Notes under the pieces: generated by a model
The model's database searches: none
The model's input: the letters and a program-made list of their open reading frames with translations, nothing else
What the model was told of the DNA's origin: nothing
Shown: in pieces, positions 1 through 64,000 of the stretch
Layout: the number at the start of each line of letters is the position of its first letter
Position numbering within the stretch: position 1 is the first letter of the stretch
Virus record (IMG/VR): IMGVR_UViG_3300045988_174823
Source of the DNA: a virus
Strand: one strand, 5' to 3'
DNA: 64,000 nucleotides
Translations under genes and position numbers: made by a program

Positions 1-238
1 ATTTCTTACAGTTATCGTCGAAAACCTTGGTAACGGCCGCGCCCGGAGCGCGATAACGAATACGCTTGCCAGCATAAAGGTTATCGGCCATAGCCTTGGC
101 CTGGGCTTCAGGGGCACGCAACGTCGAAGTGATAACGACATCAGGGTTCTTAGTGGCATCAGCCACACGGCTGATAAGATCCTTTACAGTGTCGTTGATT
201 GCGAACGCCGAAGAGTTAGCGTATGTAATATTTGCCAT
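1..238 (-). CDS. hypothetical protein, N-terminal fragment (ORF runs off the window edge)
   Basis: ATG at 238-236 (MANITYANSSAFAINDTVKDLISRVADATKNPDVV...) stays open to position 1. Same strand as, and 23-nt overlap with, the upstream gene. Absent from the ORF track because it is truncated. Confidence 0.4.
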   Translation of the reverse strand, partial: MANITYANSSAFAINDTVKDLISRVADATKNPDVVITSTLRAPEAQAKAMADNLYAGKRIRYRAPGAAVTKVFDDNCKK

Positions 239-632
239 ACGGAATTGTTATTTTAAGTGATTCTGCACTAATTGAGTTCGTGTTCATCCAATCCAGTAAG
301 TAATCCGATTTTTCGGAATTACTTAATTTTACAAAATCCTCAGGCGTGATAGCTCGGTCGAGTAAGTAATCACGAAAACCGCTTTCCATGATGGCGATGC
401 GTTGTCCTTCGGTGGCTACCTTTTGGAACATAGGTGATAACTCGTCAAGAGTTAAGGTGTTCTGGATAGCCTTACGAAATTCCCGTGCATCCAATTCGTT
501 TAACATCGGGAATTCGCCACGGAATGGTATGAGTTCCGACGGCCGTTTACGGTCGATGTATCGCGACGCTGCACCCCCTACAACCGAAGTCGTGAAGTTA
601 CGCGGTACACCATATCTTCCTTTGTCTTTCAT
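216..632 (-). CDS. hypothetical protein
   Basis: 138-aa ORF, co-directional, 3-nt gap to the upstream gene. No motif recognised. Confidence 0.5.
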   Translation of the reverse strand: MKDKGRYGVPRNFTTSVVGGAASRYIDRKRPSELIPFRGEFPMLNELDAREFRKAIQNTLTLDELSPMFQKVATEGQRIAIMESGFRDYLLDRAITPEDFVKLSNSEKSDYLLDWMNTNSISAESLKITIPYGKYYIR

Positions 633-635
633 GGC

Positions 636-3014
636 TTATTTCCTTGTGATTATCTTCGAGCGGTTGAACACAATCATAAATGAGTTGCCGCAGTAATTAC
701 CATTAGGCTGTATCATGGCGTCGTACCCTTGAAGCGCAGCATACACACCAAGGACTTCGTCGTATGAACGCGAAGATTGGTATATAGCCGCATAAATATC
801 CTTATCGGGGTCACCGACGCTATTAGAGCTAACTTTGCGCGCTGCGGCACTCTTTTCCTGATAGACCTTGAACGCTTCAGCGCGCTCCTTTTGTAAGCGA
901 TTCACCTCATCGTCAAGGTTCTTGACAGCTTCTTTCACGGCATCCTCGATTTTACCGTAGTGCTCGCGCATAATCCACCCCTTGAATTGGCGGACAGGAT
1001 AGTTGTACGGGCGCACGAAACCGTTCTTGCGCTTAATAGCATCGTTCTCGTAACGATAGCGCGAAAACACAAATCGCTCTGAAGTGTTAGGCATCTTGAT
1101 GACAAAATCGCCTGTTCCATTACCCTTTTCGGTAATGGTTCCGCCGTTAGCCGTTACCCAACCGCGGAGGTGATTATTCATAAAGTCGTCAAACTTCATA
1201 TATGACGGATTGCCGTCATCGTCAATAGCACCCCAATCGATCACTTGGTCGATTTGAAGCGGAATGTCGGTATATGCCGCGTCATCCCAATGCATAGAGG
1301 TTTTAACCCTTTTCTCGGTGTTGGAGGTGATATTGTGAAGTTCTGACGACAGCTGGTTATAAACGGCTTCGGCTTCTTGTTCTTCTTTCAGAGCCTTCTC
1401 AACTGCAGGAGATTTTCGGGCTGAAAGTTGTTGTATTTCCTTACGAGCATCTTCGACGGTGATGACTTTTGCCGAATCATCCAAAACAGCTTCAATAATA
1501 GCACCATCATCGCTTGCGTAACCGAGTGCGTTCTTATAAGAAGATGTTGATTTGTAGCCTGACGGCGTCTTATTGGCATTGGCTGAATCATTGACGTGAA
1601 AATAGATGCCTTCGCCGCAAACACCTTGTGTACCAAAAAAGCACGTGTCGTTGTACTTAAAATCGTCAGTGTAATACTCCGAATCTGTTCCGCGAGGCTG
1701 TACGCCACGGAACATATGATACTTTGATTTGGCCACTTTGGCCCAGAAAGTGTTATCATCTACAACGTCCGGACGTGCGTCGAAACCACGAGCAGCGCAA
1801 ATGTTAGATAACATTTGCCAACCTACTTGCCTATCGGTATTTGTTAATCGGTCCGTAGGGGTATTGCCATTGACACTCTTGTAAAGGGAATCCAGTTCAT
1901 CTTCCGAGAATTCGCGATACATATCCTCCTCGGACTTCAGGTTACGTGGTTTGACCTTACGATTAGCGCGCTGAATTTTAACTTGATAAATCCCTCGTAT
2001 TCGGTCCAAATCATTGAAACGTCCCTCAATGATAGCACGTATTTTAGATTTGGCGCCGAGTTTTCCAGCGTCAAAAAACGCTAAGATTTCGTCCTTACGG
2101 GCTTTCAAAGCGTCAATCTGGTCGATGAAGTCTTGCGACGTAAGATGGGCAACGATATTCGGATTGTGTTTTATCATACCATCCCAGTCGATCTTGTTGC
2201 CGAACGTCTTAGTCGAACCCTGTGCTCGGTAATTGAACAACCCGCCATTATCGACGCGGTAAACCTTGCCGGCAGCATCTACCAAACAATTGTCGTTTTG
2301 GTATATATCCCAATTGGCTAAAAAGGTGTCAACAACAAAACCCTTAGCCATAGCGGCATAATCCTTAGCCTGGGGTTCTGACACTCCGCGCATGTAGTTA
2401 GAGATAAGCGTCAAATCAGTTCCGTCGTCATACATTTCGTAATCCGGCGTGTCTAATCCAAACAAACTGTACACCTGTGCAACGTAGTATTCCGCGGCGA
2501 CGTGACCGCGGTTAGTGTTCTTTGAACTCTTAACGACAAACTCGCGACCCTTGGCGTCCTTCATCAGGACAGCTCCCGTGGAACCGCCTAATTTCTGTAC
2601 AAAGGTCAGCTGTGAAGGATCAGCCGGGAACATTTCGTTCACCTCCTTCTCCTGTTTAGCCAGTATAGCTTTGGAACGAAAAGCCCCTTTTCCAACAGGT
2701 ATTCCTTGCGGATTCTTGTAAACGCGCCAATCGTACGTCGTCTTTGCATTAGGCGTCAATGTCCAAATATACACCACGCCATCGACTACCTTTGTTTGGC
2801 CAGGCATGATAGCCTTTACAATGTCCGGGTCCTGTTTAACGCCGTGAAGGTGATCATACAACGACTTGGTTACATACAAGCTGTACTCGTAGTCATCGAC
2901 GAACTCGGAACGGGCCTTGTACGCTTCACAGGCTTTCTCCAATACGGCGTCAGAAACAGCACCCTCGGCATTACGGAGGGTGAAAATTTCCAACGCTTTT
3001 CTCAGTTCGTCCAT
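636..3014 (-). CDS. large multidomain protein with atypical kinase-like and ADP-ribosyltransferase-like regions (possible virion-packaged effector)
   Basis: 792-aa ORF. Residues ~140-270 (GGSTGAVLMKDAKGREFVVK ... ANWDIYQNDNCLVD ... YRVDNGG) resemble a PI3/4-kinase or actin-fragmin-kinase-like core. Residues ~430-515 (MFRGV ... CGEGIYFH ... STSSY ... IIEAV) resemble a PARP/Alt-like ART fold. Motif-level only. Confidence 0.45.
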   Translation of the reverse strand: MDELRKALEIFTLRNAEGAVSDAVLEKACEAYKARSEFVDDYEYSLYVTKSLYDHLHGVKQDPDIVKAIMPGQTKVVDGVVYIWTLTPNAKTTYDWRVYKNPQGIPVGKGAFRSKAILAKQEKEVNEMFPADPSQLTFVQKLGGSTGAVLMKDAKGREFVVKSSKNTNRGHVAAEYYVAQVYSLFGLDTPDYEMYDDGTDLTLISNYMRGVSEPQAKDYAAMAKGFVVDTFLANWDIYQNDNCLVDAAGKVYRVDNGGLFNYRAQGSTKTFGNKIDWDGMIKHNPNIVAHLTSQDFIDQIDALKARKDEILAFFDAGKLGAKSKIRAIIEGRFNDLDRIRGIYQVKIQRANRKVKPRNLKSEEDMYREFSEDELDSLYKSVNGNTPTDRLTNTDRQVGWQMLSNICAARGFDARPDVVDDNTFWAKVAKSKYHMFRGVQPRGTDSEYYTDDFKYNDTCFFGTQGVCGEGIYFHVNDSANANKTPSGYKSTSSYKNALGYASDDGAIIEAVLDDSAKVITVEDARKEIQQLSARKSPAVEKALKEEQEAEAVYNQLSSELHNITSNTEKRVKTSMHWDDAAYTDIPLQIDQVIDWGAIDDDGNPSYMKFDDFMNNHLRGWVTANGGTITEKGNGTGDFVIKMPNTSERFVFSRYRYENDAIKRKNGFVRPYNYPVRQFKGWIMREHYGKIEDAVKEAVKNLDDEVNRLQKERAEAFKVYQEKSAAARKVSSNSVGDPDKDIYAAIYQSSRSYDEVLGVYAALQGYDAMIQPNGNYCGNSFMIVFNRSKIITRK

Positions 3015-3017
3015 AAA

Positions 3018-4769
3018 CTATCCAAACAAAAGGGTTTCTGCTTTTTCAATCGACATATCGTCAGCGGATAACGTACCGAGTTCCGCGTTATGGGCTTTCC
3101 ACGTGTCGGGAATCATATCCTCAGCGCCAAGCGTTTTGGCGCGACGTTTAATCCAGCGGCGAGCCCGTTCAGGATTCTTTGCGTTGCCGGCCAAGCGGAT
3201 GGCATTCTTCAGGTCGGACTTGTTACGAATCGGGAATGAACCATCGGGGAGGGCCTCCTTTTTATCAGCAAGACGCTCACGTTGCTTTTCGGTAAAATCG
3301 GCCTTTTCGAGCGATTCTGCGGAGTCGAGCAGCGCTTCGGCCTTGGCTATCTCATCGGAAGTTTCGACGGGCTGGATGGCCTCGTACACGAATCCTTTCG
3401 TCAGTGCACGTACTGCGGCCCGCTCCCACTCTTTTTGCTTATCACCGATGAGATTGGTCCACTCACCGCCTATCTTGGCCATCCTGTTAGAACGGTCAGT
3501 AGAACGCTTCTCCGATAAGATGGTTCCGAAAGTACGGGTGGTAAACTTAGCAGGGTCGATTTTGTTCTTATTCTTAACGATAAGATCGAACAATTCTTTG
3601 CGTTCCTTTTTATCCTCTTCAGGGTCGTCGAGGTGCGGTTGCTGGGGAATATCCATTTCCTCGTAACGATCCTTCAGAACTTCGATCGTTTCATCGACGG
3701 TAAGATATACCTCCGACGTCAGCGTAGCGCGCGAAATGATGACCTTAGTGTCCTCGTTCTTCGAAAGGTTCACGAGGTCCTTGTTGGTCATGATAATGAT
3801 ACGGCCCGTGAATACGAAATTCGACTTGACGTCTTCCGGGTCGCCGACCACACGCTTACCTGAAGCGGCGGTGGCTTTCTTCATGATGGAAGCCAAGTCG
3901 GCGCGAGTGATAACGGAGTCGGTATCATCGAACAGAAGAATCTTACCGTTGTGTGCTTTCAGTACACCCAGCAGCTGCTTCTTGGAGTTGATGTCGCCGA
4001 GCTCAACGTAGTCATAGTCGCCGTCGCCTGGAGAATCGGTTTCAGCGTCGAATGGACGTTTATTGAGCAGTTCGGCAATTTTCTTGAAACCGTACGATTT
4101 ACCGATACCTGCGCCGCCAGCCGAGATCATGAACCGATGTTCCTTGTTATCGAGGAACTCAAGATACTGACGGTTAAGATCATACATAACCTCAACAGGC
4201 GGTTCGTAATCGGGATCCTTTTTCTTCATCGCATAGACGAAGCGGTCGTAAGCGATACGGTCTTGACGGCTCTGAAGTTTATTAAACTTTTTCTGAATGC
4301 GCGGGTCTTCGGGGTTAAGAAACCAGTCCTCGACGATTTCACCATCGTCGTTTCCACCCTCGCCGTCGTTAATGTCCACTTGAGCTCCGGTACTGGTAGG
4401 CGCAACAGGATCCTGTTTGGCAGTCATCTTAAGCAACGTAGATAACGTTCCGCTGGTATCCACCTGCGACATATCGGCATTACGGGATTTCAGTTCGTTG
4501 TAAGCGATATGTCGCAGCTGCGCATTGCCCTTGGGGTTGTTGACAACTTTCAAAAGGTTATCATCGCTGGTCTTCTTGGCCCACGCTTCAAGACTCGTCG
4601 CAGGACCCGAATCGCCCGATTCTTTACCAGTATCGGCGCTGGGCTTGGGTTTAGCGTTCTTATCGACACGCCAGTTGAACTTTCCAGGCTTGTACTCCGT
4701 CCACACCCACGGCTGGGTGGGGTGATGGTCGCCGACGTTGTGCTTTGCTTTTTGAATAATATCTGACAT
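3018..4769 (-). CDS. P-loop NTPase
   Basis: 583-aa ORF with Walker A ISAGGAGIGKSYGF and Walker B KILLFDDTD. C-terminal ALPDGSFPIRNKSDLKNAIRLAG motif. ATG confirmed at 4769. Confidence 0.6.
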   Translation of the reverse strand: MSDIIQKAKHNVGDHHPTQPWVWTEYKPGKFNWRVDKNAKPKPSADTGKESGDSGPATSLEAWAKKTSDDNLLKVVNNPKGNAQLRHIAYNELKSRNADMSQVDTSGTLSTLLKMTAKQDPVAPTSTGAQVDINDGEGGNDDGEIVEDWFLNPEDPRIQKKFNKLQSRQDRIAYDRFVYAMKKKDPDYEPPVEVMYDLNRQYLEFLDNKEHRFMISAGGAGIGKSYGFKKIAELLNKRPFDAETDSPGDGDYDYVELGDINSKKQLLGVLKAHNGKILLFDDTDSVITRADLASIMKKATAASGKRVVGDPEDVKSNFVFTGRIIIMTNKDLVNLSKNEDTKVIISRATLTSEVYLTVDETIEVLKDRYEEMDIPQQPHLDDPEEDKKERKELFDLIVKNKNKIDPAKFTTRTFGTILSEKRSTDRSNRMAKIGGEWTNLIGDKQKEWERAAVRALTKGFVYEAIQPVETSDEIAKAEALLDSAESLEKADFTEKQRERLADKKEALPDGSFPIRNKSDLKNAIRLAGNAKNPERARRWIKRRAKTLGAEDMIPDTWKAHNAELGTLSADDMSIEKAETLLFG

Positions 4770-4780
4770 ACGTTGTGCAG

Positions 4781-4804
4781 TTTTCCAAATAAATACTTGG
4801 AAAA
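4781..4804. repeat. inverted repeat TTTTCCAA-N8-TTGGAAAA between two genes
   Basis: 8-bp perfect arms at 4781-4788 and 4797-4804, 12 nt upstream of the ATG at 4769 and abutting the stop at 4805. It shares the TTGGAAAA word with the promoter-like repeat family. Confidence 0.5.
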
Positions 4805-5608
4805 TTACACTTCTACAGCGTCAAAGTCAATATCAAATTTCTTATATACAATGCGCAACTCGGGCACACCATTGATCGGCTTCTTCTTTTCATCAACACG
4901 AGCGTTAAGCGGCCAACGCTTCAAGATGATATCATGCGCACGTTGAACGCGCTCACGACGTTCGTACACATCCTGGAGACCGCCACCTTGTGTAGCTTCC
5001 TTGTTCATCTTACTCTGGAGCAAGAACCGTACGAATCGCGCATACACGATGCCGAGATACATACATTTTAACGAATAGTCGATATCACATTTCAACTCCA
5101 ACCGCTCATCAAAGTCCAACTCTAACGTGCGAAGACCCTTGAACACGATAAGGTGTGGAATACCGCCGTATTTGAAACGCGGACTAACGTCGATGCAATT
5201 CCAATCAAAAGCACTTTTGCCCATGGTGCCATATTCGAAGTCGGTTTTCATCACCTCTCGGTCGAATTCGTTGAAGAATTCAGCCAACTCTTCATGGGTT
5301 TTCAACGACAGTCCGCATTTGGCTTCACCGTCAATTGAGTAGAAGAAGTTGGCGATATCGTCATCCATCACCACAACGGGATACCCCTCGCGCAAGTAGG
5401 TATTCTTGCAGAAATTGACTACGTAGCTGTAGCCACGATTCGAGGCTGGAAGCACAATGAGGCGTTCGCGCTCATGCCCGGCTTCAACATATTTTTCAAC
5501 ATCCTCTTTTTCTACCACGATGTGGTAATCCACGCCGCCCTTTTTCAACAATCGAGTCGTGACGCATTTAGGGCGGTTTTTAGACACGACAAAGAATTGA
5601 CAGTTCAT
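4805..5608 (-). CDS. GT-A-like glycosyltransferase candidate (DxD type), paralog-like to 23500-24315
   Basis: FFVVSKNRP strand, then VVVMDDDIANFF (DxD) about 85 aa later, and a C-terminal GGGLQDVY...RWP motif shared with ORF 23500-24315. The ATG at 5608 is preferred over the TTG at 5638 (3 nt after the upstream stop). Confidence 0.45.
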   Translation of the reverse strand: MNCQFFVVSKNRPKCVTTRLLKKGGVDYHIVVEKEDVEKYVEAGHERERLIVLPASNRGYSYVVNFCKNTYLREGYPVVVMDDDIANFFYSIDGEAKCGLSLKTHEELAEFFNEFDREVMKTDFEYGTMGKSAFDWNCIDVSPRFKYGGIPHLIVFKGLRTLELDFDERLELKCDIDYSLKCMYLGIVYARFVRFLLQSKMNKEATQGGGLQDVYERRERVQRAHDIILKRWPLNARVDEKKKPINGVPELRIVYKKFDIDFDAVEV

Positions 5609-5610
5609 AC

Positions 5611-6291
5611 TCAAAATGGTAAGTCGCCCTCGTACCAAATTTCCTCAGGCGGGTTCTGTTCTATAAAACGTTGATAATTGTCCAGTGTACTTTCTAACGA
5701 TGGATAAAACCTCATGAACAACTCCCACTTAACGTCAAACATATCATCACACGATACGCGGCGTTTCATCAGTAGGCTTTCGCTATTATAGCACTGCACG
5801 CAGACCTGACGACGGCCTCGTAGTACGTACGAATAGGGAAAGTCGCGATAGTATTCCGCACCAGACGCTGTATTATACACCACATCATGGATAAACTGGT
5901 TGAACGGGTGTCCTGCGCCGAGAGGTGCCAGTAACGTATAACCGGGATTGCGGTGCATAAACTTCCGCAAATGATCGCGAAGCGCTTGTTCGGCGAAATT
6001 AAGGCCGTCATTCCCGAATTTGGCGCGTAAGTACGTATAGACGCTCTCATAATTACAGTCCTTGGAATGGGCCTGAAAATCGCTACAACGGACATTTTCT
6101 AACTCCAGGTCCAGACAATCCATGGCTATACCCAGAAAATTGTACAGAAGCCGCTGCTCTGAAACGCGCTTTGGGTCGCTATCTACAGTAAGCACCCGAA
6201 CGTCATATTCGGGTGCTACTAAAACGTGACAAGCACTCATCAGGAGATCACCCGCGTGTGGCTCGACACAGAGGTATTTTATTTTTCCCAT
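5611..6291 (-). CDS. LmbE/PIG-L-family deacetylase-like protein
   Basis: N-terminal VEPHAGDLLMSA (compare AHPDD, with His/Asp spacing conserved) and a later GAGHPFNQFIHD (compare HPDH). Overlaps the upstream gene by 13 nt. Confidence 0.4.
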   Translation of the reverse strand: MGKIKYLCVEPHAGDLLMSACHVLVAPEYDVRVLTVDSDPKRVSEQRLLYNFLGIAMDCLDLELENVRCSDFQAHSKDCNYESVYTYLRAKFGNDGLNFAEQALRDHLRKFMHRNPGYTLLAPLGAGHPFNQFIHDVVYNTASGAEYYRDFPYSYVLRGRRQVCVQCYNSESLLMKRRVSCDDMFDVKWELFMRFYPSLESTLDNYQRFIEQNPPEEIWYEGDLPF

Positions 6292-7238
6292 GGCCGTTTG
6301 TATATCTTCTCGACGCAGGGGCCGTCCTTCGATACGTCCTCAGCCATACGGCGAATTTCTGGCGTGATAGGCGGGAGCGTTTTCTTACCCATCTTATCAG
6401 GCAGGAAACCGACACGGACGCTGACATGTGTACACCCCTGACACGGACGGAACCGACGATCGTTGTTGTACAGCATCACGCGGGCAGCATGAAAGCGCGG
6501 ATGGTTCCAGAGGTCTTCGATAGGCATGTCGTGGATGTTGGCGATAGGGTACTCGCCGCGAAAGTCGTCGCAGCACAAGCACACCTGGCCGTTCCAACGC
6601 ACATCCAGTTCGCGGAACGGAAAAGTACATCGTTTGTTGTTGAACGAGTCGTCGAGCGGGAACGCTGCGCCACAGTGGTTAGCCAGACGACGCGTCATCT
6701 TGTTGGTATCGTCTTCGGCGATAGGCGGCAACAGACAGATACGGCGGCCCTGCTTGGGGTAGTAGTACGGAACGCCCGGTTCCAGCGTAACGACGTTGTA
6801 TTTCTCGATGTCGATTTTCTCGACGAAATTCCAGTCACCCTTAGCCGTATAGCAGTCCACCAGAATATCATTCATGCCGGCTTCAAAAAGACGGTCTAAA
6901 TATTCCGACGTATCCTTGGCGTGGTTCATACCGTACCCGTTGCTGTACATATGAAATACGGCTTTGGGCAGGTGTTTACGGAACGTAGCCACGATGTCGA
7001 TGAATGCGGGGTTGAGCGTCGGTTCGCCGTGCATAGCGAATACGAACTTACATTTCCACCCTACGCGGGCTACCTCTGAAGCGATACGCTCGGCGGTTTC
7101 AACGGTCATGAAATTCCACGGCTTAGTGCCTTTTTCGCGCATGCCGTGGAGACCGCAAAACGAACAACCCAGATTACACCCCTCCGTCGGTTCAATCTGC
7201 ATAGTGAACGGAGGGTCTTGTACGATTTTGTTTTTCAT
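6279..7238 (-). CDS. radical SAM enzyme with C-terminal Cys-rich (SPASM/twitch-like) domain
   Basis: EGCNLGCSFCG (CxxxCxxC) and HGEPTLNP. C-terminal CLCCDDFRG...RPCQGC. The ATG shares one nt with the stop of the MuF-like gene. Confidence 0.8.
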   Translation of the reverse strand: MKNKIVQDPPFTMQIEPTEGCNLGCSFCGLHGMREKGTKPWNFMTVETAERIASEVARVGWKCKFVFAMHGEPTLNPAFIDIVATFRKHLPKAVFHMYSNGYGMNHAKDTSEYLDRLFEAGMNDILVDCYTAKGDWNFVEKIDIEKYNVVTLEPGVPYYYPKQGRRICLLPPIAEDDTNKMTRRLANHCGAAFPLDDSFNNKRCTFPFRELDVRWNGQVCLCCDDFRGEYPIANIHDMPIEDLWNHPRFHAARVMLYNNDRRFRPCQGCTHVSVRVGFLPDKMGKKTLPPITPEIRRMAEDVSKDGPCVEKIYKRPWEK

Positions 7239-9268
7239 TATTTGGTAACTTTAATGTTAAGTTTCACGTTCTTTAACTTTGGGTTCTTAAACTGGCGTTT
7301 GATAGGCTTGATGAAAGCGCGGGTTGCAGGGTCCCAATCAAAGCCATCAGGAACGTGGTTGACTGTACACCGGCAATTGTGAACCACAATTCCATCGGCA
7401 ATGTAGCTTTCATCTTCGGCAACTGAAATATTGTACAATTTAGTGTACTTTTTAGATCTCGGAACTTGTTTAATGTATAAAACCTTCACACCACGCGAAA
7501 CTATTTGCCCCCGGTGATTTTTGAACAGCCGTTTCAGGCGGTTGTAAACCATATCGCCGTGGTTGTTTATCTCATCTTCAGTGAAGCGGAATGTCTCATA
7601 GCCGTAACACTCCAAAATGTCCTTATCGCGGTTGGAATCGTATTCCGGATCGTTGTGCCATTTTTCGCCGTCAGCCTCCAAAACAATCTTGAGATCGGGA
7701 ATCAGTAAATCGGGGAAATACCCCACAACATCGTTGCGGAACTTTCCGTTATTTTTCAAGAACACCCCTGTCTTAGCTTCAACTCCTAACGACTTACACA
7801 GATACTCCAACTTGCGCTCGATGAACGACCGTTTCTTACCATTGGTAGAATTAGTCTTCTTCAGCGCCTCAGCCATCCAAGGATACTCACCTTGATATTT
7901 ATCTTCGATAGCTTTTCTTGCTCTGGTGGTAAGTTTCTGACGATCGACAGCACTCATATTGGCATAACGAACAGCCATCTCTTCTTTGACTTTCTTACTC
8001 ATGTAAGAACGGAACTCTGTGTCTTGCCATTGCGAGACGCACTGTTCGCTCCGGTGACAAGCTATACACAGCCCCCTCTCCAAAAGAGTATCGCTGGCTG
8101 AAACGTATATTGGCATAAACGAACCGCATTTTTCACAACAAACACCTTCGATTGTTATCAAATCGCCTGTTTTCAATGAAGCAGCCTCTCGCCATTCACC
8201 GTTTGAAAGAATTGGATGATTTCCTGTTATACGACGCACCTTCCGTACCTTTTTACGCCCTAAAAGGTTTTTGACGGCATAATAGATGTCGTACAGGGGT
8301 TCATCCTTATGATCGTGAATAATCACTTCCGTAACAGGCCTAAACCTCCCTCGGTGAGTCAAAACCATATCCCCTTTCTTTAGAGAAGATATGTTTCTCC
8401 ATCCGTTGATGGTGTACACCTTTGTAGCCGGATTATTGAAACAATAGGGGTGCGTTGGGTCAATCGTAGGGAGCCATTCTGCCACCTTACGACCGATGTT
8501 GTTACCGTTAGCGATAAGGTCTGCCAAACGGAACAGTTTCGGTTTCGAGGTAGGGTCTTCGGGGTCTTCTAAGTACAACTCCCGGCACTTAGCGCACGCG
8601 CCTGGATAGACGTCGAAATACACTTTGGCGTCAGGACCGTGTTGCTTGAAAATACTTTCGGCACGGCCCACGTTGTAGGCTTCGTGTAGAAGGTAGTACG
8701 CAATACGCAGCCAATCGCGTCCCCAGTCTTGGGTAAGGTTTCCGAGTTCGCTGGCTATATACCGGGCTCCCTTACGGAGTTGAACAGCTTGAATGGCCTT
8801 GTCTTTTATTTGTTGACGTATTTCTGATTGTTGACGGAAATTCGATTTGAGTACAGCGTTGCGTGTTCCGGTGACGATACGATTACCAAGCGACGTGATG
8901 TCGGTATAGGCACGATTCTTGAGGTAGTTGAGCGCGTTTTCTTCCTGTTCGGTAAGCGGAACAAAGTTTCCCGATTTCAAGAACTGGAGAAACTGCTTGT
9001 AATTCATCTTCTTGGCGCGAGTGTCGCCAATTGCTTCGGCCAGTATTCCAAACAAAAAGGCGTGTTCGATGATGCCCTTTGAGTTCTTGTACTTATCGAC
9101 GTTGACCCCTGAAGCTACCAAGATATCAATTTCAGACTGCGTGAGGTAGTCCAATCCGACGTGCTTGGCAATAAAGAGATATTGCCAACGCCGGAGAATA
9201 CCGACCATGTCGTCTATTTGACGGTTGTTGAAAATCATAACTTTTCGACGTCTTTTCGGGGAATCCAT
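7238..9268 (-). CDS. MuF/SPP1 gp7-like head morphogenesis protein interrupted by an intein
   Basis: Removing residues 276-631 joins THPY to CRCTV. This restores the HPxCRC motif typical of Mu F/SPP1 gp7 family proteins. Confidence 0.7.
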   Translation of the reverse strand: MDSPKRRRKVMIFNNRQIDDMVGILRRWQYLFIAKHVGLDYLTQSEIDILVASGVNVDKYKNSKGIIEHAFLFGILAEAIGDTRAKKMNYKQFLQFLKSGNFVPLTEQEENALNYLKNRAYTDITSLGNRIVTGTRNAVLKSNFRQQSEIRQQIKDKAIQAVQLRKGARYIASELGNLTQDWGRDWLRIAYYLLHEAYNVGRAESIFKQHGPDAKVYFDVYPGACAKCRELYLEDPEDPTSKPKLFRLADLIANGNNIGRKVAEWLPTIDPTHPYCFNNPATKVYTINGWRNISSLKKGDMVLTHRGRFRPVTEVIIHDHKDEPLYDIYYAVKNLLGRKKVRKVRRITGNHPILSNGEWREAASLKTGDLITIEGVCCEKCGSFMPIYVSASDTLLERGLCIACHRSEQCVSQWQDTEFRSYMSKKVKEEMAVRYANMSAVDRQKLTTRARKAIEDKYQGEYPWMAEALKKTNSTNGKKRSFIERKLEYLCKSLGVEAKTGVFLKNNGKFRNDVVGYFPDLLIPDLKIVLEADGEKWHNDPEYDSNRDKDILECYGYETFRFTEDEINNHGDMVYNRLKRLFKNHRGQIVSRGVKVLYIKQVPRSKKYTKLYNISVAEDESYIADGIVVHNCRCTVNHVPDGFDWDPATRAFIKPIKRQFKNPKLKNVKLNIKVTK
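7376..8443 (-). mobile_element. intein (356 aa) with Zn-finger-like Cys cluster and DUF559/Vsr-like PD-(D/E)XK nuclease domain
   Basis: Starts with Cys (tgt, 8443-8441) and ends VVHN (aat, 7378-7376), followed by +1 Cys. Internal CCEKCG...CIACH cluster and PDLLIPDLKIVLEADGEKWHNDPEYDSNRDKDILECYGYETFRF. Confidence 0.7.
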
Positions 9269-9759
9269 TTCCCAGTGCCACGTGGTGCGCCGCTGTACGA
9301 AGGTTTACCTGTAAGTTGAATTAACTGTATTTCCGTGTCACCTTCCTTGATGTTTTTCACTGAATACACGCTGCGAACTCTTCCGGCGTAACGGACCTTA
9401 TCGCCAATTTTCACTTTTTCGTAGTGCTTGACGTATTTCTCCACCTTTTGATTTTCATAAAAATCGTTACGTGCAACGCCGTCGTCGCCAATTACAAGTG
9501 CTTCGGTGCCATCGCCAACCGTGAGCGTGTGAATATACGTATCGTCTTGACGACATTCAGAGTTTCGGCGTTGACTGGGATCGGGAAACTTTGCGCGTCC
9601 CGTGTAAAGTGCGCCGACGCGGCCTAACTTTCGGTTCTTAGACGTGTTGGCGTATCGTCCTGTTCTCGAACGCGCCTTTTCAATGAACCCCGCCACCACC
9701 TGCTCACGCATTGTATTGTGGTGTTCGTGTATTGCTTTTGTGATCGCGTCTATTTCCAT
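9235..9759 (-). CDS. hypothetical protein sharing an N-terminal motif with ORF 10437-12224
   Basis: 174-aa ORF. GFIEKARSRTGRYANTSKNRKLGRVGALYTG parallels IEKARHGVYADNAQNRRLQRVGQEYG in the 595-aa protein. Confidence 0.5.
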   Translation of the reverse strand: MEIDAITKAIHEHHNTMREQVVAGFIEKARSRTGRYANTSKNRKLGRVGALYTGRAKFPDPSQRRNSECRQDDTYIHTLTVGDGTEALVIGDDGVARNDFYENQKVEKYVKHYEKVKIGDKVRYAGRVRSVYSVKNIKEGDTEIQLIQLTGKPSYSGAPRGTGKWIPRKDVEKL

Positions 9760-10265
9760 AATCTGACCCGTGAAATTTGACTGCGTTTGACAACCATGTG
9801 TAGGCCGTTGTTTAACTCGATTTCCGCACCTTCATCGCCGGACACCAGAACCTTCCCGAACCTGTAGTAGAAACCTGCCTCGGAGTTTCCAGTCTTTGCG
9901 ATAACGGTATTATTCTGGGATAGTTCGGCGAGGTCTTTAATCTTGATGGCGTCATCGTCAAACATCTTCTTCCAAAACCACTCAACATCGGGGCAAAGAC
10001 GGATCTCTTCGTCGGGCTGTAACGATACTGTGATCGATGTGCCGGAGGGGTGCATCTTCACTTCACACCTACCATCACTAATGCGTGATAGCGTGCCGAC
10101 GTTATACTTCATCTGCCCTCTTTCATCCCTCATACGAGTAACGACCCATACCGGGTATGGTGGTTCTTTCTCCAGCGCGCTATTGACGGCAATCACTGTG
10201 CCGATATTCCAAACCTGTTCAATCTTCCTTGGCGGTATGGCCCAAATTGCCTTTCTTTGTTTCAT
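9750..10265 (-). CDS. hypothetical protein
   Basis: 171-aa ORF with an ATG start, overlapping both neighbours. Confidence 0.5.
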   Translation of the reverse strand: MKQRKAIWAIPPRKIEQVWNIGTVIAVNSALEKEPPYPVWVVTRMRDERGQMKYNVGTLSRISDGRCEVKMHPSGTSITVSLQPDEEIRLCPDVEWFWKKMFDDDAIKIKDLAELSQNNTVIAKTGNSEAGFYYRFGKVLVSGDEGAEIELNNGLHMVVKRSQISRVRLWK

Positions 10266-10437
10266 CCTCGTTTAGTTCTTTAATCGCCGCAGCCGTAGCG
10301 TCGGCGATGTACTTCAAGACATCACCGAGCGCCGCGGCATTATTGGCGTTCCATTCCCGGATAAACCGATTTTCGTACTGAGTAACGGTGGGGAATGGCG
10401 ACGGAAGAAAGTGGGTATGTTTGGCGTTGTAGGGCAT
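10219..10437 (-). CDS. hypothetical protein
   Basis: 72-aa ORF. Its ATG overlaps the stop of the upstream gene. Confidence 0.4.
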   Translation of the reverse strand: MPYNAKHTHFLPSPFPTVTQYENRFIREWNANNAAALGDVLKYIADATAAAIKELNEDETKKGNLGHTAKED

Positions 10438-12224
10438 TACTCTTCGGTGTTACCGCCGTAAATCTCCAGGAACTTGTCAACGAATTCCTTGTTGGTGCGT
10501 TTCATTACCTCCAATTGCGCGTCAACCTTCTTGCGGTATTCTTCCGGGTCATACACCCCGCGAAGCGAATCGCGTGCAGCCTGACGCTCGTCAGCGATTT
10601 TCTTCAACTCGGGATGACTGAGGAGTTCTTGACCAACACCCTGATCACGCGACTGCGGATCGGTAAGCGAATTGAGACTCAAAGCAGCACGCTGGGCCTC
10701 CTTGTCGCCAGATGCGATCCTTGCCTTCAGAGCGCGGGCAATACCTTCAGGGTTCTTGGCGATCATCTTGGCGTACTCAGCCGGATCAGCTCCCCTGTCG
10801 GTTTTCTTGATGAATTTGTCCGCGGCAGCGTTGTCCTTCTCGGGCGAAGACTTTGCGGCTTTGTCGGTCTTGGCTTTTGCGCCCTTCTCGGCACTCTTCA
10901 CTTCAGCCTTCGCCTTCTCGCCTTGCTTAGTGGCGCTTTCCTCCTCGCCGCCAATCAGCGCGTCGAGTTCCTTCTGGCCGTCCTTCGATACCTTCACGCC
11001 AGCCATCTCGAACATATTGGCGATGGTGTCGGCAATTTCGTCGTCCGTAGCGTCGGACTGAGCGCCGCTGACATCAGCCGGGTTTGCTTTCATGGCTGCG
11101 GCCAGTTCCTTGATAGCTGCAGCGTCACCCTTCTGCTTTACGAAGGACTTGAAGCCTTTGGTGTCGAAGTCGGTATCGTTTTCGGCCATATCGTCGAAAC
11201 TCTGAACGAGGCTTTCAGCGCTGCTGACCTTACCATCGCCGTTGGAATCAGCACGCATCTTGTCGAGCGTGGCTTGGCCTTTCTTCGAAAGATCGATTCC
11301 GGCCTCTTCGAAGATATTGGCAATCTCGTCGGCGATTTCATCATCACCCAGATCACTCTGTCCAGCCTCACTGGGCGTCTTACGGATAGCGTCGGCCAGT
11401 TCCTTCACAGCCTTTCCACCCTTTTCCTTGACGAAAGATTTGAACGACTTGGCGTCAAAATCAGCGTTACCTTCAGCCATTTCGTTGAAACTGTCAATGA
11501 GCGATGCGGCATCAGCCTTTCCGCCCTTTGCTTTAGCGTCGGGGTCGCCGAATTTAGACGCAGCGCCCTCAACATCGCTGATTTCCTTCACCGTCGTAGA
11601 TTCAAAGTTGTCCACGTCGGCGTAAGGATATTTATCTACGCGGTAGCCGTCGCTGGTCTTGGTAACTACCAGATCGAAACCGTCTTCGTCGCCGCCTACT
11701 TGCTTGATAAAAGCATGAGAAGCGTCCTCTACCCCGGCGTATTGCTCCAGATCACGATCGTCCATTTGACGGAAGCCCATGCCCTCAAACGTCGAGGTAG
11801 ATTTGGCATCGCCGTCAGCCAGCCCATTGCGCAGCGACGTATCGCCTTTCTTATTCTTGGCGCGAACGTTTATGCCACGACGCTCCAACTCAGCCGTGGC
11901 TACCTTACGCATCTCAGCGTCGGCCGACGGGTCGTTGGCTACTTTCACGAGGGCCTCTTCTGAAGCCTGACGTGCATGGTTCTGGAGGCTGACGTTCCCC
12001 TCGGGTACACCCTCGCCGCCTTCTTGACCTGCCTCGGGCTTTTCCTGAGCGGCATGACCATATTCCTGTCCCACGCGCTGCAGACGACGGTTTTGAGCGT
12101 TATCAGCATAAACACCGTGACGCGCTTTTTCGATCGGCGTTTCCTCAACGCACTCTTCTATGTTGGTAAATCCTTTCAAAATCTGTTGACGACGCGCTTC
12201 GCCATAGTTGATAATTTCTTTCAT
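10437..12224 (-). CDS. acidic Ala/Lys/Glu-rich repeat protein with one canonical EF-hand loop (scaffold or internal virion protein candidate)
   Basis: 595-aa ORF with two ~95-aa tandem repeats (aa ~236-325 and 326-421). DSNGDGKVSSAE fits the DxNxDGxxxxxE Ca-binding loop. Preceded by a promoter-like repeat. Confidence 0.5.
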   Translation of the reverse strand: MKEIINYGEARRQQILKGFTNIEECVEETPIEKARHGVYADNAQNRRLQRVGQEYGHAAQEKPEAGQEGGEGVPEGNVSLQNHARQASEEALVKVANDPSADAEMRKVATAELERRGINVRAKNKKGDTSLRNGLADGDAKSTSTFEGMGFRQMDDRDLEQYAGVEDASHAFIKQVGGDEDGFDLVVTKTSDGYRVDKYPYADVDNFESTTVKEISDVEGAASKFGDPDAKAKGGKADAASLIDSFNEMAEGNADFDAKSFKSFVKEKGGKAVKELADAIRKTPSEAGQSDLGDDEIADEIANIFEEAGIDLSKKGQATLDKMRADSNGDGKVSSAESLVQSFDDMAENDTDFDTKGFKSFVKQKGDAAAIKELAAAMKANPADVSGAQSDATDDEIADTIANMFEMAGVKVSKDGQKELDALIGGEEESATKQGEKAKAEVKSAEKGAKAKTDKAAKSSPEKDNAAADKFIKKTDRGADPAEYAKMIAKNPEGIARALKARIASGDKEAQRAALSLNSLTDPQSRDQGVGQELLSHPELKKIADERQAARDSLRGVYDPEEYRKKVDAQLEVMKRTNKEFVDKFLEIYGGNTEE

Positions 12225-12248
12225 GACTTTATAGGTTCATAAGTTTCA

Positions 12249-12293
12249 TTTCCAATACAAAGGTAGTTAAATTTCTCCAAACTGCCAAGAGCG
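12249..12293 (-). promoter_or_regulatory. promoter-like repeat, copy P1 (divergent)
   Basis: Plus strand reads TTTCCAATACAAAGGTAGTTAAATTTCTCCAAACTGCCAAGAGCG. The sense strand has TACCTTTG (12265-12258), which matches TAnnTTTG, 34 nt upstream of the ATG at 12224. Confidence 0.45.
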
Positions 12294-12296
12294 TTG

Positions 12297-12854
12297 TTAA
12301 AATTTTATGCCAAAATCTAACGTGTAGCCCCATTGGTCATCAATTCTTATAGCTGACGCACCAACCAAAAACCGTTGGCGGAAGTCGGCCCCAGCGGAAA
12401 ACTTTTGCGTACCAAAATCCAAAGAAGTACCTATCTGGGCATAACCCTGTATGAAGGGGATCTGTTTATCAATAATCGTGCGTTCTACCTCATGAACGCG
12501 AATAAGCGGCTTGACGTGTGACACAACCTCTGTAATGGCGTTGCGCTGGACAGTGGCGTCAACGCGGAACTCGCCGATACTGTCGTTAGAAAAATCAAGG
12601 CGGTATTCCTTGCGTGCCAGATAGTCGGCCAGCAAAGCTGCGGTATCTATTTCGCCCGGTAAGTATATCGTAGTATCGCGGACGATGATCTGCGGAACAG
12701 GAATCTTAACCGTATCGCGATATTCGACCGTGTCATACTTTGTCAGCCACTTTTCAACGACTTTAGGGGGTTCAGGGGTATAACTACTCCGCCCCAGAAA
12801 GAACGCGAAAATTAAGGCCGCTACAACGATAATTATAGATGCCGCCGTCTTCAT
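12297..12854 (-). CDS. signal-anchored beta-rich protein ending in an OMP-like beta-signal (outer-membrane or spanin-like candidate)
   Basis: N-terminal TM segment IIIVVAALIFAFFL. C-terminus YTLDFGIKF has alternating hydrophobic residues and a terminal Phe. ATGA overlap with the upstream gene. Confidence 0.4.
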   Translation of the reverse strand: MKTAASIIIVVAALIFAFFLGRSSYTPEPPKVVEKWLTKYDTVEYRDTVKIPVPQIIVRDTTIYLPGEIDTAALLADYLARKEYRLDFSNDSIGEFRVDATVQRNAITEVVSHVKPLIRVHEVERTIIDKQIPFIQGYAQIGTSLDFGTQKFSAGADFRQRFLVGASAIRIDDQWGYTLDFGIKF

Positions 12855-13351
12855 GACCTTTTGCCACTTTTAATCATTTCTTCATAAGCCATTATTGATG
12901 CCTCCAGTTCGTTGATTCGCTCTTTGTAAACCTCAGCTGCCTGGCTGGCTTCACGCTCCTGAGCGCGGAACTCTTCCATTAGGCGGTTATATTTATCGCG
13001 GTCTGCCTGGCGTTGCGCCTCGTATTCCTCGCGAATCTTGTTGAGCTCATTACGAAAGTTCGTCGTCATTTCGTTAGATAACTTACGTTCGTTTTGAACT
13101 TCCTGATACAGGTTATCATAGCGCTCCTTCCACCACGATTCTTTCTTATCAAGTTCCGCCATCAGGGTATCATAGCGCCCTTTCCAGAATTCCTCCCCTT
13201 TCAGGTCAGCGTCAGCCTGGCTATAACGTACCTCTTGAGCATATTTCTTACGATCCAACATACGCGCCACAATGGCGTAGCCAATACCGCCCGCCCCGAA
13301 TAGAAGCGAAATTACAGGGAAGATGGTGGTCATGAAATTTCCGTCAGCCAT
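12851..13351 (-). CDS. N-terminal TM plus long coiled-coil protein (i-spanin/holin-like candidate)
   Basis: TM segment IFPVISLLFGAGGIGYAIVA followed by ~120 aa of heptad-like charged sequence. Overlaps both neighbours. Confidence 0.4.
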   Translation of the reverse strand: MADGNFMTTIFPVISLLFGAGGIGYAIVARMLDRKKYAQEVRYSQADADLKGEEFWKGRYDTLMAELDKKESWWKERYDNLYQEVQNERKLSNEMTTNFRNELNKIREEYEAQRQADRDKYNRLMEEFRAQEREASQAAEVYKERINELEASIMAYEEMIKSGKRS

Positions 13352-13913
13352 TGCGTTTCATTCTTTCGTTAATACGTATGCGCGCGGCCTTGGCAGCCAA
13401 GGAATACGCATGGGAATCGTAATTAGAGCGAAGACACCTCAAGATTTCGTCGGCAAACACTTTTATAATATCCGGTTGAGCGCTTTTGTAAGCGTCCATG
13501 TCTCCTTCGTTTGTAAGTGTAGCGGGATAAATGATGAGTTTCACCTCAGCACTTACATGATTGAAGAAACGATACCATTGAGAGTCGTATGAATCAACAA
13601 ATGAGAACGACCGCCAACGTATTTGAGGTGTTAAAAGGTCATAGTGATTTGACAAGTTGTAGGCGAAGTCGCGTGTCAATATCGGACAAGCCCGGTTTAG
13701 TGTTAGACTGCAACCGTCCTTACGATCGGCGAAGAAGTCAATCGCCAAGGCTATGCCGTATGTGCGGTGCGGCCGAAAATAATTCCAAACATCATAAGCG
13801 TTACCAACGACAACTTCGATATGTCGCCGTCGCAGTTCCTCAGCCAGTGCCTGAACGAAACGGCGTGCTTCAGCGTTGAAACGCTTCGATGTTAAATAGA
13901 CCACCTTACGCAT
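13344..13913 (-). CDS. Amidase_3-like (N-acetylmuramoyl-L-alanine amidase fold) protein, possible endolysin
   Basis: C-terminal AEVKLIIYPATLTNEGDMDAYKSAQPDIIKVFADEILRCL resembles the Amidase_3 C-terminal region. The N-terminal catalytic motif is not obvious. The ATG at 13913 is preferred (1 nt after the upstream stop) over the track start at 14051. Confidence 0.3.
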   Translation of the reverse strand: MRKVVYLTSKRFNAEARRFVQALAEELRRRHIEVVVGNAYDVWNYFRPHRTYGIALAIDFFADRKDGCSLTLNRACPILTRDFAYNLSNHYDLLTPQIRWRSFSFVDSYDSQWYRFFNHVSAEVKLIIYPATLTNEGDMDAYKSAQPDIIKVFADEILRCLRSNYDSHAYSLAAKAARIRINERMKRNG

Positions 13914-13914
13914 G

Positions 13915-15540
13915 TTATATGATGTATGTAACTTCAGAAATGAAGCATTCGAAGTTGAGCGTTTCTTCCGATACATATTCGCTTGCCCACGCCACAAGAT
14001 GGTAATACCCCTTAGACATCTGATAGTCCCTCGTTCCAGTACCATCAACAATCTTAAGATTTTGGGTAGTACTCGGATTGGAATGTATGATTACTTCAAT
14101 CGCTCCGCCAACGCTCTCACGCGTGTACATTTTCAAAGCCGAAGGGGAATTAAGCATACCAAGCCGCAAAGTCCAATTTTGCGAACCAACGGCCGCATCA
14201 ATATTGAAGAAATAGCGTCCCCCCAACTCCAGGTTGTAATTATTTCCACCAGCGAGAATCGTAAATCCTGTGGCGCCACCAACAATTCCATTAGCCAGAT
14301 GTCGTTTCAATATACTACGATCGTATATAGAATCCGTAGCGACTAATTGCCGCAACTTACTACCTTCGTCGTCACCTGTAAGGATATTGGTCAATACACT
14401 CCAAATTGTTTCCAGACCTGTATAAACGCTGCCTGCGGTGTTGAAAGCGGTATTGTAAGGAATTCGCGGAAAATCGGTTGACTTACCACCTACCTTGATA
14501 TTGTTAGAATCGCCGTATTCGGAAAAGTCTATGTCCAAAATAGCGCGGTGAAGTAACGCTATGGCCTGTTCAACAGGATCGCCTGCTGCAGGCATAGGAC
14601 TTTCAGCAGCGGCAGCGGCATATCCTGACGACAGGCTCATTCCAGTAGCCAGTTTCAAACGGTTATACCAACCCTGAATTTTATTCAGGGCTGCCATTAG
14701 GTCGTCTTCCGTGGTAAGATCTTGTGGATTGGCGATAGTGGCCGTAACGGGTGCGACATTGGTCAGCTTGGCCGAAAATATTATCGTTTGAGAACCATTC
14801 TGCCAATCGGTGACGATTTTCTCAACCTGTTCGAATATCTTATTCATCGCGGCGTAATCGACCACGTACTGCTTGTATCCGACCACTTGGGTATCGTTAG
14901 CTTGCTCAGAAACGATAACGCCGCTCATCGCCGCACTGAAGTCAAAGAACAGACCATTTACGAACCCTAACGAATTCTTGGATGACGTCGAGAGCAACGA
15001 CTTCACACTACGTTTAACCAGCATGGGGTTATCACTAACAACCCGCATGCCATACAACACGTCGGTCAACGCCGGGTTGTCTGTTAACTGCTGAAAATCG
15101 AAATTGAGCTGTGACGTCCTTTGGTCGAAAGTCGCCACAACGTTGTCGAAGAAATAGTTTGTCGAAGCAACGTATTGCGTGGTTGTGCCTTGGCCTGCAA
15201 GATCTTCGACGATGATGTTGTTCTGTTTATCAACGTATTGAATACGTGTTTGACCTACCACCCACACCATAGTATTCCATGACGGATCGGAATCGCGTTT
15301 CAAGACGTTGTAGAACGCCGCGATAGGTAAACCGCCGGGAAGATTAGCTTTGTTGATAAGGTCGTTAAAATCGTTTATCTGAGACACGATTGCCTGCGAC
15401 ATCGGAACCCACTGCCCGAGCGAGGCATCGTAACTTTTGTGGAGTTTGTCGGTAGTGTCGTACCAAATAATCGCCGAATTCGACGGCGGCGTCGTGCCAA
15501 TAGAAATACCTGATACAGTTCCGACGTCAATAGTTGCCAT
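13915..15540 (-). CDS. structural protein (tail fibre/receptor-binding candidate)
   Basis: 541-aa ORF. N-terminus MATIDVGTVSGISIGTTPPSNSAIIWYDTTDKLHKSYDASLGQWVP is fibre-like. Sits between the portal and the lysis-like genes. Confidence 0.3.
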   Translation of the reverse strand: MATIDVGTVSGISIGTTPPSNSAIIWYDTTDKLHKSYDASLGQWVPMSQAIVSQINDFNDLINKANLPGGLPIAAFYNVLKRDSDPSWNTMVWVVGQTRIQYVDKQNNIIVEDLAGQGTTTQYVASTNYFFDNVVATFDQRTSQLNFDFQQLTDNPALTDVLYGMRVVSDNPMLVKRSVKSLLSTSSKNSLGFVNGLFFDFSAAMSGVIVSEQANDTQVVGYKQYVVDYAAMNKIFEQVEKIVTDWQNGSQTIIFSAKLTNVAPVTATIANPQDLTTEDDLMAALNKIQGWYNRLKLATGMSLSSGYAAAAAESPMPAAGDPVEQAIALLHRAILDIDFSEYGDSNNIKVGGKSTDFPRIPYNTAFNTAGSVYTGLETIWSVLTNILTGDDEGSKLRQLVATDSIYDRSILKRHLANGIVGGATGFTILAGGNNYNLELGGRYFFNIDAAVGSQNWTLRLGMLNSPSALKMYTRESVGGAIEVIIHSNPSTTQNLKIVDGTGTRDYQMSKGYYHLVAWASEYVSEETLNFECFISEVTYII

Positions 15541-15551
15541 TTTGAACTTTG

Positions 15552-15836
15552 TTAGCGTGAATATACGTAGGTCTTACGGTCAGCCCACACGAAATTATAA
15601 CTCATATCCCCCTGAGGATACTCGGTAATGGTAATACCATCAGCAGTGGTTTCCCGCTCGATGCGCCATCCTGCCTGCTGTTGACCTGTGCCAATAGGCG
15701 CATAACCGCGGTAGATAACGTCGCCCCCTGAGGCGTCAACAATCGGTTTCGGCATAGCATCGCTCAGCAATTGGACAATGGGCGCGGTGTTTTTCTCGTT
15801 ACTCGTCATGGTGTATTGCTTTTTGTAAGTATTCAT
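15552..15836 (-). CDS. hypothetical protein
   Basis: 94-aa ORF immediately after the portal gene. Start uncertain (alternative ATG at 15809). Confidence 0.45.
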   Translation of the reverse strand: MNTYKKQYTMTSNEKNTAPIVQLLSDAMPKPIVDASGGDVIYRGYAPIGTGQQQAGWRIERETTADGITITEYPQGDMSYNFVWADRKTYVYSR

Positions 15837-17574
15837 CGAATGCAGCTACGAGAGGATTGGACTCGCGTGCCTTCATAGTTTCTTCTTGATCACCCTCAGC
15901 GTAAAGGTCAAACGGATTTCCTGGCTGAGCGGTATCGTCTTCTTCCTCTTCGTCGCCAGCCACGGGTTGATCAGCAGGGCCTCCAGCTTCCATCCCCATA
16001 CCAGCAGCCTCTTCAAACGGATTGCCTCCGCCCATACCGCCCATTGCGGCCTGTTGCTGTTGTTGCTGCTTGGCGCTGATGGCTTGCTGTATAACAGAGT
16101 TTTCGATAGTATCGCCACCCTTTTCTTCGCCGATAGCCGGGAGGTCCCACTTCTCGCGAATTTCGTCCACGGTCTGGAAAGCCTGGAGACGTTTGATGTC
16201 CATATCCAGTTCCTCAGAGATGGTCATTCCGTTGAGGCCCATGAATACGAACTCGAAGTCGGGGTTGATTTGCTCGACGATGAACTTGTTAACCTTACGT
16301 TGGATGAATTTCAGCATCGGGTAAAGACCCTTGTCCTTCGACTGCTCCATGCGCTGCTTTTGGCCGTCGCCGAACGTTAGGCCACTGCCATTGGAACGCG
16401 AAATATCCCAGCCAATTTCCGTAGGGTCAATGCAGAATACTGCACAGGCGATTTTGATCAGATATTCCATCCACGAGTTATACTCCATATCGCGGTTGTT
16501 CTTCTGAAGGTCAACCCAGTCGATATCTCCCTCAACGACAGGCGTCTTCCATGACTGCATAACACCCGATATCATGGCCTGCCATTGCTGCTTGAACTGC
16601 TGAAGCGAGGCTTCGTTCACGTTACCTTTGATACGCAGAAGACCTTTCGGAGCCGAACCCTGTGAGAAGAAGCGGCGGTTGTACTCGTCGCCCCAAAGCA
16701 TCGATGTCACAACGTTGATTAACTCTTCCAACTCAGAGTTTCCGTAACCGTTAGCGTAAATCGACGTGGTCGGATTGCGAATTCCAAAGCACAACTCCCA
16801 TGGGTAGAACTGCGCTACCTTGGCCGTCTGGTACACCTGGACGTAGGCCGGATAATAGCCATCAACCTTAGGTCCCCAGTTCTGGCGATCGTCCATCATC
16901 GCTCCTTCAAAGTAGGGGTTGTTGTACTCGCCATCGAAATACGATTCCGCCAGGCGGAATGTAGCGGCATCAACGGCCTGGAAGCGGACCAGTTTGCCGC
17001 GGCGGTTGCGAATGCACTCAAACGTCATCTGATCGAACGTTAGCGAGTCGTCCACAATCTTACGTATAAATTCGTCAAACTCGTCGCCGTCCCACATAGC
17101 GGTATCGCCACAGTTGAGGATGAAGTCGGTGATGGAAGACGCAATTTTGCGGTCCTGCGTGTCCATCTTCTGCTCTTGGCCGAACTTAGGCTTGCGTCGA
17201 ATAACAAATCCCGTTGAATAGCGGTCGGCCTGCGGTTCGGCGAAGTCAGCTATCTGGTTTTTACGGGTCTTGATAATCGAATTAATAATGGGGGTGCGAC
17301 TCATCCGGCGTAACGTTTCGTACGAAAGCGAAAACGGCTTATCCTTATATCCTAAAAACGAGTTGAACTCCAAAGGATCGATCAGATATGCCTTCGGGGC
17401 AACGTTAGCAGGCTTGTGTTGCTGGTTTAATATTTCAGCAGCTTTGAGTATATCAGACGGGCTCTCGCTGCGCATCGCACGCTCTAACAACAGCGATTTG
17501 CGTATCGTCAAAGCCTGCATGGCGCGTTCCACCGATTCCAATCTTTCTTTCACACCGGACATAATTGTTTTCAC
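15799..17574 (-). CDS. portal protein
   Basis: 591-aa ORF. GYGNSELEELINVVTSMLWGDEYNRRFFSQGSAPKGLLRIKG and its surroundings are portal-like. Poly-Q plus an acidic C-terminal tail. The track start is GTG; an ATG alternative lies at 17562. Confidence 0.75.
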   Translation of the reverse strand: MKTIMSGVKERLESVERAMQALTIRKSLLLERAMRSESPSDILKAAEILNQQHKPANVAPKAYLIDPLEFNSFLGYKDKPFSLSYETLRRMSRTPIINSIIKTRKNQIADFAEPQADRYSTGFVIRRKPKFGQEQKMDTQDRKIASSITDFILNCGDTAMWDGDEFDEFIRKIVDDSLTFDQMTFECIRNRRGKLVRFQAVDAATFRLAESYFDGEYNNPYFEGAMMDDRQNWGPKVDGYYPAYVQVYQTAKVAQFYPWELCFGIRNPTTSIYANGYGNSELEELINVVTSMLWGDEYNRRFFSQGSAPKGLLRIKGNVNEASLQQFKQQWQAMISGVMQSWKTPVVEGDIDWVDLQKNNRDMEYNSWMEYLIKIACAVFCIDPTEIGWDISRSNGSGLTFGDGQKQRMEQSKDKGLYPMLKFIQRKVNKFIVEQINPDFEFVFMGLNGMTISEELDMDIKRLQAFQTVDEIREKWDLPAIGEEKGGDTIENSVIQQAISAKQQQQQQAAMGGMGGGNPFEEAAGMGMEAGGPADQPVAGDEEEEDDTAQPGNPFDLYAEGDQEETMKARESNPLVAAFDEYLQKAIHHDE

Positions 17575-17599
17575 GAGATTTGTTTACCTATAATTGGTA

Positions 17600-17923
17600 T
17601 CAACACAACAGTTTCAAAATGTCGTTCCGCGCTGTTTTACGAATTATCAATGCCTGATGAAGAAGGTCGCCCCATACCGCTATCTGGTAACCATTCCACG
17701 TGTAATAATCCGTTTGATCGTCGTACGAGCCATTCCATTCACCGTCGTGGCGTATGTCAGCGACGAGGCGTTTAAAACGCGCTGTTTCTTCGGTGGTAAG
17801 GGGTGATATGAAAGTGCCGACGACTACTAATCGTGCGGCACTTGTGGAAAGATCATCGGCCAAAATCTGAAAGTCGATGCCCATAAAATCGCCCGTTTCC
17901 AACGGCGTGTGAAAGGTTATCAT
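17600..17923 (-). CDS. hypothetical protein
   Basis: 107-aa ORF, 4-nt overlap with the upstream gene. Confidence 0.5.
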   Translation of the reverse strand: MITFHTPLETGDFMGIDFQILADDLSTSAARLVVVGTFISPLTTEETARFKRLVADIRHDGEWNGSYDDQTDYYTWNGYQIAVWGDLLHQALIIRKTARNDILKLLC

Positions 17924-18930
17924 TTGCCTATCAATTTACAAGCTCTTGGTTCAAATGTAGAGCGTTGTTTACCTTCACCAATCTTCATTTTCCAGTACTT
18001 TTGATACTCACACAGCCACATTTCCACCTGGTGAAGTGATATCTCGCCCGACGGCGTGACGTAATACCCCGATTCAAGTTTGTGCCAGTGTAGGTACGGA
18101 AAATCGCCAAACGAAGATAACGCTGCCTGTGCCTCATCACGCAGGCGATATATACCGTCAATTTGACGCTTCAACGATGGGAACACCAACCGCAGCCCTA
18201 TGGACGCACCAGGCCCCACATTGGTATAGTCATCCTGGGTAAAGTGCATGAAACGGCGATAGGTATAGCGCGGTATGTAGGTGAAGTCTTGGTAGAATTC
18301 GTGAGCGATAAATGTCGCCGACGAAGGTAACTCCTGAAGGAACTTGATAATCTGCCCAGGATCGGTAGCCGTCAACACCGTCCGCATCAGTTTACCTAAC
18401 TTACGATGAAGCGTAGGCACAACCAAATGCGTGTAGCAGTAGTCGCGCGGTTTTCCAGGTGTGGCCATCGAATTGATGAGGTAGGCCGTGGTGTAGGGGT
18501 TGTTGCCTGTGGCACGGTACGACGTTATCATTTCCGCAAAGCGGTCCTCGTCGTATTGGTTATAATCCGGAATGCCCGCTCCCCAACCGTACTTTTCACG
18601 AGCATATTCAAACGTTTCAGGGTTGTTAAAATACCGGAACACCATCATCTTCCAAACCAGATTCGTCAGCGTTAATTCGTCATCCAGCAAGATATTACGT
18701 ATCTGCCACTGCGAATTACGATCCAGTTCACGATACACATTGGTGAATTTGTAATCGCGTAATATAGGATCATCAGTCCACGGACGCGGTTTCTGATCCA
18801 GGAACCGTCGCTTCCATATCATTTGGCGCTCAAACATCGTGCGGAAGAACTCGTGATAGTGTTCCTCGCTGACGTCAAGTGCGGCGTCAGGTAATTTATC
18901 AGCCCAAGGGTAATGATCAAATTTCGCCAT
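17920..18930 (-). CDS. aGPT-Pplase / 5-hmdU-DNA-kinase helical-domain-like protein (DNA base hypermodification candidate)
   Basis: 336-aa all-alpha-looking ORF. WKRRFLDQKPRPWTDDPILRDYKFTNVYRELDRNSQW matches my recollection of the conserved N-terminal motif of these families. Not verifiable here. Confidence 0.4.
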   Translation of the reverse strand: MAKFDHYPWADKLPDAALDVSEEHYHEFFRTMFERQMIWKRRFLDQKPRPWTDDPILRDYKFTNVYRELDRNSQWQIRNILLDDELTLTNLVWKMMVFRYFNNPETFEYAREKYGWGAGIPDYNQYDEDRFAEMITSYRATGNNPYTTAYLINSMATPGKPRDYCYTHLVVPTLHRKLGKLMRTVLTATDPGQIIKFLQELPSSATFIAHEFYQDFTYIPRYTYRRFMHFTQDDYTNVGPGASIGLRLVFPSLKRQIDGIYRLRDEAQAALSSFGDFPYLHWHKLESGYYVTPSGEISLHQVEMWLCEYQKYWKMKIGEGKQRSTFEPRACKLIGK

Positions 18931-19282
18931 TTTGTTTACGATAAGTTCTAATCAACAATTCACGCCGTGCCTCCGTGCTTTTTCCTACCAAATGCCGCAA
19001 CGCGGCGTCCGTAATCTTCATCAACGGACGCTTAGGGGCATTTACAAGTCGCGTTTCAGGCACGCCGAGGTTTACTCTTATGCGTTTACCTCGAATCGGT
19101 TTAAGGGACTCTGCAGCGATTAATGGACAGTAGTCGTTACCGTGAAACGAACGTATCACAAAAGTCGTCCGACCCCATACCTCGGGGTCTGCTACGATAT
19201 CGCCTATTTTGAAATATCTCCATGCGTTCATACAGTTAAAAACTTTGGCCCCGAAACGCTTACGAATCGGAGCCGTTGTCAT
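18917..19282 (-). CDS. hypothetical protein
   Basis: 121-aa ORF overlapping the upstream gene by 14 nt. Confidence 0.5.
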   Translation of the reverse strand: MTTAPIRKRFGAKVFNCMNAWRYFKIGDIVADPEVWGRTTFVIRSFHGNDYCPLIAAESLKPIRGKRIRVNLGVPETRLVNAPKRPLMKITDAALRHLVGKSTEARRELLIRTYRKQNGEI

Positions 19283-19315
19283 AACTACCTACAAAATAGA
19301 AACAGAAAAAAGAAA

Positions 19316-19993
19316 CTAAAACCCGAATATCGTCAGCTGACGAGGCGACAGCTGATAGCGTTCGTTGTCGGAAAGATTGGTCTCGAGAATTTCACACGTC
19401 TTGATGTCGGTAGCCACGTTGGCGTATTCACGCACCTTTTCGTTATACTCCTCGCGGCAACGACACATTTCAGGAGTAATCGGGTTCTCCTTTTCCTCGT
19501 CAACAAGCGTACCAGCCAATTGAGGACCGGGATTGCAATCGCGGTCCTCCCAGCTGAAGATACGGAACGGCAGTTCCATCTTGATTTCGCCCGTCCACCA
19601 CGTAGGCGCACTTTCGGTAGGTACGCCACCACACTCCTCAAGTTTACTCTCGATTTCAGCCGAGAGGACTTGCAATTTAGCGTTCAGCGACGGAAGAATC
19701 TCGGCCTTGATTTTGGCCTTGATTTCTTTGCCCAGTTTACTGAACTTGATGTTGGAATCGTAACCGCTGATGGCGTTCATGATATCCGACTTTTCGATTT
19801 CAGCCTGAAGAGCTTCCTTGGCGTCGTTGAAACAAGACTTCTCGATGGCATTGGCCATTTTCTCGAAGACGTTATCCCCCTTTTCCACCTTATCGCTTTC
19901 GGTTTCGTCGCCTACAGGGACAAATCCCTTCAGCATGTGTTCCTGGCGCTCAGCGCGAGCGCTAAGGATAGTTTCACGAATGTTTTCCATCAC
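19316..19993 (-). CDS. hypothetical acidic protein
   Basis: 225-aa ORF. No motif recognised. Confidence 0.5.
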   Translation of the reverse strand: MMENIRETILSARAERQEHMLKGFVPVGDETESDKVEKGDNVFEKMANAIEKSCFNDAKEALQAEIEKSDIMNAISGYDSNIKFSKLGKEIKAKIKAEILPSLNAKLQVLSAEIESKLEECGGVPTESAPTWWTGEIKMELPFRIFSWEDRDCNPGPQLAGTLVDEEKENPITPEMCRCREEYNEKVREYANVATDIKTCEILETNLSDNERYQLSPRQLTIFGF

Positions 19994-20174
19994 CGTTGCC
20001 CTGTTTAACAGCCTTGGCGGCCACGTACTTGCCCCACGCCCAATGAGCCACCACTCCCGCTACAAACGAGAATATAGCCACCAGCGTGTGAATAATCTTT
20101 GCCTCATGGGCGTAAATCACCGCAGCAATCGTCAAGACCACTGCAATAATCAGAATCCACATCCACTTTTTCAT
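19974..20174 (-). CDS. small membrane protein (two predicted TM helices)
   Basis: 66 aa, with TM-like segments WMWILIIAVVLTIAAVIYA and LVAIFSFVAGVVAHWAW. Confidence 0.5.
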   Translation of the reverse strand: MKKWMWILIIAVVLTIAAVIYAHEAKIIHTLVAIFSFVAGVVAHWAWGKYVAAKAVKQGNGDGKHS

Positions 20175-20193
20175 AGCGTCTTATCTTGGTTAG

Positions 20194-21186
20194 TTACTTT
20201 ATTAACATTCCGTAGAAGTCTTCAAGCGTGTACGCCTTTTTATAGTTGTATGAATCCTTCGTGTTGGCTACTTCCTCAGCCATCGTCACCAATAATTCTT
20301 CCTGACGCGGCCCATACACCGACGGTGACAACCACGTCAACTGGACGTTGAACAAAATCTGCCCTATTTCTTCGGTGCTCAACGGCACTCCAAGAAATTT
20401 CTCGAACTTGGATTGAATCCACAACGCCATCTTCGTAGAACTATACCCCTGGAATGTAGTCGGCGACGGAAGACGCCCATTCAGTTCTCCTTTCAACGAC
20501 TCTATAAAACGGTTAAATGCCTTATCGCCAAATCCACGACGCACCTTGGGGATATTATCCGACTTATCACCCATCAACACCTTATAGAGCAGAACCTCCA
20601 ACGCTTCAGTCGTGAGTACCTGGATGTCGGCATCCAAGTGTTCATTCCAAAACCCCTCTTTCCCTGGAAAGACGTAGAATTTCATGAACTTGGAGTTGTA
20701 GTTGAAGACCGAAACCGTTGGCGTTATCAACTGCCGAATATCGCTATCGGCCGTGAGTATTACGGTTTCTTCATCGGGGAGTTCATCCAGCGCGAAAGCC
20801 CACAACATCATCAGATCGTCACCTTCAGCGCCTGGCACACGTGTGACAATTAACCCGCGTTTACGCAGCAGCGCTTCAAACTCACCAAGAACCTCTACAA
20901 ATGCGTCGCTCCACGGTTCCTTCACACGCGTGAGGGCGTATTTGTAGTCTTCGTACACCTCACGTCGCCACGAATGAGAGTCGATGACTACCACCACGCG
21001 GTTTACGTCATCGCCAAATCGCCGCACCGCAGCGCACAGGTTCATCACGCATTTACGTATCAGAACCTGGCGCTTTTCGCGGTCGTCCAAGACCTCACAG
21101 AGATCTTCGTTGCGGTAGTACGTCGAAAATATCGAGAACGACAGATGGTACAGGAAATTCCCGTCAAATACGAGGTTTATTTTCAT
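20194..21186 (-). CDS. 5'-3' exonuclease / flap endonuclease (PIN-like, T4 RNase H / T5 D15 type)
   Basis: Motifs LVFDGNFLYH, VVVIDSHSWRREVYEDYKY, GAEGDDLMMLWA and ILTADSDIRQLI. Confidence 0.75.
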   Translation of the reverse strand: MKINLVFDGNFLYHLSFSIFSTYYRNEDLCEVLDDREKRQVLIRKCVMNLCAAVRRFGDDVNRVVVVIDSHSWRREVYEDYKYALTRVKEPWSDAFVEVLGEFEALLRKRGLIVTRVPGAEGDDLMMLWAFALDELPDEETVILTADSDIRQLITPTVSVFNYNSKFMKFYVFPGKEGFWNEHLDADIQVLTTEALEVLLYKVLMGDKSDNIPKVRRGFGDKAFNRFIESLKGELNGRLPSPTTFQGYSSTKMALWIQSKFEKFLGVPLSTEEIGQILFNVQLTWLSPSVYGPRQEELLVTMAEEVANTKDSYNYKKAYTLEDFYGMLIK

Positions 21187-22010
21187 TGCGCTATCTGGTT
21201 AGGGTTGGTATTCGAAGCAGCGATACCGCCGCGGGTTATATTAACCTTGCGACCATCCTCAAAACCCATCGACATAGCGTGGCTACTGCCAATATGCCCT
21301 GGGCGGGTGGAGCGTAAATTCTTGTAATTCTCAGCCACGTAGTCGTTCAATTTCTGGTCCGTACGCAGCACCAGCGCGTTCACTTGTACCTGAGCCTGGA
21401 GTTCGCGATCACGCTCTTCTTTAAGACGATTCTGAACGCCTTTAGCTGCCCCGGCCAGATACGACCTCAAGAACGTACCGCGGTGCATCCGCTTTTCGCC
21501 CGTAAATACCCGCATCAGCGCCTGCGAATCGTCATTGCAGTACTCCTCGTAACGTTTCAGTGCCAAACGGTACAACTGGCTCGCCAACACGTCAAACAGC
21601 CATTTTACGACCTCGATATTATGCGGCTCGCCAATAACGACATACTTTTGACGCATTTCACGCACCTCCTTGCCGTTACGGTTTACGCGACACTCACGAC
21701 GTTTACTAACTATCGCGTAGCAGAAATTGTACTTACAAATTCCGTACAGCAGGAATTGATCCCAGAATCCGCCACACTTACGGGACCAGCTGTCGCCGAG
21801 TTTTTCTTCAACGACGTTAGTCGCCTGCTCGTTATCGGCTACCGCGTCCAAGTCGGCCATCGAAAGATTGTACTGGGTGAGGAGATTCTGAATTTTAGCA
21901 GCGGCGTTGGCAGCTTCAGCCTCGGAATTGATGGCCTTTGCTCCTTCGTAGAGCCGCTGCAGTTTCTTCAGTTTCGAGAGAATTGAGTTGATGTCCTGTG
22001 TAGTTTCCAT
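21183..22010 (-). CDS. DUF2786-like phage protein
   Basis: N-terminal ILSKLKKLQRLYEGAKAINSEAEAANAAAKIQNLLTQYNL. The ATG at 22010 is preferred over the TTG at 22040, which lies inside the promoter-like repeat. Confidence 0.4.
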   Translation of the reverse strand: METTQDINSILSKLKKLQRLYEGAKAINSEAEAANAAAKIQNLLTQYNLSMADLDAVADNEQATNVVEEKLGDSWSRKCGGFWDQFLLYGICKYNFCYAIVSKRRECRVNRNGKEVREMRQKYVVIGEPHNIEVVKWLFDVLASQLYRLALKRYEEYCNDDSQALMRVFTGEKRMHRGTFLRSYLAGAAKGVQNRLKEERDRELQAQVQVNALVLRTDQKLNDYVAENYKNLRSTRPGHIGSSHAMSMGFEDGRKVNITRGGIAASNTNPNQIAQ

Positions 22011-22033
22011 AACCAATTTTGTTTTACGATTCC

Positions 22034-22092
22034 TTTCCAAGAGCGAAGGTACGGCGAAAAATCGGATTCTCCAAGAGAATTTGAAAAAATTT
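22034..22092 (-). promoter_or_regulatory. promoter-like repeat, copy P2
   Basis: Plus strand reads TTTCCAAGAGCGAAGGTACGGCGAAAAATCGGATTCTCCAAGAGAATTTGAAAAAATTTT. The sense-strand TACCTTCG box (22051-22044) lies 34 nt upstream of the ATG at 22010. Confidence 0.45.
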
Positions 22093-22383
22093 TCAACAAT
22101 CCATCACCAAATTACCTTTCAACTCCAATTCGTACAACCGTTCGGCATCAGGTTTGGCATAGCAGAATATCAGCTTACCACCACCTGCACACGCCAACGC
22201 TTGGCGATACACCTCCTTTATACGCGCGAATTCCTCACTGCGATAAAAATCATAATCGCTAACACACAACTCCCACCACCGCTCTTGATGAGACGCCCAG
22301 GCTATGACACCTGGGCGTTCGGCTTCGATACGCTTTACAGCGGCTAATAGTAACAAGGTATATTTCTGGCGATCGGCTTTCAT
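22093..22383 (-). CDS. hypothetical protein
   Basis: 96-aa ORF with an ATGA overlap with the upstream gene. Confidence 0.5.
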   Translation of the reverse strand: MKADRQKYTLLLLAAVKRIEAERPGVIAWASHQERWWELCVSDYDFYRSEEFARIKEVYRQALACAGGGKLIFCYAKPDAERLYELELKGNLVMDC

Positions 22384-22976
22384 AATGTAGCATCTTCCTC
22401 GCCGAGAGAGCGTGCCAACTCCACCAACAAACGGACGTGCACGTGTTCGTCGGCAACGATCTTATTAATGAGTTGGATAGCCAACGCGGAAGTTACAGTC
22501 GGCGTAGGGTTGTTGGCTTGAATACGCTGACTGAGTTTTTCATACGCAGAAATTGTGTCTTCTTCGGCGACGATATTAATCTGAACAGCTTCGGCTGCGC
22601 TTTTAGTCGTAATGTCCACTTTGGCTGCCGAAAATGCAGGTTGTGATACGTTACCCCCGATGTGGTTAATGAAGTCGCCTAATCGGTCGTAGTGCTTCAT
22701 CTCAGTAAGGGCGATGCCGAGGAACGTTTCGCCAATTTCGTCGAAGAGCATCCGCTGCTGCGTGTACTGGAGAATGGCCGTGAGTTCCGACGTGGGAGCC
22801 GTACCGACGTATGCCTTGTAGAACCACTCAGCCGGAACGCCGTCATCGGGTCTGGCCTTGGAAATATCAGGATAATCAACCGCGTTATTGGCGTAACGCA
22901 TCGACTCTACTAACGCGTCAGCCATCGCTTCGACGTTATCCTGTTTGGCGGGGTTATGTAAGAGAATCGTTTTCAT
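22380..22976 (-). CDS. ferritin-like di-metal carboxylate protein (Mn-catalase/CotJC-like four-helix bundle)
   Basis: Two E...ExxH pairs: SELTAILQY...LTEMKHYD and VAEEDTISAY...VADEHVHV. Confidence 0.6.
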   Translation of the reverse strand: MKTILLHNPAKQDNVEAMADALVESMRYANNAVDYPDISKARPDDGVPAEWFYKAYVGTAPTSELTAILQYTQQRMLFDEIGETFLGIALTEMKHYDRLGDFINHIGGNVSQPAFSAAKVDITTKSAAEAVQINIVAEEDTISAYEKLSQRIQANNPTPTVTSALAIQLINKIVADEHVHVRLLVELARSLGEEDATL

Positions 22977-22978
22977 GG

Positions 22979-23503
22979 CTATTTAATCGTTGAACCGAAC
23001 CCTCCGGCGTCGCGCATCGAAGGCGTCAACGTGTCGGTTTCCTCCACTTCAATATACGGCGCAGGGACGATGACCAACTGGGCTACAACGTCTCCTGCCT
23101 TAAATTCCTTGGTGCTCAGATTCACGTTTTGAGGCTTCATCCCCGCAACCTCACCGAAGACGTTGGAAAGTAATCCACAAACGCTCTTGAAGAACCTGTG
23201 AACCAGCGTAGGCAAATGCCACGTCTTCTTGTAACGAGCACGTATCGTGCCGCGGTAGCCAGGGTCGATAACCCCTGGAGCATTACACATCACCAGGTCC
23301 ATTTTTGAACAACGCGAATTCGGGACCAGCAACCCGCAATACCCCCTGGGAATTTCGACGGCGATGCCGGTATCGTATTCGATGTAATCTTCAGTTTCCT
23401 TTACGGTTACAGCCACGAGGTCCAGGCCGTTATCCTCACCACCAGGATGAGCATACGTCGGCAGTACGGCTTCAGGGTGTACTTTCTTGAATTTTACGGT
23501 CAT
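22979..23503 (-). CDS. dut: dUTPase (trimeric type) with a ~30-aa insertion between motifs III and IV
   Basis: Motifs NGLDLVAV, VPNSRCSK, GVIDPGYRGTI, GDVVAQLV and RDAGGFGSTIK. Confidence 0.85.
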   Translation of the reverse strand: MTVKFKKVHPEAVLPTYAHPGGEDNGLDLVAVTVKETEDYIEYDTGIAVEIPRGYCGLLVPNSRCSKMDLVMCNAPGVIDPGYRGTIRARYKKTWHLPTLVHRFFKSVCGLLSNVFGEVAGMKPQNVNLSTKEFKAGDVVAQLVIVPAPYIEVEETDTLTPSMRDAGGFGSTIK

Positions 23504-24315
23504 TTCTTGTATCCTTTTAAGTGTAATTTGACTTCTATCATTTCACGATCCTTCATCTCGCCACCCCAGTTGGTACACTTCTTGGTGCGGAGTGTGATGT
23601 ATTCAGGGAACGTTTCCCTTAAACGTTGTGACTCGGCGTTGGAGTTCTCGATAGTTCGGTACACAGAACAACCGCCAGCAGCGTTGGCTCCTGTCATTTT
23701 ATCGAACGAATACTGATACGAAACCACGTTATCCAACCCAGCACGACGCAGGCCACAAGCCAAGGCAAAATCCTCTTTTATAGGCCAATCACTGAACCTA
23801 ACAGGCTGGCTCAGATATTGCTCAATATTCAGCCCCCAAATGGAGAAGAACCGCCCATTAATTTGTACGTCGTGCGTCTTATCGCGGTTGAATGGCCTAT
23901 ACGAAAGAGCCGCCACGGCGTAGGTGTCCAACTGCTCCGCTACCCAGTCAAACATCATCGAATAGATGCATTCCTGGGCCTCGACGGTGAAATTGTCGTT
24001 GTTTACCACTACAGGGGTCTTGGCATCGTCTAAACGCAGTGAGAAAGACACGTTATCGTCTAAGAAAAAGACTCCGCCAAATCCCCTATCAGCGGCCTCT
24101 ACAACAATGTAGTCTCGTATGTCGCCTACACCGCGACATACCGTACTGTATTCCTCGATGGCGGCAACCTTACCGCCCCAGTTGCGTTGGTGAGCGGCCA
24201 ATTCGCCAGGGTGACAGAATACCGTTACGCGGCGACGGGCCTCAGGCGTTAGGCGCTGGAGGGTTTTCTGGCGGTCAATACGACCACGGGTGAATAGTGC
24301 TATCAGAGTTTTCAT
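23500..24315 (-). CDS. GT-A-like glycosyltransferase candidate, paralog-like to 4805-5608
   Basis: IALFTRGRIDR strand, VFFLDDNVSF (DxD-like), and a C-terminal AAGGCSVYRT...TFPEY motif shared with ORF 4805-5608. ATGA overlap with dut. Confidence 0.45.
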   Translation of the reverse strand: MKTLIALFTRGRIDRQKTLQRLTPEARRRVTVFCHPGELAAHQRNWGGKVAAIEEYSTVCRGVGDIRDYIVVEAADRGFGGVFFLDDNVSFSLRLDDAKTPVVVNNDNFTVEAQECIYSMMFDWVAEQLDTYAVAALSYRPFNRDKTHDVQINGRFFSIWGLNIEQYLSQPVRFSDWPIKEDFALACGLRRAGLDNVVSYQYSFDKMTGANAAGGCSVYRTIENSNAESQRLRETFPEYITLRTKKCTNWGGEMKDREMIEVKLHLKGYKK

Positions 24316-24334
24316 ATCACTTAAAACGATGGCG

Positions 24335-27052
24335 CTAACCTAACATATCGAATTTAAATCCGGTAGTCATACGCGACGCCGCCAAGTCGGCCAGCCAAAA
24401 CGACGACGAAATATCATCGTGACTACCGACACTCTCCAGCCCTTTTTCGGTAAAGGCAACGGAACCGAGGTCTTGGAAGATGAGGTCCTTGACCTGCTGA
24501 GAATAAACGTTACCTATCGGGATGTGGATTTTGCCGCGCTCGAACAACGTCGAAAGGTGCGGCCATCCGGTCTTCAGGTCGTACTTATCAATTCCCGTAG
24601 TGTGACCAATAACGGGCATACCCTCGGTGTCGGCTGTCTCGACGAATATCTGTTGGAATGTGTTATTCTCCATCACGATAAGGTCAGGCCGGAAGCGGGA
24701 GTTGATACGGCGCAGAACGTTCATCTGCTCGAAAAACTTGGCACCTTTTTCACGGTAGAGGTGCAACAGCCAGCGCTCGTCGGTCAATTCGTCAATACCC
24801 CATACGCTAAATACGGCGTAGTCGGCGCCGACGTTGGCTGAAATAGCGAAGTCGCACCCGACAACCACTTTAGAGAACTTAATGGGGAATTCTTCGCGCG
24901 AATCAACCAACGTGTAATTTTCCATCCGCAGTAGCGAACGCGTGAGGATTTCCATCGGGAAGATTGACGACTCGTTGGTAATCGGGCGACAAAGGTTCTC
25001 ACGCGAGAAGATGATTGAACCCTGGGTCTCCTTTTTATCCATCAGGTCCTTAAACGACCAACGCTGGGGCCAAAGGATTCGTCCGTCGGGGAAGATGGCT
25101 GGATACTCGATAACGAACCAACCGTTCTTGGTCTTCAGGTCGCCGTAAAGGTCTTCGGCGTGGAACGGCGTACCGACGACGATAATCTGGCCACCAGGTA
25201 CGAGCATATTCATGATTACGGAGTGGAAATAGTCGGTGGACTTATTTCGTTGGAGACTGGAGTAAATGACGTTGTCCTTCAAGCCGTCATCTACGATAAT
25301 CCAATACGGGTGAGCACCACGCACCGACGATCCAAAACCTTTTCCCGTCAAACGTGCTCCGTTACGGCACACGATATTGGTAGCCGACCAGTTGTTGGCT
25401 GTCGATTGGGGAAACAGCCGTTCCTTCAATATCTCGTTTTCCTCAATAGTGCCTTTCAGAATCTCCAAAAGGTCCACACTCTGTTGTAACGAGAACGAGA
25501 ACAAGAATCCGCGATTTGATGAAGCTGCCGCAGGTCGTTTCGAGTAGCGGGTGGTTGACGGCTTCTTGTAACGGTATAGCTGCCACGCGGCGTAGGCGTT
25601 GGAGAAATAGAACGAGTTGTGCGTAACCGTACCGTCACCCAGCACGAAGCGGTGGTCGCCGTCGGTGGTGATAGATATGTAGTCACCTTCACCCGCGGGC
25701 GTGATCTTCAACGACGATACCACCGTAGGGTGTACGCCGTCGATAGTGCCCCAGTCCTTGTGTGACGTCTTGGCGGCCCAGTCGGTTTGGACCTTTTTAC
25801 GAGCGATCTTTACTGGGATGCGGTCCAGTTCACCAGAAATAGTCACGCACCACGACGAATAGTCGCGGCCTAACGCTTTACAATACCGCGTTCCACCACC
25901 CATTCGGGTACAGAAGCCAAGGCTGTCGGCCAAGTTCTTCACGTCACACACCAACTGGTAGTTCGTATTACCGAAGTGATAGCCGCCCTGCCAATAGTTA
26001 CCGTCGGAATCGATCAACCCAGCCAACACCTGAAGACGAACTTCTTCGCTGTTGACGAGGTACTGCTCCGGAATGTGCTTATTGTAGAGCAGGTTGTAAC
26101 CCTTGAGCATCCTTTCCAGCGGGTTACGCTTACCGCGGCCACGAACGTCAATTCCAAGTGTCACTACCATACCATTTTGGCCATAGTGAAGCCCCAAGCG
26201 CTCGGCGTAAGAGTGTAAGTACTCACACACTTCAGGGTCGGCGGTGGTGATCTTCTGGTTGTTGGAGTTGCCGTCGCCTAACCAGTACCCAAGAAAATAT
26301 GGTTCCAACCCCACGGGCCGCGTGGGGTACTGCACTGCCACCTTGAAACCGCGGTAACGTTCCTTCACCCAGTTCGGGGTCTTGCTTAAAAGCGTCGGAA
26401 TATCAATATCCACTATCCGCTTCGACGCTGTAGCGATGGAACCGTTGCGGTCCTTCTCGATCAGCGTACAAATGTGGCGTGAGTTGACGGTGTGGCTATC
26501 ACCGCGCGACTGGTCGATACGGTACATCATCGAATCGTGGCCACGGCGCGTAGCAACCACGCGGCGGGGCTTAGAGTCGATGCCCATCAACAAGTCGCCA
26601 ACCACAACGTCTTCGACCTTTTTGATAGTTCCGTCGTACATTCGGACGGGGGTTCCGACGGCTTCGCACTTTCCGTGGTCACGCGCTGCGTTGATACACA
26701 ATTTCTTGTGGTTATGGACTAATTCACCCCATTCCAGGTGGTGCCACGACAGCTGGAAGTCAGGGATAACAGAGGTGATGAAATACGTCAAGTTGGCGCA
26801 TCGTAGGGTATCTTCTACGACGGCCGAAACGTTTTCTTCGTAGCGGGGTTTGAAGTCAATCGACGCGTCACCCGTGTACATAATACGATATGTGTCCTCC
26901 AACAGAGCGTCGAATATCGTATCAACGTCGTGTATATCGCCACTCATCATCTCATTCAACCCACGCTCGTCCATACCCTCGATTATTTCATCAACGAGGT
27001 CTAAACAAGCCAAACGGTGCGTAACCGAGGGTGCTGTAATCTGAGGTATCAT
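24335..27052 (-). CDS. terL: terminase large subunit interrupted by an intein in the Walker A motif
   Basis: Removing residues 129-479 gives NAARDHGK-SFYFS (P-loop). The remaining ~550 aa have a terminase-like layout. Confidence 0.8.
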   Translation of the reverse strand: MIPQITAPSVTHRLACLDLVDEIIEGMDERGLNEMMSGDIHDVDTIFDALLEDTYRIMYTGDASIDFKPRYEENVSAVVEDTLRCANLTYFITSVIPDFQLSWHHLEWGELVHNHKKLCINAARDHGKCEAVGTPVRMYDGTIKKVEDVVVGDLLMGIDSKPRRVVATRRGHDSMMYRIDQSRGDSHTVNSRHICTLIEKDRNGSIATASKRIVDIDIPTLLSKTPNWVKERYRGFKVAVQYPTRPVGLEPYFLGYWLGDGNSNNQKITTADPEVCEYLHSYAERLGLHYGQNGMVVTLGIDVRGRGKRNPLERMLKGYNLLYNKHIPEQYLVNSEEVRLQVLAGLIDSDGNYWQGGYHFGNTNYQLVCDVKNLADSLGFCTRMGGGTRYCKALGRDYSSWCVTISGELDRIPVKIARKKVQTDWAAKTSHKDWGTIDGVHPTVVSSLKITPAGEGDYISITTDGDHRFVLGDGTVTHNSFYFSNAYAAWQLYRYKKPSTTRYSKRPAAASSNRGFLFSFSLQQSVDLLEILKGTIEENEILKERLFPQSTANNWSATNIVCRNGARLTGKGFGSSVRGAHPYWIIVDDGLKDNVIYSSLQRNKSTDYFHSVIMNMLVPGGQIIVVGTPFHAEDLYGDLKTKNGWFVIEYPAIFPDGRILWPQRWSFKDLMDKKETQGSIIFSRENLCRPITNESSIFPMEILTRSLLRMENYTLVDSREEFPIKFSKVVVGCDFAISANVGADYAVFSVWGIDELTDERWLLHLYREKGAKFFEQMNVLRRINSRFRPDLIVMENNTFQQIFVETADTEGMPVIGHTTGIDKYDLKTGWPHLSTLFERGKIHIPIGNVYSQQVKDLIFQDLGSVAFTEKGLESVGSHDDISSSFWLADLAASRMTTGFKFDMLG
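25616..26668 (-). mobile_element. intein (351 aa) with LAGLIDADG homing endonuclease
   Basis: Starts with Cys (tgc, 26668-26666) and ends VTHN (aac, 25618-25616), followed by +1 Ser. Contains LGYWLGDGNS and LAGLIDSDGNY. Confidence 0.8.
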
Positions 27053-27070
27053 AGCTTCGGTATTAATAGC

Positions 27071-27106
27071 AACACCCAGCAGGGGTCTCGATTCCCTCTG
27101 GGTGTT
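27071..27106 (-). other. strong hairpin in the gap upstream of terL
   Basis: AACACCCAG-C-AGGG, loop GTCTCGATT, CCCT-CTGGGTGTT: 13 bp with a 1-nt bulge. No U-tract follows on the sense strand. Confidence 0.5.
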
Positions 27107-27125
27107 ACCGGGCCTACAACAAAAC

Positions 27126-27602
27126 TCACTTCTTCAAATTTAACACCTTGGCGATGTAACGTTCCATTCCCAGGGTCTCGCGCTGATACACCTCTTCAGG
27201 GTATTCTTTCAAGAGTACGGAGTTGTAACTCTCAATAGCTGCCTCAAGCAACGTAGTCAGCTGTATAATCTTGGCCTTATGAACCGCTGCACGGTCGTCG
27301 GCGTTAAAAGTGAAGCAGAATTTTGTTTTGTTGGCGTCCATTATATCGACGTAACCGAACGTCTGAAGTGTTTCCAAAAGATCCAACGCCTTACGGTGTG
27401 ACAGCGTCGTCTTCTTTACAACCTCTGTACGGGTGAAAGTGCGTTGAGATCTCATCTCTTGCTCCAAAGCGTCTTTGCACAAAATACGAAGCAATTCGAG
27501 TGCTTTGGAAAAGGCCAATTGGCGGTTTTCGTCCTTTTCGGTGTACTGTTTTGCCGCTTCTACCTCCTCGGGTGTTTGAGCGACACGTGTGTTATCTGCC
27601 AT
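27126..27602 (-). CDS. hypothetical protein (small terminase candidate by position only)
   Basis: 158-aa ORF directly upstream of terL. No diagnostic motif. Confidence 0.3.
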   Translation of the reverse strand: MADNTRVAQTPEEVEAAKQYTEKDENRQLAFSKALELLRILCKDALEQEMRSQRTFTRTEVVKKTTLSHRKALDLLETLQTFGYVDIMDANKTKFCFTFNADDRAAVHKAKIIQLTTLLEAAIESYNSVLLKEYPEEVYQRETLGMERYIAKVLNLKK

Positions 27603-28028
27603 TTTGTTTTACAGTTTCTCGTTTTATAGTTGGAAACAACTCGCCGCGGAAACGCACCATAGTCTGTGCCAAATACGCGTACACGTCTTCAGGTCGGGCG
27701 TAGAGATCGTGCAGCGGCAACCTCGCCATGTATTTCAGTTCGTCGTCCTCCGACAGGCGATACACCACGTGAAACGCATACCGCCCGTCTTCAGGGTCGC
27801 GCATAACACCAACGACCTTGACCTCGATGATTTCGATAACCCCTTCGTTGGCCGACAGTATATAGCGCGAATCGCCAACGTTAGGCAGCAGATTGCCCTT
27901 GAGGCGCGTGGCCTTTCCGTTCTGGTTGACGTCCCGCGGGGGGTTACGCGTTTTTGCTTTCCGGCGCCGCTCTTCAGGCGGTTGTAGGCTTGATTGGCGT
28001 CGAATACCTTTTCAGCCAACGAGTCCAA
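27592..28028 (-). CDS. hypothetical protein encoded in two frames joined at a C6 run (frameshift, homopolymer error or decayed gene)
   Basis: Frame A (28028 down, TTG start) and frame B (ends 27592) both look protein-like. Frame B has no start codon upstream of 27804. Adding one C to the C6 run (plus-strand G6 at 27938-27943) fuses ...KQKRVTPPRDVNQNGK.... Confidence 0.35.
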
Positions 28029-28073
28029 ATCAGGCGTAATTTGACCGACAGGCTGGTAGCGGTAACGAATCGC

Positions 28074-28280
28074 CTACTTATCGCCCAAACGTTCTACCAG
28101 CCCGTTGGCGGTCAGTACCTCGAAAAGCGGCGGCGTGATTTTGGGACTCAGGCCGTTCTTAGCCAGTATAGCGCCAAACGACGCTCCGGGTTCCAATACA
28201 CTCACCCACTTATTCGCGGAACGCTCCAAGACTTCGGTGATTGACGCCTTAACGCGTTGAATAAATTGTTGCTTGTTCAT
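28074..28280 (-). CDS. hypothetical protein
   Basis: 68-aa ORF ending in TAG. The downstream frame-A ORF is in the same frame. Confidence 0.5.
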   Translation of the reverse strand: MNKQQFIQRVKASITEVLERSANKWVSVLEPGASFGAILAKNGLSPKITPPLFEVLTANGLVERLGDK

Positions 28281-28330
28281 TTTCGTTGTACAGTTTTTGT
28301 TGTTAGACGCACTGTATAACGTTGGCTATT

Positions 28331-28999
28331 TTATTTGGCGCACTTGAACTCGAAGAACTCGTTCCCGCGACGGCGAGATCTTTTCTCGGTGGCGGATGAC
28401 ATATCACCTGTAGCGCGTAACCGTCGTACACAGTAGCGAAAATACTCGGCCGTGGCTTCCACGTCGTTCATCGCGCCGTGGGCATCGGTAAGTACAATTC
28501 CTGCACGATCACACGTAGCGCCAAGAGTCATTTTCTCATCACCCGTCAGCCCGTACATCATCTTGGAAAGATACATCGTATCCAGCGTCTGATCCTGGAT
28601 GTAGTTGAACAGGCTCTGCTTTTTACCGTGTACGGAATAGTAGAACGCTGCTTCCAACATCCCTACATCGAACATCACGTTGTGACCCACGGCTACCAAC
28701 CGCCGTTGGTCCTTACCCTTGACGTCAGCAAAATTCTGGACACAAAACCGCATAAACGCGTCAATAAACGCATTCAGTTCCATACCGCGGTTCACCTCCG
28801 CCATATTTACCATCGTCTTTGCGATGGATTCCTTCGTTATTTGGAGATCGTTGTAGGGCTTCACGTAAGTCTCCCAGCGATCTATCTCTTTCAGGGTGTT
28901 AAAGTCTAACACAACGGCTGCAAATGACGTTATGGGATTTTTTGCGGGATCTAAGCCTCCCGTTTCGGTATCCATTACAAGGTACGGCGAACGTTTCAT
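28331..28999 (-). CDS. DEDDh 3'-5' exonuclease (DnaQ/epsilon-like)
   Basis: Motifs LVMDTETGGLD (Exo I), AVGHNVMFDVGML (Exo II) and AHGAMNDVEATAE (Exo III). Confidence 0.85.
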   Translation of the reverse strand: MKRSPYLVMDTETGGLDPAKNPITSFAAVVLDFNTLKEIDRWETYVKPYNDLQITKESIAKTMVNMAEVNRGMELNAFIDAFMRFCVQNFADVKGKDQRRLVAVGHNVMFDVGMLEAAFYYSVHGKKQSLFNYIQDQTLDTMYLSKMMYGLTGDEKMTLGATCDRAGIVLTDAHGAMNDVEATAEYFRYCVRRLRATGDMSSATEKRSRRRGNEFFEFKCAK

Positions 29000-29026
29000 A
29001 TCATTTCATTTTTCGTAAGTAACGCT

Positions 29027-29067
29027 GTAAAAAAACCGCCTCGCTGTATCACTACTGTGGGGCGGTT
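29027..29067 (-). terminator. Rho-independent terminator candidate downstream of the tRNA region
   Basis: Sense strand AACCGCC-(20-nt loop)-GGCGGTT followed by T7-8. Confidence 0.5.
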
Positions 29068-29288
29068 GGGGATGGATTAAACCTTTGATTGATGGAAGTA
29101 TGTTAAATACTTTATGGTCGGGGCGATATTTCACGCCCCGTGTTCGTCGGTTGTCGTTCCTATTGGTGCTCCCCTGTGCCGGCCGGGCGAACTGCCACAA
29201 CGATGACGAACGAAATTTCTTAAAAAGCCCCTCACCCATGGACTTTCGGGCCGCGTCTGCCGCACGCGGTTTTAATTGGGGCTTCTTG

Positions 29289-29359
29289 TTGACCCGGAAG
29301 GATTCGAACCTCCAACACCGGAACCAAAATCCGATGTGTTACCATTACACCACAGGTCA
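29289..29359 (-). tRNA. tRNA-Gln: tRNA-Gln (anticodon UUG)
   Basis: Hand-folded cloverleaf. Acceptor TGACCTG/CGGGTCA (U1-A72 as in bacterial tRNA-Gln), D arm GTGT-AATGGTA-ACAC, anticodon arm TCGGA-TTTTGGT-TCCGG, T arm GGAGG-TTCGAAT-CCTTC, discriminator A. No encoded CCA. Confidence 0.85.
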
Positions 29360-29742
29360 GTTAAGGGGCGCGACGCATCGCTTATACTCTTCCCCCCTTG
29401 TAGAGTCTGTCTCCTCCGCTCCGGCGCTCGCTATGGAGGAAGTCTGCGTTGCTGCCTTGGAGACAATTTTGTTACTGGTGTCAGGACTTATACGTTCCGA
29501 GACCTGACTTAACCCCACCAGCCTTGAGGTATTGGTGCCAGCCGACTGGGCGTCGGGACGGACACTGTGTAGAGTAATTCGTGGCCACTCTTTGACTCAA
29601 CAGCACCCTTTTCTGGCCAAAAGTAGAGGAAATACCGCGGTTGGAAAAGAAACTACACTCGTTGAAAACCTAACTCTTCATTGCTTGGCGTTAAGCGGCG
29701 TTTCCTCGTTTCAGATACTATAACGTTGAAGCGAAAGTAACT
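29360..29742 (-). ncRNA. candidate structured non-coding RNA upstream of (co-transcribed with?) tRNA-Gln
   Basis: About 380 nt with no credible ORF, lying between a terminator and the tRNA. Composite helix CTGGT-GTCAGG...CCTGAC-(8-nt bulge)-ACCAG (29474-29520), GTCTCC/GGAGAC (29409-14/29459-64), and TGGCCA/TGGCCA (29582-87/29613-18). Family not recognised. Confidence 0.25.
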
Positions 29743-29776
29743 AAAAATCCGCCAGGGGCAACCACATCCCTGGCGG
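29743..29776 (-). terminator. Rho-independent terminator after the HU gene
   Basis: Perfect 9-bp stem CCGCCAGGG/CCCTGGCGG with a 10-nt loop, followed on the sense strand by ATTTTT. Confidence 0.7.
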
Positions 29777-29810
29777 ACGTACGAAAGCGAACTGTGCTAC
29801 CAGTTACGGG

Positions 29811-30098
29811 CTATTTCTTAGCCTTTTTGCCGTAGGCGCGGAAACTGTACGCCGGACGGAACTGGATAGTCTTGTAGGGGTCAGTGGGGGCCGTAACACC
29901 CGTCTGCGGGTTACGTGCCATACGCGACGGTTGGTCCTTGGGGACGAACTTTCCCACCTTACCGATAGGGATGATTTCGTCCTTGTCGCGAACCTCCTCG
30001 GTGAGAATCTCTTCCAAAGCACGGACGAAAGCAATCGCCTGGGCCTTGGTAGTGCCGGCCTTGGCGGCCAAAGCACCGTAAAAATCTTGCACTTTCAT
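29811..30098 (-). CDS. hup: HU/IHF-family DNA-binding protein
   Basis: MKVQDFYGALAAKAGTTKAQAIAFVRALEEILTEEV...IPIGKVGKFVPKDQPSRMARNPQTGV...FRPA. The ATG at 30098 is chosen (track ORF extends to 30233) because it does not overlap the upstream gene. Confidence 0.8.
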   Translation of the reverse strand: MKVQDFYGALAAKAGTTKAQAIAFVRALEEILTEEVRDKDEIIPIGKVGKFVPKDQPSRMARNPQTGVTAPTDPYKTIQFRPAYSFRAYGKKAKK

Positions 30099-30136
30099 TG
30101 TACGATAATTTTGATTGTTGATAAATATGGGGTTTG

Positions 30137-30616
30137 TTAAACCTTTGTCGAAGCGATGGTAATTCCTAATTCTACCAGCTGTGAACGTAACGAATTCCAA
30201 GCAGCGTCGCGGGCTTCGGGGTTTATCCACCATTCGGAGAAATTATCACCTTCCGCAGCCATAGTGTCGTGGTTAAGGACGATGCCGTATTCGAAGCGTT
30301 GTTGTGAGTCGTTATATCGATCTACGCGGACTATCGACCGGATGGCGTACCACGGGACCACGACATCGCCCAACTCAATAAACACGCCATTCAAGCGTTT
30401 TTTATTCGTCGCTTCGTCAGCGTGACCCAGGAAGTCGGTTAACGACATATCGTAATCTGGACCATCGTCGGCGTTGCGTTCGGCGTCATACGGCCGTGCC
30501 TTTACCGTCGCGGGCTTATCACCAAATAGCGGCAGGCCATTGGCGCCGCGAGGTATCTTATGAGCCTTTTCAGGCGGCTGTTTTTCGTCAATTTTCGACG
30601 TGCGGACCTTTACCAT
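30137..30616 (-). CDS. hypothetical protein
   Basis: 159-aa ORF with an ATG start. Confidence 0.5.
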   Translation of the reverse strand: MVKVRTSKIDEKQPPEKAHKIPRGANGLPLFGDKPATVKARPYDAERNADDGPDYDMSLTDFLGHADEATNKKRLNGVFIELGDVVVPWYAIRSIVRVDRYNDSQQRFEYGIVLNHDTMAAEGDNFSEWWINPEARDAAWNSLRSQLVELGITIASTKV

Positions 30617-31526
30617 CTTGTTTCATCATTCTGACGTATCCGGCCTTCACCAACTTACGCATGGCGTTACGGGGGTTGAGGGCCTGTAAGTAAACGCAAT
30701 CGGGGTTGTATTGAACCTTAACAGCACGACGCGCAGTCGGTTTCCCGGTGGCGACATCTAACTCCAGTGTTGTTGTGGTGTCAATCTCCCTACATTCTCC
30801 GGTCTTATAGTTGAACTCGAATGATCTCATTCCCGGAAGCAGCGTGGATGAACCCAAATAGCGTTGTTCCTGCTTTTGGCGTTCTAACTGCTCGGTACGT
30901 GTAGGTTCGGCATCCTGCTGATCGAAACGTCCGGTGTGGAAGAATTCACTCATCTTGAAAATGTTTAATCCTCGTTCTATGCCTGCCAACATTTCGCTGG
31001 TAAAGGCGTGAATAATATCAAGTCGGGTGTTACAGCGCCAATACGGAACCGCTCCTCCTACGTCAGGCCCGGTGAGGCGATACTGCATAAGCGAAAATTC
31101 CAACGCGTAATCAGCCTCCGGGGAGTTGTAATTACCCGGCAGCCGTACTTGAACCTGAAGCAGGTGGGCATATTGGCCACAGAATATCTCATCACGACGC
31201 TGAGCGGGTTCCAAACGAATACGATAGGCGTCCATCGTAAGTTGGAATTCGCGAATGTAGGTAAAATTGACGAGATTCACCGTTTTCGTCAAAACGTGAT
31301 GCGTGTTGTCTTCCCAATTGGCGTGAATTACTTCGGCGTGATTTGGCAGGTGGAGTATTACCGCAGCCCAAATTTCTTGAGGGATGATGGACGATTTGCG
31401 TTCAGGACGCTGGCGAAATGCCTCAGGCCATGTAGCTTCGAATTCGTCCGCGACCGCCTCTTGCACCAAGGCGGTGATTTCTTCGGCGTAGAGCCAATTG
31501 ATTATCCAACGAATCAGGCGTTTCAT
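30588..31526 (-). CDS. hypothetical protein
   Basis: 312-aa ORF with an ATG start. Confidence 0.55.
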   Translation of the reverse strand: MKRLIRWIINWLYAEEITALVQEAVADEFEATWPEAFRQRPERKSSIIPQEIWAAVILHLPNHAEVIHANWEDNTHHVLTKTVNLVNFTYIREFQLTMDAYRIRLEPAQRRDEIFCGQYAHLLQVQVRLPGNYNSPEADYALEFSLMQYRLTGPDVGGAVPYWRCNTRLDIIHAFTSEMLAGIERGLNIFKMSEFFHTGRFDQQDAEPTRTEQLERQKQEQRYLGSSTLLPGMRSFEFNYKTGECREIDTTTTLELDVATGKPTARRAVKVQYNPDCVYLQALNPRNAMRKLVKAGYVRMMKQDGKGPHVEN

Positions 31527-31539
31527 CGTGTTAAGGATT

Positions 31540-31803
31540 TTACCACTGGACCATCATCCGGAAATAGGCGAAATATTTCCTTGTGCGGTTCAGGCCCACA
31601 GTTTCGGTTTTGTAAACTTCATCTATCGTTACTTCGTAACCTTGTTTCTTCAAACGCTGAGCAACGTATTTCAACCTGTTGCCGTTGGCGTCTTCGTTGA
31701 AGAATTCGCGTTTCCCCCTGGCGATAGCGCGTTGGATTCCAAACTCTACGTCAGCCAATGCCAATTCGTAAATCCAATTCCCCAGCCAAAAGATCTTCGG
31801 CAA
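31540..31803 (-). CDS. hypothetical protein (start uncertain, TTG in track)
   Basis: 87-aa ORF overlapping the upstream ORF by 53 nt. Confidence 0.35.
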   Translation of the reverse strand: MPKIFWLGNWIYELALADVEFGIQRAIARGKREFFNEDANGNRLKYVAQRLKKQGYEVTIDEVYKTETVGLNRTRKYFAYFRMMVQW

Positions 31804-31954
31804 TTTCGTAATTCAGGTGGCGCTGGGCCAAGGTGGTAAGTTTACGAGCCTGGGCGGCGGTGAGTATGGGACGGAATTGCTTGTTATCGAGTTGTACGCT
31901 GGGTGTTTGCTGTTGGCGTTCCATTTCGTGATTTTTGAGGTTTTCAACACTCAT
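31751..31954 (-). CDS. hypothetical protein, first gene after the non-coding hub
   Basis: 67-aa ORF with its ATG at 31954. Confidence 0.45.
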   Translation of the reverse strand: MSVENLKNHEMERQQQTPSVQLDNKQFRPILTAAQARKLTTLAQRHLNYEIAEDLLAGELDLRIGIG

Positions 31955-31977
31955 AACGTTGGCGATGTCTTACGCTG

Positions 31978-32074
31978 GTGTGTACGCGTGTGTACGCTGG
32001 CGTGTGGGGTGCTTGGCGGCTTGCTTCTCTCGCGCGCGCGTATGTCCACACGTGTACGCGCTTGCACGCGCGTG
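31978..32074. repeat. cluster of alternating purine-pyrimidine tracts and GTGTACGC repeats
   Basis: Uninterrupted alternating Pu/Py runs at 31978-31997 (20 nt), 32031-32045 (15 nt, including (CG)5), 32047-32061 (15 nt) and 32063-32074 (12 nt). GTGTACGC(G/T) occurs three times. Confidence 0.8.
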
Positions 32075-32084
32075 AGGCCCCAAA

Positions 32085-32116
32085 GTGTAGAGAGAAGTGT
32101 TTTTTTCTCTCTACAC
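32085..32116. repeat. perfect 12-bp inverted repeat (hairpin)
   Basis: GTGTAGAGAGAA (32085-32096), 8-nt loop, TTCTCTCTACAC (32105-32116). Confidence 0.85.
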
Positions 32117-32254
32117 CGGGTATTGGGGTAAAGGAGGGGGGGATTATAGGGGGGAAGGATAGGGAAGGTTAGGAAGTAAGGGGGTGTGGGGGGAGAGAAA
32201 CCTGCAGGAAGGGGAAGTAAGGGGGGAAGAAAGGGGAGGAGGAGAAGGGGGAAA
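32117..32254 (+). repeat. polypurine / G-run tract (G-quadruplex or triplex-prone)
   Basis: No C on the plus strand across 32117-32199 or 32207-32254. Eleven runs of G3-G7. Terminal pure-purine block of ~35 nt. Confidence 0.85.
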
Positions 32255-32444
32255 CCGCCAAAAGGGCGAAAATCTCTCTAAAAAACGAGAAAAATCTCAA
32301 CGACAGAAAATCGTCAAAACCAAAAACTGCCAAAGGGTGAAAACCGTCAAGAAAATCTTACAAGAAGAGCGAAACTGCCAAGACAGTCAATCAGGAAATC
32401 GCCAACAGCGAAAACCATCAACAGTCGTACAGCCCTCTTGGCAG
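32251..32444. promoter_or_regulatory. iteron-like array: about 10 imperfect direct repeats GAAA(A)yCGyCAA plus one inverted CTCTTGGCAG
   Basis: Copies start near 32251, 32268, 32289, 32306, 32322, 32339, 32351, 32371, 32395 and 32410, spaced 12-24 nt. An inverted copy lies at 32435-32444. The words CTGCCAAGA and AAATCGCCAACAG recur in promoter-like repeats P1 and P4. Confidence 0.6.
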
Positions 32445-32642
32445 CCAGGCGAAGGATGAAAGACGTCGCTGGAATGTCGTGGTCGGTGCTGGTGAGGCGT
32501 TACAGCCGAGGTGAACGTGTAACATCGTTCAACATGTCGCTGCGAGGTCGTTAAGACGTTAACGCGATTTTAGACCATTTGACGAACTATCTATCCTCAG
32601 GGGACCCCGGTGTACCGGAAAAGCATTTTGCGCAGTCAAACG

Positions 32643-32680
32643 AAAAGAAAAAGGGCCAATACAACAATTTGCATTGACCC
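32643..32680 (-). terminator. Rho-independent terminator after ORF 32706-33704
   Basis: Sense strand GGGTCAAT-(12 nt)-ATTGGCCC (8 bp, one G-U) followed by TTTTTCTTTT. Confidence 0.7.
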
Positions 32681-32705
32681 TCTACAGACGCAAATAGCCT
32701 ACGTG

Positions 32706-33704
32706 TTACGATACAGGCTTTTCGTCGGCTTTCAACACAGCTTCAGCATCAGCGACCTTGTCGTCCAGGTCCGTCACCTGAGGCTCGCTACCATCGGTGG
32801 GGACGTCAATACGCTTCAGCCCTACCTTGGACCCCAGCTCACGACCTAACATCGCAGCCAACGCCGCCATGGGGTTATCCTGGGAAGCGAAAGTGGGTTG
32901 TTCCTCTTCGTCAGGGTCAGGGATACCGTGTTCGCGACGAAAAGCCTCCGACTGAGTACGAAAACGTGCGTGGTACTCTTGTTGAATGCCGTCAGGATTG
33001 GTACGGAGCCAACCCTCATCAGCCAGCGTGGCCAACAGCGGTACGTTGAAAGCGACCAGTTTCTCTACCAGGAACGTACCAACGCCAAACACGTTGACCA
33101 ATAGCACACCGTCGGTGCGGCGATACGTAGCGCCCATCAGGTCCTGATCTACCAACACGAACTGACCGTAGAGTTCGCGCGGATTGGTAGTGGGGACGTG
33201 TTGAGCAATTTTCTCCACACCGATGCCGCAGTGGCCGTAACGTTCGTTGACGATCTCCAGTATCGTACGCTCGATAACGCGCCACTCCTCGTCCAGCACC
33301 GGGCCGTATTTTTCGATAGCCTTGGCGCCAAGGGCGGTGAAGTAAAGCGCATCGTCGTCAGGGCAGAACTCCATCAATCCGGCGTCGGTACATTCGTGCG
33401 ACAAACGCTTGATTTCGCTGACGACCGTGGCGCCATCGCTGATAGGTATCACCGCCCTAAACGCCAGGTTGTTATCCAGGAACGTTCCCAGCCACTGACG
33501 AATTTCGCCGTAACGCGGAGCAGCCTCAGCTACGTCAGTGAAAGGCAGCGGACCCTCATCCACACGGATGATACTCGGGCGGTCGGCAGCAGCGTTGGCC
33601 GCAGCGTACAGGAACAGGACCTGAGTCTTGGTGATACGCGCTTCGTCGTTGATAGGTAACGCCTCCTGGGCGTTGAACACGGTGGTAATTACGTTTGTTT
33701 CCAT
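32706..33704 (-). CDS. hypothetical acidic protein
   Basis: 332-aa ORF with an ATG start, followed by a terminator. Confidence 0.55.
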   Translation of the reverse strand: METNVITTVFNAQEALPINDEARITKTQVLFLYAAANAAADRPSIIRVDEGPLPFTDVAEAAPRYGEIRQWLGTFLDNNLAFRAVIPISDGATVVSEIKRLSHECTDAGLMEFCPDDDALYFTALGAKAIEKYGPVLDEEWRVIERTILEIVNERYGHCGIGVEKIAQHVPTTNPRELYGQFVLVDQDLMGATYRRTDGVLLVNVFGVGTFLVEKLVAFNVPLLATLADEGWLRTNPDGIQQEYHARFRTQSEAFRREHGIPDPDEEEQPTFASQDNPMAALAAMLGRELGSKVGLKRIDVPTDGSEPQVTDLDDKVADAEAVLKADEKPVS

Positions 33705-33743
33705 TTTGTTGTACTATGTTTTGAATGGTTTGTCTAATTTCGG

Positions 33744-33974
33744 TTATTGGGCGGCTTCCTTCTCGAATGCCCGTAGCAGTTCACGGGTGTCGGCTATACG
33801 CTCACACAACCGACGAACTTCTTCTTCGCTGGCGTTGGCCTTAGCGCGGTTAAGTGATTTTACCTGCTCGCGATACAGGGCTACCTGTACGCGGAGAGCC
33901 TCCTTGGAATGGGTTTTAGCGTAGCCACGGGCCGTAGCCATGGCCGTGGCGCGGGTTACTCGGTTAGGTGCCAT
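33744..33974 (-). CDS. hypothetical coiled-coil protein
   Basis: 76-aa ORF with an ATG start. Confidence 0.45.
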   Translation of the reverse strand: MAPNRVTRATAMATARGYAKTHSKEALRVQVALYREQVKSLNRAKANASEEEVRRLCERIADTRELLRAFEKEAAQ

Positions 33975-33992
33975 AATTCGTTGTATTAGGGG

Positions 33993-34295
33993 TTAAACTT
34001 CGATTTCTACTTTCTCGAACATCTGACGATCGGGGTCGAAGTCGCCAAACGTCACCCCTACGCGATACCACGCCTCGGTCGCCTCGCGGTGTGTAATGTT
34101 ATTGACCGCTATGGCGTTTCGCCGTTCGTCATGGATTATTACGTGGGCGAAGATGTTAGGATCGGGCAGCAGCTCACGTGCCATTATCAGCCGTCGCTCT
34201 TCGACTATACAGCGTTCGTTGTCGCCCATATCGCGTAGGTCGCTGTTGGCGTCGGTATTGACGATGTAAAGATTTACGCGGGTTTCAGGTTTCAT
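33993..34295 (-). CDS. hypothetical protein
   Basis: 100-aa ORF. Codon-by-codon check of the frame is consistent. Confidence 0.5.
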   Translation of the reverse strand: MKPETRVNLYIVNTDANSDLRDMGDNERCIVEERRLIMARELLPDPNIFAHVIIHDERRNAIAVNNITHREATEAWYRVGVTFGDFDPDRQMFEKVEIEV

Positions 34296-34298
34296 GGC

Positions 34299-35183
34299 TT
34301 ACCAGTTTTGAAGTTCGTACTCTTCGAAGCGGGCTTCGTAGTCCTCCAAGCCGAGTTCACGTAATTGAACGTTGGCGGTGCTGATGGCAGTCGTCATCCG
34401 TCTTACGCCGGACCCGTACCTTACCATCGCCTCTTTAAGCGATTTTAGGCGGTCGTCCAACAGCAGTAGCCCCATCCACGCATATCGGACGAACTGCGGT
34501 CCCACCTCTTCGCACGAAAACCGCCCTTGATTCTCGACTGCGGTCACCAGCGTGGGTTCGTCGTTGCCGGTAACGCCACGATAGATGTGAAAAGTCAACG
34601 CCGATCGCTGGTCGATTTTACCTTCTGCGTCCACCAACCCAAACGTTACGGAGTTCTCGCTATACCGCGCCACACGCCAGTCGGCGCAGTTACGGTTCTT
34701 TTCCAGGAACTCAACCAAATCGCGGGAGAAATTATTCGTTAACTCCTCGACGGCGGCGTGATAGGTGTTAATCTTTTCACGCAGGGCTTCGTGTTCGCTC
34801 TTTCCGGCGTCGGTGGAAAGATAGCAGTGCTGGGTGTAGAAACGGAACCATTCCAGGCGAGCGTCGCGGAACAGCGACTCCATATCGTTCAGGTATTTGA
34901 CCATTTCGCGCTTTGATTTCTGGTACTCACCCACCCGGAACGAATTACCACCCATCGACTGGAATGCCAGATCGTACGCCTTTTGAGCCTCGAACGTAGG
35001 TTCGGGGTTGATGCCGGTACGACGGGCCTCAGCTTCGGTCCAGTCCTCGCGACGTTTGAAGACCTCGATGATAGCGTCCATGACGGCCTCCTTGGTTCTG
35101 AATTGGTTGATACGATACGTTTTCATCGTGCTATTTGGTTTTGCGGTTTTGACTATTTTATTCAGTGATGATTTCAGCGCCAT
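34299..35183 (-). CDS. hypothetical protein
   Basis: 294-aa ORF with an ATG start. Confidence 0.55.
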   Translation of the reverse strand: MALKSSLNKIVKTAKPNSTMKTYRINQFRTKEAVMDAIIEVFKRREDWTEAEARRTGINPEPTFEAQKAYDLAFQSMGGNSFRVGEYQKSKREMVKYLNDMESLFRDARLEWFRFYTQHCYLSTDAGKSEHEALREKINTYHAAVEELTNNFSRDLVEFLEKNRNCADWRVARYSENSVTFGLVDAEGKIDQRSALTFHIYRGVTGNDEPTLVTAVENQGRFSCEEVGPQFVRYAWMGLLLLDDRLKSLKEAMVRYGSGVRRMTTAISTANVQLRELGLEDYEARFEEYELQNW

Positions 35184-35775
35184 ATTTACCTACCAACTTG
35201 GCAGCCAGCGGAGCTGTCTTAGCGAATTCCGCAATAGCCTCCTGTGTGGTCGGCATTTTGGCTGACGAAATAATCACACGGCCAAGGTAGTCGCCGCCTT
35301 CGGTGTTAAACTGGAAGAGCCATTGTTTAGGCTCGCCACCCGATATGCGGCGAACGTAGTCAGCAGCCGATTCCTCGTTCTTGGGTTCTTCAGGCTGGAT
35401 AGGCGCCTTGGCCCACTCCATCCACGCCTTATTCCACGCCGAGCGAACGAACAACATATCACCGCTACCATCACCCCACCAATCGTTACAGTGCGAAAGG
35501 TGAGCGCCAATCTGGTTACGGTTAGCGGTGCAGAGTTTCTTGTAAATTGAGCGGAACATCGTCGATACCGCACGCCCAGCGAAATGACCACCTTCGCGAG
35601 CGTCGTTGGTACAATACCCCCAAGCGCCAACGGTTTCTACCTTACCCTCTTCGTTGAGGAACTCAGTTTCGGTATCGCCCCAGGCTCCAAACAAGAAGGT
35701 ATCTTTCAGGAGCTGCTGTTCTTCGGAGGTCAGGACCTTCACGATTTCGCGGATGGTTTCAACGGTTGCTTTCAT
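35158..35775 (-). CDS. hypothetical protein
   Basis: 205-aa ORF with its ATG at 35775, preceded by promoter-like repeat P3. Confidence 0.55.
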   Translation of the reverse strand: MKATVETIREIVKVLTSEEQQLLKDTFLFGAWGDTETEFLNEEGKVETVGAWGYCTNDAREGGHFAGRAVSTMFRSIYKKLCTANRNQIGAHLSHCNDWWGDGSGDMLFVRSAWNKAWMEWAKAPIQPEEPKNEESAADYVRRISGGEPKQWLFQFNTEGGDYLGRVIISSAKMPTTQEAIAEFAKTAPLAAKLVGKYGAEIITE

Positions 35776-35799
35776 AGTTTACGAGTGTTTTAGTTTAAC

Positions 35800-35889
35800 T
35801 TTTCCAAGAGCGAAGGTACGGCGAATTTCCCAAACCGCCAAGAGAATCTTGAAAATTTTTCTATTTTTACGAAGATTTTTCCAAGACCC
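35800..35889 (-). promoter_or_regulatory. promoter-like repeat, copy P3
   Basis: Plus strand reads TTTTCCAAGAGCGAAGGTACGGCGAATTTCCCAAACCGCCAAGAGAATCTTGAAAATTTTTC...TTTTTCCAAGACCC. The sense-strand TACCTTCG box (35818-35811) lies 36 nt upstream of the ATG at 35775. Confidence 0.5.
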
Positions 35890-35952
35890 TCGTTCTATCA
35901 ACACCAGAAGGCGTATAACGTCATCGCCAATAACGCCAATACTACCGACCAA

Positions 35953-35997
35953 GCCATAAAATAAAGGAGGTTGGCGACCACACGGACCACCAACCTC
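35953..35997 (-). terminator. Rho-independent terminator after ORF 36026-36409
   Basis: Perfect 8-bp stem GAGGTTGG/CCAACCTC (35967-74/35990-97) followed on the sense strand by CTTTATTTTAT. Confidence 0.65.
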
Positions 35998-36025
35998 AGT
36001 ATATACGTCAACAATTTCATCGCGT

Positions 36026-36409
36026 TCAATTCTTATAAGCATCCATCAATTTATCAAACGCACGAATTCGCGGTTCAATTTCGCGCCATGGCCACCAATA
36101 GTCCTCGCCGTCTATTTGAGTACCGCCAAGAAATTCGGGGTTAAACTCTGGTATCACCAAACGGAGCCACACAGGGTTGTAGAGCGGCTTTCCATACACA
36201 AATTGTCTAACGGCGTACCCCTTACCCTCATCGCGCAAGATATCGGCCAGCTGAAGGGTCAATTCTTCCGACTGCCACGCCGTATCATGGAACGCTACAC
36301 ACATTCCCAGACCGCTGTGAGGCGAAACGTGTTTCGACTTTTCAAAATAGTCTTTTCGCGCTGCCATAATCCAACGTGCAATAACGGTTCGTTTTTCGGT
36401 GATAGTCAT
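36026..36409 (-). CDS. hypothetical protein
   Basis: 127-aa ORF. Confidence 0.5.
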   Translation of the reverse strand: MTITEKRTVIARWIMAARKDYFEKSKHVSPHSGLGMCVAFHDTAWQSEELTLQLADILRDEGKGYAVRQFVYGKPLYNPVWLRLVIPEFNPEFLGGTQIDGEDYWWPWREIEPRIRAFDKLMDAYKN

Positions 36410-36843
36410 GGTTTAAACAGCATTTTGTTACACTTAGGACAGCGGAGTAGCACCTTGGGGAGGTAGCGTTGTTCGAGTGCTCCGCGTATGAATATCCGCA
36501 CCTGGTCGTGAGTTAGCACAATTCGTTCGCCACACTCACACGTCAGCGTCACCTCAACGGTGTATTTACCTTCACCAGGCTCTTCATCCAAGAACAGACG
36601 GTCGGGAAACTGGCGGAACTCCAGTACACCGTTGGCGTTGCGTGTCCACGAATTACAGCGTTCTTTACCAAACCCCATATCCATCGTGAATGCGTACCCC
36701 TTAGTGTTGGCCAGGAATTCGGGTGTCAGATAGATCTTAACGTCGTGCGGACGCTCAGGGTCGCCGCTGGGTAAGGTGTAACACCCGTAACGGCGCATTT
36801 CGTCACTAAGTCGCGGGTCGTCGTAGTTGCGTTCTTGGTCCAT
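36406..36843 (-). CDS. hypothetical Zn-ribbon-containing protein
   Basis: 145 aa with CECGERIV ... RCPKCNK. Confidence 0.5.
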   Translation of the reverse strand: MDQERNYDDPRLSDEMRRYGCYTLPSGDPERPHDVKIYLTPEFLANTKGYAFTMDMGFGKERCNSWTRNANGVLEFRQFPDRLFLDEEPGEGKYTVEVTLTCECGERIVLTHDQVRIFIRGALEQRYLPKVLLRCPKCNKMLFKP

Positions 36844-36858
36844 ATCGTTTACGAGATT

Positions 36859-37419
36859 TCAGTTAAACAACGTTCCGTTGGCGTATTTCATCACCCAGGC
36901 AGTAGATTCTAACAGATAATCACCTTCCTTAGCCATATCCACCAGCCGCCAATATTGAGGAAATACGCGACCCGTAGGATCTTCTCCGGTAGCGGAGTTG
37001 TAACGTACTTCCATCCGGGTAGTACGAAAATCGCGGAACCCTAACCGCGCAGCACGAAAATGGTGTTCGTCCTCAGGACTGGTAAGGGTTACGGCGATAG
37101 CGTCACACAGCGGCGCCACTTTTAACAACCCCTCTACGTCAGGAAACCCCGTGAAGAGTTTAACACGCACGTTGGCGTTGGCGGAACGGAGTTCGGTGAT
37201 GACGTCAATAACGCGTTGAGGGTAGTTCATCGGTTCACCACCGATAATCTGTACCACCGTGAAGGAATCGCCCAGAGCGCGGCCAGTTGAAACACAAACC
37301 TTACCCTGCTTGGCCCACAGCTCACGCGCTGTGGATAATACTCGCACACCGTAAGCGTCAACGGGCAGTTCATCCACTATCAGGCGACATATGCGTCCTT
37401 TGTAATCCATCACTATCAC
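36859..37419 (-). CDS. NrdG/radical-SAM-activase-like protein lacking the CxxxCxxC cluster
   Basis: VVQIIGGEPMNYPQRVIDVITELRSANANVRVKLFTGF parallels the T4 NrdG GLTLTGGDPLYPQN...IWLWTGY region. The N-terminal Cys triad is absent. Confidence 0.3.
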   Translation of the reverse strand: MIVMDYKGRICRLIVDELPVDAYGVRVLSTARELWAKQGKVCVSTGRALGDSFTVVQIIGGEPMNYPQRVIDVITELRSANANVRVKLFTGFPDVEGLLKVAPLCDAIAVTLTSPEDEHHFRAARLGFRDFRTTRMEVRYNSATGEDPTGRVFPQYWRLVDMAKEGDYLLESTAWVMKYANGTLFN

Positions 37420-37901
37420 TATCGGTTTTTAGTGTGTTGAAGAACACGACCTGTTTCTTCTGGCGTTTTATCCAGCCCCCGATTATAGGGTGCGTCGGCG
37501 ATTTCACTGAACGGATACGGTACAGGCATCGTGTTGAGTTCGGCACGCGATGAGGGCGTTCTCCAAGCGCGTGAATAGCGACCTCTCAGCTGTTTAAGTA
37601 ACGATGGCGGAATCATATCCTTTGGCGGTTCGTAAGCTGGTACGAGCAGGGTTTCGGGTTCGGGCTTAGGCGACGAGGGGTGCTTAATGCCCCTATCCGT
37701 GTTGGCGGTGCCGATTTTAGCCTCTTTCCCGCGAAAACGGCGTAAACCCCTCCGCGATGCCGTAGAACGAACTGTAGAGATCGCCAATCCCCATTTAGCA
37801 CAAAACGCTTCTACATCCATAGTGGCGTAGTTTTCTACGAGTTCCTTTAAAGCCTCACTCCCCTCACACAGCACAGCGTGTTTATCACGTAAATTAGCCA
37901 T
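37419..37901 (-). CDS. hypothetical protein (possible HTH)
   Basis: 160-aa ORF. WGLAISTVRSTASRRGL is HTH-like. Confidence 0.4.
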   Translation of the reverse strand: MANLRDKHAVLCEGSEALKELVENYATMDVEAFCAKWGLAISTVRSTASRRGLRRFRGKEAKIGTANTDRGIKHPSSPKPEPETLLVPAYEPPKDMIPPSLLKQLRGRYSRAWRTPSSRAELNTMPVPYPFSEIADAPYNRGLDKTPEETGRVLQHTKNR

Positions 37902-37902
37902 A

Positions 37903-38160
37903 TCACAGATAGGTTAAGGTGGTGGTGTATTTAGCCCGTTCTTCGTTCAGTAGGGCCAACAGCCGATCCTCGCTACGCGACGAAGAACCTTCGTAATGGT
38001 ATTCTTCCAACACGAGTTCTACTTCGGCGTCGTTGTGAACCGGATAACCGCGTCTTCGTGCTATCAACTGGCGTTCGGTCTTGGTGCGTTGGCGACGGAC
38101 ATCCTCAATTTGACGGATTATTTCGTCCTTAGTCATCACCGCGTCAGTTTTAACATCCAA
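37903..38160 (-). CDS. hypothetical protein
   Basis: 85-aa ORF. Confidence 0.45.
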   Translation of the reverse strand: MDVKTDAVMTKDEIIRQIEDVRRQRTKTERQLIARRRGYPVHNDAEVELVLEEYHYEGSSSRSEDRLLALLNEERAKYTTTLTYL

Positions 38161-38465
38161 TCGCGGAACTGGTACGGCGCACGCGGTTCGCGTTCTATCA
38201 GCTGGCCTGTACGTAGGTTACGAAGATGATAGGTCGGAAATTCGTCTTCGGTATCGCCGCCAACGATAAGGCACGTGTCTTCGCCCTTACCGGCAGCGTC
38301 GTACATTTCATCCAACAACCCAATAGGGTCGTCGTTAGCTTCGTCGTACACTACGCCGTACAACTCACGAAATTCTTCCTCGGTGAAGTCCACGCCAGTG
38401 TAGGCGGCTATCTCGACCCACGTCTTCACCTTTACGCGGGTGCCGATACGGTACAGCGGATTCAT
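38136..38465 (-). CDS. hypothetical protein
   Basis: 109-aa ORF. Confidence 0.5.
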   Translation of the reverse strand: MNPLYRIGTRVKVKTWVEIAAYTGVDFTEEEFRELYGVVYDEANDDPIGLLDEMYDAAGKGEDTCLIVGGDTEDEFPTYHLRNLRTGQLIEREPRAPYQFRDWMLKLTR

Positions 38466-38623
38466 TTCTGTGCTTGATTGGTGTAATATGCCATTTGTTT
38501 TACGATTTAAGTTCTACAATCTTACGGCGTCGGCCAAATAGGCTTCAGCTCCGGTAGCGTTGGGCGTTTCAGCGCCCCACCCAGCGGCATACGCAGCAGC
38601 AATAAGAACTTCGGGAGTCATAG

Positions 38624-38815
38624 CTACCTACGATTTAAGTATTCGATAACACGATCTATCGCATACGCGCCATACCCGATAACGAGCATCCCGAATAGTT
38701 TCACCAGCCCGTCGCCGTACCAAATCAAGTTGATACCCACAAACGCTATCACAGTGACGATTATTACTAACATCCAAACGGCGCGCTCTTCCTGCTGTTT
38801 ACGATTCTTGTTCAT
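38624..38815 (-). CDS. small membrane protein (two TM helices)
   Basis: The ATG at 38815 (MNKNRKQQEERAVWMLVIIVTVIAFVGINLIWYG...) follows the upstream stop by 1 nt. The track ORF start at 38950 overlaps the upstream gene. Confidence 0.45.
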   Translation of the reverse strand: MNKNRKQQEERAVWMLVIIVTVIAFVGINLIWYGDGLVKLFGMLVIGYGAYAIDRVIEYLNRR

Positions 38816-38816
38816 T

Positions 38817-39071
38817 TTACAGAGTCTTGAGGAGATTTTCGATAGCCTCACGACGCGTTGCGCCGTAAGCGGGGATATTGGTGTTACCTTGTGCGTCGAT
38901 GATTTCAGCAGCCGACCAACGGAGTTCGTAGTTACCGCGCAGCCCCTCATCGCGAGCCCAAGAGCGGCACAGCCCCGTATTATCGTCTTCGTAAACTACT
39001 TCGTCGCGGACCAGAACCTGGCACAGAACCTCAACTTCGAATTTTACAGTCTTTTTTACAATCGCCTTCAT
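38817..39071 (-). CDS. hypothetical protein
   Basis: The ATG at 39071 is preferred over 39092. It places the conserved TACCTTCG box 32 nt upstream, as in the other three repeat copies. Confidence 0.45.
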   Translation of the reverse strand: MKAIVKKTVKFEVEVLCQVLVRDEVVYEDDNTGLCRSWARDEGLRGNYELRWSAAEIIDAQGNTNIPAYGATRREAIENLLKTL

Positions 39072-39091
39072 AGCTTTAGAGTTTAGTTTCA

Positions 39092-39188
39092 TTTTCCAAG
39101 AGCGAAGGTAGTGTAAATCTCCAAGACTTCAAAGAGAATCGCGAAAAATCTTCCAAGAAAAGTGAATTATTTCGTAAATCGCCAACAG
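39092..39188 (-). promoter_or_regulatory. promoter-like repeat, copy P4
   Basis: Plus strand reads TTTTCCAAGAGCGAAGGTAGTGTAAATCTCCAAGACTTCAAAGAGAATCGCGAAAAATCTTCCAAGAAAAG...AAATCGCCAACAG. Confidence 0.5.
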
Positions 39189-39221
39189 AAACCCCCAGCG
39201 GACGAGTTGGTCCACCGGGGG
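39186..39221 (-). terminator. terminator-like imperfect hairpin after ORF 39242-39793
   Basis: CCCCCAGCGGAC / GTCCACCGGGGG (10 of 12 bp) followed on the sense strand by a weak TTTCTGTT tract. Confidence 0.35.
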
Positions 39222-39241
39222 CACAGATAATACAACGGTTG

Positions 39242-39793
39242 TTAGATGAATTTACGTGTTATCCACTGGATGTACTCCTTTCTCACTTTCAACCGTTCAT
39301 CGTCGCCGCGAAGACTATTTTGCTCACACACATACGACCGCTTGGCTATTTCGTAACACGTCATTTTATCCATTTGTTCCATCATCCACTGATACGCGTC
39401 GCCAAATTGTGCCGTTGACTCAATACCTGTAATATGTCCCACGGGATGTTCCGTACTTATATGCACTACCAACGGGAATTGGCGCATATCTTGACGCTTT
39501 AGGTATAGCCTAATAAAAGCCGGATACGTGCCACCAACGTTTGGCGGTGCTCCTGGAATATATTCCGCATATACGCCGTTAGATAACGCTACGCGGTTAT
39601 GGTAGTACGCATTCAGAGCACGCTTAGTAATACGATTCACCACTTCGTCAAAATCCATCGTATTAACGTCAACGGTTTCGAGTCCTACCAGTTGGCGCAC
39701 CTTAAACAACGACGGACGGTATTCATACCACATCGCAATTAATATAACCACGATACATACCGCTGCGGCGAAAAGTGTCGATTTGTCGTCCAT
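39242..39793 (-). CDS. hypothetical membrane-anchored protein
   Basis: 183 aa with an N-terminal TM segment LFAAAVCIVVILIAMWY. Confidence 0.5.
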   Translation of the reverse strand: MDDKSTLFAAAVCIVVILIAMWYEYRPSLFKVRQLVGLETVDVNTMDFDEVVNRITKRALNAYYHNRVALSNGVYAEYIPGAPPNVGGTYPAFIRLYLKRQDMRQFPLVVHISTEHPVGHITGIESTAQFGDAYQWMMEQMDKMTCYEIAKRSYVCEQNSLRGDDERLKVRKEYIQWITRKFI

Positions 39794-39811
39794 AGTGCTC
39801 TTGAATTTTCG

Positions 39812-40384
39812 TTATCGCTCAGCGAACGTTACCTTGTACCACCCCGCTCCCGCCACGGCCACAAATCGCACGTTACGGTCTCTTTCGTCAAGGGAGATAT
39901 ACACCGCTGCTGACGTGTTGGCGAACGCCGGAACTACACCTGTCTCGCGGGACGACGCTACGGCAGCTATTTCTGTCGCGGTCATCTTCTCCACCGTGGT
40001 GTCAGGGCGAACGTCAAAACCCAGCGAACGGATGGCGCCCATCACGTAGTCTGAAACCTCAACGCGCGTCTGCAGCGTGCTCATCATATTTTCGAAGTCG
40101 CGTCGAAATTCGCCAAACGAACGCACCTTGGTGGTGGTAGTTACAGGCTTCCCTACCACGTCGTCGCCAACGAATATCAGGTTACGAGTATGCTCGGCCC
40201 AGCCGTTGGCGACGGATACTACCTTTGAGGCCTGCCAACCGATGGTTTCGGCCTTTTGAGTGACATACGACGCACGCTCTTCCAGTTCGCGCGGAAGATT
40301 TACCAACACGCACGCTTCCTCGTTGCTAATGAGCTCGATGGGCTGGCCATTCCAGCGCTGCTTGAATTCTTGAATTTCCATCAC
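39812..40384 (-). CDS. hypothetical protein
   Basis: 190-aa ORF. Confidence 0.5.
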   Translation of the reverse strand: MMEIQEFKQRWNGQPIELISNEEACVLVNLPRELEERASYVTQKAETIGWQASKVVSVANGWAEHTRNLIFVGDDVVGKPVTTTTKVRSFGEFRRDFENMMSTLQTRVEVSDYVMGAIRSLGFDVRPDTTVEKMTATEIAAVASSRETGVVPAFANTSAAVYISLDERDRNVRFVAVAGAGWYKVTFAER

Positions 40385-41619
40385 TTCTTGAATTTAGATT
40401 TTTGTTTTTTGTTGAATTTGTGTTGCGGTACGCGTCCCTCTTCACGTGTTAGTTCGTGGTCCTCGTCCGGCGTTTTATTAAACTTTGAACGCCAAAAATC
40501 AACCTCGGCCTCTGCTCGGTGTTTAGGCCCTTCCAAGGTCTCACGCTGCTTGGCGATACGCTGAAGGAAGAGCTGTTTTATGGCTTCGCTGGAAGTACGT
40601 TCTTCGTCAGTCAGGGGCTGTGCCTTAACGTCCTCAACCTCATCGATGCCATTAACAGCGTGGTTGTGCTGAATACGGTTGAAATCGTAGTTCATCGACG
40701 ATGGATATTCCATCTCGGCTTGGGGGTCGTATTCGTCGTTTGTAGGCATGAATTTAGCGTAATACGAGTTATGCAACCCGGCTACCAGTTTAGCCAGATC
40801 CCAGTTCATACGTGCAGCCACACGGCCAAGGATTATCTCCTTGAGGTTTACCGATTTGTAGATGGTTTGCTGGATGTGGAGGCGAATCTCTGTTTCGACG
40901 TTGACGTCTATGGCGCCGTTAATGAATATCTGGTCACCTTCGGCCTCTTTACGTATCTGTTCCAGAGTGCGTAGCATCGAATTATAGGCGTCGTTCGAGC
41001 GGAGGGCCTTGTAGCGCATTTTCATCTGGGTGTACATCCAGCTGAGTTCCTCCAACCGCGGACGCTTCGAGTACAGGCGCACATCCTGGACGCGGTTACG
41101 GAATTCCTCGCGACGTTTTTCAATATCGTTAATAAACCGCTTCAACACGTCCTGGACGTAGTTCAGTTCTACCTCTATTTCACGACTTTCAGCCAATATA
41201 CGGACTACCTCCCGCGGGGTGAACATCTTCCCCAAGAGTTCCTTTATATCCTCTACCAGCGTCACGTCGCTCATATGAAGCGATTTGTGTTCTTCGCGCT
41301 CGGCCTGTTTACGCTTACGCGCCAATTCGAACGAACCCCGTGCCACGGCTAAGAGGCGGTTGGCCGTCACCTGGACCTTACGGCGTTCGGTGTACATTTC
41401 CAGAATTTCTTCGCGTTCGCTGGCAGAGAGGTGCTTAATAGTGTCGTGTAGCTTACGCGGGAACCACATCAGGTTGATTTCCGTACCGTCAGAAGCCAGC
41501 ACGTGAATACGTTTCAACGTGGCCGACTCTTTCATCACCAGATATTTCTTCCACGCCACTGTATCAACGATTTCCGGAGGCACCGGGGCGTTTAATATGT
41601 CCTTGAAGTCTTTTTCCAT
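40381..41619 (-). CDS. hypothetical protein
   Basis: 412-aa ORF with a charged C-terminal tail. No motif recognised. Confidence 0.55.
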   Translation of the reverse strand: MEKDFKDILNAPVPPEIVDTVAWKKYLVMKESATLKRIHVLASDGTEINLMWFPRKLHDTIKHLSASEREEILEMYTERRKVQVTANRLLAVARGSFELARKRKQAEREEHKSLHMSDVTLVEDIKELLGKMFTPREVVRILAESREIEVELNYVQDVLKRFINDIEKRREEFRNRVQDVRLYSKRPRLEELSWMYTQMKMRYKALRSNDAYNSMLRTLEQIRKEAEGDQIFINGAIDVNVETEIRLHIQQTIYKSVNLKEIILGRVAARMNWDLAKLVAGLHNSYYAKFMPTNDEYDPQAEMEYPSSMNYDFNRIQHNHAVNGIDEVEDVKAQPLTDEERTSSEAIKQLFLQRIAKQRETLEGPKHRAEAEVDFWRSKFNKTPDEDHELTREEGRVPQHKFNKKQKSKFKK

Positions 41620-41663
41620 TGCGTTGTACTGTATATGAGTCGTTGGAATAATAACTGTTGGCG

Positions 41664-42002
41664 CTATTCATCTACCATTGACGATGGTTGCGATGAACGA
41701 TCAACGTCGTTGTGGTATAGCGCTGGCGCCACTTCATTACGATAATCCACAAATGCCCAACGGTTGTGGTCGCCGCTGAGAGCGCCGAGTAATTCGCGAT
41801 CGCGCCAAATGTTGTTATGCACGGGAAACGGTTGGCGTTTCATACGTGTAGGAACTATGCCGTAAACGACAGTGTTACGTGCTATACCCTCACTGACCTT
41901 CACAGCGTCGGGAACCGTTAAGCGAAACGCCTGACCCGCGTCCTCTGGGTAGAGTACAGGGATCAGGAGTCCGTCGCGTGTTTTATAGATTTCGTATTTC
42001 AT
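41664..42002 (-). CDS. hypothetical protein
   Basis: 112-aa ORF. Confidence 0.5.
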   Translation of the reverse strand: MKYEIYKTRDGLLIPVLYPEDAGQAFRLTVPDAVKVSEGIARNTVVYGIVPTRMKRQPFPVHNNIWRDRELLGALSGDHNRWAFVDYRNEVAPALYHNDVDRSSQPSSMVDE

Positions 42003-42215
42003 CTATCGTACAGGTAAGCGGTCGCGTTTCGCTCGTTCCTTAAACAACAACCATCGTAAACGATTCGATATTTTAGCCAACTTCTCATCATCCAGCACAA
42101 CGCTTGGTTGGCGATCGATATACGTGTTCAATATTCCAACCAACGCTTCCAATTCGTCGATTTCCAATCTGATGTTGTTACGCGGCGTGTTATTCATAAC
42201 GTTCGTATTCGTCAA
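42003..42215 (-). CDS. hypothetical protein
   Basis: 70-aa ORF abutting the next gene. Confidence 0.45.
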   Translation of the reverse strand: MTNTNVMNNTPRNNIRLEIDELEALVGILNTYIDRQPSVVLDDEKLAKISNRLRWLLFKERAKRDRLPVR

Positions 42216-42498
42216 CCAGTTCTTCTGCTGTTAGGCGTACTTTTTTCTCATAGAACAACCGCCAACGCCAATAAGGTATATATGTATCAGGGTCAACAGG
42301 TACGCGCTGCCCACACTCAGGGCATGTCGTGAAGTCGTTGTCGTAACGCATGCCTGTGGGGACAATTTCGGCGTTAGTGAACAAGAGTTTCGCGCCACAC
42401 ATTTCACAACGTTTCTTATACACTGGATTTTGGAGATATTCTTTTCTGCGTTGTGATCTTTTATATCGTCTTGGATCTCCCTTTTTGAGTGTTATCAT
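42190..42498 (-). CDS. hypothetical Zn-ribbon protein
   Basis: 102 aa with CEMCGAKL ... CPECGQRV. Confidence 0.5.
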   Translation of the reverse strand: MITLKKGDPRRYKRSQRRKEYLQNPVYKKRCEMCGAKLLFTNAEIVPTGMRYDNDFTTCPECGQRVPVDPDTYIPYWRWRLFYEKKVRLTAEELVDEYERYE

Positions 42499-43043
42499 CG
42501 CTTACGATTCTTGTACATCAACCGTATATTCTGACCTGTCAAATCGGCAAATGCCTCTTTGGATACCTCGATGCAGTCGGCAGGTATTTTGGCGCGTCCC
42601 GATTCTACCATCCATTTTGATACGGCAAAACCTAATTTAGAGCCAACGATCTTGATATTGGCCTCTACCTTTAAACAACATCCGCCAAAATAGTCCGTAT
42701 AACCAACCAAGGCGTTAACCTCGTTACACCCCACACGCGGCAAGCGCTGAATACGTTCGTAAACCGCACGTCCCTCAGGTGTGCGGTCGGGACGATACAT
42801 ATTGGCCAACGGTGAACCGTCTCGCTGCCATCCTGGCGGTGGAGTGGTGGTGAATTCCACAGCACTGATTCCACCAGCCCAAAGCAATTTAGCTGGACGA
42901 TAGCTTACACCGCCAACACTCTTTACAAACGCTCGCGCGGCGTTAAGAGCTTGTATTCGTTTCCACGCCAACGAGAATATCTCGTCGTAGGTTTTGGTTC
43001 CAACGTCCGCGACGTAGTATTTCATCGCTTCTTTTTTTTTCAT
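42495..43043 (-). CDS. hypothetical protein
   Basis: 182-aa ORF. Confidence 0.5.
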   Translation of the reverse strand: MKKKEAMKYYVADVGTKTYDEIFSLAWKRIQALNAARAFVKSVGGVSYRPAKLLWAGGISAVEFTTTPPPGWQRDGSPLANMYRPDRTPEGRAVYERIQRLPRVGCNEVNALVGYTDYFGGCCLKVEANIKIVGSKLGFAVSKWMVESGRAKIPADCIEVSKEAFADLTGQNIRLMYKNRKR

Positions 43044-43843
43044 ATCGCGCTTTCTTTTTGTAACATCGCTGTAGCGTACAATAAGGCGCCAAATGACGCC
43101 ATGGCGATATTACGATCAACGTACATATTCCTTGACTGGTCGATTTCTATCAACACACGTCCATCATCCAACAATTCGAGGTGAACACGTCCGTACGTCA
43201 ACAGTTCCATCAACACGTCCTCCAAAGTAAACGCTGGCTGATAGCGGTGTGAACGTAAGATTTCGTACGCTCGCGGTTGATTGGTGGTGAGCAGTGCGCC
43301 TGATTGGTGTCCACGACGTAATAAATACCCTAATTGCTTTCGCGGTTTCAAGCCCCTTTTCAAGAGTTCTGCCGAAGCCATAGCAGGTAATACATCAGTA
43401 CCAATCAAAGACTCTGTATAGGCTTGTTTAGGGCCATATTGTGAGGGGTATTTATCGTCTGGGGTTGGGATACGCGGCAGACGTCCTTCCAACACACGTT
43501 TATCTACCAATTCCGAACGACCATCGGTGGTGTACCATTGACCGTCGTAGTATGACGGTCGGCGTTCAAACCAATGAAACGTACCATCAGCATCGGCGGT
43601 ATAATATCCAGGTTTGATAGCTACCATCGACGACGAACGCAGTTGGACATATTCACCGTTCTTTAGTGTAGCGCCATCCAACAAGACATTAGCTTGTTCA
43701 GGTGTTATGTGAGTGGACTTGGCCTCGCTAAAGAACAACTGATGGTCTTTAATCCTAATTGGGTGCCGGTTGGTGAGGATGTAACCCTCCACGGCGTGTC
43801 TAACCAACCAGGCCATGGCTGTCCAGTATTTCGTAGAACTCAC
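43040..43843 (-). CDS. hypothetical protein
   Basis: 267-aa ORF. Confidence 0.5.
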   Translation of the reverse strand: MSSTKYWTAMAWLVRHAVEGYILTNRHPIRIKDHQLFFSEAKSTHITPEQANVLLDGATLKNGEYVQLRSSSMVAIKPGYYTADADGTFHWFERRPSYYDGQWYTTDGRSELVDKRVLEGRLPRIPTPDDKYPSQYGPKQAYTESLIGTDVLPAMASAELLKRGLKPRKQLGYLLRRGHQSGALLTTNQPRAYEILRSHRYQPAFTLEDVLMELLTYGRVHLELLDDGRVLIEIDQSRNMYVDRNIAMASFGALLYATAMLQKESAI

Positions 43844-44270
43844 GCGGCCAAACGATATTATCAGGCAGTGGTACCAAGAACGACCCTAATGCCACGGCAA
43901 ATGCCTGCGCCACATCCTTCACTTCCCAACTTGCTATTCCGCAACCGATTTTAGTCACGTAGAATGTCTGTTCGGGGTGTTGGCTGGTGTAGAGGATGAA
44001 GCGGTCACATGCATCTATCAACGCTTTATACGGAACGTGTGTCTTTCGGTACAACGGGCGATTGGTGTAATCTTCTTCAACCTCGACGTACTCCATCGTC
44101 GGGATGGCGTAGCTTCGGCCCTGCGGACCTTCAGCTTGACCGTTTATGGCGCCAAAACGTTTCATCGCCGTGTAAGCCGCACCACCGCAGTGGTCACCGT
44201 CAGTATTAGAACCAAACACAAATACGCCATCGTCGGGCAGTTCGTCAATATTTTCAGGTGTAAATTTCAT
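43800..44270 (-). CDS. SLOG-superfamily (A1S_2505-like) nucleotide-binding or -processing protein
   Basis: VFVFGSNTDGDHCGGAAYTAMKRFGAINGQAEGPQGRSYAIPT matches the remembered N-terminal signature of this phage family. Confidence 0.45.
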   Translation of the reverse strand: MKFTPENIDELPDDGVFVFGSNTDGDHCGGAAYTAMKRFGAINGQAEGPQGRSYAIPTMEYVEVEEDYTNRPLYRKTHVPYKALIDACDRFILYTSQHPEQTFYVTKIGCGIASWEVKDVAQAFAVALGSFLVPLPDNIVWPREFYEILDSHGLVG

Positions 44271-44276
44271 AGGTAG

Positions 44277-44489
44277 TTAGATTTCTTCAATTTCTCCTCG
44301 TTGGAGTGCTTTCTTGTAGTTTACTAAATTAACCGATTCGACGTCCGAAGTGGAGCAATCAGGACCGATGAATTGAACGTTCATTGCGTTCTGTTCAGGG
44401 CGTATCTTTACCACGACAAATGTCGTGCCTACAGGCAACAGATACCTCTTCCCTACACGAAAGAACCGCGCTTTACTCTTCTTCGCCAT
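44277..44489 (-). CDS. hypothetical protein
   Basis: 70-aa ORF. Confidence 0.45.
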   Translation of the reverse strand: MAKKSKARFFRVGKRYLLPVGTTFVVVKIRPEQNAMNVQFIGPDCSTSDVESVNLVNYKKALQRGEIEEI

Positions 44490-45147
44490 CTACTTTCTTG
44501 ATTATTTTGGTGGCCGATTTGATAAGCGCCTCGGTGTCTTTCAACGCAGCTAACTGGTCCGCGGTGTACTCACGCCAACGGTCCTTGTTAATTAAACCGC
44601 TGATTTTAACGGCAATTCGCCGAACGTTTTCGCGTAGAGTGTCGTACTTGAGTATATCCAGCTGGCGAGTTGTAATGTACTGAAAATAACTACCCGTGAT
44701 GGTCTTTGTTTCACCCGATACCGTAATGACATTTTCGCTGGTAACGATGGGATCTACGTTGGGCACAGGTTCGCCACCCGTTGGCGTAAGGTCGTAGAAA
44801 TTCAACGGCACCAAATTATATTTTATCGAAAAAGAAAGAGCCGCTCCTGATTCCTCTTCAGTCACCCTGTAAATCTGCACTATCGAGCCGTGATTAAATC
44901 GGGCGACGAGGTCTCCAGAAAACAGCGTCGCAGGACACAGACAACGTTCGCGGAACTTTTCCAGGGGGATCAATACCGAATTTTTGGATGTAGGAAAGTT
45001 CTTGACGACTACCATCATTTCAGAACTCTCCGTCGTTTCTCCTGGCGTTTCCATTACAGGCATACAACCCGTGGTAAAGACTCGGGCGATGGTGTTATCG
45101 ACACGATAATACCATTCGCGATTTACATAATTTTCAACAGTTTTCAT
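44473..45147 (-). CDS. hypothetical protein
   Basis: 224-aa ORF. Confidence 0.5.
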   Translation of the reverse strand: MKTVENYVNREWYYRVDNTIARVFTTGCMPVMETPGETTESSEMMVVVKNFPTSKNSVLIPLEKFRERCLCPATLFSGDLVARFNHGSIVQIYRVTEEESGAALSFSIKYNLVPLNFYDLTPTGGEPVPNVDPIVTSENVITVSGETKTITGSYFQYITTRQLDILKYDTLRENVRRIAVKISGLINKDRWREYTADQLAALKDTEALIKSATKIIKKVDGEEE

Positions 45148-45542
45148 TATGCGTAGTTTTTACGTAATTCTTCCAATTTGGCAGTGTAAACCTCCATTAG
45201 AGCTGGATCGCAGGTCATACGGCGTTTCCAAACCTCGATATTTTCGGTGGCCGGAAGTACGTTTTTGTATTCAGAAGTTGAACTCTCATCAGCCCACGAA
45301 CGTTGAGCGTCGTCCATCATGTAGGCTACCAACTGCCATTCGTAGGGTGACTGGATTTCCGTGCGGAGGTATTCGTAATGTGCCAGGATTTCGATAGGAT
45401 CCTTGGTGCGAAACGCGAAGTCGGGGTCTGACGATTCCGAAAAGCCGCGCCCTCGGCCTATCAACCCCGACCGGAGCCACTGGTGATAAGCGGGCTTCCC
45501 ATCATCAGTATTACATTTCAAAAGGTAGTATAAATTTTTCAT
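45147..45542 (-). CDS. hypothetical protein
   Basis: The ATG at 45542 (MKNLYYLLKCNTDDGK...) is preferred. The upstream 51 codons of the track ORF are basic and low-complexity, and they overlap another ORF. Confidence 0.45.
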   Translation of the reverse strand: MKNLYYLLKCNTDDGKPAYHQWLRSGLIGRGRGFSESSDPDFAFRTKDPIEILAHYEYLRTEIQSPYEWQLVAYMMDDAQRSWADESSTSEYKNVLPATENIEVWKRRMTCDPALMEVYTAKLEELRKNYA

Positions 45543-45558
45543 CGTTGTTAAAAAGTTT

Positions 45559-45747
45559 TCATTTCTTAAAAACGTTGGCGATTTCTTTGGGCGACGGGAA
45601 TCGTGTCCGTTGGCGTGGTGCACGGCGGGGGAAATGACGCTCGATGGTTTCCTCTTCACGGTCCTCGATACGGTCTTCGGCCTTGTTGAGTTCATCCTCG
45701 TGAACCTTGGATCGGATATCTTCCGTTGAATGGTTGGCTGATGTCAT
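45559..45747 (-). CDS. small acidic hypothetical protein
   Basis: 62-aa ATG-initiated ORF overlapping the helicase 3' end by 56 nt. Coding status uncertain. Confidence 0.3.
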   Translation of the reverse strand: MTSANHSTEDIRSKVHEDELNKAEDRIEDREEETIERHFPRRAPRQRTRFPSPKEIANVFKK

Positions 45748-47227
45748 AACTTGCTTGATTTAAGGGAACGTATATTAGTGAATTTTTTGCGCGTGTAATG
45801 GCTACATATTTAAGGTTAGATTCTTGTTCCAACTGCCACGGCTGTGTAGCGAAGCGCGACGGGATAAGTTCTGGAGCCAGAAAGAACACATTGTCGCTTT
45901 CAAGGCCCTTGGATTTGTGGATAGTCATCAACATTATTCCCTCAAGGTCGTCGGTAAAAATTCCCTCGATTATTTCACGCAGTTCTGCTACCGTATCGGC
46001 TTCAACGGCCAACGCGCGTAACACTTCTATTTTCTCCAATAGTTCGTCCATCTTCGGCGACGCATCAGGGTTCTTCCAACCCTTAGCACGCAATTTCTGA
46101 GCCAGTTTGTCAGCTTCTTTCCAAAGTAGCTTTTCCAACTCGTCGATAGTACGGGCTCCTGTCTTGGATACCAAATCCACCAAACTGCGGCCGATGTCCT
46201 TGCCACGAACGCGTGATTTAATCTTGTTTTTCAACAACCACAGGTAAACCTCCACCAGCGGGCGCAGGTTACGGCATATTATCCAATCACCGTCCTCAAT
46301 GTCGTTCAAAGAGCCGACGCTGACCTCGCCCTCGTGAGCGCGTTCGTAGGGACGTATATAGGGAACAATTTTTTCGGCTTCTTCGACAATACGGCGTCCA
46401 CAGCGATAACAAACCGACAACGGCATTTCCACACTTTCGCCATTTAATTCAGCCAACCGGGAATAACTGTTGGCGTCGGCGCCTGCAAAACCGTATATAG
46501 CTTGACGTGGATCGCCAACGGTTATCAACCGTGAACGGCGGTCCAGCGCGTGTTTTATCAATTCGTGCTGCAGGAGACTCATATCCTGGCTCTCGTCCAC
46601 CATTATCACCTCATACTTACGGAAGCGAATACTGGGGTCCGTCACCGGGACATACAACATATCGGTAAAATCAAACTGTGAATGGTCAGCAGCTCCCTTG
46701 GCAAACGTTTCCAATGCCAGTTGTTTCTCCAGCAAGTCACAGTCGATATCGTGATATTCGCACAATGCCTCAATTTCGCCGATTTCAGGACGGCAAAGCG
46801 ACGTCCGCATCAAATCTACTATCTTCGGAATTAAATAAAACAGATATCCCTTTTTACGCCTCAACAACAATTCCTGTACCTGCTCGTCGCGGGCGTGATG
46901 TTTCAACACCACTTCTAACTTGGCTATGGACTTATTCGGGTTCATCTGGGCGGTACGGCCGTACCGACGTAGCAACAACCGCCACCCATAGGAGTGCAAC
47001 GTCATTATATCGACGTTCGGGCGACGGTTTCGGGCCTGCAATTCCTTCACGATGGAATTGTTGAAGGCCATGAAGATGATGGATTTTCCACGTGGTATGC
47101 GTTCCAAGCAACCGAGTAGAGTGGTAGTCTTACCACTGCCAGCCACAGCGTTAACATTGATATTGTGGTTTGTAGTAGCTACCTCATTGTATATTGCCTG
47201 TTGATAAGGCGACGGCTGAAAAGCCAT
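45692..47227 (-). CDS. SF1 UvrD/PcrA/Rep-like DNA helicase
   Basis: Motifs AVAGSGKTTTL (Walker A), VIMVDESQDMS (motif II), TIHKSKGLESDNVFF and YVAITRAKNSL (motif VI). Confidence 0.9.
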   Translation of the reverse strand: MAFQPSPYQQAIYNEVATTNHNINVNAVAGSGKTTTLLGCLERIPRGKSIIFMAFNNSIVKELQARNRRPNVDIMTLHSYGWRLLLRRYGRTAQMNPNKSIAKLEVVLKHHARDEQVQELLLRRKKGYLFYLIPKIVDLMRTSLCRPEIGEIEALCEYHDIDCDLLEKQLALETFAKGAADHSQFDFTDMLYVPVTDPSIRFRKYEVIMVDESQDMSLLQHELIKHALDRRSRLITVGDPRQAIYGFAGADANSYSRLAELNGESVEMPLSVCYRCGRRIVEEAEKIVPYIRPYERAHEGEVSVGSLNDIEDGDWIICRNLRPLVEVYLWLLKNKIKSRVRGKDIGRSLVDLVSKTGARTIDELEKLLWKEADKLAQKLRAKGWKNPDASPKMDELLEKIEVLRALAVEADTVAELREIIEGIFTDDLEGIMLMTIHKSKGLESDNVFFLAPELIPSRFATQPWQLEQESNLKYVAITRAKNSLIYVPLNQASYDISQPFNGRYPIQGSRG

Positions 47228-47259
47228 GACGATTTTGTTTTACAATTTTGTTACTGATA

Positions 47260-47583
47260 CTATCCGCGAGTCGATGTCCAGTAAATCCATTTGACGCTTT
47301 TGTGAAACTGGAAATTCAGCGCTTTCTGGTTCTGTACGATGGATTCGAGTTTCGACAGCACAGCCGCCTTTCCTCGATGTATATCTAACGACTCTAAGCG
47401 TATAAACGCTGTAATATCATACCCCGTTACCTCGCAGTAGTCGATTGACGCCACGTTGGACTCTACTGACGGTGTAAATTTGTTTACTAAGAACACCAAC
47501 GGGTCGTTACCGTACATCCAAACCTCCAAAACGGCAAAACCGCTTTCCAAAATGGTGGTGATGATTTCAATCTTTCTTTCCAT
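47260..47583 (-). CDS. hypothetical protein
   Basis: 107-aa ORF. Confidence 0.5.
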   Translation of the reverse strand: MERKIEIITTILESGFAVLEVWMYGNDPLVFLVNKFTPSVESNVASIDYCEVTGYDITAFIRLESLDIHRGKAAVLSKLESIVQNQKALNFQFHKSVKWIYWTSTRG

Positions 47584-48205
47584 TGTGATATTCCTTTTTG
47601 ATGTTTTCTAATAGCTTTTTCATGCGTACCAACGCGCGGCTGTAAAGGTTTTCGGTGACGTCAGGATTATCGGCCAAGAACTCTGATTTACGCTGGCCTG
47701 CTAATCGCGACATCGTGATCCTTCGTTCCAAATCAGTAAATCCCAGTGTGTCAAACGTTATTTCCATATCGTTGACATAACCTGGAGTGCGCATATCGGG
47801 GTGCGAAGACTCTACGGCGTCCGATATTTCACCATGACGTGCCTTGAGGTTCTTCTTGTAGAGTGTGTAGAAATTACGCGCGATAGATTTGTTGAAATAG
47901 AAATAGAAATTCGCACCCGGAAGGATGGTAAACTTTTCTATACATTTGTCAAACATCGCGTAACAATCGGCAATGGCTTCGTCGCGTGAGGGGATATCCG
48001 GCGTGTTAGAACCGTTCAACAGATTGATGTAGTTCGTGATGTTTTTCAACACGATATGCCCCATCATCCTGAATACAAGGTTACGATACGCAGACGCCCG
48101 GCGCGGGTCGTCACAATGTCTGATGATGAGAATACATTTATTCACCAGCCCGATTCGGTATTTGAATGACTGGCGAAACATTTGACGCTCGACCGACTTA
48201 CGCAT
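47567..48205 (-). CDS. sigma-70-family (ECF-like, regions 2 and 4) sigma factor
   Basis: Region-2-like AIADCYAMFDKCIEKFTILPGANFYFYFNKSIARNFYTLYKK. Region-4-like LGFTDLERRITMSRLAGQRKSEFLADNPDVTENLYSRALVRMKKLL. Confidence 0.6.
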   Translation of the reverse strand: MRKSVERQMFRQSFKYRIGLVNKCILIIRHCDDPRRASAYRNLVFRMMGHIVLKNITNYINLLNGSNTPDIPSRDEAIADCYAMFDKCIEKFTILPGANFYFYFNKSIARNFYTLYKKNLKARHGEISDAVESSHPDMRTPGYVNDMEITFDTLGFTDLERRITMSRLAGQRKSEFLADNPDVTENLYSRALVRMKKLLENIKKEYHNGKKD

Positions 48206-48213
48206 AACCGCTT

Positions 48214-48543
48214 CTATTTTTTCAACATCGACTTAGCTTCAGCACGAACGGCAGCCAACTTTGCGCGGCGTTCCGGAGCGATTTTCTTCTTGAAGTGTTC
48301 ATGAGAGCGCCGCTTTAGGGATTCCTGCTTCTGCTCCTTGGACATCGCTCTAAAACGGCCGAAATAGATACCTTTCAGGTCAGCGGGCGTTTCCTTTTTG
48401 ATTTCTTCACGTATCTTACCACAAGCCGGGCACGGCGATTGCTTACAGAACGGCTTACCGTCACGCATCACCACGCTTACCGATGAATAGTAGTCGCGCT
48501 GGTCGTAGCGCGGACATTCGGGGTTTTTACAAACGAATTCCAT
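48214..48543 (-). CDS. Zn-ribbon protein with basic tail
   Basis: 109 aa with CKNPECPRY ... CPACGK. Confidence 0.5.
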   Translation of the reverse strand: MEFVCKNPECPRYDQRDYYSSVSVVMRDGKPFCKQSPCPACGKIREEIKKETPADLKGIYFGRFRAMSKEQKQESLKRRSHEHFKKKIAPERRAKLAAVRAEAKSMLKK

Positions 48544-48551
48544 AGGGCTGA

Positions 48552-49025
48552 TTATTGACGGCTACCGTACAACGCAATCAGCATCGCGTCGCAAGTGGCC
48601 AAAGTTACGTTGAATTGCGGGAATAGCTGCTGGGCCTTAGCTTTGAGTTTGTTCTTCCATTCGGTCTTGGTCATCTTGCCGCGAACGCCGAGTTGAAATT
48701 CCTTCTGCCATTTCTGGGGTGTTACGGTCTCGGTCGGAATACGACACGCCAACAGAGCCATCTCTAAATGACCGTAACCGCGGCCGAAATTGAACATCGC
48801 GTTGGCGCCGTTACCCGGTATGCCTCCAACCTTCTCCAAATAGCATTTCGAGTTGAGCGAATGGAGTTTCAGGAACGCCAAAAGGTCAGTTGGTGTTTCG
48901 GGCATTTTTACCGCCGCCACCAACCGACCTTTGTCAATGGAGTAAACTCCGATACCACCTGCGGCTCCGGGGTCTATGCCGATTATCAATCGGTCCTTGT
49001 AGTAGGTTGTTACAGATGATTTCAT
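48552..49025 (-). CDS. ruvC: RuvC-like Holliday junction resolvase
   Basis: LIIGIDPGAAGGIGVY N-terminal catalytic Asp motif and C-terminal TCDAMLIALYG. Confidence 0.7.
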   Translation of the reverse strand: MKSSVTTYYKDRLIIGIDPGAAGGIGVYSIDKGRLVAAVKMPETPTDLLAFLKLHSLNSKCYLEKVGGIPGNGANAMFNFGRGYGHLEMALLACRIPTETVTPQKWQKEFQLGVRGKMTKTEWKNKLKAKAQQLFPQFNVTLATCDAMLIALYGSRQ

Positions 49026-49044
49026 CGTTATATCTTAGTTGAAA

Positions 49045-49896
49045 CTATAAGATAATAACGTTGGTGCGAATCATACCCTTGAACCACCCATCAGGTACGG
49101 GAACTCCCTTTGGTAAACGTTTATTTTTCAATCCATTATTAATCCATACAAATTTCGTTCCGGTTAGCGGATGTGGATGGGTAGAATAGTATTTCTTCAT
49201 CCGTTCCGACACCACATTTTTATGTTTACTATAATATTTCTTGTTAGCTTCAGAAATTTTGCGTTTAGTATCATCCGACATTGCGCCTCGTACACGCCCT
49301 GACATAATTTCCGAATGTCTTCTTTTCCATTCTTCGGTGTGATGTTTACCGCGCAACGCCTCGGCAACTTTGTTTATGTGCTCTTGAGTCTTTTTCTTTC
49401 CTCTTAACGCTTTCGATATCTTTTCGCGGTGTTCTGCAGTGATAATTCTCCCGATAAGAGATTGGGACTTCTTGGCTTTTGACTCTTCTGATTGCTTAAT
49501 TCCTGTCATCCGAATCCTTATTGCTTCTCGCGCTGCTGGAGAAGATAACCTCCGTTTAGCGGCGATTGACATTTTACACTTAACCTCAGGAATTTTAGCC
49601 GGGTTTACTTGACCAAACATATTCGATGAACCCGGAAGGATGTTATATCCTATGTCCTTTTCAGTCGAGTGCAGCTTCTTGATGTAAAGCATCTCCCAAG
49701 CATCCAACTGAGGTTGTGTGTCGCAAATACGGAGCGTTTCACGCTTGAAATTCTCAGGGCCGTAATGTCTAACAGCTAAGAGCAAGTTCCTTCCGCTTCC
49801 CAAATACCCGTCGAATTCGTCAGATTCACAAACGTGTTAACCGATGTAAATCTTGCCGTTGACGAGGTTCGTAGTTTTGTAAATTATACCGTACAT
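49045..49896 (-). pseudogene. free-standing GIY-YIG homing endonuclease gene with an in-frame TAA at codon 20
   Basis: MYGIIYKTTNLVNGKIYIG*HVCESDEFDGYLGSG.... The TAA at 49839-49837 replaces the CAA found in the paralog at 59772. The rest of the frame stays open (NUMOD-like C-terminus). The first 32 nt are identical to copy 2. Confidence 0.75.
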
Positions 49897-49936
49897 ATTA
49901 CCAGTTTTGTACGGTTATAATTGTTTAGTAGGCTTA

Positions 49937-51808
49937 TTAGACAAGTGTAGAAACGCCGTCTATTTTACGAACACAAATAACGCTATCAAAGAAAGAGGGG
50001 TCTTCTATATTCTGAGTGATAAGTAAAATGGTTGTTTTAAGCCGTTTCATCGTTTTAACGATAGACATAGTTCCCAGTGAATCGACCCCACTCAGACTTT
50101 CGTCTAATAACAACATGTCCAAGCCGCGTCCATCGGTACTCATGTTAAGCAAACGCTGAACTCCTAAAAGAGCCGCAATACCTACTCGTTGTCGCTCACC
50201 GCCAGAGTACGTTGCGTAACCGTTAGTAGATATTCCATCCGAAGATATGAAGACTTCCATTTTATCACGCGCATCGCCATTCTTAAGCGTTTGAAACGGA
50301 GTAATATGTAAGCGAAAATCCATGTCCATTATCTCCAAGAATCGGTTGGCGCTACCTGTCAAAGCGTCAATTGCTTTGTTAGCGAGATACGTAGTGAACC
50401 CGTTCTTGCCCATATGGAAGTCCCAGAACGCCATCGACTCGGCCAAATACCGGAAGTCGGCCAGTTCGGCCTTAGCGGTCTTTAGTTCGGCTTTGGCTGC
50501 TTTAATCTTACTTTCGATAGATTTAATTGAAGTATCCTCGGCGGCGGCTTGTTTAGCCGCTTCAATACGTTTAGCCAGATCTTCCTTACGACGGTCGATT
50601 TCATCCATCTGGCGTTTCAACCTGTCGGCCCGGTCGCGAATGTCCTTCATGTTACGCTTTACACGAGCCAGTTCAGCTTCCACCTGTTCGTAGTCCCGTT
50701 GTTTTTCTTCGAGTTCTTCAAGCGCCTTTTCGGCCTTTTTGACGTCCAGCGCAAACTGTTCGTCGTCGCGTTCCAGCTGGGCGATATTCCTACGAATCTG
50801 GGCTGGGGTAAGGTTAAGTTCGCTATTGGGGAGAAACTGCTCGCCACACTTAGGACATTCGATAACACCCTCCAACGCCAATTCCAAATCGACCTTAGCG
50901 CGGCGATTCTTCTTGCGTTGGTTTTTGAGGGTAGTAATATTATCCTCCGCCGCGGCGATATCTTCCGCAAAGTTCGGCGCAGTTTCCAGCTGTTGTTCGA
51001 ATTGAATGCGTTTAGTCTTTTCTTCCTCGAATTCGCGGCGAATTTCCTTGGCTTGAATACCAAGCAAGGCAGCATCCTTAATGTATTCGCCAAGCAGATC
51101 ACGCATTCCCTTGATATTGGTCGCTGAAGCGTTATTGGCTTTTAACTCCTTCAGGTTCTCTTCGAGGGTCTCGATCTTGGTATTCAGCGTAAGTGCCTTT
51201 GTATCGTATTCCGCCACACGCTCGTCGGCGGTCTTGTGATCGGCCTTGATAGCGTCCAAAACAGGCTGGAGCATATCAGCATTAGTGATACGGTTCAGAA
51301 TCTCCTTTTTGGTAGTATCGGGTGCGGTCAGAAAGTTGTACTGACGATCCTGGCTGATAATGTAGTAGCGGAGGAGATCCTCACGGCTCAGTCCCAGCAA
51401 CTCCAATACTCGCTTATCTACCTCGGCCACGGACGTCAACTGAGTGTTCTCATGGCCGTTTTCGAAGAGCGCGGCCTTTGCGCTTCGCTTACGATAAAAG
51501 CGACGACGAATCTCCATAGTGTGGTGAAGAACATCGTTAGCCAACTGCATCGCCACCCACGCTTCGTCGCTGGAACGGTTGATGGCCTTATCGCGCGTGA
51601 TAGGTGTATCGCGTGGCAACAAATCGCCTGTAAGCGCCAGTGATATCGCTTCGAACAGCGTCGATTTACCGGAGCCGTTATTCAGTGAACCGCGGTCGGT
51701 CTGGTTATCGCCGAATATTACCGTACATTCGCCGCGCTTGAATACTACCTCGGCCCGGTCACGAAACGCGAACAAGCCGCCAAATTCTATTTTTACAGGA
51801 TACCACAT
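49937..51808 (-). CDS. Rad50/SbcC-like ATPase (T4 gp46-like)
   Basis: NGSGKSTLFEAISLALTG Walker A, central coiled coil with CPKCGEQF hook, YSGGERQRVGIAALLG signature and MLLLDESLSGVD Walker B. Confidence 0.9.
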   Translation of the reverse strand: MWYPVKIEFGGLFAFRDRAEVVFKRGECTVIFGDNQTDRGSLNNGSGKSTLFEAISLALTGDLLPRDTPITRDKAINRSSDEAWVAMQLANDVLHHTMEIRRRFYRKRSAKAALFENGHENTQLTSVAEVDKRVLELLGLSREDLLRYYIISQDRQYNFLTAPDTTKKEILNRITNADMLQPVLDAIKADHKTADERVAEYDTKALTLNTKIETLEENLKELKANNASATNIKGMRDLLGEYIKDAALLGIQAKEIRREFEEEKTKRIQFEQQLETAPNFAEDIAAAEDNITTLKNQRKKNRRAKVDLELALEGVIECPKCGEQFLPNSELNLTPAQIRRNIAQLERDDEQFALDVKKAEKALEELEEKQRDYEQVEAELARVKRNMKDIRDRADRLKRQMDEIDRRKEDLAKRIEAAKQAAAEDTSIKSIESKIKAAKAELKTAKAELADFRYLAESMAFWDFHMGKNGFTTYLANKAIDALTGSANRFLEIMDMDFRLHITPFQTLKNGDARDKMEVFISSDGISTNGYATYSGGERQRVGIAALLGVQRLLNMSTDGRGLDMLLLDESLSGVDSLGTMSIVKTMKRLKTTILLITQNIEDPSFFDSVICVRKIDGVSTLV

Positions 51809-51809
51809 A

Positions 51810-52868
51810 TCACAGTTCTTTAAGCATCGCCAGGCCCTCTTTCATACGCTCGCCACGTATGTCGCGTTCCTTACAGAATTCCATGAAATTCTTAACGATG
51901 GTTGATTTACGGAACGTTACAATCTTCTCAGGGTCGGCCGCTGTGGCCATGGCTGCGGCAGTTTCGTCAGCTTGAAACTTGATTTCGATACCCACGGCCG
52001 AGAACTCTGAAGCGTTGAGTTTCTCGCAATCGGCTTTAGACCCCGTTACGACGATTCTGACGCGATCATAATCCTCGCCGGAGTACTTATCCATGAGGTT
52101 ACGCAAAGTCGCTGTATCGGTCGCTGAGACAGTTTCACGGATATACCGCGGAAAGCGTAACGGGCGGTGCTCCCATGTGCCGTCATCATACACGATGGTC
52201 ACCCCCTTATCGTCGGCCGTTTCGCCAAAGTTGTTCTGGCACATCGAACCCAGATAGTGGACCTTTTCACCCACGTCCGAGGCGTTATGATAATGGCCTA
52301 CAAACACCGCGTCGTAGTTACGGAACATATCCGGACGGATGTCGCTTTCAACCTGCGTACCGTCGTTATTACGAACGCCCTCCACAGCCACGTGCGTTAT
52401 CATGAACCGCGGCCCGTCAAACGTTTCGCGTTCCAAACCGTTATCGACGGCCAGTTTCTCCTCTAACCACTTGGCGTCGCCATAGTAGGGTATCAACACG
52501 AACGACACCCCATTCCACACAAACTCCGACGCCCGGCTTACAACCGTAGCCGCTCCCGGGCACGCGCTGAGGTAGCTGCGATCGGAGTTCGGGTCGGTCT
52601 TATCGTGGTTGCCGGGGATAGCCGCGATTTCCAGTCCACGCGCTTCAGCTTCTTCGGTAATTTCACGCCAAGCGTCGAGGACTTCCAAAGGTTGTGCCGA
52701 GCGGGACGTGAATACGTCACCGCCCAGAATCACAATCTTACAACCTATTTCTTCAGCCAGCGCAAACGTCTGGTTGAATAAATCCCGTACCACCATCACG
52801 TTGTCTTTCGACAAGTGAGGGTCGAAACCTAAGATGGCCACAGGACTTTTGTTCGATTTCCGTTTCAT
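51810..52868 (-). CDS. Mre11/SbcD-like nuclease (T4 gp47-like)
   Basis: Motifs ILGFDPHLS, ILGGDVFTS, IPGNHD, ITHVAVEG and FVGHYHN. The ATG at 52868 is preferred (no overlap with the upstream gene). Confidence 0.85.
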   Translation of the reverse strand: MKRKSNKSPVAILGFDPHLSKDNVMVVRDLFNQTFALAEEIGCKIVILGGDVFTSRSAQPLEVLDAWREITEEAEARGLEIAAIPGNHDKTDPNSDRSYLSACPGAATVVSRASEFVWNGVSFVLIPYYGDAKWLEEKLAVDNGLERETFDGPRFMITHVAVEGVRNNDGTQVESDIRPDMFRNYDAVFVGHYHNASDVGEKVHYLGSMCQNNFGETADDKGVTIVYDDGTWEHRPLRFPRYIRETVSATDTATLRNLMDKYSGEDYDRVRIVVTGSKADCEKLNASEFSAVGIEIKFQADETAAAMATAADPEKIVTFRKSTIVKNFMEFCKERDIRGERMKEGLAMLKEL

Positions 52869-52897
52869 TTTGTAAAGTTTACCGAGATAAACGTTGG

Positions 52898-54031
52898 CTA
52901 ATTGTCGGAAACGACTTCCGCCTCCTCTGCCATCTTGCTTCTCCACTCACGAAGATCCTTGTGGCGAGTAGCTGCAATAACCTTTTCCAGCGCCGAAATG
53001 AGCGGGTTCTGGTCATAGTACAGCTGGTAGAGTTCGCGGTCCGATTTCCAACGTAGTTTACCATTCAAGGCCGAGTACACGGTCTTGGACGGTTTCTGGA
53101 TAATACCGCGTTCAACGCCGTACTCGATGTCTTCCTCGGAAAGGATAATGCCGTACCCAAGCAAGATACGGATGTACGTCTTTTGGCGCGAACCGAAGTC
53201 GTTCTTGATAACCTTAACCTCTGAAATTTGAGCCACCTCCACGTCGTCAATTTTCTTCATTTCCGTCACGCGCATCTGGAGACGCATAGTGGGCATGAGT
53301 TCCACCCATTCTCCGCCAGTACTTTTGCGCGACGTAACGCCCATGACGTTCTGTTCGTACTGGTGGTTGAGGATGACGAAATGGATGATATTGGTGTAGC
53401 ACAGCCCGACCAACCCCTTAGCGAACATCTTGGCCGATTTGGCGAACGCCATCATCTTCGGTTCCTGGAGTTTCTCCAACTCTTCGCCCCTGGAAGCGGC
53501 CTTGTCCATATTATCGACGTTGGCGCGGAGGGCGTCGTACTCGGCCTTAGAAAGCGTTGCGCCAAGCGAGTCCCAAAGGAAGAAGAACCGCGGCTTTTCT
53601 TTGATACCCGCCTCGGCGAACAGCGCGTGAGCGTCCTTTACGAACTTACTAACGCGCACGAACATCTGCTCGACGTAGTGAATTTTGATGATAGCCACAC
53701 GAGAAATATCCACGCCCAGCTGGATGGCGTAGTCCTTGTTGTCGCGGTTTTCGGACGAAAGGATACATGCCAACCCGGTATCGGGATTCTCGGCCAGAAA
53801 GTATTTCATGGCCTCCAGGCCCTCGGTAGTCTTACCACTGCGACTACGACCCGCAATCTCGATGATACCCGTTGGCAAACCGAACGTGCGCAAATTCCAG
53901 TCTAATTCGGGACTACCGGTATAGGCCCACGATTTAATCTCCGAGAAACCATCTTTCTTCTTGAACGTGATGACGTCTTCAGAGTTGAACTGGGCCGTGA
54001 GTTTATTCAAAACGCTTGAAATTTTCGACAT
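52898..54031 (-). CDS. RecA/UvsX-like recombinase
   Basis: IIEIAGRSRSGKTTEGLEAM Walker A and FFFLWDSLGAT Walker-B-like motif. The ATG at 54031 is preferred, leaving room for the upstream terminator. Confidence 0.8.
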   Translation of the reverse strand: MSKISSVLNKLTAQFNSEDVITFKKKDGFSEIKSWAYTGSPELDWNLRTFGLPTGIIEIAGRSRSGKTTEGLEAMKYFLAENPDTGLACILSSENRDNKDYAIQLGVDISRVAIIKIHYVEQMFVRVSKFVKDAHALFAEAGIKEKPRFFFLWDSLGATLSKAEYDALRANVDNMDKAASRGEELEKLQEPKMMAFAKSAKMFAKGLVGLCYTNIIHFVILNHQYEQNVMGVTSRKSTGGEWVELMPTMRLQMRVTEMKKIDDVEVAQISEVKVIKNDFGSRQKTYIRILLGYGIILSEEDIEYGVERGIIQKPSKTVYSALNGKLRWKSDRELYQLYYDQNPLISALEKVIAATRHKDLREWRSKMAEEAEVVSDN

Positions 54032-54044
54032 AGTGTAGATAGTT

Positions 54045-54075
54045 AAAAACGGCTGGCCAACCACGAAAGCCAGCC
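54045..54075 (-). terminator. Rho-independent terminator after ORF 54101-55372
   Basis: Sense strand GGCTGGC-(11 nt)-GCCAGCC followed by GTTTTT. Confidence 0.6.
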
Positions 54076-54100
54076 AGCCGCGGGGAAAGTATCACGGGGG

Positions 54101-55372
54101 TTATTTCTTACCGAGTTTGGCGCGAATCGACGCCAGCGAGCGGGTTGCGCTTGAGGGTTCCGGAGCTTCAGCTTCGTCTTCCGGTTCAGGTTCCGGAGCT
54201 TCCTCTTCCTCTTCGTCGCCGCCGTTTAACCCCAGGGCTTCGCGAATCTTCTCGCGAATCTGGTCGTCGGTCGTGGACTTGTAAACCTTAACCACTTCGC
54301 CGAGATCGTTGTCGTGGATGAACGCCTTGAGTTCGGCGCGGTCCATATCGTCCAGACCATCGTCGCTGCCTTCTGCCTCAGGCTCCGGTTCAGGTTCGTT
54401 GTCCGGTTCCTCTTCCAGCTCCTCGGGCTCGGGGATGCGGACACCGGGGCGGTTCTTCTTCGTGCGAACTGCCGGAACGTCATCCTCTTCGTCATCGTCA
54501 CGACGCTTGGCAGCTTTCTTAGTTACCTTCTTCTTGGGCTCGTCGTCAGAGTCACTGTACTGGGCGCGTACTTTCTCCACGATTTCCATCCATTCGTCGT
54601 CGCCGAAGACGTCGATACCGTGCTGCTCGTCGAAATTCTGGAGACCCTCCAAAGCGCGTTCGAACGTTTCCAGCGTGTACGTTCCGGCGACCTCCTCGAT
54701 GGGCTTCAGTTTCATGAATTTCTCGATAGCCTCGTCCGTGAGGGGGCATGCCTTGGGCTTCTTGCCGAGCGACACGTCGTAGTAGTTCTCACCCTTTTTC
54801 TTGTTCGGGTTTTTGATGTACTTGACGAACAGCGGCAGACCCTCGTCCGGGTCGGTGAACGGGTCAGTCTCGATAGGTTCATCCTCCTCCTCGGTAATGG
54901 CCAGGCGGTTCATGGCGTCGCGGACGGTCTTCTTGAACTCCCACAGCTTGGGGTCCATATCGTCTTCCTTGACCTCAGCGGCGTAGCACAGCCACGAAAG
55001 CGACGGCAGCAGGCCATCGCGCTGAGCCGTAACGGCGGCCACGGCATTCTCCGACCCGTGGGCCTTCACATAGGCGACATACTCCTGGACAATGTCCATG
55101 GCGGTCTTGCCGTGGAAAATGGAATCCAGTACCGTACCGCGGCGCTCGTCGCCAGAGTCCGTAGTAAACGGCAGCCAGTAGCATTTCCGGGGTACGTAGA
55201 AATTGTCGTGGTCGGGATGGGCGGGGAAGATACGAATCTTCATAAGTTTGCCATCCTCAAGCGACAGGAACTCGGCGTTGCCGTTGTTCAGCATCGAGTT
55301 GTCTTCGTCGATGCGGGCCTTGAGTTTTTTGATGGGAGTTGCTTTCAGCTTACTCCGCAAATCATTTGCCAT
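54101..55372 (-). CDS. hypothetical protein with long acidic low-complexity region (ssDNA-binding protein candidate by position only)
   Basis: 423-aa ORF between replication and recombination genes. The globular N-terminal ~270 aa are followed by D/E/P-rich repeats. No diagnostic motif. Confidence 0.25.
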   Translation of the reverse strand: MANDLRSKLKATPIKKLKARIDEDNSMLNNGNAEFLSLEDGKLMKIRIFPAHPDHDNFYVPRKCYWLPFTTDSGDERRGTVLDSIFHGKTAMDIVQEYVAYVKAHGSENAVAAVTAQRDGLLPSLSWLCYAAEVKEDDMDPKLWEFKKTVRDAMNRLAITEEEDEPIETDPFTDPDEGLPLFVKYIKNPNKKKGENYYDVSLGKKPKACPLTDEAIEKFMKLKPIEEVAGTYTLETFERALEGLQNFDEQHGIDVFGDDEWMEIVEKVRAQYSDSDDEPKKKVTKKAAKRRDDDEEDDVPAVRTKKNRPGVRIPEPEELEEEPDNEPEPEPEAEGSDDGLDDMDRAELKAFIHDNDLGEVVKVYKSTTDDQIREKIREALGLNGGDEEEEEAPEPEPEDEAEAPEPSSATRSLASIRAKLGKK

Positions 55373-55410
55373 AATACTTTGATTTTGTTAAGGTGTTAAT
55401 ATAAACGTTG

Positions 55411-55950
55411 TTAACTGTCGTCTTCGTCGGGAATCAGTTTGCGGCGTTTGCGTACTTTCATAACCGAATTCGCCTTACTCTGGAGGAGGTGCTCCTCGAT
55501 ATCGCCTGCCGGTATCGACAGCGATAGCTTATCCAGTTTCGACGACTTATCCTTAGCGGAAAAAAGAAGCGAAGCGACATAATCACGCGTCTTCTGGGCC
55601 TCAAACAATTTGAGTTTGTTAGCCTTATAAACCGGGCTCTGATAGACCGCCGTGTTTACCTCATCGACGGTTGCCGGTTTCTTACGGTCCTCTTCATCGT
55701 TGAGGGCGGTGCGTATCTCCTCGCGAACCTTGGCTTCCATAATCTCGCAGTTGAGTTTCGTTTCAGCCAGCGCCCGCTCGGCATCGGCCAGCAACAGGCC
55801 GAGACGGTTTACGACAACCGGGAAAGTGATAATCTCACCAACCAGATTTTCGTAGTGGATGGTCATCAATTCGTCAACGTCTATTTCGCCCTCGAACTCC
55901 TGAAATTCGATTTCGTAAACGTTCTTTCCAATCAGCAGTTTCCGTTTCAT
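55411..55950 (-). CDS. hypothetical protein
   Basis: 179-aa ORF. Confidence 0.5.
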   Translation of the reverse strand: MKRKLLIGKNVYEIEFQEFEGEIDVDELMTIHYENLVGEIITFPVVVNRLGLLLADAERALAETKLNCEIMEAKVREEIRTALNDEEDRKKPATVDEVNTAVYQSPVYKANKLKLFEAQKTRDYVASLLFSAKDKSSKLDKLSLSIPAGDIEEHLLQSKANSVMKVRKRRKLIPDEDDS

Positions 55951-56312
55951 TCTTTAGGTTCATGTTGGTTTACGTCGCCAAAACGTACACGACGCGTAAT
56001 TTCGATAATGAGATAATGAGCGGCTTTTTCCAAGTCGCGAATCAGACGGCTCTTGTTGTGCCCCACGGTGATGTATCGCTGGAGATAGCGCGTTACCTGG
56101 TAGATGTTAATGGCCGCACCGTGGTCCATGCCATATAACATCTTTTTGGTGTCGATAACCTTTTCACCATCGGCGTACTTATCAGAGTAGGTTCCGGCAA
56201 TGTGGTTGATAGTCATTGCCAGGGCCTGCGCGGCTTCAGGTTCAGATTGGCAGATACGCTCGATGTCATAAGACACCTGCGAAATTAATGAATCTTGAGT
56301 TTTCTTGTCCAT
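55947..56312 (-). CDS. DUF3310-like phage protein
   Basis: GAAINIYQVTRYLQRY...IRDLEKAAHYL resembles the NIxKYLxR...DLxKAxxYL signature. Confidence 0.4.
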   Translation of the reverse strand: MDKKTQDSLISQVSYDIERICQSEPEAAQALAMTINHIAGTYSDKYADGEKVIDTKKMLYGMDHGAAINIYQVTRYLQRYITVGHNKSRLIRDLEKAAHYLIIEITRRVRFGDVNQHEPKE

Positions 56313-56313
56313 G

Positions 56314-56961
56314 TTAAATTATATCGTTTTGTAAGTCATTAATGGCTCCTACCCATACGTACATCAGGCGTTCTTGCTCACAAATATCCGCCGATACACA
56401 CGTACTTTGTAACGTTGAAACCGCCCTACGATAGCTATCCTTACAATACGGTAATAAATCCAAAGGCCAAGAGCGGTTTCCCATCCCCACCTCACGATGC
56501 AAGAAATACAACAACGCCATCCAATCGGCCACCTTTACAATCGCGTGAGCAACGTCGTAATACGGTGCATCCTTTGAAAGCGTTTTGGCAATTACCGAAT
56601 CGTCTCCGAATTCGGCCATTACCTGGTGCGCAACAAACTCGTCCAAAACGTTACGCAGTTCCGACCCGTTATAAGCGTTATATTTAAGTTCGTGGGTGAT
56701 ATCGCGACGCAGAATAGCCTCGTCGAAGTCATGCATCAGCGCCATCTTCAGCGTCTGATACTTGAACGTAGCCACCGTATTATTATCGTCCCCTCCAGGC
56801 CAGAGATAGTCCAGCAGGCACATCGTGAAGACCGATACCTTGTACGAATGTTGCGAAACGCTTTCCTGCTGGTGGCGGTCATACTCCAACCACTGCTTGA
56901 TGTTATCCAACCGCGCAAGATGATCGCGGTTGAAGAGTTTGATTAAATCATCCTTTTGCAT
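56314..56961 (-). CDS. HD-domain 5'-deoxynucleotidase (YfbR-like) candidate
   Basis: ESVSQHSYKVSVFTMCLL and MALMHDFDEAILRRDITHELKY parallel YfbR ENVAEHS... and ...HDASEVLTGDLPTPVKY. Confidence 0.55.
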   Translation of the reverse strand: MQKDDLIKLFNRDHLARLDNIKQWLEYDRHQQESVSQHSYKVSVFTMCLLDYLWPGGDDNNTVATFKYQTLKMALMHDFDEAILRRDITHELKYNAYNGSELRNVLDEFVAHQVMAEFGDDSVIAKTLSKDAPYYDVAHAIVKVADWMALLYFLHREVGMGNRSWPLDLLPYCKDSYRRAVSTLQSTCVSADICEQERLMYVWVGAINDLQNDII

Positions 56962-56976
56962 AACCGATTTGTTTTA

Positions 56977-59022
56977 CTATTGTAATATCTCTAACCTTGT
57001 AGATTGTGAAGACTGTACGGTCTTCTTTCCAGCGAAATAATTCACACGCCCTGAAACAGCCACAATACGGTTCAACAGCGTAGCTTCGTTTTCCGGCTGA
57101 TGAAGCCAAAAGTCAGGCCACAACGTAATCTGGATGATGAGGTCGTTGACCTCCACTTGCAGTACACCGTAAGAATCGCCACCTTTGGTTTGACGTTCGA
57201 ATACGTTATTCGCACGACCAACGATACAAACCTCGTCGCCCTCGTGTTTACGCTCAAACTCGGCGGCGGTAACGTACAGCCGAACCATCCGTTTTCCGAG
57301 TCCGTATTCGTTCATCATACGTTCGTAGTCCACCTCGCCGTACCCGGTTAATTCACGCTGTTTGAAGACCCACCAGGCGTTAGTGTGAGCATCAGGCGAA
57401 GTGAATTCGTCGGAAAGCGGTTCACCGCGGCGTTCGAGATATTGCTTGACGATATCCAGACGCTGACGAGGATTGCGTATGTCTTCTACCAGATCGAACG
57501 CTCCAGCCATAATAAGACGCAACACCACAGTACGGTTTATGCCTTTAGGGGCAGAAGTTATGAAGTCCTCAAACGAGAACACTTCGCCGTGTTCATCTTT
57601 CATGGCTTTCAATAGCGTCAACGCCCGCTCGCCTACTCCCTTGACCTTACCCAGCGAAAAGAAGATACGGTTCGTCTTGGGGTCGCACGTAAAGGTTTCA
57701 CCCGAGAAATTGATATCCGGCGGACGGACCTCAATTTCGGCCCCGGTTTTCTTCATCTCCACCAAGCGATACGGGATATCGGACTCCTTCGAGGCGTACT
57801 GAAGCGACGTCGTCCAGAACTCCAGCGGGTAGTTAACCTTAAACCACTGTGACCAGTACGACATCATGGTATAGGCCACGGCGTGCGACTTGTTGAAGCC
57901 GTACCCTGAAAAGGCCAGCAGTTTGCTCCAAACCTCATCAGCCCGCGCTTCAGGTTTCTCAGTCAACCCGCGTTCGCGCAACAAGGTCGCGTATCCGGCA
58001 CGGAACTTATCGTGAAACGACTCGATAAGGTCCATATTTTTCTTCTTGATGGCGGTACGCAGGATATCGGATTCCACTGGACTCAGACCGCCTACAACGA
58101 CGGCTTTCATTATCTGCTCCTGGTAGGTATAGAGCGAATAGGTGTCGCGCGTTATTTCCTCCATACCGGGGTCGAATTTAGGCTTCCGGGCGCCATTCTT
58201 AATTTCAACGAACGTTTCGTGCGCCTTAACATCCATAGGACCCGGACGGAACAACGCCGTCATAGCGATAAGGTCGTCCAGGCTATGCGGTTTGGCCTCG
58301 CGGCAGTAGTTCATCAACCCCATAGCGCCAAACTGGAACACATCCTCGCACCAACCGCGCTGGAAATACCGGAATACCTCCTCGTCGTTGAACGGGATGG
58401 TGTTGACGTCGATTTGCTCCTTGCGGTTCTTGGCGATAAGTTTCAGAATAGATGAAAATTTATCCAGCTGGTTGAGACCTAAAATATCCTCTTTCAAGAA
58501 CCCTGACTTGTCGATATACTTACCCTCCCACTCGGAGACCAGCACACCACCCATGCGTTTCATAGGCATCCACCCGTAAAGGTCGATGGGGTTTCCGTCT
58601 TCGTCTTTCCGGGGTACGATGATAACGGCCGACGGATGAACTGAACCCGTCTTACACTGCGTAAGGGCGTATTTCGTCATGTGCACCAACTCCGGATGGT
58701 CCTGGACGAAACGGAACAATTCCCGCGACGTAGCGGCGTAGTTGAACAGGTCGCCCCACGTGTATTCTATCTGGTCGTCAATGTCCTTGGTGAGTTTATT
58801 CATCACCGCAAACGGCACGCCCATAACCTTACCAAAGTCCTTCAAACAGGTTTTCAGTTTCATGCGTGTGTACGTACCCACGGAGCAAACGTGGTCAACG
58901 CCGTAACGACGAGCCATGTACTCCTTTACCGTATCGCGGAACGCCACCGGGAAGTCGCAATCCACGTCCGGCATGCTGTCCTGACGAGCAACTTCAATCT
59001 TTTTTATTTTTAGAATTCTCAT
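56977..59022 (-). CDS. dnaE: DNA polymerase III alpha (DnaE-type), C-terminal piece starting at the catalytic PDxDxDF motif
   Basis: MRILKIKKIEVARQD-SMPDVDCDF, FRPGPMD and GYGFNKSHAVAYTMMSYWSQWFKVNYPLEFW. Its ATG (59022-59020) overlaps the endonuclease TGA as ATGA. Confidence 0.85.
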   Translation of the reverse strand: MRILKIKKIEVARQDSMPDVDCDFPVAFRDTVKEYMARRYGVDHVCSVGTYTRMKLKTCLKDFGKVMGVPFAVMNKLTKDIDDQIEYTWGDLFNYAATSRELFRFVQDHPELVHMTKYALTQCKTGSVHPSAVIIVPRKDEDGNPIDLYGWMPMKRMGGVLVSEWEGKYIDKSGFLKEDILGLNQLDKFSSILKLIAKNRKEQIDVNTIPFNDEEVFRYFQRGWCEDVFQFGAMGLMNYCREAKPHSLDDLIAMTALFRPGPMDVKAHETFVEIKNGARKPKFDPGMEEITRDTYSLYTYQEQIMKAVVVGGLSPVESDILRTAIKKKNMDLIESFHDKFRAGYATLLRERGLTEKPEARADEVWSKLLAFSGYGFNKSHAVAYTMMSYWSQWFKVNYPLEFWTTSLQYASKESDIPYRLVEMKKTGAEIEVRPPDINFSGETFTCDPKTNRIFFSLGKVKGVGERALTLLKAMKDEHGEVFSFEDFITSAPKGINRTVVLRLIMAGAFDLVEDIRNPRQRLDIVKQYLERRGEPLSDEFTSPDAHTNAWWVFKQRELTGYGEVDYERMMNEYGLGKRMVRLYVTAAEFERKHEGDEVCIVGRANNVFERQTKGGDSYGVLQVEVNDLIIQITLWPDFWLHQPENEATLLNRIVAVSGRVNYFAGKKTVQSSQSTRLEILQ

Positions 59023-59772
59023 TTCTTTCTCGGTTTCATTCCATGCCAAAATCCATCGGGGAGAGAGGCGTCCTTGCAAATAGTAGCGTTTATTTCGCCG
59101 TTAGTTATCCTAACTTTGCCTTGCATAGGGTTCGTGTATCCACGTTCATACCTATCGCGTAATTTCTTTCCAAAATCTTTTCGCCGCTCCTCGGGCCAGC
59201 GATTATGCCAGTTAGGGTTATTTTCACCCTTGTATCGCCCTTTCATTTTAGCCGACAAATTTGCCTTTTGTTCAGCCGTCCATCGGTTGCCGTAGTTTGG
59301 ATTCTTTTCGCCTATGTATCGCCCTTTTAAGGTCTTCGAAATTTTTTTTCTTATAATCAGTATTATCTAAAGCAATTTGACGTTTTTGATGAATTTGCTT
59401 CATTAATTCTGGATGATTCTTGAATGTCTTTTTAAGCGACCGTGAAACTTTCAAAGCAACCTCTGGAATCAACATGGGTGAGCCGCTTCCAAACTTATTA
59501 GCCGTACCCGATAAGATATTGTAGCCAATCCTCTTATTGGTTGAATTGAGTTTCTTGATGTATAGCATTCCCCAGGCGTCGAGTTGTAACTGGGTATCGC
59601 ATACGCGGAGCGTTTCACGCTTGAAGTTCTCAGGTCCGTAATGTTTAACCGCGTTCGTCAAAGATACACCACTACCCAAATACCCGTCAAACTCGTCAGA
59701 TTCGCAAACATGTTGGCCGATATAAATCTTGCCGTTAATTAGGTTCGTAGTTTTGTAAATTATACCGTACAT
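59019..59772 (-). mobile_element. GIY-YIG homing endonuclease gene inserted in dnaE, split into two frames at an A8 run
   Basis: ORF 59272-59772 has GIIY...KIYIG. The NUMOD3-like repeats (GEKNPNYG, GENNPNWH) continue in the frame of ORF 59019-59258, open from 59366. The frames meet at sense-strand A8 (plus T8 at 59342-59349), and A7 would give one ORF. Confidence 0.75.
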
Positions 59773-61463
59773 AAAGTTCGCAATTTATCAATATCTATGT
59801 CGAGGTCTATATTTGATAAATCGCAGTCTATGTCTATCGCTTCCCCGCTTCGAAGAGGAATCTTAGTATTTTCAGGCAACTTGAATTTCCCGTATCCTTC
59901 TATTTCTATCTCCCAGAATTTTGGGATGTTAACACGCGTCTCGTTCAAGAAACGCTCAAACATCAAGTTGTATTTCAGCGGATCAACATCCGTAATATAC
60001 AGGCAATACGCAATCAGCGAACCACACACTGAACCACGGCCCGACCCGGTCATGATACCTTGTTCGCGGCACCAGTTCATGATGTCCCAAAGTATCATAA
60101 AGTAGTCGCACAGCCCGTTCGGCACGATAATGGCACATTCCTTTTCCAACTCGGCCATATAGTGGTCGAGATTATCGACTTTACCTACTAACCGCTCTTG
60201 TACGCCAGCTTCAAGTTTTTCAAAAAAGGCGTCTTCAACCGTAGTTTTTACAAACTCGTATTTCGGTAGATGGCGTATTCCGACGGGTATCTGAAAGTCT
60301 ATACTCTCCGTCAACGTAGTGGAATTAGCCATGCCATCAATTATCTTTTCGTAAAGGGGCGCGGCTACGTCCATCCACTCTTCATACGCTAAAATCGTCT
60401 CTTTTGAGTTTTTGAAATACTGGGTTGCGCTTTCGGCATTGACCACGCCTGCCACCTTGTTCAGGAGCGACTTCAGCGGAGCCTCTTCAGGGTCGAGATA
60501 GTACGAGTCGTTGATAACGAGCGGTGGTGTATCGCGGTAAAGTTTAATTTTACGGCAACGACATACGTAGGTATCAATACTTTCCAAGTGATCGCGGAAT
60601 AAGGTTTCGGACGCGTACTCCACCGTATCGATCTGGTAATACACACGGTCGAATGCGGCGTGATAGGCCGTCAGTAACCGCTTGCAACGCTCGACATCTC
60701 CCTTGAAATAGTTTAATTCACTGTCAGGCGGTATTACACATACCAGGCCGCGTCCTAACTTGTAGAGTTCTTCCGCGGGTATAAACCCCTGATAATCGAC
60801 GTTTATAGCCTTATTAACCAATAACAGGTTACGCCATCCGTGGGTACTCATGGCGTATAGCTTCAACGAAAAAGTTTCCTGAACATCAGCTGCCGGATCA
60901 TAGTTACAAACCACGGTAACGGTTTCACCGATGATAGGTTTCAGTCCCTTGCCTAAGCAAGCGGTCTGAAAGGCGAGCGTGCCAGCCAGCGTATTACGGT
61001 CACAAATACCCAGAGCCGTCATACGGTTGAATTTGGCCTTAGCAGCCCACTCTTCGCAGTTGGACGAACCGTTCAAGAACTCGTATTCGCTATGAACACC
61101 CAGGTGAACGAACGGAACCAGTTCCTCAGCCGTGCTTGTACCAAGATATTTGAAGTCGCGGAATTCGGGACGGAAAACCACAGTTTTATCCAGCCGCAGG
61201 TGGTCCTTTTTGATATTCGAGTAGTAGAACTTGCCGCCGAATTCGAAGAGAATGTATTTCACCACGCCATCGTACAGTGCGTCGAATTCAGCAGCCGTTA
61301 CTGCGAACGAGAATCGTTCGTCGATTATCTTTCCGCTATCGTCGGGGTGTAGGTACAAGAAGTCCCCTACACCCTCAATGGCGATTATGTTCAATTCGTC
61401 GTCGCGCTTTTCTTCGATAGCCAGATAGTTATCTTCCGCCCACCGACGTAGCGAGTCAGTCAT
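59760..61463 (-). CDS. dnaE: DNA polymerase III alpha (DnaE-type), N-terminal piece (PHP domain to just before the catalytic Asp motif)
   Basis: FVHLGVHSEYEFLNGS (PHP) and GRGSVCGSLIAYCLYITDVDPLKYNLMFERFLNETRV. A 56-aa non-canonical tail then runs into the endonuclease start. Confidence 0.85.
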   Translation of the reverse strand: MTDSLRRWAEDNYLAIEEKRDDELNIIAIEGVGDFLYLHPDDSGKIIDERFSFAVTAAEFDALYDGVVKYILFEFGGKFYYSNIKKDHLRLDKTVVFRPEFRDFKYLGTSTAEELVPFVHLGVHSEYEFLNGSSNCEEWAAKAKFNRMTALGICDRNTLAGTLAFQTACLGKGLKPIIGETVTVVCNYDPAADVQETFSLKLYAMSTHGWRNLLLVNKAINVDYQGFIPAEELYKLGRGLVCVIPPDSELNYFKGDVERCKRLLTAYHAAFDRVYYQIDTVEYASETLFRDHLESIDTYVCRCRKIKLYRDTPPLVINDSYYLDPEEAPLKSLLNKVAGVVNAESATQYFKNSKETILAYEEWMDVAAPLYEKIIDGMANSTTLTESIDFQIPVGIRHLPKYEFVKTTVEDAFFEKLEAGVQERLVGKVDNLDHYMAELEKECAIIVPNGLCDYFMILWDIMNWCREQGIMTGSGRGSVCGSLIAYCLYITDVDPLKYNLMFERFLNETRVNIPKFWEIEIEGYGKFKLPENTKIPLRSGEAIDIDCDLSNIDLDIDIDKLRTLCTV

Positions 61464-61464
61464 A

Positions 61465-62682
61465 TTACAGGAGTTTATTGATTTCTGCGTTAGAAAACCT
61501 TGCCGCGAAGAAATTGCGAGCCAACATCAGGTAGTCCCACTTTTCTTCAACGGATACGGTCCCTGTGATACGGTCCATCAGCACAAAGCACGACTTCAGC
61601 AACGAATCACGGTCATCCTTATAGGCACCAATATTTCGCTTGTAGAAGACGTACACCTTCAACATCTGGTAAACTACCCAGAAATAGGTTGATTTCTCAA
61701 ATACGTAGTTCTCAAACCCGGCCTCGTCTTCCAAGATATTGCCTTTTGCGTATCGCACCGCCAAACGATTTATCATCTCTTCCATAAAGGCCGTTATTTC
61801 ACACAGGCGGTTTACCGGAACCTCCGATTCGAACTTAAAGTCCATCATATACGACATCGCTCCCTCGTAATACAAGCTGCGGCGCGTATTATTGGACACG
61901 AAAAGTTCGCTCATCTGCTCGGCGATATTATTCCATTCGTAGATATGGAGCGACTGCGAGTTGTGAGTCTGAACACCTAACTCTACCCCCAAGCAGAGGG
62001 ACATTACCTCCGTCAGGAACGAGAACTGAAAGATGTTCGTTGGTAAGCCCCAGTGGAGATCATTCGAACGGTTCTGGACCGTGGTAACGAGTTTCCCATC
62101 GCGGATTTTCAACATCACCATATCGTTACACGGCAAGTCCTTCGATTTCACGCCGAGGTCAAACTTAGGATTCCAAATCGACATCACAACCTGACGTGTT
62201 TCCGGGTCAGTGCTCAGCAGGCGAATGGCTTCCTTCACCTGATCCAGGCCCGGGTCCATCGACTCACCCTCGGACGAAATACCCCAATGACGCAAACGCC
62301 AGCCGTAGGGAGCGTGGAACGTAACGCCATTATCGGAAAAATCGACCATCTTGCCGTTGAAGATCTTCAGGAACTCGACGTCCTTACGGCCCGTAACTAT
62401 CCACATAGCTTCAGCCAGCAGGAAGAAGATGTTGATGTTGCGGGCATAGCCGCCTACACAGCGGCGATACGGGTTGTTGATTATTGTCTTGACATCGAGC
62501 AGTTCGCGTACCTTACCAGCACGAGAATCCTGAAGCGGGAGCGTCGTCATCATCGTGCGGTTGATATACGGATACACCTCGGCGAACGAACCGCGCGGAT
62601 CGGTAAATACCACACGCCGCCGATAGTCAAACTCAAAACGGCTAATGCCTGTTTCGGTCTGGGAAATTGATTCTTGCTTCAT
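61465..62682 (-). CDS. thymidylate synthase-family enzyme (ThyA or dUMP hydroxymethylase) with ~130-aa C-terminal extension
   Basis: Motifs TRQVVMSIWNPKFDL, DLPCNDMVMLKI, VQNRSNDLHWGLPTNIFQFSFL and SLHIYE. Confidence 0.8.
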   Translation of the reverse strand: MKQESISQTETGISRFEFDYRRRVVFTDPRGSFAEVYPYINRTMMTTLPLQDSRAGKVRELLDVKTIINNPYRRCVGGYARNINIFFLLAEAMWIVTGRKDVEFLKIFNGKMVDFSDNGVTFHAPYGWRLRHWGISSEGESMDPGLDQVKEAIRLLSTDPETRQVVMSIWNPKFDLGVKSKDLPCNDMVMLKIRDGKLVTTVQNRSNDLHWGLPTNIFQFSFLTEVMSLCLGVELGVQTHNSQSLHIYEWNNIAEQMSELFVSNNTRRSLYYEGAMSYMMDFKFESEVPVNRLCEITAFMEEMINRLAVRYAKGNILEDEAGFENYVFEKSTYFWVVYQMLKVYVFYKRNIGAYKDDRDSLLKSCFVLMDRITGTVSVEEKWDYLMLARNFFAARFSNAEINKLL

Positions 62683-62732
62683 ATCCTTAATACGGTTTTA
62701 TCTGGGGTAAATAACGTTGAAGACGGGTGGAC

Positions 62733-62758
62733 GAAAAACCCCGGCCGTCATGGCCGGG
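62733..62758 (-). terminator. Rho-independent terminator after ORF 62799-63839
   Basis: Perfect 8-bp stem CCCCGGCC/GGCCGGGG with a 5-nt loop, followed on the sense strand by TTTTT. Confidence 0.75.
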
Positions 62759-62798
62759 GCGGGTAATTTAGTAACCTATCATATCCTCCCTTCCGGGT

Positions 62799-63839
62799 TT
62801 ATTTCTTGGCGGCCTTGGCTTTCTTAGCGGCCGCCGCTTTCATGAGCGCAGCACGGGCCTTAGCTTTGGGATCCTCGGCGGGCTCATTTGCTTCAGCCTT
62901 GGGAGCAACTTTCTTCGTAGCGGGCGCGGGTTTCTTAGCGGCCGGAGCGGCGGCTTTATTGCCGGTTGCCTTCAGATCGGCCTCCATCTTTTCGCGGTTC
63001 TTACCCAGACGCGTATCGGCGGTAGAAACGGCCGACTTGATATCGTCGAGGTAGGTCTTTACAACCTCCATCGCGTCGTTCCAGGCGATACCCTTGAGCC
63101 AGGGCAGGTTGTTCCACGTCATGACGAAGTCAAGACCATCCTCGGCCAGCTTGTCCTGCGAAGCCTGACTGCGGAACGTATTCAGGACGACGTTGGTCGT
63201 AGTGAACTGGCCGTCTTTCGAGTACACGTTCTCGAACATGATGACCACCGGATGCGAGTTGGCGCCGCCGAACTTGATGGAGATACCCTGCGACACGGCG
63301 ACGTACTGGAACTCCTTTTCAGGGAAGAACTTGCTCAGTTCCTTGCGGAGCAGGTCGAGGTGCTCAGGGTTCGTCTGAGGCTTCAGACGAATACCCTTTT
63401 CGTCGTGCTTCGAAGGCTTTTTGGTGGTCTTAGTTTTCTTGGGCTCGGCCTCTTTCTTGGTGGCGGGTTTCTTAGCCTTGGGCTGCGGCTTGGATTCCTC
63501 AGGCTCGGGCTCTGCTTCCGGTTCAGCTGGAGCGGCCTCTTCAGCCTCCTGAGCAGCCTCTTCTTCCTCTTCGGCGGCTTCCTCAGCCAGCTCGTCGGCC
63601 TGCTGCTCGGCGGGCGTAGGTTCTTCAGCCGGAGCGGCCTCTTCAGCCGAATCGCTCTCCAGTTCGGCGAACGAACCGACGATGTCAATCAGGTTGTCAA
63701 TCGTCTCCTCGTCCATGCCGGGGATTCCAGCCTGCTCAAGACGCTCAATGAGGATCTTCTTTGCCTCATCCTCGGTATTGGCGGTAATACCGAGTTTCTT
63801 CAGCCGTTCGGCGTTCACTTTCGAAATTTTAGTTGCCAT
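62799..63839 (-). CDS. protein with acidic E/A/P linker and Lys/Ala-rich histone-H1-like tails
   Basis: 346 aa. AEEAAEEEEEAAQEAEEAAPAEPEAEPEPEE followed by KPQPKAKKPATKKEAEPKKTKTTKKPSK. C-terminus AAPAAKKPAPATKK...AAAAKKAKAAKK. Has its own terminator. Confidence 0.5.
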   Translation of the reverse strand: MATKISKVNAERLKKLGITANTEDEAKKILIERLEQAGIPGMDEETIDNLIDIVGSFAELESDSAEEAAPAEEPTPAEQQADELAEEAAEEEEEAAQEAEEAAPAEPEAEPEPEESKPQPKAKKPATKKEAEPKKTKTTKKPSKHDEKGIRLKPQTNPEHLDLLRKELSKFFPEKEFQYVAVSQGISIKFGGANSHPVVIMFENVYSKDGQFTTTNVVLNTFRSQASQDKLAEDGLDFVMTWNNLPWLKGIAWNDAMEVVKTYLDDIKSAVSTADTRLGKNREKMEADLKATGNKAAAPAAKKPAPATKKVAPKAEANEPAEDPKAKARAALMKAAAAKKAKAAKK

Positions 63840-63883
63840 GATTTTTGTACGTTTTAGTGAAACAATTTTTATTTATTCATCGT

Positions 63884-64000
63884 TTAATCGGTAATAATCG
63901 TATCTTGTTGGCGTATAATATAACGCTGACTTGTGATTTGCCAACAAGTAGGCTTGCTGTTCGGCAATAATTTGGTCAACAAGCGTACACGCGTCACTGA
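63884..64000 (-). CDS. hypothetical protein, C-terminal fragment (ORF enters from beyond the window)
   Basis: Open frame from 64000 to the TAA at 63886-63884 (…KLLPNSKPTCWQITSQRYIIRQQDTIITD*). Confidence 0.3.
   Translation of the reverse strand, partial: SVTRVRLLTKLLPNSKPTCWQITSQRYIIRQQDTIITD

What the first reader, a model, noticed from the sequence alone, without database searches (positions are those of the whole stretch)
4805..7238. Radical SAM/SPASM, LmbE-like deacetylase and GT-A-like glycosyltransferase translationally coupled to the MuF-like gene
Three enzyme genes follow the MuF-like gene with a 1-nt ATG/TAA overlap (7238), a 13-nt overlap (6279-6291) and a 3-nt gap (5608/5611). They therefore form one operon inside the head-morphogenesis block. 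A glycosyltransferase plus a PIG-L/LmbE-type de-N-acetylase suggests transfer of an N-acetyl-hexosamine followed by deacetylation. A SPASM-type radical SAM enzyme usually modifies peptides or sugars. The target could be DNA (a glycosylated hydroxymethyl base), a virion protein, or a host surface glycan. I do not know of a described phage system with this composition.
Basis: partly seen in the sequence, partly recalled or inferred. Interest (0 to 1): 0.75.

Follow-up and report, generated by a model that had tools for sequence, protein, structure and literature searches.

The report
Phage DNA sugar-tailoring gene trio
Three overlapping phage genes (a DNA-type sugar transferase, a radical enzyme resembling a sugar-oxidising enzyme of antibiotic pathways, and a deacetylase-like protein with a degraded active site) most likely attach a tailored sugar to the modified base that replaces thymine in the phage's own DNA, which would be a form of anti-restriction camouflage not yet described.

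Summary
Three minus-strand genes (6279-7238, 5611-6291, 4805-5608) follow an intein-bearing MuF-like gene with 1-nt and 13-nt overlaps and a 2-nt gap, and all are under purifying selection.

The identities need refining:
- The glycosyltransferase belongs to Pfam TAGT, the phage DNA-base glycosyltransferase family.
- The radical SAM enzyme is a BtrN-like "Twitch" enzyme (profile E 2e-19, TM 0.78). Its nearest relatives act on sugars or cyclitols, not peptides.
- The middle protein belongs to an LmbE/PIG-L-related family, but in this phage's clade the general-base Asp and one Zn-ligand His are replaced (Gly14, Asn131).

The window also encodes an SPO1-gp29-like dUMP hydroxymethylase, a 5-hmdU DNA kinase, a dUTPase-like protein and a second TAGT.

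Across 42 non-redundant relatives of the radical SAM gene, 35 have a glycosyltransferase candidate within 2.5 kb. In other phage lineages the pair sits in compact TAGT–rSAM–HMUDK–thymidylate-synthase-homologue clusters inside replication modules. Natural rSAM::LmbE and LmbE::TAGT fusions exist.

Best reading: a post-replicative glycosyl hypermodification of hydroxymethyl-pyrimidine DNA, with radical tailoring of the sugar. I found no description of this composition in the searchable literature. It is a new variant of a known kind, and the chemistry is only inferred.

The parts
6279..7238 (-). BtrN-like (Twitch/SPASM-domain) radical SAM enzyme, 319 aa. It has the CX3CX2C motif (C21, C25, C28) plus invariant C204, C222, C223, C266 and C269.
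   Evidence: Pfam Radical_SAM 1.4e-15 and SPASM 2.6e-12. Against the PDB, BtrN scores 6.9e-9 with the single sequence and 2.2e-19 with the profile, both domains aligned. The AF2 model has pLDDT 80, and its Foldseek top hit is BtrN 4m7t (E 3.5e-12, TM 0.78). dN/dS is 0.03.
5611..6291 (-). LmbE/PIG-L-family protein, 226 aa, with a degenerate catalytic site (H12, G14, D15, H128, N131 in place of H-D-D-H-H).
   Evidence: No direct Pfam or PHROG hit. In the family of 89 representatives, 22 of 66 members hit PIG-L. The family profile hits the GlcNAc deacetylases Dbv21 (1.5e-13) and Orf2* (1.3e-10). Motif tables are. dN/dS is 0.15.
4805..5608 (-). TAGT-family GT-A-like glycosyltransferase (TAGT1), 267 aa. 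The R...DDD...DxDY motifs are present.
   Evidence: Pfam PF20691 TAGT 1.4e-13, 51.7 bits against a cut-off of 27.5. phrog_842 'beta-glucosyl-HMC-alpha-glucosyltransferase' 2.6e-17. Motif alignment. dN/dS is 0.02.
7238..9268 (-). Upstream MuF-like head protein gene carrying a 356-aa intein (residues 276-631). It is context only and not part of the enzyme module.
   Evidence: Hint, Intein_splicing and DUF559 hits. The relative's 311-aa orthologue gives a weak Phage_Mu_F hit. Intein boundaries and the intein-less allele are shown.
23500..24315 (-). Second TAGT-family glycosyltransferase (TAGT2), directly downstream of the large terminase gene and upstream of the dUTPase-like gene.
   Evidence: Pfam TAGT 1e-13. 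phrog_842 1.1e-27.
17920..18930 (-). 5-hmdU DNA kinase (5-HMUDK), just upstream of the portal gene.
   Evidence: Pfam HMUDK_hel 4.5e-52.
61465..62682 (-). Thymidylate-synthase homologue, predicted dUMP hydroxymethylase that makes 5-hmdUMP.
   Evidence: Pfam Thymidylat_synt 2.5e-23. Best phage matches are SPO1 gp29, SP8 and Goe9/10 dUMP hydroxymethylases at 41-48% identity. It has Asn at the pyrimidine-discriminating position, as in SPO1 gp29.
22979..23503 (-). dUTPase/dCTP-deaminase-like protein, probably supplying dUMP and excluding dUTP.
   Evidence: Pfam dUTPase 1.2e-11 and DCD 6.3e-6.

Best explanation
The trio is a DNA hypermodification module, not a virion-maturation module.

Inferred pathway:
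1. The phage replaces dTMP with 5-hydroxymethyl-dUMP before replication, using the thymidylate-synthase homologue and the dUTPase-like protein. This rests on homology to SPO1 gp29.
2. After replication, the TAGT glycosyltransferases (TAGT1 here, TAGT2 next to the terminase) transfer a hexose or N-acetylhexosamine from a host NDP-sugar onto the 5-hydroxymethyl group in DNA. This would be analogous to glucosyl-/HexNAc-5hmC and to base J.
3. The BtrN-like radical SAM enzyme then abstracts a hydrogen from the DNA-linked sugar. The most likely outcome is oxidation of a secondary alcohol to a ketone, as BtrN and SpeY do.
4. In canonical relatives the LmbE-family partner would remove the N-acetyl group to expose an amine. 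In this phage's clade that active site is degenerate. The protein more likely serves as a non-catalytic or repurposed partner of the rSAM, for example in substrate binding or as a scaffold.

The purpose would be protection of virion DNA from restriction and other nucleases. Swapping of the GT and addition of methyltransferases among relatives fits an arms race.

Shown: the family assignments, the gene coupling, the co-conservation, the fusions and the neighbourhoods.
Inferred: the substrate (DNA-linked sugar), the sugar's identity, the order of steps and the rSAM chemistry.
For: TAGT family:
- TAGT1 and TAGT2 pass the Pfam cut-off.
- Characterised or assigned members act on DNA 5hmC or glucosyl-5hmC (PMC13390438).
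- Phage GT-A-like GTs put Hex and HexNAc on 5hmC and resemble the base-J glucosyltransferase (bioRxiv 10.1101/2023.12.21.572611).

5hmU machinery in the same window:
- HMUDK at 4.5e-52.
- An SPO1-gp29-like TS homologue with Asn at the discriminating position.
- A dUTPase-like protein.

Neighbourhoods:
- Of 42 rSAM clusters (90% identity), 35 have a TAGT or the alternative 482-aa GT candidate within 2.5 kb, and 21 have HMUDK or a TS homologue within 10 kb.
- L122 carries the contiguous cluster TAGT–rSAM–HMUDK–TS, confirmed with Pfam.
- A separate PolA-phage lineage has TAGT–rSAM–small kinase–TS.
- The other neighbours in those lineages are replication and nucleotide-metabolism genes.
- The pair occurs with both Asn-type (dUMP) and Asp-type (dCMP-like) TS homologues. 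This points to the hydroxymethyl-linked sugar as the common substrate, rather than the base.

Physical and functional linkage:
- Natural fusions rSAM::LmbE (P0015) and LmbE::TAGT (P0022) exist.
- A DNA N6/N4 methyltransferase is embedded in the module in relatives.

rSAM identity:
- Its nearest relatives are sugar/cyclitol enzymes.

Location is no objection:
- HMUDK sits beside the portal gene and TAGT2 beside the terminase gene, so DNA-modification genes are interleaved with packaging genes in this phage.

Solubility:
- The three proteins lack hydrophobic segments of TM strength.
Against: - There are no chemical data. Everything about the substrate and product is inference from homology and context.
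- The module lies between MuF and the capsid gene in this lineage.
- The window's LmbE-like protein lacks the general-base Asp and a Zn-ligand His, so a deacetylation step is unsupported here.
- HMUDK normally feeds aGPT-Pplase-type substitution, and no Pplase was detected in the 64 kb. HMUDK's relation to the GT/rSAM steps is therefore unexplained.
- TAGT1 has no BLAST-level relative in 50,697 phage records, so its acceptor and donor cannot be transferred from a characterised enzyme.
- The alternative 482-aa 'GT' has only a sub-threshold Glycos_transf_1 match.
Confidence: 0.62

Rival explanations
1. Donor tailoring. The rSAM, and the LmbE-like protein in canonical relatives, act on the free nucleotide-sugar (or sugar phosphate) before transfer, creating an unusual keto- or amino-sugar donor. 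The TAGT then places this on 5hmU DNA. The end product is the same class, but the order and the substrate differ.
For: BtrN, SpeY, DesII and BlsE, the nearest structures, all act on small soluble sugar/cyclitol substrates. One relative has an NAD-dependent sugar epimerase/dehydratase 3.7 kb from the rSAM. Phage DNA-glycosylation clusters often carry donor-modifying epimerases.
Against: From general knowledge, LmbE-family enzymes act on glycosides (GlcNAc-inositol, GlcNAc-pseudoaglycone), not on NDP-sugars. The fusions to the GT and the rSAM fit channelling on one macromolecular substrate equally well. No nucleotidyltransferase or sugar kinase was detected next to the module in the window.
Confidence: 0.17
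2. Kinase-coupled pathway. HMUDK first phosphorylates 5hmU in DNA. The TAGT and/or rSAM then use 5-phosphomethyl-dU, for example forming a phosphodiester-linked sugar (as in the SP-15/Carin-5-type modifications) or a radical C-C linkage. They would take the place of the missing aGPT-Pplase.
For: HMUDK is directly adjacent to the TAGT–rSAM pair in several lineages (L117, L119, L122, L123, L086). No aGPT-Pplase was detected in the window. Phosphate-bridged sugars on thymine derivatives are reported for Carin-5 and SP-15 (PMC12686479). A rSAM makes a C-C-linked thymidine modification in M6 (PMC8989533).
Against: Twelve loci of the PolA lineage carry TAGT–rSAM with an Asp-type TS homologue and no HMUDK within 10 kb, so the pair does not need HMUDK. 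The rSAM is unrelated to the SPL-like M6 gp53. About 34 kb of the genome were not examined for a Pplase.
Confidence: 0.1
3. Virion-protein modification. The operon glycosylates or otherwise matures a head protein (MuF, scaffold, capsid or an ejected protein), as its position in the morphogenesis block suggests.
For: In the ~100-kb lineage the module always follows MuF and precedes two large conserved proteins and the capsid gene. SPASM-domain rSAMs often modify peptides, and anSME is the second-best PDB match.
Against: In other lineages the same rSAM–TAGT pair lies in replication modules next to TS homologues and HMUDK, with no structural genes nearby. TAGT is a DNA-GT family. BtrN scores far better than anSME (2e-19 against 1e-5; TM 0.78 against 0.38). 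HMUDK and TAGT2 are also interleaved with packaging genes, so position carries little information here.
Confidence: 0.06
4. Host-directed or small-molecule function. The enzymes would modify a host surface glycan (serotype conversion or superinfection exclusion), or make an aminoglycoside-like metabolite. The set GT + LmbE deacetylase + BtrN-like rSAM mirrors BtrM/BtrD/BtrN.
For: The enzyme triad parallels 2-deoxystreptamine aminoglycoside biosynthesis (my own knowledge of the btr cluster; the BtrN match is).
Against: There are no membrane segments or Gtr-type partners. No 2-DOI synthase or aminotransferase was detected. The family is essentially absent from 185,579 bacterial and archaeal species genomes; the single hit is a 10-kb contig in a Bacteroidales MAG. 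The linkage to TS and HMUDK is consistent across lineages.
Confidence: 0.04

Closest known systems
TAGT / GT-A-like DNA glycosyltransferases of phages (Pfam PF20691; T6-type beta-glucosyl-HMC alpha-glucosyltransferase; GTs of TET- and ThyS-associated clusters, bioRxiv 10.1101/2023.12.21.572611)
   Same: TAGT1 and TAGT2 pass the family cut-off and keep the R...DDD...(E/D)D(Y/F) motifs. They are associated with a thymidylate-synthase-family hydroxymethylase. The expected product is a sugar on a 5-hydroxymethyl-pyrimidine in DNA.
   Different: There is no TET/5mYOX and no C5-methyltransferase, and the predicted base is 5hmU. The GT is coupled to a radical SAM enzyme and an LmbE-family protein. 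Neither partner is mentioned in those studies.
Thymidine hypermodification clusters of ViI, M6, SP10 and PhiW-14 (5-HMUDK + aGPT-Pplase + tailoring enzymes; PMC5889632, PMC8989533)
   Same: A dUMP-hydroxymethylase homologue and 5-HMUDK are present. Modification of 5hmU in DNA is post-replicative. A radical SAM enzyme serves as a tailoring enzyme.
   Different: No aGPT-Pplase and no PLP enzyme were detected in the window. The rSAM is BtrN-like (Twitch), not the SPL-like isomerase M6 gp53. The appended group is predicted to be a sugar and not an amino acid or polyamine.
BtrN / SpeY Twitch radical SAM dehydrogenases, and the BtrM-BtrD-BtrN logic of aminoglycoside biosynthesis
   Same: BtrN is the best sequence and structure match. 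The four auxiliary-cluster cysteines align. The partner set of GT plus LmbE-type deacetylase parallels BtrM/BtrD (own knowledge).
   Different: Identity is only about 18%. There is an extra invariant Cys223 and a C-terminal extension of about 45 aa. The context is a phage DNA-modification cluster, and the substrate is presumably a DNA-linked sugar. No aminotransferase partner is present.
LmbE/PIG-L Zn-dependent de-N-acetylases (MshB, BshB, Dbv21, Orf2*)
   Same: The family profile matches Dbv21 and Orf2* over the whole domain. Canonical relatives keep PHxDD...GHPxH.
   Different: The window protein itself gets no PIG-L hit. It has Gly in place of the general-base Asp and Asn in place of the third Zn ligand. 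The remaining His residues vary within its clade.
Base J (JBP hydroxylase + JGT) and the sugar-bearing thymine derivatives of SP-15, YerA41 and Carin-5
   Same: A glycosylated thymine-derived base in DNA. Carin-5 also has a gene block with GTs and a putative GlcNAc deacetylase (PMC12686479).
   Different: Base J arises by oxidation of T in DNA. The Carin-5 deacetylase is annotated as a polysaccharide deacetylase, not LmbE-type, and no rSAM is reported there.

Membership tests
Radical SAM superfamily | CX3CX2C motif binding the SAM-cleaving [4Fe-4S] cluster, and a Pfam PF04055 match above the gathering score | tested here: met
   C21-X3-C25-X2-C28 is invariant in 33 homologues. PF04055 scores 58.3 bits against a cut-off of 29.5.
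SPASM subfamily (two auxiliary clusters) | The full seven-Cys motif CX9-15GX4C...CX2CX5CX3C...C | tested here: not met
   PF13186 matches (47.3 bits), but only C204, C222, C223, C266 and C269 are invariant, and the CX5CX3C part is absent. The cysteines align with the four ligands of BtrN's single auxiliary cluster, so this is the Twitch type.
BtrN-like Twitch radical SAM dehydrogenases | Whole-length similarity to BtrN, including the auxiliary-cluster domain | tested here: met
   Profile against the PDB gives E 2.2e-19 with two aligned stretches. Foldseek gives E 3.5e-12, TM 0.78 on BtrN and 268 aligned columns.
BtrN-like Twitch radical SAM dehydrogenases | Dehydrogenase chemistry (alcohol to ketone) on an amino-sugar or cyclitol | not testable with these tools
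   This needs an anaerobic enzyme assay. Other Foldseek hits include an epimerase (EpeE), a deaminase/dehydrogenase (DesII) and a decarboxylase/dehydratase (BlsE).
LmbE / PIG-L de-N-acetylases | Family-level sequence relationship (fold) | tested here: met
   There is no direct Pfam hit for the window protein. However, 22 of 66 family members hit PF02585, and the family profile hits Dbv21 at 1.5e-13. An AF2 model from a shallow alignment (pLDDT 66) gave uninformative Foldseek hits.
LmbE / PIG-L de-N-acetylases | The catalytic and Zn-binding residues: His and the second Asp of (A/P)HxDD, the general-base first Asp, and both His of HxxH | tested here: not met
   The window has H12, G14, D15, H128 and N131. 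Its clade also shows Q12 and Q/N128. 28 other unique sequences keep H-D-D-H-H. The mapping onto Dbv21's PHLDD and HPDH comes from the HMMER alignment. The residue roles come from my knowledge of MshB and Orf2*.
TAGT (PF20691) DNA glycosyltransferases | Pfam match above the gathering score, and the GT-A catalytic motifs R...DDD...EDY/F | tested here: met
   51.7 bits against a cut-off of 27.5. The motifs are SKNRP, MDDDI and CDIDY.
TAGT (PF20691) DNA glycosyltransferases | Association with a TET/JBP dioxygenase | tested here: not met
   There is no TET/JBP family among the Pfam hits of 67 window proteins. The association here is with a TS-family hydroxymethylase, as in many GT-A contigs.
5-HMUDK-type thymidine hypermodification pathway | dUMP hydroxymethylase plus 5-hmdU DNA kinase | tested here: met
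   The TS homologue is closest to SPO1 gp29 and has the Asn signature. HMUDK_hel scores 4.5e-52.
5-HMUDK-type thymidine hypermodification pathway | An aGPT-Pplase that substitutes the (pyro)phosphorylated 5hmU | tested here: not met
   There is no aGPT-Pplase hit among the window proteins at E <= 1e-3. Only 64 kb of the roughly 98-kb genome were examined.
DNA hypermodification in general | A modified nucleoside is present in virion DNA | not testable with these tools
   This requires LC-MS of virion DNA. No isolate is known.

The most novel reading that the evidence does not exclude
A widespread and so far undescribed branch of phage DNA hypermodification. In it, a sugar placed on 5-hydroxymethyl-uracil (and, in a sister lineage, 5-hydroxymethyl-cytosine) is re-worked while attached to DNA by a BtrN-like radical SAM enzyme. 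This would be the first radical enzyme acting on a DNA-linked glycan, producing a keto-, amino- or otherwise rearranged sugar. LmbE-type partners would be active deacetylases in some phages and have become non-catalytic subunits in others.
Probability: 0.4. Interest if true: 0.82.

Novelty: new variant of a known kind. Interest (0 to 1): 0.72.

Why it matters
Known tailoring enzymes for thymidine hypermodification are radical SAM isomerases, PLP decarboxylases, flavin lyases and acetyltransferases (PMC13458397). Known DNA glycosylation uses GTs with donor-modifying epimerases.

A GT + BtrN-like rSAM (± LmbE) module tied to hydroxymethyl-pyrimidine synthesis would add a new chemical class of DNA modification. 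It would also be a second, unrelated role for radical SAM chemistry on DNA.

The module is common: 280 protein clusters of the rSAM, and 42 clusters at 90% identity in IMG/VR. It spans at least three phage lineages with different genome organisations, many of them from gut metagenomes and probably infecting Bacteroidales.

Such modifications determine sensitivity to restriction, CRISPR and type IV systems. They hamper sequencing and are a source of enzymes for DNA labelling.

The cassette-like swapping of the GT, the methyltransferases and the LmbE variants gives a natural experiment on how phages diversify DNA camouflage.

Tried and rejected
- Megablast of 4000-10000 against 50,697 phage records found nothing. 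tblastn of TAGT1 also found nothing. tblastn of the rSAM found only weak hits (21-23% identity) in Campylobacter phages. No cultured relative therefore carries the module.
- The AF2 model of the LmbE-like protein from a 9-sequence alignment was mediocre (pLDDT 66). Its Foldseek hits were generic Rossmann folds with TM about 0.3. I did not use them; the LmbE assignment rests on profile searches.
- The search for related loci with the broad LmbE alignment failed for lack of conserved stretches.
- The 482-495-aa protein that replaces TAGT1 in relatives could not be confirmed as a GT-B. It has only a Glycos_transf_1 hit at E 0.0086, and no PDB sequence hit even with a profile. I call it a GT candidate only; it does contain an 'NGFIIEAMxxGxYPV' stretch reminiscent of the GT4 EX7E region (from memory).
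- I considered whether the M6 gp53-type rSAM isomerase is the same enzyme and rejected this. gp53 is SPL-like with its motif at residue 125, and no M6 or SP10 hit appeared.
- I considered peptide modification (anSME/RiPP type) and rejected it as the leading idea on the scores and the context.
- Literature searches combining radical SAM / LmbE / BtrN / deacetylase with phage DNA modification returned nothing relevant.
- Iyer et al. 2013 (NAR), which defined TAGT and HMUDK, is not held. I could not check whether it mentions such neighbours.
- The promoter and terminator scan was uninformative.


Full report
**Observation**

The minus strand carries four consecutive ORFs:
- 7238-9268: 676 aa
- 6279-7238: 319 aa
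- 5611-6291: 226 aa
- 4805-5608: 267 aa from the ATG (the mechanical ORF list extends it to a TTG at 5638)

Reading the junctions gives:
- TAATG at 7240-7236, a 1-nt overlap.
- ATGGGAAAAATAA at 6291-6279, a 13-nt overlap.
- TGA-GT-ATG at 5613-5606, a 2-nt spacer.
- A 35-nt spacer before the next gene, whose ATG is at 4769.

No promoter- or terminator-like sites above the shuffle expectation occur in 1-12500.

About 25 IMG/VR contigs of roughly 100 kb carry the same genes in the same order. Pairwise dN/dS is 0.03 for the rSAM, 0.15 for the middle gene and 0.02 for the GT, so all three are expressed, selected genes. The 13-nt overlap sequence is retained even where the rSAM is only 54-62% identical.

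**What the genes are**

Radical SAM enzyme (6279-7238):
- It hits Radical_SAM (1.4e-15) and SPASM (2.6e-12).
- Across 33 homologues the invariant cysteines are C21/C25/C28 plus C204, C222, C223, C266 and C269. The CX2CX5CX3C block of true SPASM proteins is missing.
- The best solved relative is BtrN, the Twitch-domain 2-deoxy-scyllo-inosamine dehydrogenase. It scores 6.9e-9 with the single sequence and 2.2e-19 with the family profile, with both the core and the auxiliary-cluster domain aligned.
- An AF2 model (pLDDT 80, pTM 0.85) gives BtrN as top Foldseek hit (E 3.5e-12, TM 0.78 on BtrN). It is well ahead of anSME (TM 0.38) and followed by other sugar-acting rSAMs: SpeY, DesII, BlsE and AbmM.

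Glycosyltransferase (4805-5608):
- It is a member of Pfam PF20691 'TET-associated glycosyltransferase' (1.4e-13, above the cut-off) and of phrog_842 'beta-glucosyl-HMC-alpha-glucosyltransferase'.
- It keeps the GT-A motifs R...DDD...DxDY that were defined for phage DNA GTs.

Middle protein (5611-6291):
- It has no direct Pfam or PHROG hit.
- An exhaustive profile search found 89 representatives.
- 22 of 66 aligned members hit PIG-L.
- The family profile matches the GlcNAc-pseudoaglycone deacetylases Dbv21 (1.5e-13) and Orf2* (1.3e-10) over the whole domain.

**The LmbE-like active site is degenerate in this phage**

The family consensus is PH(S/P)DD...GHPxH. The HMMER alignment places this on Dbv21's PHLDD and HPDH. 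From my knowledge of MshB and Orf2*, these motifs hold the Zn ligands, the general base and a catalytic His.

The window protein reads PHAGD...GHPFN. Among 54 unique sequences from the loci:
- 28 keep H-D-D-H-H.
- All 25 full-length sequences of the window's clade have x-G-D-x-N, with Q at position 12 or Q/N at position 128 in some.
- One more sequence of that clade is truncated.

Together with the 5-7-fold higher dN/dS, this argues that the protein is retained but is not a canonical Zn amidase here. The window has only one LmbE-like gene and one rSAM gene.

**Context inside the window**

Pfam scans of 67 further window proteins show:
- A 5-hmdU DNA kinase (17920-18930, HMUDK_hel 4.5e-52) immediately upstream of the portal gene (15799-17574).
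- A second TAGT (23500-24315; phrog_842 1.1e-27) immediately downstream of the intein-bearing large terminase gene (24335-27052).
- A dUTPase/DCD-like protein (22979-23503).
- A YfbR-like HD nucleotidase (56314-56961).
- A 405-aa thymidylate-synthase homologue (61465-62682) next to a split DNA polymerase III alpha.

The TS homologue's best matches among phages are the dUMP hydroxymethylases of SPO1, SP8 and Goe9/10 at 41-48% identity. It shares Asn with SPO1 gp29 at the pyrimidine-discriminating position.

No TET/JBP and no aGPT-Pplase were detected.

The phage is thus predicted to contain 5hmU-derived bases. Its DNA-modification genes are interleaved with packaging genes, so the position of the trio in the head block says little about its target.

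**Context in relatives**

In the ~100-kb lineage the order is portal ... MuF – rSAM – LmbE-like – GT – 583-aa protein – 792-aa protein. The module itself varies:
- TAGT1 is replaced by a 482-495-aa protein with a sub-threshold Glycos_transf_1 match in L012-L015, L001, L029, L038 and many others.
- A DNA N6/N4 methyltransferase is inserted in L001, L106 and L109.
- FkbM-type Methyltransf_21 genes appear in L031, L033 and L112.
- L033 has two LmbE-like and two TAGT genes and no rSAM.

Natural fusions join the rSAM to LmbE (P0015, 534 aa) and LmbE to TAGT (P0022, 509 aa).

The rSAM family is much larger than the LmbE-like family, with 280 clusters at E < 1e-5. I fetched 80 IMG/VR loci with the rSAM profile and scanned them with local HMMs. 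Of 42 clusters at 90% identity:
- 35 have a TAGT or the 482-aa candidate within 2.5 kb.
- 19 have an LmbE-like gene within 1.5 kb.
- 21 have HMUDK or a TS homologue within the 10-kb flanks.

Lineages with a different genome organisation are the most informative:
- L122 and L123 carry the contiguous cluster TAGT – rSAM – HMUDK – TS homologue, each confirmed by Pfam in L122.
- L117 has HMUDK – TAGT – rSAM – TS, and L119 has rSAM – TAGT – HMUDK – TS.
- L118 has HMUDK – TAGT – LmbE – rSAM – rSAM – TAGT ... TS.
- Twelve loci of a ~50-kb PolA lineage carry TAGT – rSAM – small P-loop kinase – TS homologue.

The remaining neighbours in these lineages are replication and nucleotide-metabolism genes: NrdD, helicases, polymerases, exonucleases and DCD.

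In all 12 PolA-lineage loci the TS homologue has Asp at the discriminating position and no HMUDK is nearby. In all HMUDK loci and in the window it has Asn. From the TS and dCMP-hydroxymethylase literature (from memory), Asn to Asp switches specificity from dUMP to dCMP. The TAGT–rSAM pair therefore seems to serve both 5hmU and 5hmC pathways. That makes the hydroxymethyl-linked sugar the likely common substrate, and shows the pair does not depend on HMUDK.

**Mechanism proposed**

1. Pre-replicative replacement of dTMP by 5-hmdUMP, using the TS homologue and the dUTPase-like protein.
2. Post-replicative O-glycosylation of 5hmU in DNA by the TAGTs.
3. Radical tailoring of the sugar by the BtrN-like enzyme, most simply oxidation of a carbinol to a ketone.
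4. In canonical relatives, de-N-acetylation of a HexNAc by the LmbE partner. In this phage the LmbE-like protein is probably a non-catalytic or repurposed partner.

Phage TAGT-type GTs are known to install Hex and HexNAc on 5hmC, which makes an N-acetyl-sugar substrate plausible.

The role of HMUDK remains open. It could act on a parallel modification of other 5hmU residues, or on a phosphate-bridged variant.

Steps 1 and 2 rest on homology and context. Steps 3 and 4 are analogy only.

**Rivals**

I rank the rivals in this order:
1. Donor tailoring before transfer.
2. A kinase-coupled route.
3. Virion-protein modification.
4. A host-glycan or small-molecule role.

The last two are disfavoured for these reasons:
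- The cross-lineage contexts.
- The soluble nature of the proteins.
- The near absence of the family from 185,579 prokaryotic species genomes. The only hit is a 10-kb contig in a human-gut Bacteroidales MAG at 99% identity.

**Comparison with the literature**

- TAGTs in T-even-like phages add a second glucose to glucosyl-5hmC (PMC13390438).
- GT-A-like and GT-B-like phage GTs build diverse glycans on 5hmC, with epimerases and extra GTs as partners (bioRxiv 10.1101/2023.12.21.572611).
- Thymidine hypermodification uses HMUDK, aGPT-Pplases and tailoring enzymes that include an SPL-like rSAM isomerase (PMC5889632, PMC8989533, PMC13458397).
- Carin-5 has sugar-bearing thymidines and a gene block with GTs and a putative polysaccharide deacetylase (PMC12686479).

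None of these reports a BtrN-like rSAM or an LmbE-family protein. Searches combining these terms with phage DNA modification returned nothing. The founding computational paper (Iyer et al. 2013) could not be read.

**Verdict**

This is most likely a new variant of phage DNA glycosyl-hypermodification. It is widespread in uncultured phages, probably infecting gut Bacteroidales. The nearest cultured portal relatives are Chryseobacterium phage MA9V-3 (41% identity), the Bacteroides DAC phages (37%) and SPO1-like Bacillus phages (about 40%).

The product chemistry is unknown and needs mass spectrometry and reconstitution.

Noticed in passing
window 7238-9268 (-): The MuF-like protein carries a 356-aa intein (residues 276-631; Hint plus a DUF559/Vsr-like endonuclease) inserted exactly in the HPY|CRC motif. 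Relatives such as L005 have the intein-less 320-aa allele reading ...DPTHPYCRCS...
   Followed up: yes
window 24335-27052 (-): The large terminase (phrog_38, 4e-53) also carries an intein with a LAGLIDADG homing endonuclease (Hom_end_hint, Hom_end, LAGLIDADG_3).
   Followed up: partly
window 56977-61463 (-), 49045-49803 (-): DNA polymerase III alpha is split into two ORFs. 59760-61463 holds PHP plus NTPase profile positions 5-103. 56977-59079 holds positions 98-260 plus the finger and HHH domains. They are separated by ORF 59272-59772, which is 65% identical over 86 aa to the NUMOD3-containing ORF 49045-49803. This is probably a homing-endonuclease insertion, either an intron or a split gene.
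   Followed up: no
window 17920-18930 (-): A 5-hmdU DNA kinase is present, but no aGPT-Pplase or PLP enzyme was detected in the 64 kb, so the kinase's downstream partner is unknown. Its C-terminal half also weakly matches a small-terminase PHROG (1.4e-5), and it sits next to the portal gene.
   Followed up: partly
window 3018-4769, 9235-9759, 10437-12224 (-): The N-terminal ~110 aa of the 583-aa P-loop protein resemble those of the acidic 595-aa scaffold-like protein (31% identity, E 9e-7). The first ~50 aa of the 174-aa protein (9235-9759) resemble the N-terminus of the same acidic protein. This may be a shared capsid-targeting segment. The 583-aa and 792-aa proteins always follow the module in the ~100-kb lineage but are absent next to it in other lineages.
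   Followed up: no
window 22380-22976 (-): A ferritin/rubrerythrin-like protein lies between the dUTPase-like gene and downstream genes, close to TAGT2. Ferritin-like proteins recur near the rSAM in three loci of other lineages. They might supply iron for the Fe-S enzyme or be a di-iron oxidase.
   Followed up: no
L043, L094-L105 (TS homologue near locus position 9500-12000): In the PolA-phage lineage, the TS homologue next to TAGT–rSAM has Asp where SPO1 gp29 and the window have Asn. HMUDK is replaced there by a ~140-aa P-loop kinase. This predicts a 5hmC-based version of the same sugar-tailoring system.
   Followed up: partly
window 6279-6291 and relatives: The overlap ATGGGAAAAATAA (rSAM ...W-E-K-stop, LmbE-like M-G-K...) is conserved across diverged relatives. 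It contains an A5 run just before the stop. A -1 slip there would produce an rSAM::LmbE fusion like the natural fusion P0015. This is pure speculation, because the conservation may simply reflect the conserved WEK C-terminus.
   Followed up: no
window 30000-34000: This is the only stretch with positive GC skew and plus-strand ORFs (31008-32459) in an otherwise entirely minus-strand window. It may be a small divergent transcription unit or a module boundary.
   Followed up: no
window-wide; L126: No Shine-Dalgarno-like sequences precede the genes examined. The only hit to the rSAM in 185,579 species genomes is a 10-kb contig binned in a human-gut Bacteroidales MAG (99% identity). This suggests a Bacteroidales host.
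   Followed up: partly

What the first reader, a model, noticed from the sequence alone, without database searches (positions are those of the whole stretch)
7376..8443. Intein in the MuF-like protein carrying a DUF559/Vsr-like PD-(D/E)XK nuclease instead of LAGLIDADG or HNH
The boundaries are clean: Cys1 at 8443, HN at 7376, +1 Cys. Excision restores the HPxCRC motif. Inside, there are no LAGLIDADG or HNH motifs. Instead there is a Cys4-like cluster (CCEKCG...CIACH). There is also PDLLIPDLKIVLEADGEKWHNDPEYDSNRDKDILECYGYETFRFTEDEI, which matches the DUF559 / very-short-patch-repair-like restriction-endonuclease fold. Inteins with this nuclease class are uncommon at best, and the MuF motif is an unusual insertion site.
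Basis: partly seen in the sequence, partly recalled or inferred. Interest (0 to 1): 0.65.

Follow-up and report, generated by a model that had tools for sequence, protein, structure and literature searches.

The report
Phage intein with built-in Vsr-like nuclease
A phage head-assembly gene is interrupted by a self-splicing protein element (an intein) whose DNA-cutting domain is an unusual repair-enzyme-like (Vsr/DUF559) type fused in frame, and comparison with related phages shows the element has recently been jumping between genomes.

Summary
Window 8443..7376 (- strand) encodes a 356-aa class-1 intein (Cys1, TxxH, His-Asn, +1 Cys). It splits HPY|CRC in a divergent MuF-like head protein. Twenty-two near-identical intein-less alleles in related ~100-kb phage contigs lack exactly these 1068 nt.

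The insert holds no LAGLIDADG or HNH domain. It holds a CxxC...CxxC zinc ribbon, a helical region and a DUF559 nuclease core. That core passes Pfam's cut-off, folds like I-Bth0305I, PvuRts1I and 3HRL, and keeps all Vsr/EDxHD active-site residues.

The element looks active:
- Inteins 99.8% identical sit in exteins only 90% identical.
- Each intein-bearing lineage's closest extein relative outside its own lineage lacks the intein.
- The flanks are mosaic.
- dN/dS of the nuclease core is 0.022.
- Relatives show stepwise nuclease deletion.

In metagenomes this intein type is common: 88 of about 158 proteins examined, mostly 50%-identity cluster representatives. The MuF HPxCRC motif is its main home.

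No isolated phage genome carries it. The papers I could search describe Vsr-like nucleases only with split inteins, introns or antisense. I rate it a new variant of a known kind.

The parts
7238..9268 (-). Precursor ORF, 676 aa: MuF-like head-morphogenesis protein with the intein
   Evidence: The spliced 320-aa product aligns end to end with intein-less phage homologues. hhalign against MuF domains gives 98% probability. The portal gene lies upstream at 15799..17574.
8444..9268 (-). N-extein, residues 1-275, ending ...DPTHPY
7376..8443 (-). Intein, 356 aa, class 1: Cys1, Thr73-x-x-His76, Asp344, His355-Asn356
   Evidence: The AlphaFold model has mean pLDDT 76, and Foldseek hits intein Hint domains at probability 1.0.
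8147..8443 (-). Hint N-lobe, intein residues 1-99, with blocks A and B
8057..8137 (-). CxxC...CxxC zinc ribbon (Cys103, 106, 126, 129), the first part of the endonuclease module
   Evidence: It is kept even in the degenerate mini-inteins P0005 and P0006; P0007 keeps only part of it.
7859..8056 (-). Helical region (residues about 130-195, three long helices), presumed DNA-binding part of the module
   Evidence: It is conserved together with the nuclease in many other inteins and in free-standing homologues. Its function is inferred.
7508..7831 (-). DUF559/Vsr-like nuclease core (residues about 205-312) with Glu209, Asp245, Glu256, Asp258, Trp262, His263, Asp269
   Evidence: Pfam; PDB profile search; Foldseek; hhalign to Vsr at 96.3% and to I-Bth0305I at 97.3% probability; residue map and conservation; dN/dS 0.022.
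7376..7489 (-). Hint C-lobe, residues 319-356, blocks F and G: ...LYNISVAEDESYIADGIVVHN
7238..7375 (-). C-extein starting with the +1 Cys (CRCTVNHV...) and the stop codon

Best explanation
Window 8443..7376 (- strand) is a mobile class-1 intein in the most conserved motif (HPY|CRC) of a divergent MuF-like head-morphogenesis protein of an uncultivated ~100-kb phage. The Hint splicing domain is interrupted by an in-frame homing-endonuclease module with three parts: a zinc ribbon, a helical region, and a Vsr-like (DUF559) nuclease core carrying the EDxHD-type active site. The proposed mechanism has two steps. First, after translation the intein excises itself (Cys1 thioester, attack by the +1 Cys, Asn356 cyclisation) and restores HPYCRC, so the head protein works. 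Second, in a cell co-infected with a related intein-less phage, the released intein cuts that phage's MuF gene at or near the HPY|CRC codons, and repair from the intein-bearing copy transfers the intein together with flanking sequence. Shown here: the boundaries, the domain make-up, homology of each part, conservation of all splicing and nuclease residues, the existence of precise intein-less alleles, near-identical inteins in diverged host genes, mosaic flanks, purifying selection, and a series of decaying relatives. Inferred, not shown: actual splicing, actual cleavage, the cut site, and whether the enzyme nicks or makes a double-strand break.
For: Anatomy.

Splicing domain: Pfam Hint families; Foldseek hits on intein structures at probability 1.0; Cys1, TxxH, Asp/Ser of block F, His-Asn and +1 Cys invariant or nearly so across 47 distant relatives.

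Nuclease:
- DUF559 scores above Pfam's cut-off.
- A profile search of PDB sequences finds 3HRL at E 8.5e-5 and PvuRts1I at E 2.8e-4.
- Foldseek on the nuclease-only model puts PvuRts1I, I-Bth0305I (target-normalised TM-score 0.72) and 3HRL (0.74) on top.
- A 138-sequence profile aligns to E. coli Vsr (96.3% probability, E 1.6e-9) and to the I-Bth0305I catalytic domain (97.3%, E 1.8e-11), in the register that superposes Glu209/Asp245/Asp258/His263/Asp269 on Vsr Glu25/Asp51/His64/His69/Asp97.
- These residues are conserved in 116-138 of 138 sequences.

Mobility:
- There are 22 intein-less and 6 intein-bearing alleles in related IMG/VR contigs.
- Inteins of the window and L021 differ at 2 of 1068 nt, while their exteins are 90.1% identical. 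Variant B inteins are 99.7-100% identical in exteins 88-98.5% identical.
- For each of the five intein-bearing lineages (L019, L020 and L023 are each other's nearest), the closest extein relative outside the lineage lacks the intein.
- The window's extein is 100% identical to intein-less L003 in the 5' far region (-825..-430). It then differs from -427 to +65 around the insertion, where it is closest to intein-bearing alleles.
- The 20-24 nt immediately 3' of the intein are identical within each intein variant.

Selection: dN/dS between variants A and B is 0.062 overall and 0.022 in the nuclease core, from 44 synonymous and 8 non-synonymous differences.

Life cycle: relatives with the nuclease partly or wholly deleted sit at the same site (P0005, P0006, P0007, P0014).
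Against: There is no experimental test of splicing or cleavage. The Intein_splicing Pfam score is 1 bit below the curated cut-off. The structure models are of moderate confidence (pLDDT 76 and 68.5), and the Foldseek E-values for the nuclease are modest (8e-3 to 9e-2). The mosaic pattern could also arise from ordinary phage recombination that happens to carry the intein along. The co-conversion signal upstream is suggestive rather than sharp for the window versus L021. Vsr itself is a nickase and I-Bth0305I works as a homodimer, so how a single in-frame domain would make a double-strand break is unknown.
Confidence: 0.85

Rival explanations
1. The intein is real but its spread owes nothing to its own nuclease. 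General recombination between co-infecting mosaic phages moves the MuF segment around. The DUF559 domain serves another purpose, for example cutting competitors' or host DNA, or nicking only.
For: The window's extein is a recombinant mosaic. Phage genomes of this group are clearly mosaic. The fold's closest relatives include a restriction enzyme nuclease domain (PvuRts1I) and a nickase (Vsr).
Against: The recombination tracts are centred on the insertion site in independent lineages. The same nuclease module is found in at least 88 inteins and is lost only together with signs of intein decay. About 75 of those 88 sit at one motif, which is the signature of site-specific homing.
Confidence: 0.08
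2. The nuclease domain is an inactive relic and the intein is now inherited only vertically, at a late stage of the homing cycle.
For: Close relatives do show decay (P0005-P0007, P0014, and the possibly truncated P0011).
Against: All catalytic residues are intact. dN/dS is 0.022 in the nuclease core. Inteins are 99.8% identical in exteins 90% identical, and intein-less alleles are the nearest relatives outside each intein-bearing lineage.
Confidence: 0.05
3. The insert is not a splicing element but a permanent inserted domain, or a bacterial-intein-like domain that only cleaves. The mature MuF protein would then carry a nuclease.
For: MuF domains are often fused to effector enzymes in polyvalent proteins (PMC5512222). 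Some relatives are 2-3 thousand residues long.
Against: The insert breaks the most conserved motif of the domain. It has every class-1 splicing residue including the +1 Cys. It is absent without trace from alleles 95-98% identical.
Confidence: 0.02

Closest known systems
I-Bth0305I and the 'EDxHD' Vsr-like homing endonucleases (Dassa 2009, PMC2677866; Taylor 2011, PMC3239194; PDB 3R3P)
   Same: Same Vsr-like nuclease fold (Foldseek probability 1.0, target-normalised TM-score 0.67-0.72). Same active-site positions (hhalign 97.3% probability). Both are found in phages and associated with self-splicing elements.
   Different: Those enzymes are separate ORFs: in a group I intron, between the halves of split inteins, or free-standing. 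They carry N-terminal NUMOD/helix-turn-helix regions. Here the nuclease is translated in frame inside a contiguous intein, preceded by a zinc ribbon and helices. By plain HMMER the window's domain matches DUF559, not 3R3P or Vsr.
Inteins of actinobacteriophage minor capsid (MuF-like) proteins, e.g. Gordonia phage Lennon gp16 (bioRxiv 10.1101/2025.01.02.630785)
   Same: Same kind of host protein and same insertion point, immediately before CRC (...HEVIN|C...CHN|CRCT). The Hint N-lobes are 31-36% identical.
   Different: The preprint describes one group of seven minor-capsid inteins as carrying an antisense LAGLIDADG nuclease, and says minor-capsid inteins carry only non-canonical nucleases; I did not check which nuclease Lennon itself carries. 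Across actinophage inteins, Vsr-like nucleases were seen only antisense. No DUF559 region is found in those phages.
Canonical LAGLIDADG or HNH inteins, e.g. PI-SceI (PDB 1VDE)
   Same: Same overall plan: a Hint domain split by an in-frame homing endonuclease, inserted at a conserved site, with a homing cycle that ends in mini-inteins.
   Different: The nuclease fold and catalytic chemistry differ. There are no LAGLIDADG or HNH matches.
DUF559 proteins (PF04480; PDB 3HRL) and the nuclease domain of PvuRts1I
   Same: These are the best sequence matches of the nuclease core and top structural matches.
   Different: They are stand-alone cellular proteins of unknown role, or a modification-dependent restriction enzyme. 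Neither is part of a splicing element.

Membership tests
Intein (class 1) | Hint fold | tested here: met
   Pfam Hint families. Foldseek against many intein structures gives probability 1.0.
Intein (class 1) | Cys/Ser1, block B TxxH, penultimate His, terminal Asn, +1 Cys/Ser/Thr | tested here: met
   Cys1, Thr73/His76, His355-Asn356 and +1 Cys are present. They are invariant or nearly so in 47 relatives.
Intein (class 1) | In-frame insertion at a conserved site, with homologues that lack it precisely | tested here: met
   22 intein-less alleles at 84-95% nt identity and 16 distant phage homologues are contiguous across the junction.
Intein (class 1) | Protein splicing demonstrated | not testable with these tools
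   Needs expression followed by SDS-PAGE and mass spectrometry.
DUF559 (Pfam PF04480) | Score above Pfam's gathering cut-off | tested here: met
   35.9 bits against a cut-off of 20.6. 46 of 47 related inteins also match.
Vsr-like 'EDxHD' homing endonucleases | Vsr-type restriction-endonuclease-like fold | tested here: met
   Foldseek on 3R3P gives target-normalised TM-score 0.67-0.72 at probability 0.99-1.0. hhalign gives 97.3% to I-Bth0305I and 96.3% to Vsr. 13 of 47 relatives match Pfam Vsr.
Vsr-like 'EDxHD' homing endonucleases | Composite active site: Glu, Asp, x, His, Asp (Vsr Glu25, Asp51, His64 position, His69, Asp97) | tested here: met
   Glu209, Asp245, Asp258, His263 and Asp269, plus Glu256 at the Vsr Phe62 position. 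Conservation is 116-138 of 138.
Vsr-like 'EDxHD' homing endonucleases | N-terminal NUMOD/helix-turn-helix DNA-binding region; separate ORF | tested here: not met
   The module here starts with a zinc ribbon and three helices, has no NUMOD match, and is in frame within the intein.
Vsr-like 'EDxHD' homing endonucleases | Site-specific cleavage of the element-free allele | not testable with these tools
   Population genetics is consistent with it, but no enzymology was possible.
MuF / SPP1 gp7 head-morphogenesis domain (Pfam PF04233) | Match to the family profile, including the C-terminal HPxCRC motif | tested here: inconclusive
   The spliced extein gives no Pfam hit at E<=10. However, hhalign of its family against MuF domains gives 98.0% probability, E 1.5e-13, over 132 columns including CxxC and HPxCRC. 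24 of 47 proteins with the same intein match PF04233.
LAGLIDADG or HNH intein endonucleases | LAGLIDADG or HNH domain match | tested here: not met
   No such Pfam family at E<=1. There is only a weak hit (E 0.0046) to a PHROG annotated as HNH.

The most novel reading that the evidence does not exclude
In-frame Vsr-like (DUF559) endonuclease inteins form a large, so far undescribed intein class that specialises on the HPxCRC motif of MuF head proteins of uncultivated phages. They would be the contiguous-intein stage that Dassa et al. (2009) predicted in their gene-fracturing model but did not observe for this nuclease family. In this phage the enzyme would also have to recognise DNA carrying hypermodified thymidines.
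Probability: 0.5. Interest if true: 0.7.

Novelty: new variant of a known kind. Interest (0 to 1): 0.6.

Why it matters
Reviews and surveys list LAGLIDADG and HNH as the in-frame intein endonucleases. Vsr-like enzymes are reported only beside split inteins, in introns, free-standing, or antisense.

This finding adds a further in-frame nuclease fold to contiguous inteins. It is not a one-off: it belongs to a family with dozens of diverged lineages.

The phage population around this window holds every stage at once: empty sites, two active intein variants, mosaic flanks and decaying copies. That makes it a natural system for studying homing in uncultivated phages.

The module is compact (about 220 aa) and its target is a short, highly conserved coding motif, which makes specificity studies straightforward. 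The family also supplies many new natural Cys1/Cys+1 inteins for protein engineering.

Tried and rejected
- Single-sequence phmmer against PDB sequences gave only marginal hits (E 0.2-0.3). A 3-sequence profile helped.
- hhalign of that 3-sequence profile against Vsr and 3R3P gave meaningless probabilities (0.7-3.4%). Only the 138-sequence profile was decisive.
- Pfam on the spliced extein found nothing, and PHROGs gave only a weak 'head maturation protease' hit. A small profile-profile test gave 38%; the deeper one gave 98%.
- The idea of an antisense or out-of-frame nuclease, as in actinophage inteins, was rejected. The + strand inside the intein has only ORFs of 67-92 aa, and the DUF559 match is in the intein's own frame.
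- tblastn of this intein and of a more typical family member against 50,697 phage records found only Hint N-lobe matches.
- The scan of species-representative genomes used a generic intein block-F pattern and mostly returned unrelated inteins. Only 4 of 80 loci had the in-frame nuclease and 2 had it antisense.
- Literature searches for intein with DUF559, MuF, head morphogenesis or polyvalent proteins found no description of this architecture. The library lacks most subscription journals, so absence is not proof.
- The window is not the same genome as the IMG/VR contig with the near-identical intein: their exteins are only 90% identical.
Full report
**1. What is in the sequence**

The - strand ORF 7238..9268 encodes 676 aa. 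Reading the DNA places the Cys1 codon at 8443-8441, His-Asn at 7381-7376 and the +1 Cys at 7375-7373.

The insert is 1068 nt, or 356 aa, and occupies ORF residues 276-631. Removing it joins ...DPTHPY to CRCTVNHV....

Pfam on the insert finds these families:
- DUF559 (PF04480) at 35.9 bits against a cut-off of 20.6, E 7e-9, on residues 238-303.
- Intein_splicing at 34.8 bits, 1 bit under its cut-off.
- PT-HINT, Hint_2 and Vint.

No LAGLIDADG or HNH family appears at E<=1. The + strand inside the insert has only ORFs of 67-92 aa, so the nuclease is not encoded antisense.

**2. It is an intein**

The spliced 320-aa product aligns across the junction with 16 intein-less homologues in deposited phage genomes. 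These include Chryseobacterium phage MA9V-3 (36% identity), Bacillus SP-10-like phages and Bacteroides DAC phages. With the unspliced ORF as query, all those alignments stop at residue 276.

In IMG/VR, 22 contigs of closely related ~100-kb phages carry the same gene at 84-95% nt identity without the 1068 nt and with HP[YF]CRC intact. Six carry an intein at exactly this point.

An AlphaFold model of the intein has mean pLDDT 76. It matches many solved intein Hint domains at probability 1.0.

In an alignment of 47 distant relatives, Cys1, Thr and His of block B, Asp and Ser of block F, and His-Asn are invariant. The +1 Cys is nearly so. In the window these are Cys1, Thr73, His76, Asp344, His355 and Asn356. 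This is a standard class-1 set. Splicing itself is inferred.

**3. The host protein**

Pfam does not recognise the spliced protein. A small profile-profile test was weak, at 38%.

A 16-sequence profile of its family was then compared with MuF domains taken from proteins that carry related inteins. This gave 98.0% probability, E 1.5e-13, over 132 columns. The aligned region includes the R-I-A-x-x-E helix, the CxxC pair and HPxCRC.

Two spliced relatives, P0009 and Gordonia phage Lennon gp16, match PF04233 up to profile position 111 of 112, which is the CRC. The gene lies downstream of the portal gene at 15799..17574. 'MuF-like' is therefore justified, as a divergent member.

**4. The nuclease module**

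Between the Hint lobes lie three parts:
- A CxxC...CxxC zinc ribbon (Cys103, 106, 126, 129).
- Three long helices (about residues 130-195).
- The DUF559 core (about residues 205-312).

A 3-sequence profile of the module finds the DUF559 structure 3HRL (E 8.5e-5) and the nuclease domain of PvuRts1I (E 2.8e-4) among PDB sequences.

Foldseek with a nuclease-only model (pLDDT 68.5) ranks these highest:
- PvuRts1I.
- The I-Bth0305I catalytic domain, target-normalised TM-score 0.72.
- 3HRL, target-normalised TM-score 0.74.

In the whole-intein search, 3R3P was the first hit that was not a Hint-type domain.

A 138-sequence profile with the window's sequence first aligns to E. coli Vsr at 96.3% probability (E 1.6e-9). 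It aligns to the I-Bth0305I catalytic domain at 97.3% (E 1.8e-11). The 3R3P fragment was read off.

The register puts window residues on Vsr and I-Bth0305I residues as follows:

| Window | Vsr | I-Bth0305I |
|---|---|---|
| Glu209 | Glu25 | Glu170 |
| Asp245 | Asp51 | Asp196 |
| Glu256 | Phe62 position (the invariant Glu noted by Dassa et al.) | not stated |
| Asp258 | His64 | Asn208 |
| His263 | His69 | His213 |
| Asp269 | Asp97 | Asp222 |

These positions are conserved in 116-138 of 138 sequences. The domain is thus a DUF559-type member of the Vsr-like superfamily with a complete EDxHD-type active site.

**5. Evidence that it moves**

Two intein variants occur in the related phages: variant A in the window and L021, and variant B in L019, L020, L022 and L023. 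A and B are 82.5% identical in nt and about 87% in aa.

Within each variant the inteins are far more alike than their host genes:
- Within A, the inteins differ at 2 of 1068 nt, while the exteins are 90.1% identical.
- Within B, the inteins are 99.7-100% identical, while the exteins are 88-98.5% identical.

Leaving out the 100 nt next to the site, the nearest extein relative outside each intein-bearing lineage lacks the intein. L019, L020 and L023 are each other's nearest relatives and count as one lineage.

| Intein-bearing allele | Nearest intein-less allele | Identity |
|---|---|---|
| Window | L003 | 96.8% |
| L021 | L005 | 90.7% |
| L022 | L014 | 98.1% |
| L019/L020/L023 | L004 | 97.5-98.1% |
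| L028 | L026 | 93.9% |

The window's extein is 100% identical to L003 in the 5' far region (-825..-430). It differs from -427 to +65 around the insertion, where it is closest to intein-bearing alleles. The 20-24 nt just 3' of the intein are identical within each variant and differ from most empty sites.

This is the pattern expected from gene conversion started at the insertion site.

Between variants A and B, dS of the intein (1.12) exceeds that of the exteins (0.41). dN/dS is 0.062 overall and 0.022 in the nuclease core.

Other relatives at the same site have lost the nuclease core (P0005) or nearly the whole module (P0006, P0007, P0014). That is the decay arm of the homing cycle.

**6. How common it is**

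A full HMMER search of 1.84 billion representative proteins with the module gave 496 hits at E<=0.001.

Among about 158 proteins examined, 88 have a Hint N-lobe, the module, and His-Asn followed by Cys. Median intein length is 371 aa.

Their insertion sites are as follows:
- 45 sit at Hxx|CRC.
- 10 sit at Hxx|CR[GSTH].
- 10 sit two codons further on, at HxxCR|C.
- 23 are classed as other. About 10 of these are obvious variants of the MuF motif, and about 13 lie in other proteins.

Of 47 scanned with Pfam, 46 match DUF559, 45 Intein_splicing, 39 MTES_1575, 13 Vsr and 24 Phage_Mu_F.

Free-standing genes with the same zinc ribbon + helices + nuclease exist, for example P0057.

In contrast, none of 50,697 deposited phage genomes carries the module in an intein. 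Only 4 of the 80 best loci from species-representative genomes do, all from metagenome-assembled genomes. Two more have it antisense.

**7. Comparison with what is known**

Dassa et al. (PMC2677866) described Vsr-like endonucleases as separate ORFs between split-intein halves, in recA group I introns, and free-standing. Their model proposed, but did not show, an in-frame stage.

Taylor et al. (PMC3239194) characterised I-Bth0305I and named the EDxHD family.

A 2025 preprint on actinophage inteins (10.1101/2025.01.02.630785) makes three relevant points:
- It lists in-frame LAGLIDADG and HNH.
- It reports Vsr-like nucleases only with split inteins and, as new, antisense.
- It reports minor capsid proteins as a newly found intein host.

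Gordonia phage Lennon's intein sits at the same point...HEVIN|C...CHN|CRCT.

I found no paper describing an in-frame DUF559/Vsr-like intein or its link to MuF. The searchable library is incomplete, and automated annotation already tags such proteins. JGI calls fragments of them 'very-short-patch-repair endonuclease'.

**8. Verdict**

This is a real, intact, apparently active intein. The kind is known: an intein with a homing endonuclease, and a nuclease superfamily already known to drive homing.

The variant appears to be new in two respects. The nuclease is fused in frame within a contiguous intein. The family is large and tied to one motif of a structural protein.

Interest is 0.6.

Noticed in passing
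window 24335..27052 (-): A 905-aa ORF holds a second, canonical intein. Pfam finds Hom_end_hint (E 8e-12, aa 130-188) and Hom_end/LAGLIDADG_3 (aa 327-383). The host protein was not identified.
   Followed up: no
window 56977..61463 (-): DNA polymerase III alpha is split into two ORFs: 59760..61463 (PHP domain plus the start of the NTPase domain) and 56977..59079 (the rest). A 166-aa ORF lies between them at 59272..59772 and starts MYGIIYKTTNLINGKIYIGQH, which looks like a GIY-YIG homing endonuclease. This resembles the 'fractured gene' arrangement of Dassa et al. Both halves carry extra residues at the break, and whether these form a split intein was not tested.
   Followed up: partly
window 17920..18930, 61465..62682, 4805..5638, 6279..7238 (all -): These ORFs match 5-hmdU DNA kinase (PF18723, E 4.5e-52), a thymidylate-synthase-like protein, a TET-associated glycosyltransferase (PF20691) and a radical SAM/SPASM protein right next to the MuF gene. 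Together they suggest thymidine-hypermodified DNA, which the homing endonuclease would have to cope with.
   Followed up: no
P0050 and P0033 (metagenomic proteins): By eye, these two 345-aa inteins look closely related. One sits at HPQ|CRC and the other at HPKCR|C, two codons apart in the same motif. This suggests the intein can shift between the two Cys of CRC.
   Followed up: partly
P0108: A 279-aa protein starts with Met at the zinc ribbon, carries the nuclease module, and ends with only a Hint C-lobe (...NGIVVHN|T...). It may be a nuclease fused to the C-half of a split intein.
   Followed up: no
L060 about 1840-2022 and L086 about 1837-1980 (genome-contig loci): In these two metagenome-assembled genomes, the Vsr-like nuclease matches the strand opposite to the intein. 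This is the antisense arrangement reported for actinophages.
   Followed up: no
P0008: An intein in a trypsin-like peptidase (PF13365) carries a different insert with a PD-(D/E)XK-like signature (...VTPDFIALKDNKVIAVEIEHG...). It may be another unconventional intein nuclease.
   Followed up: no
P0011: This 177-aa ORF is 86% identical to the window's nuclease module (variant B type). It starts inside the module and stops just before the Hint C-lobe. It may be a decaying copy or an assembly error.
   Followed up: no
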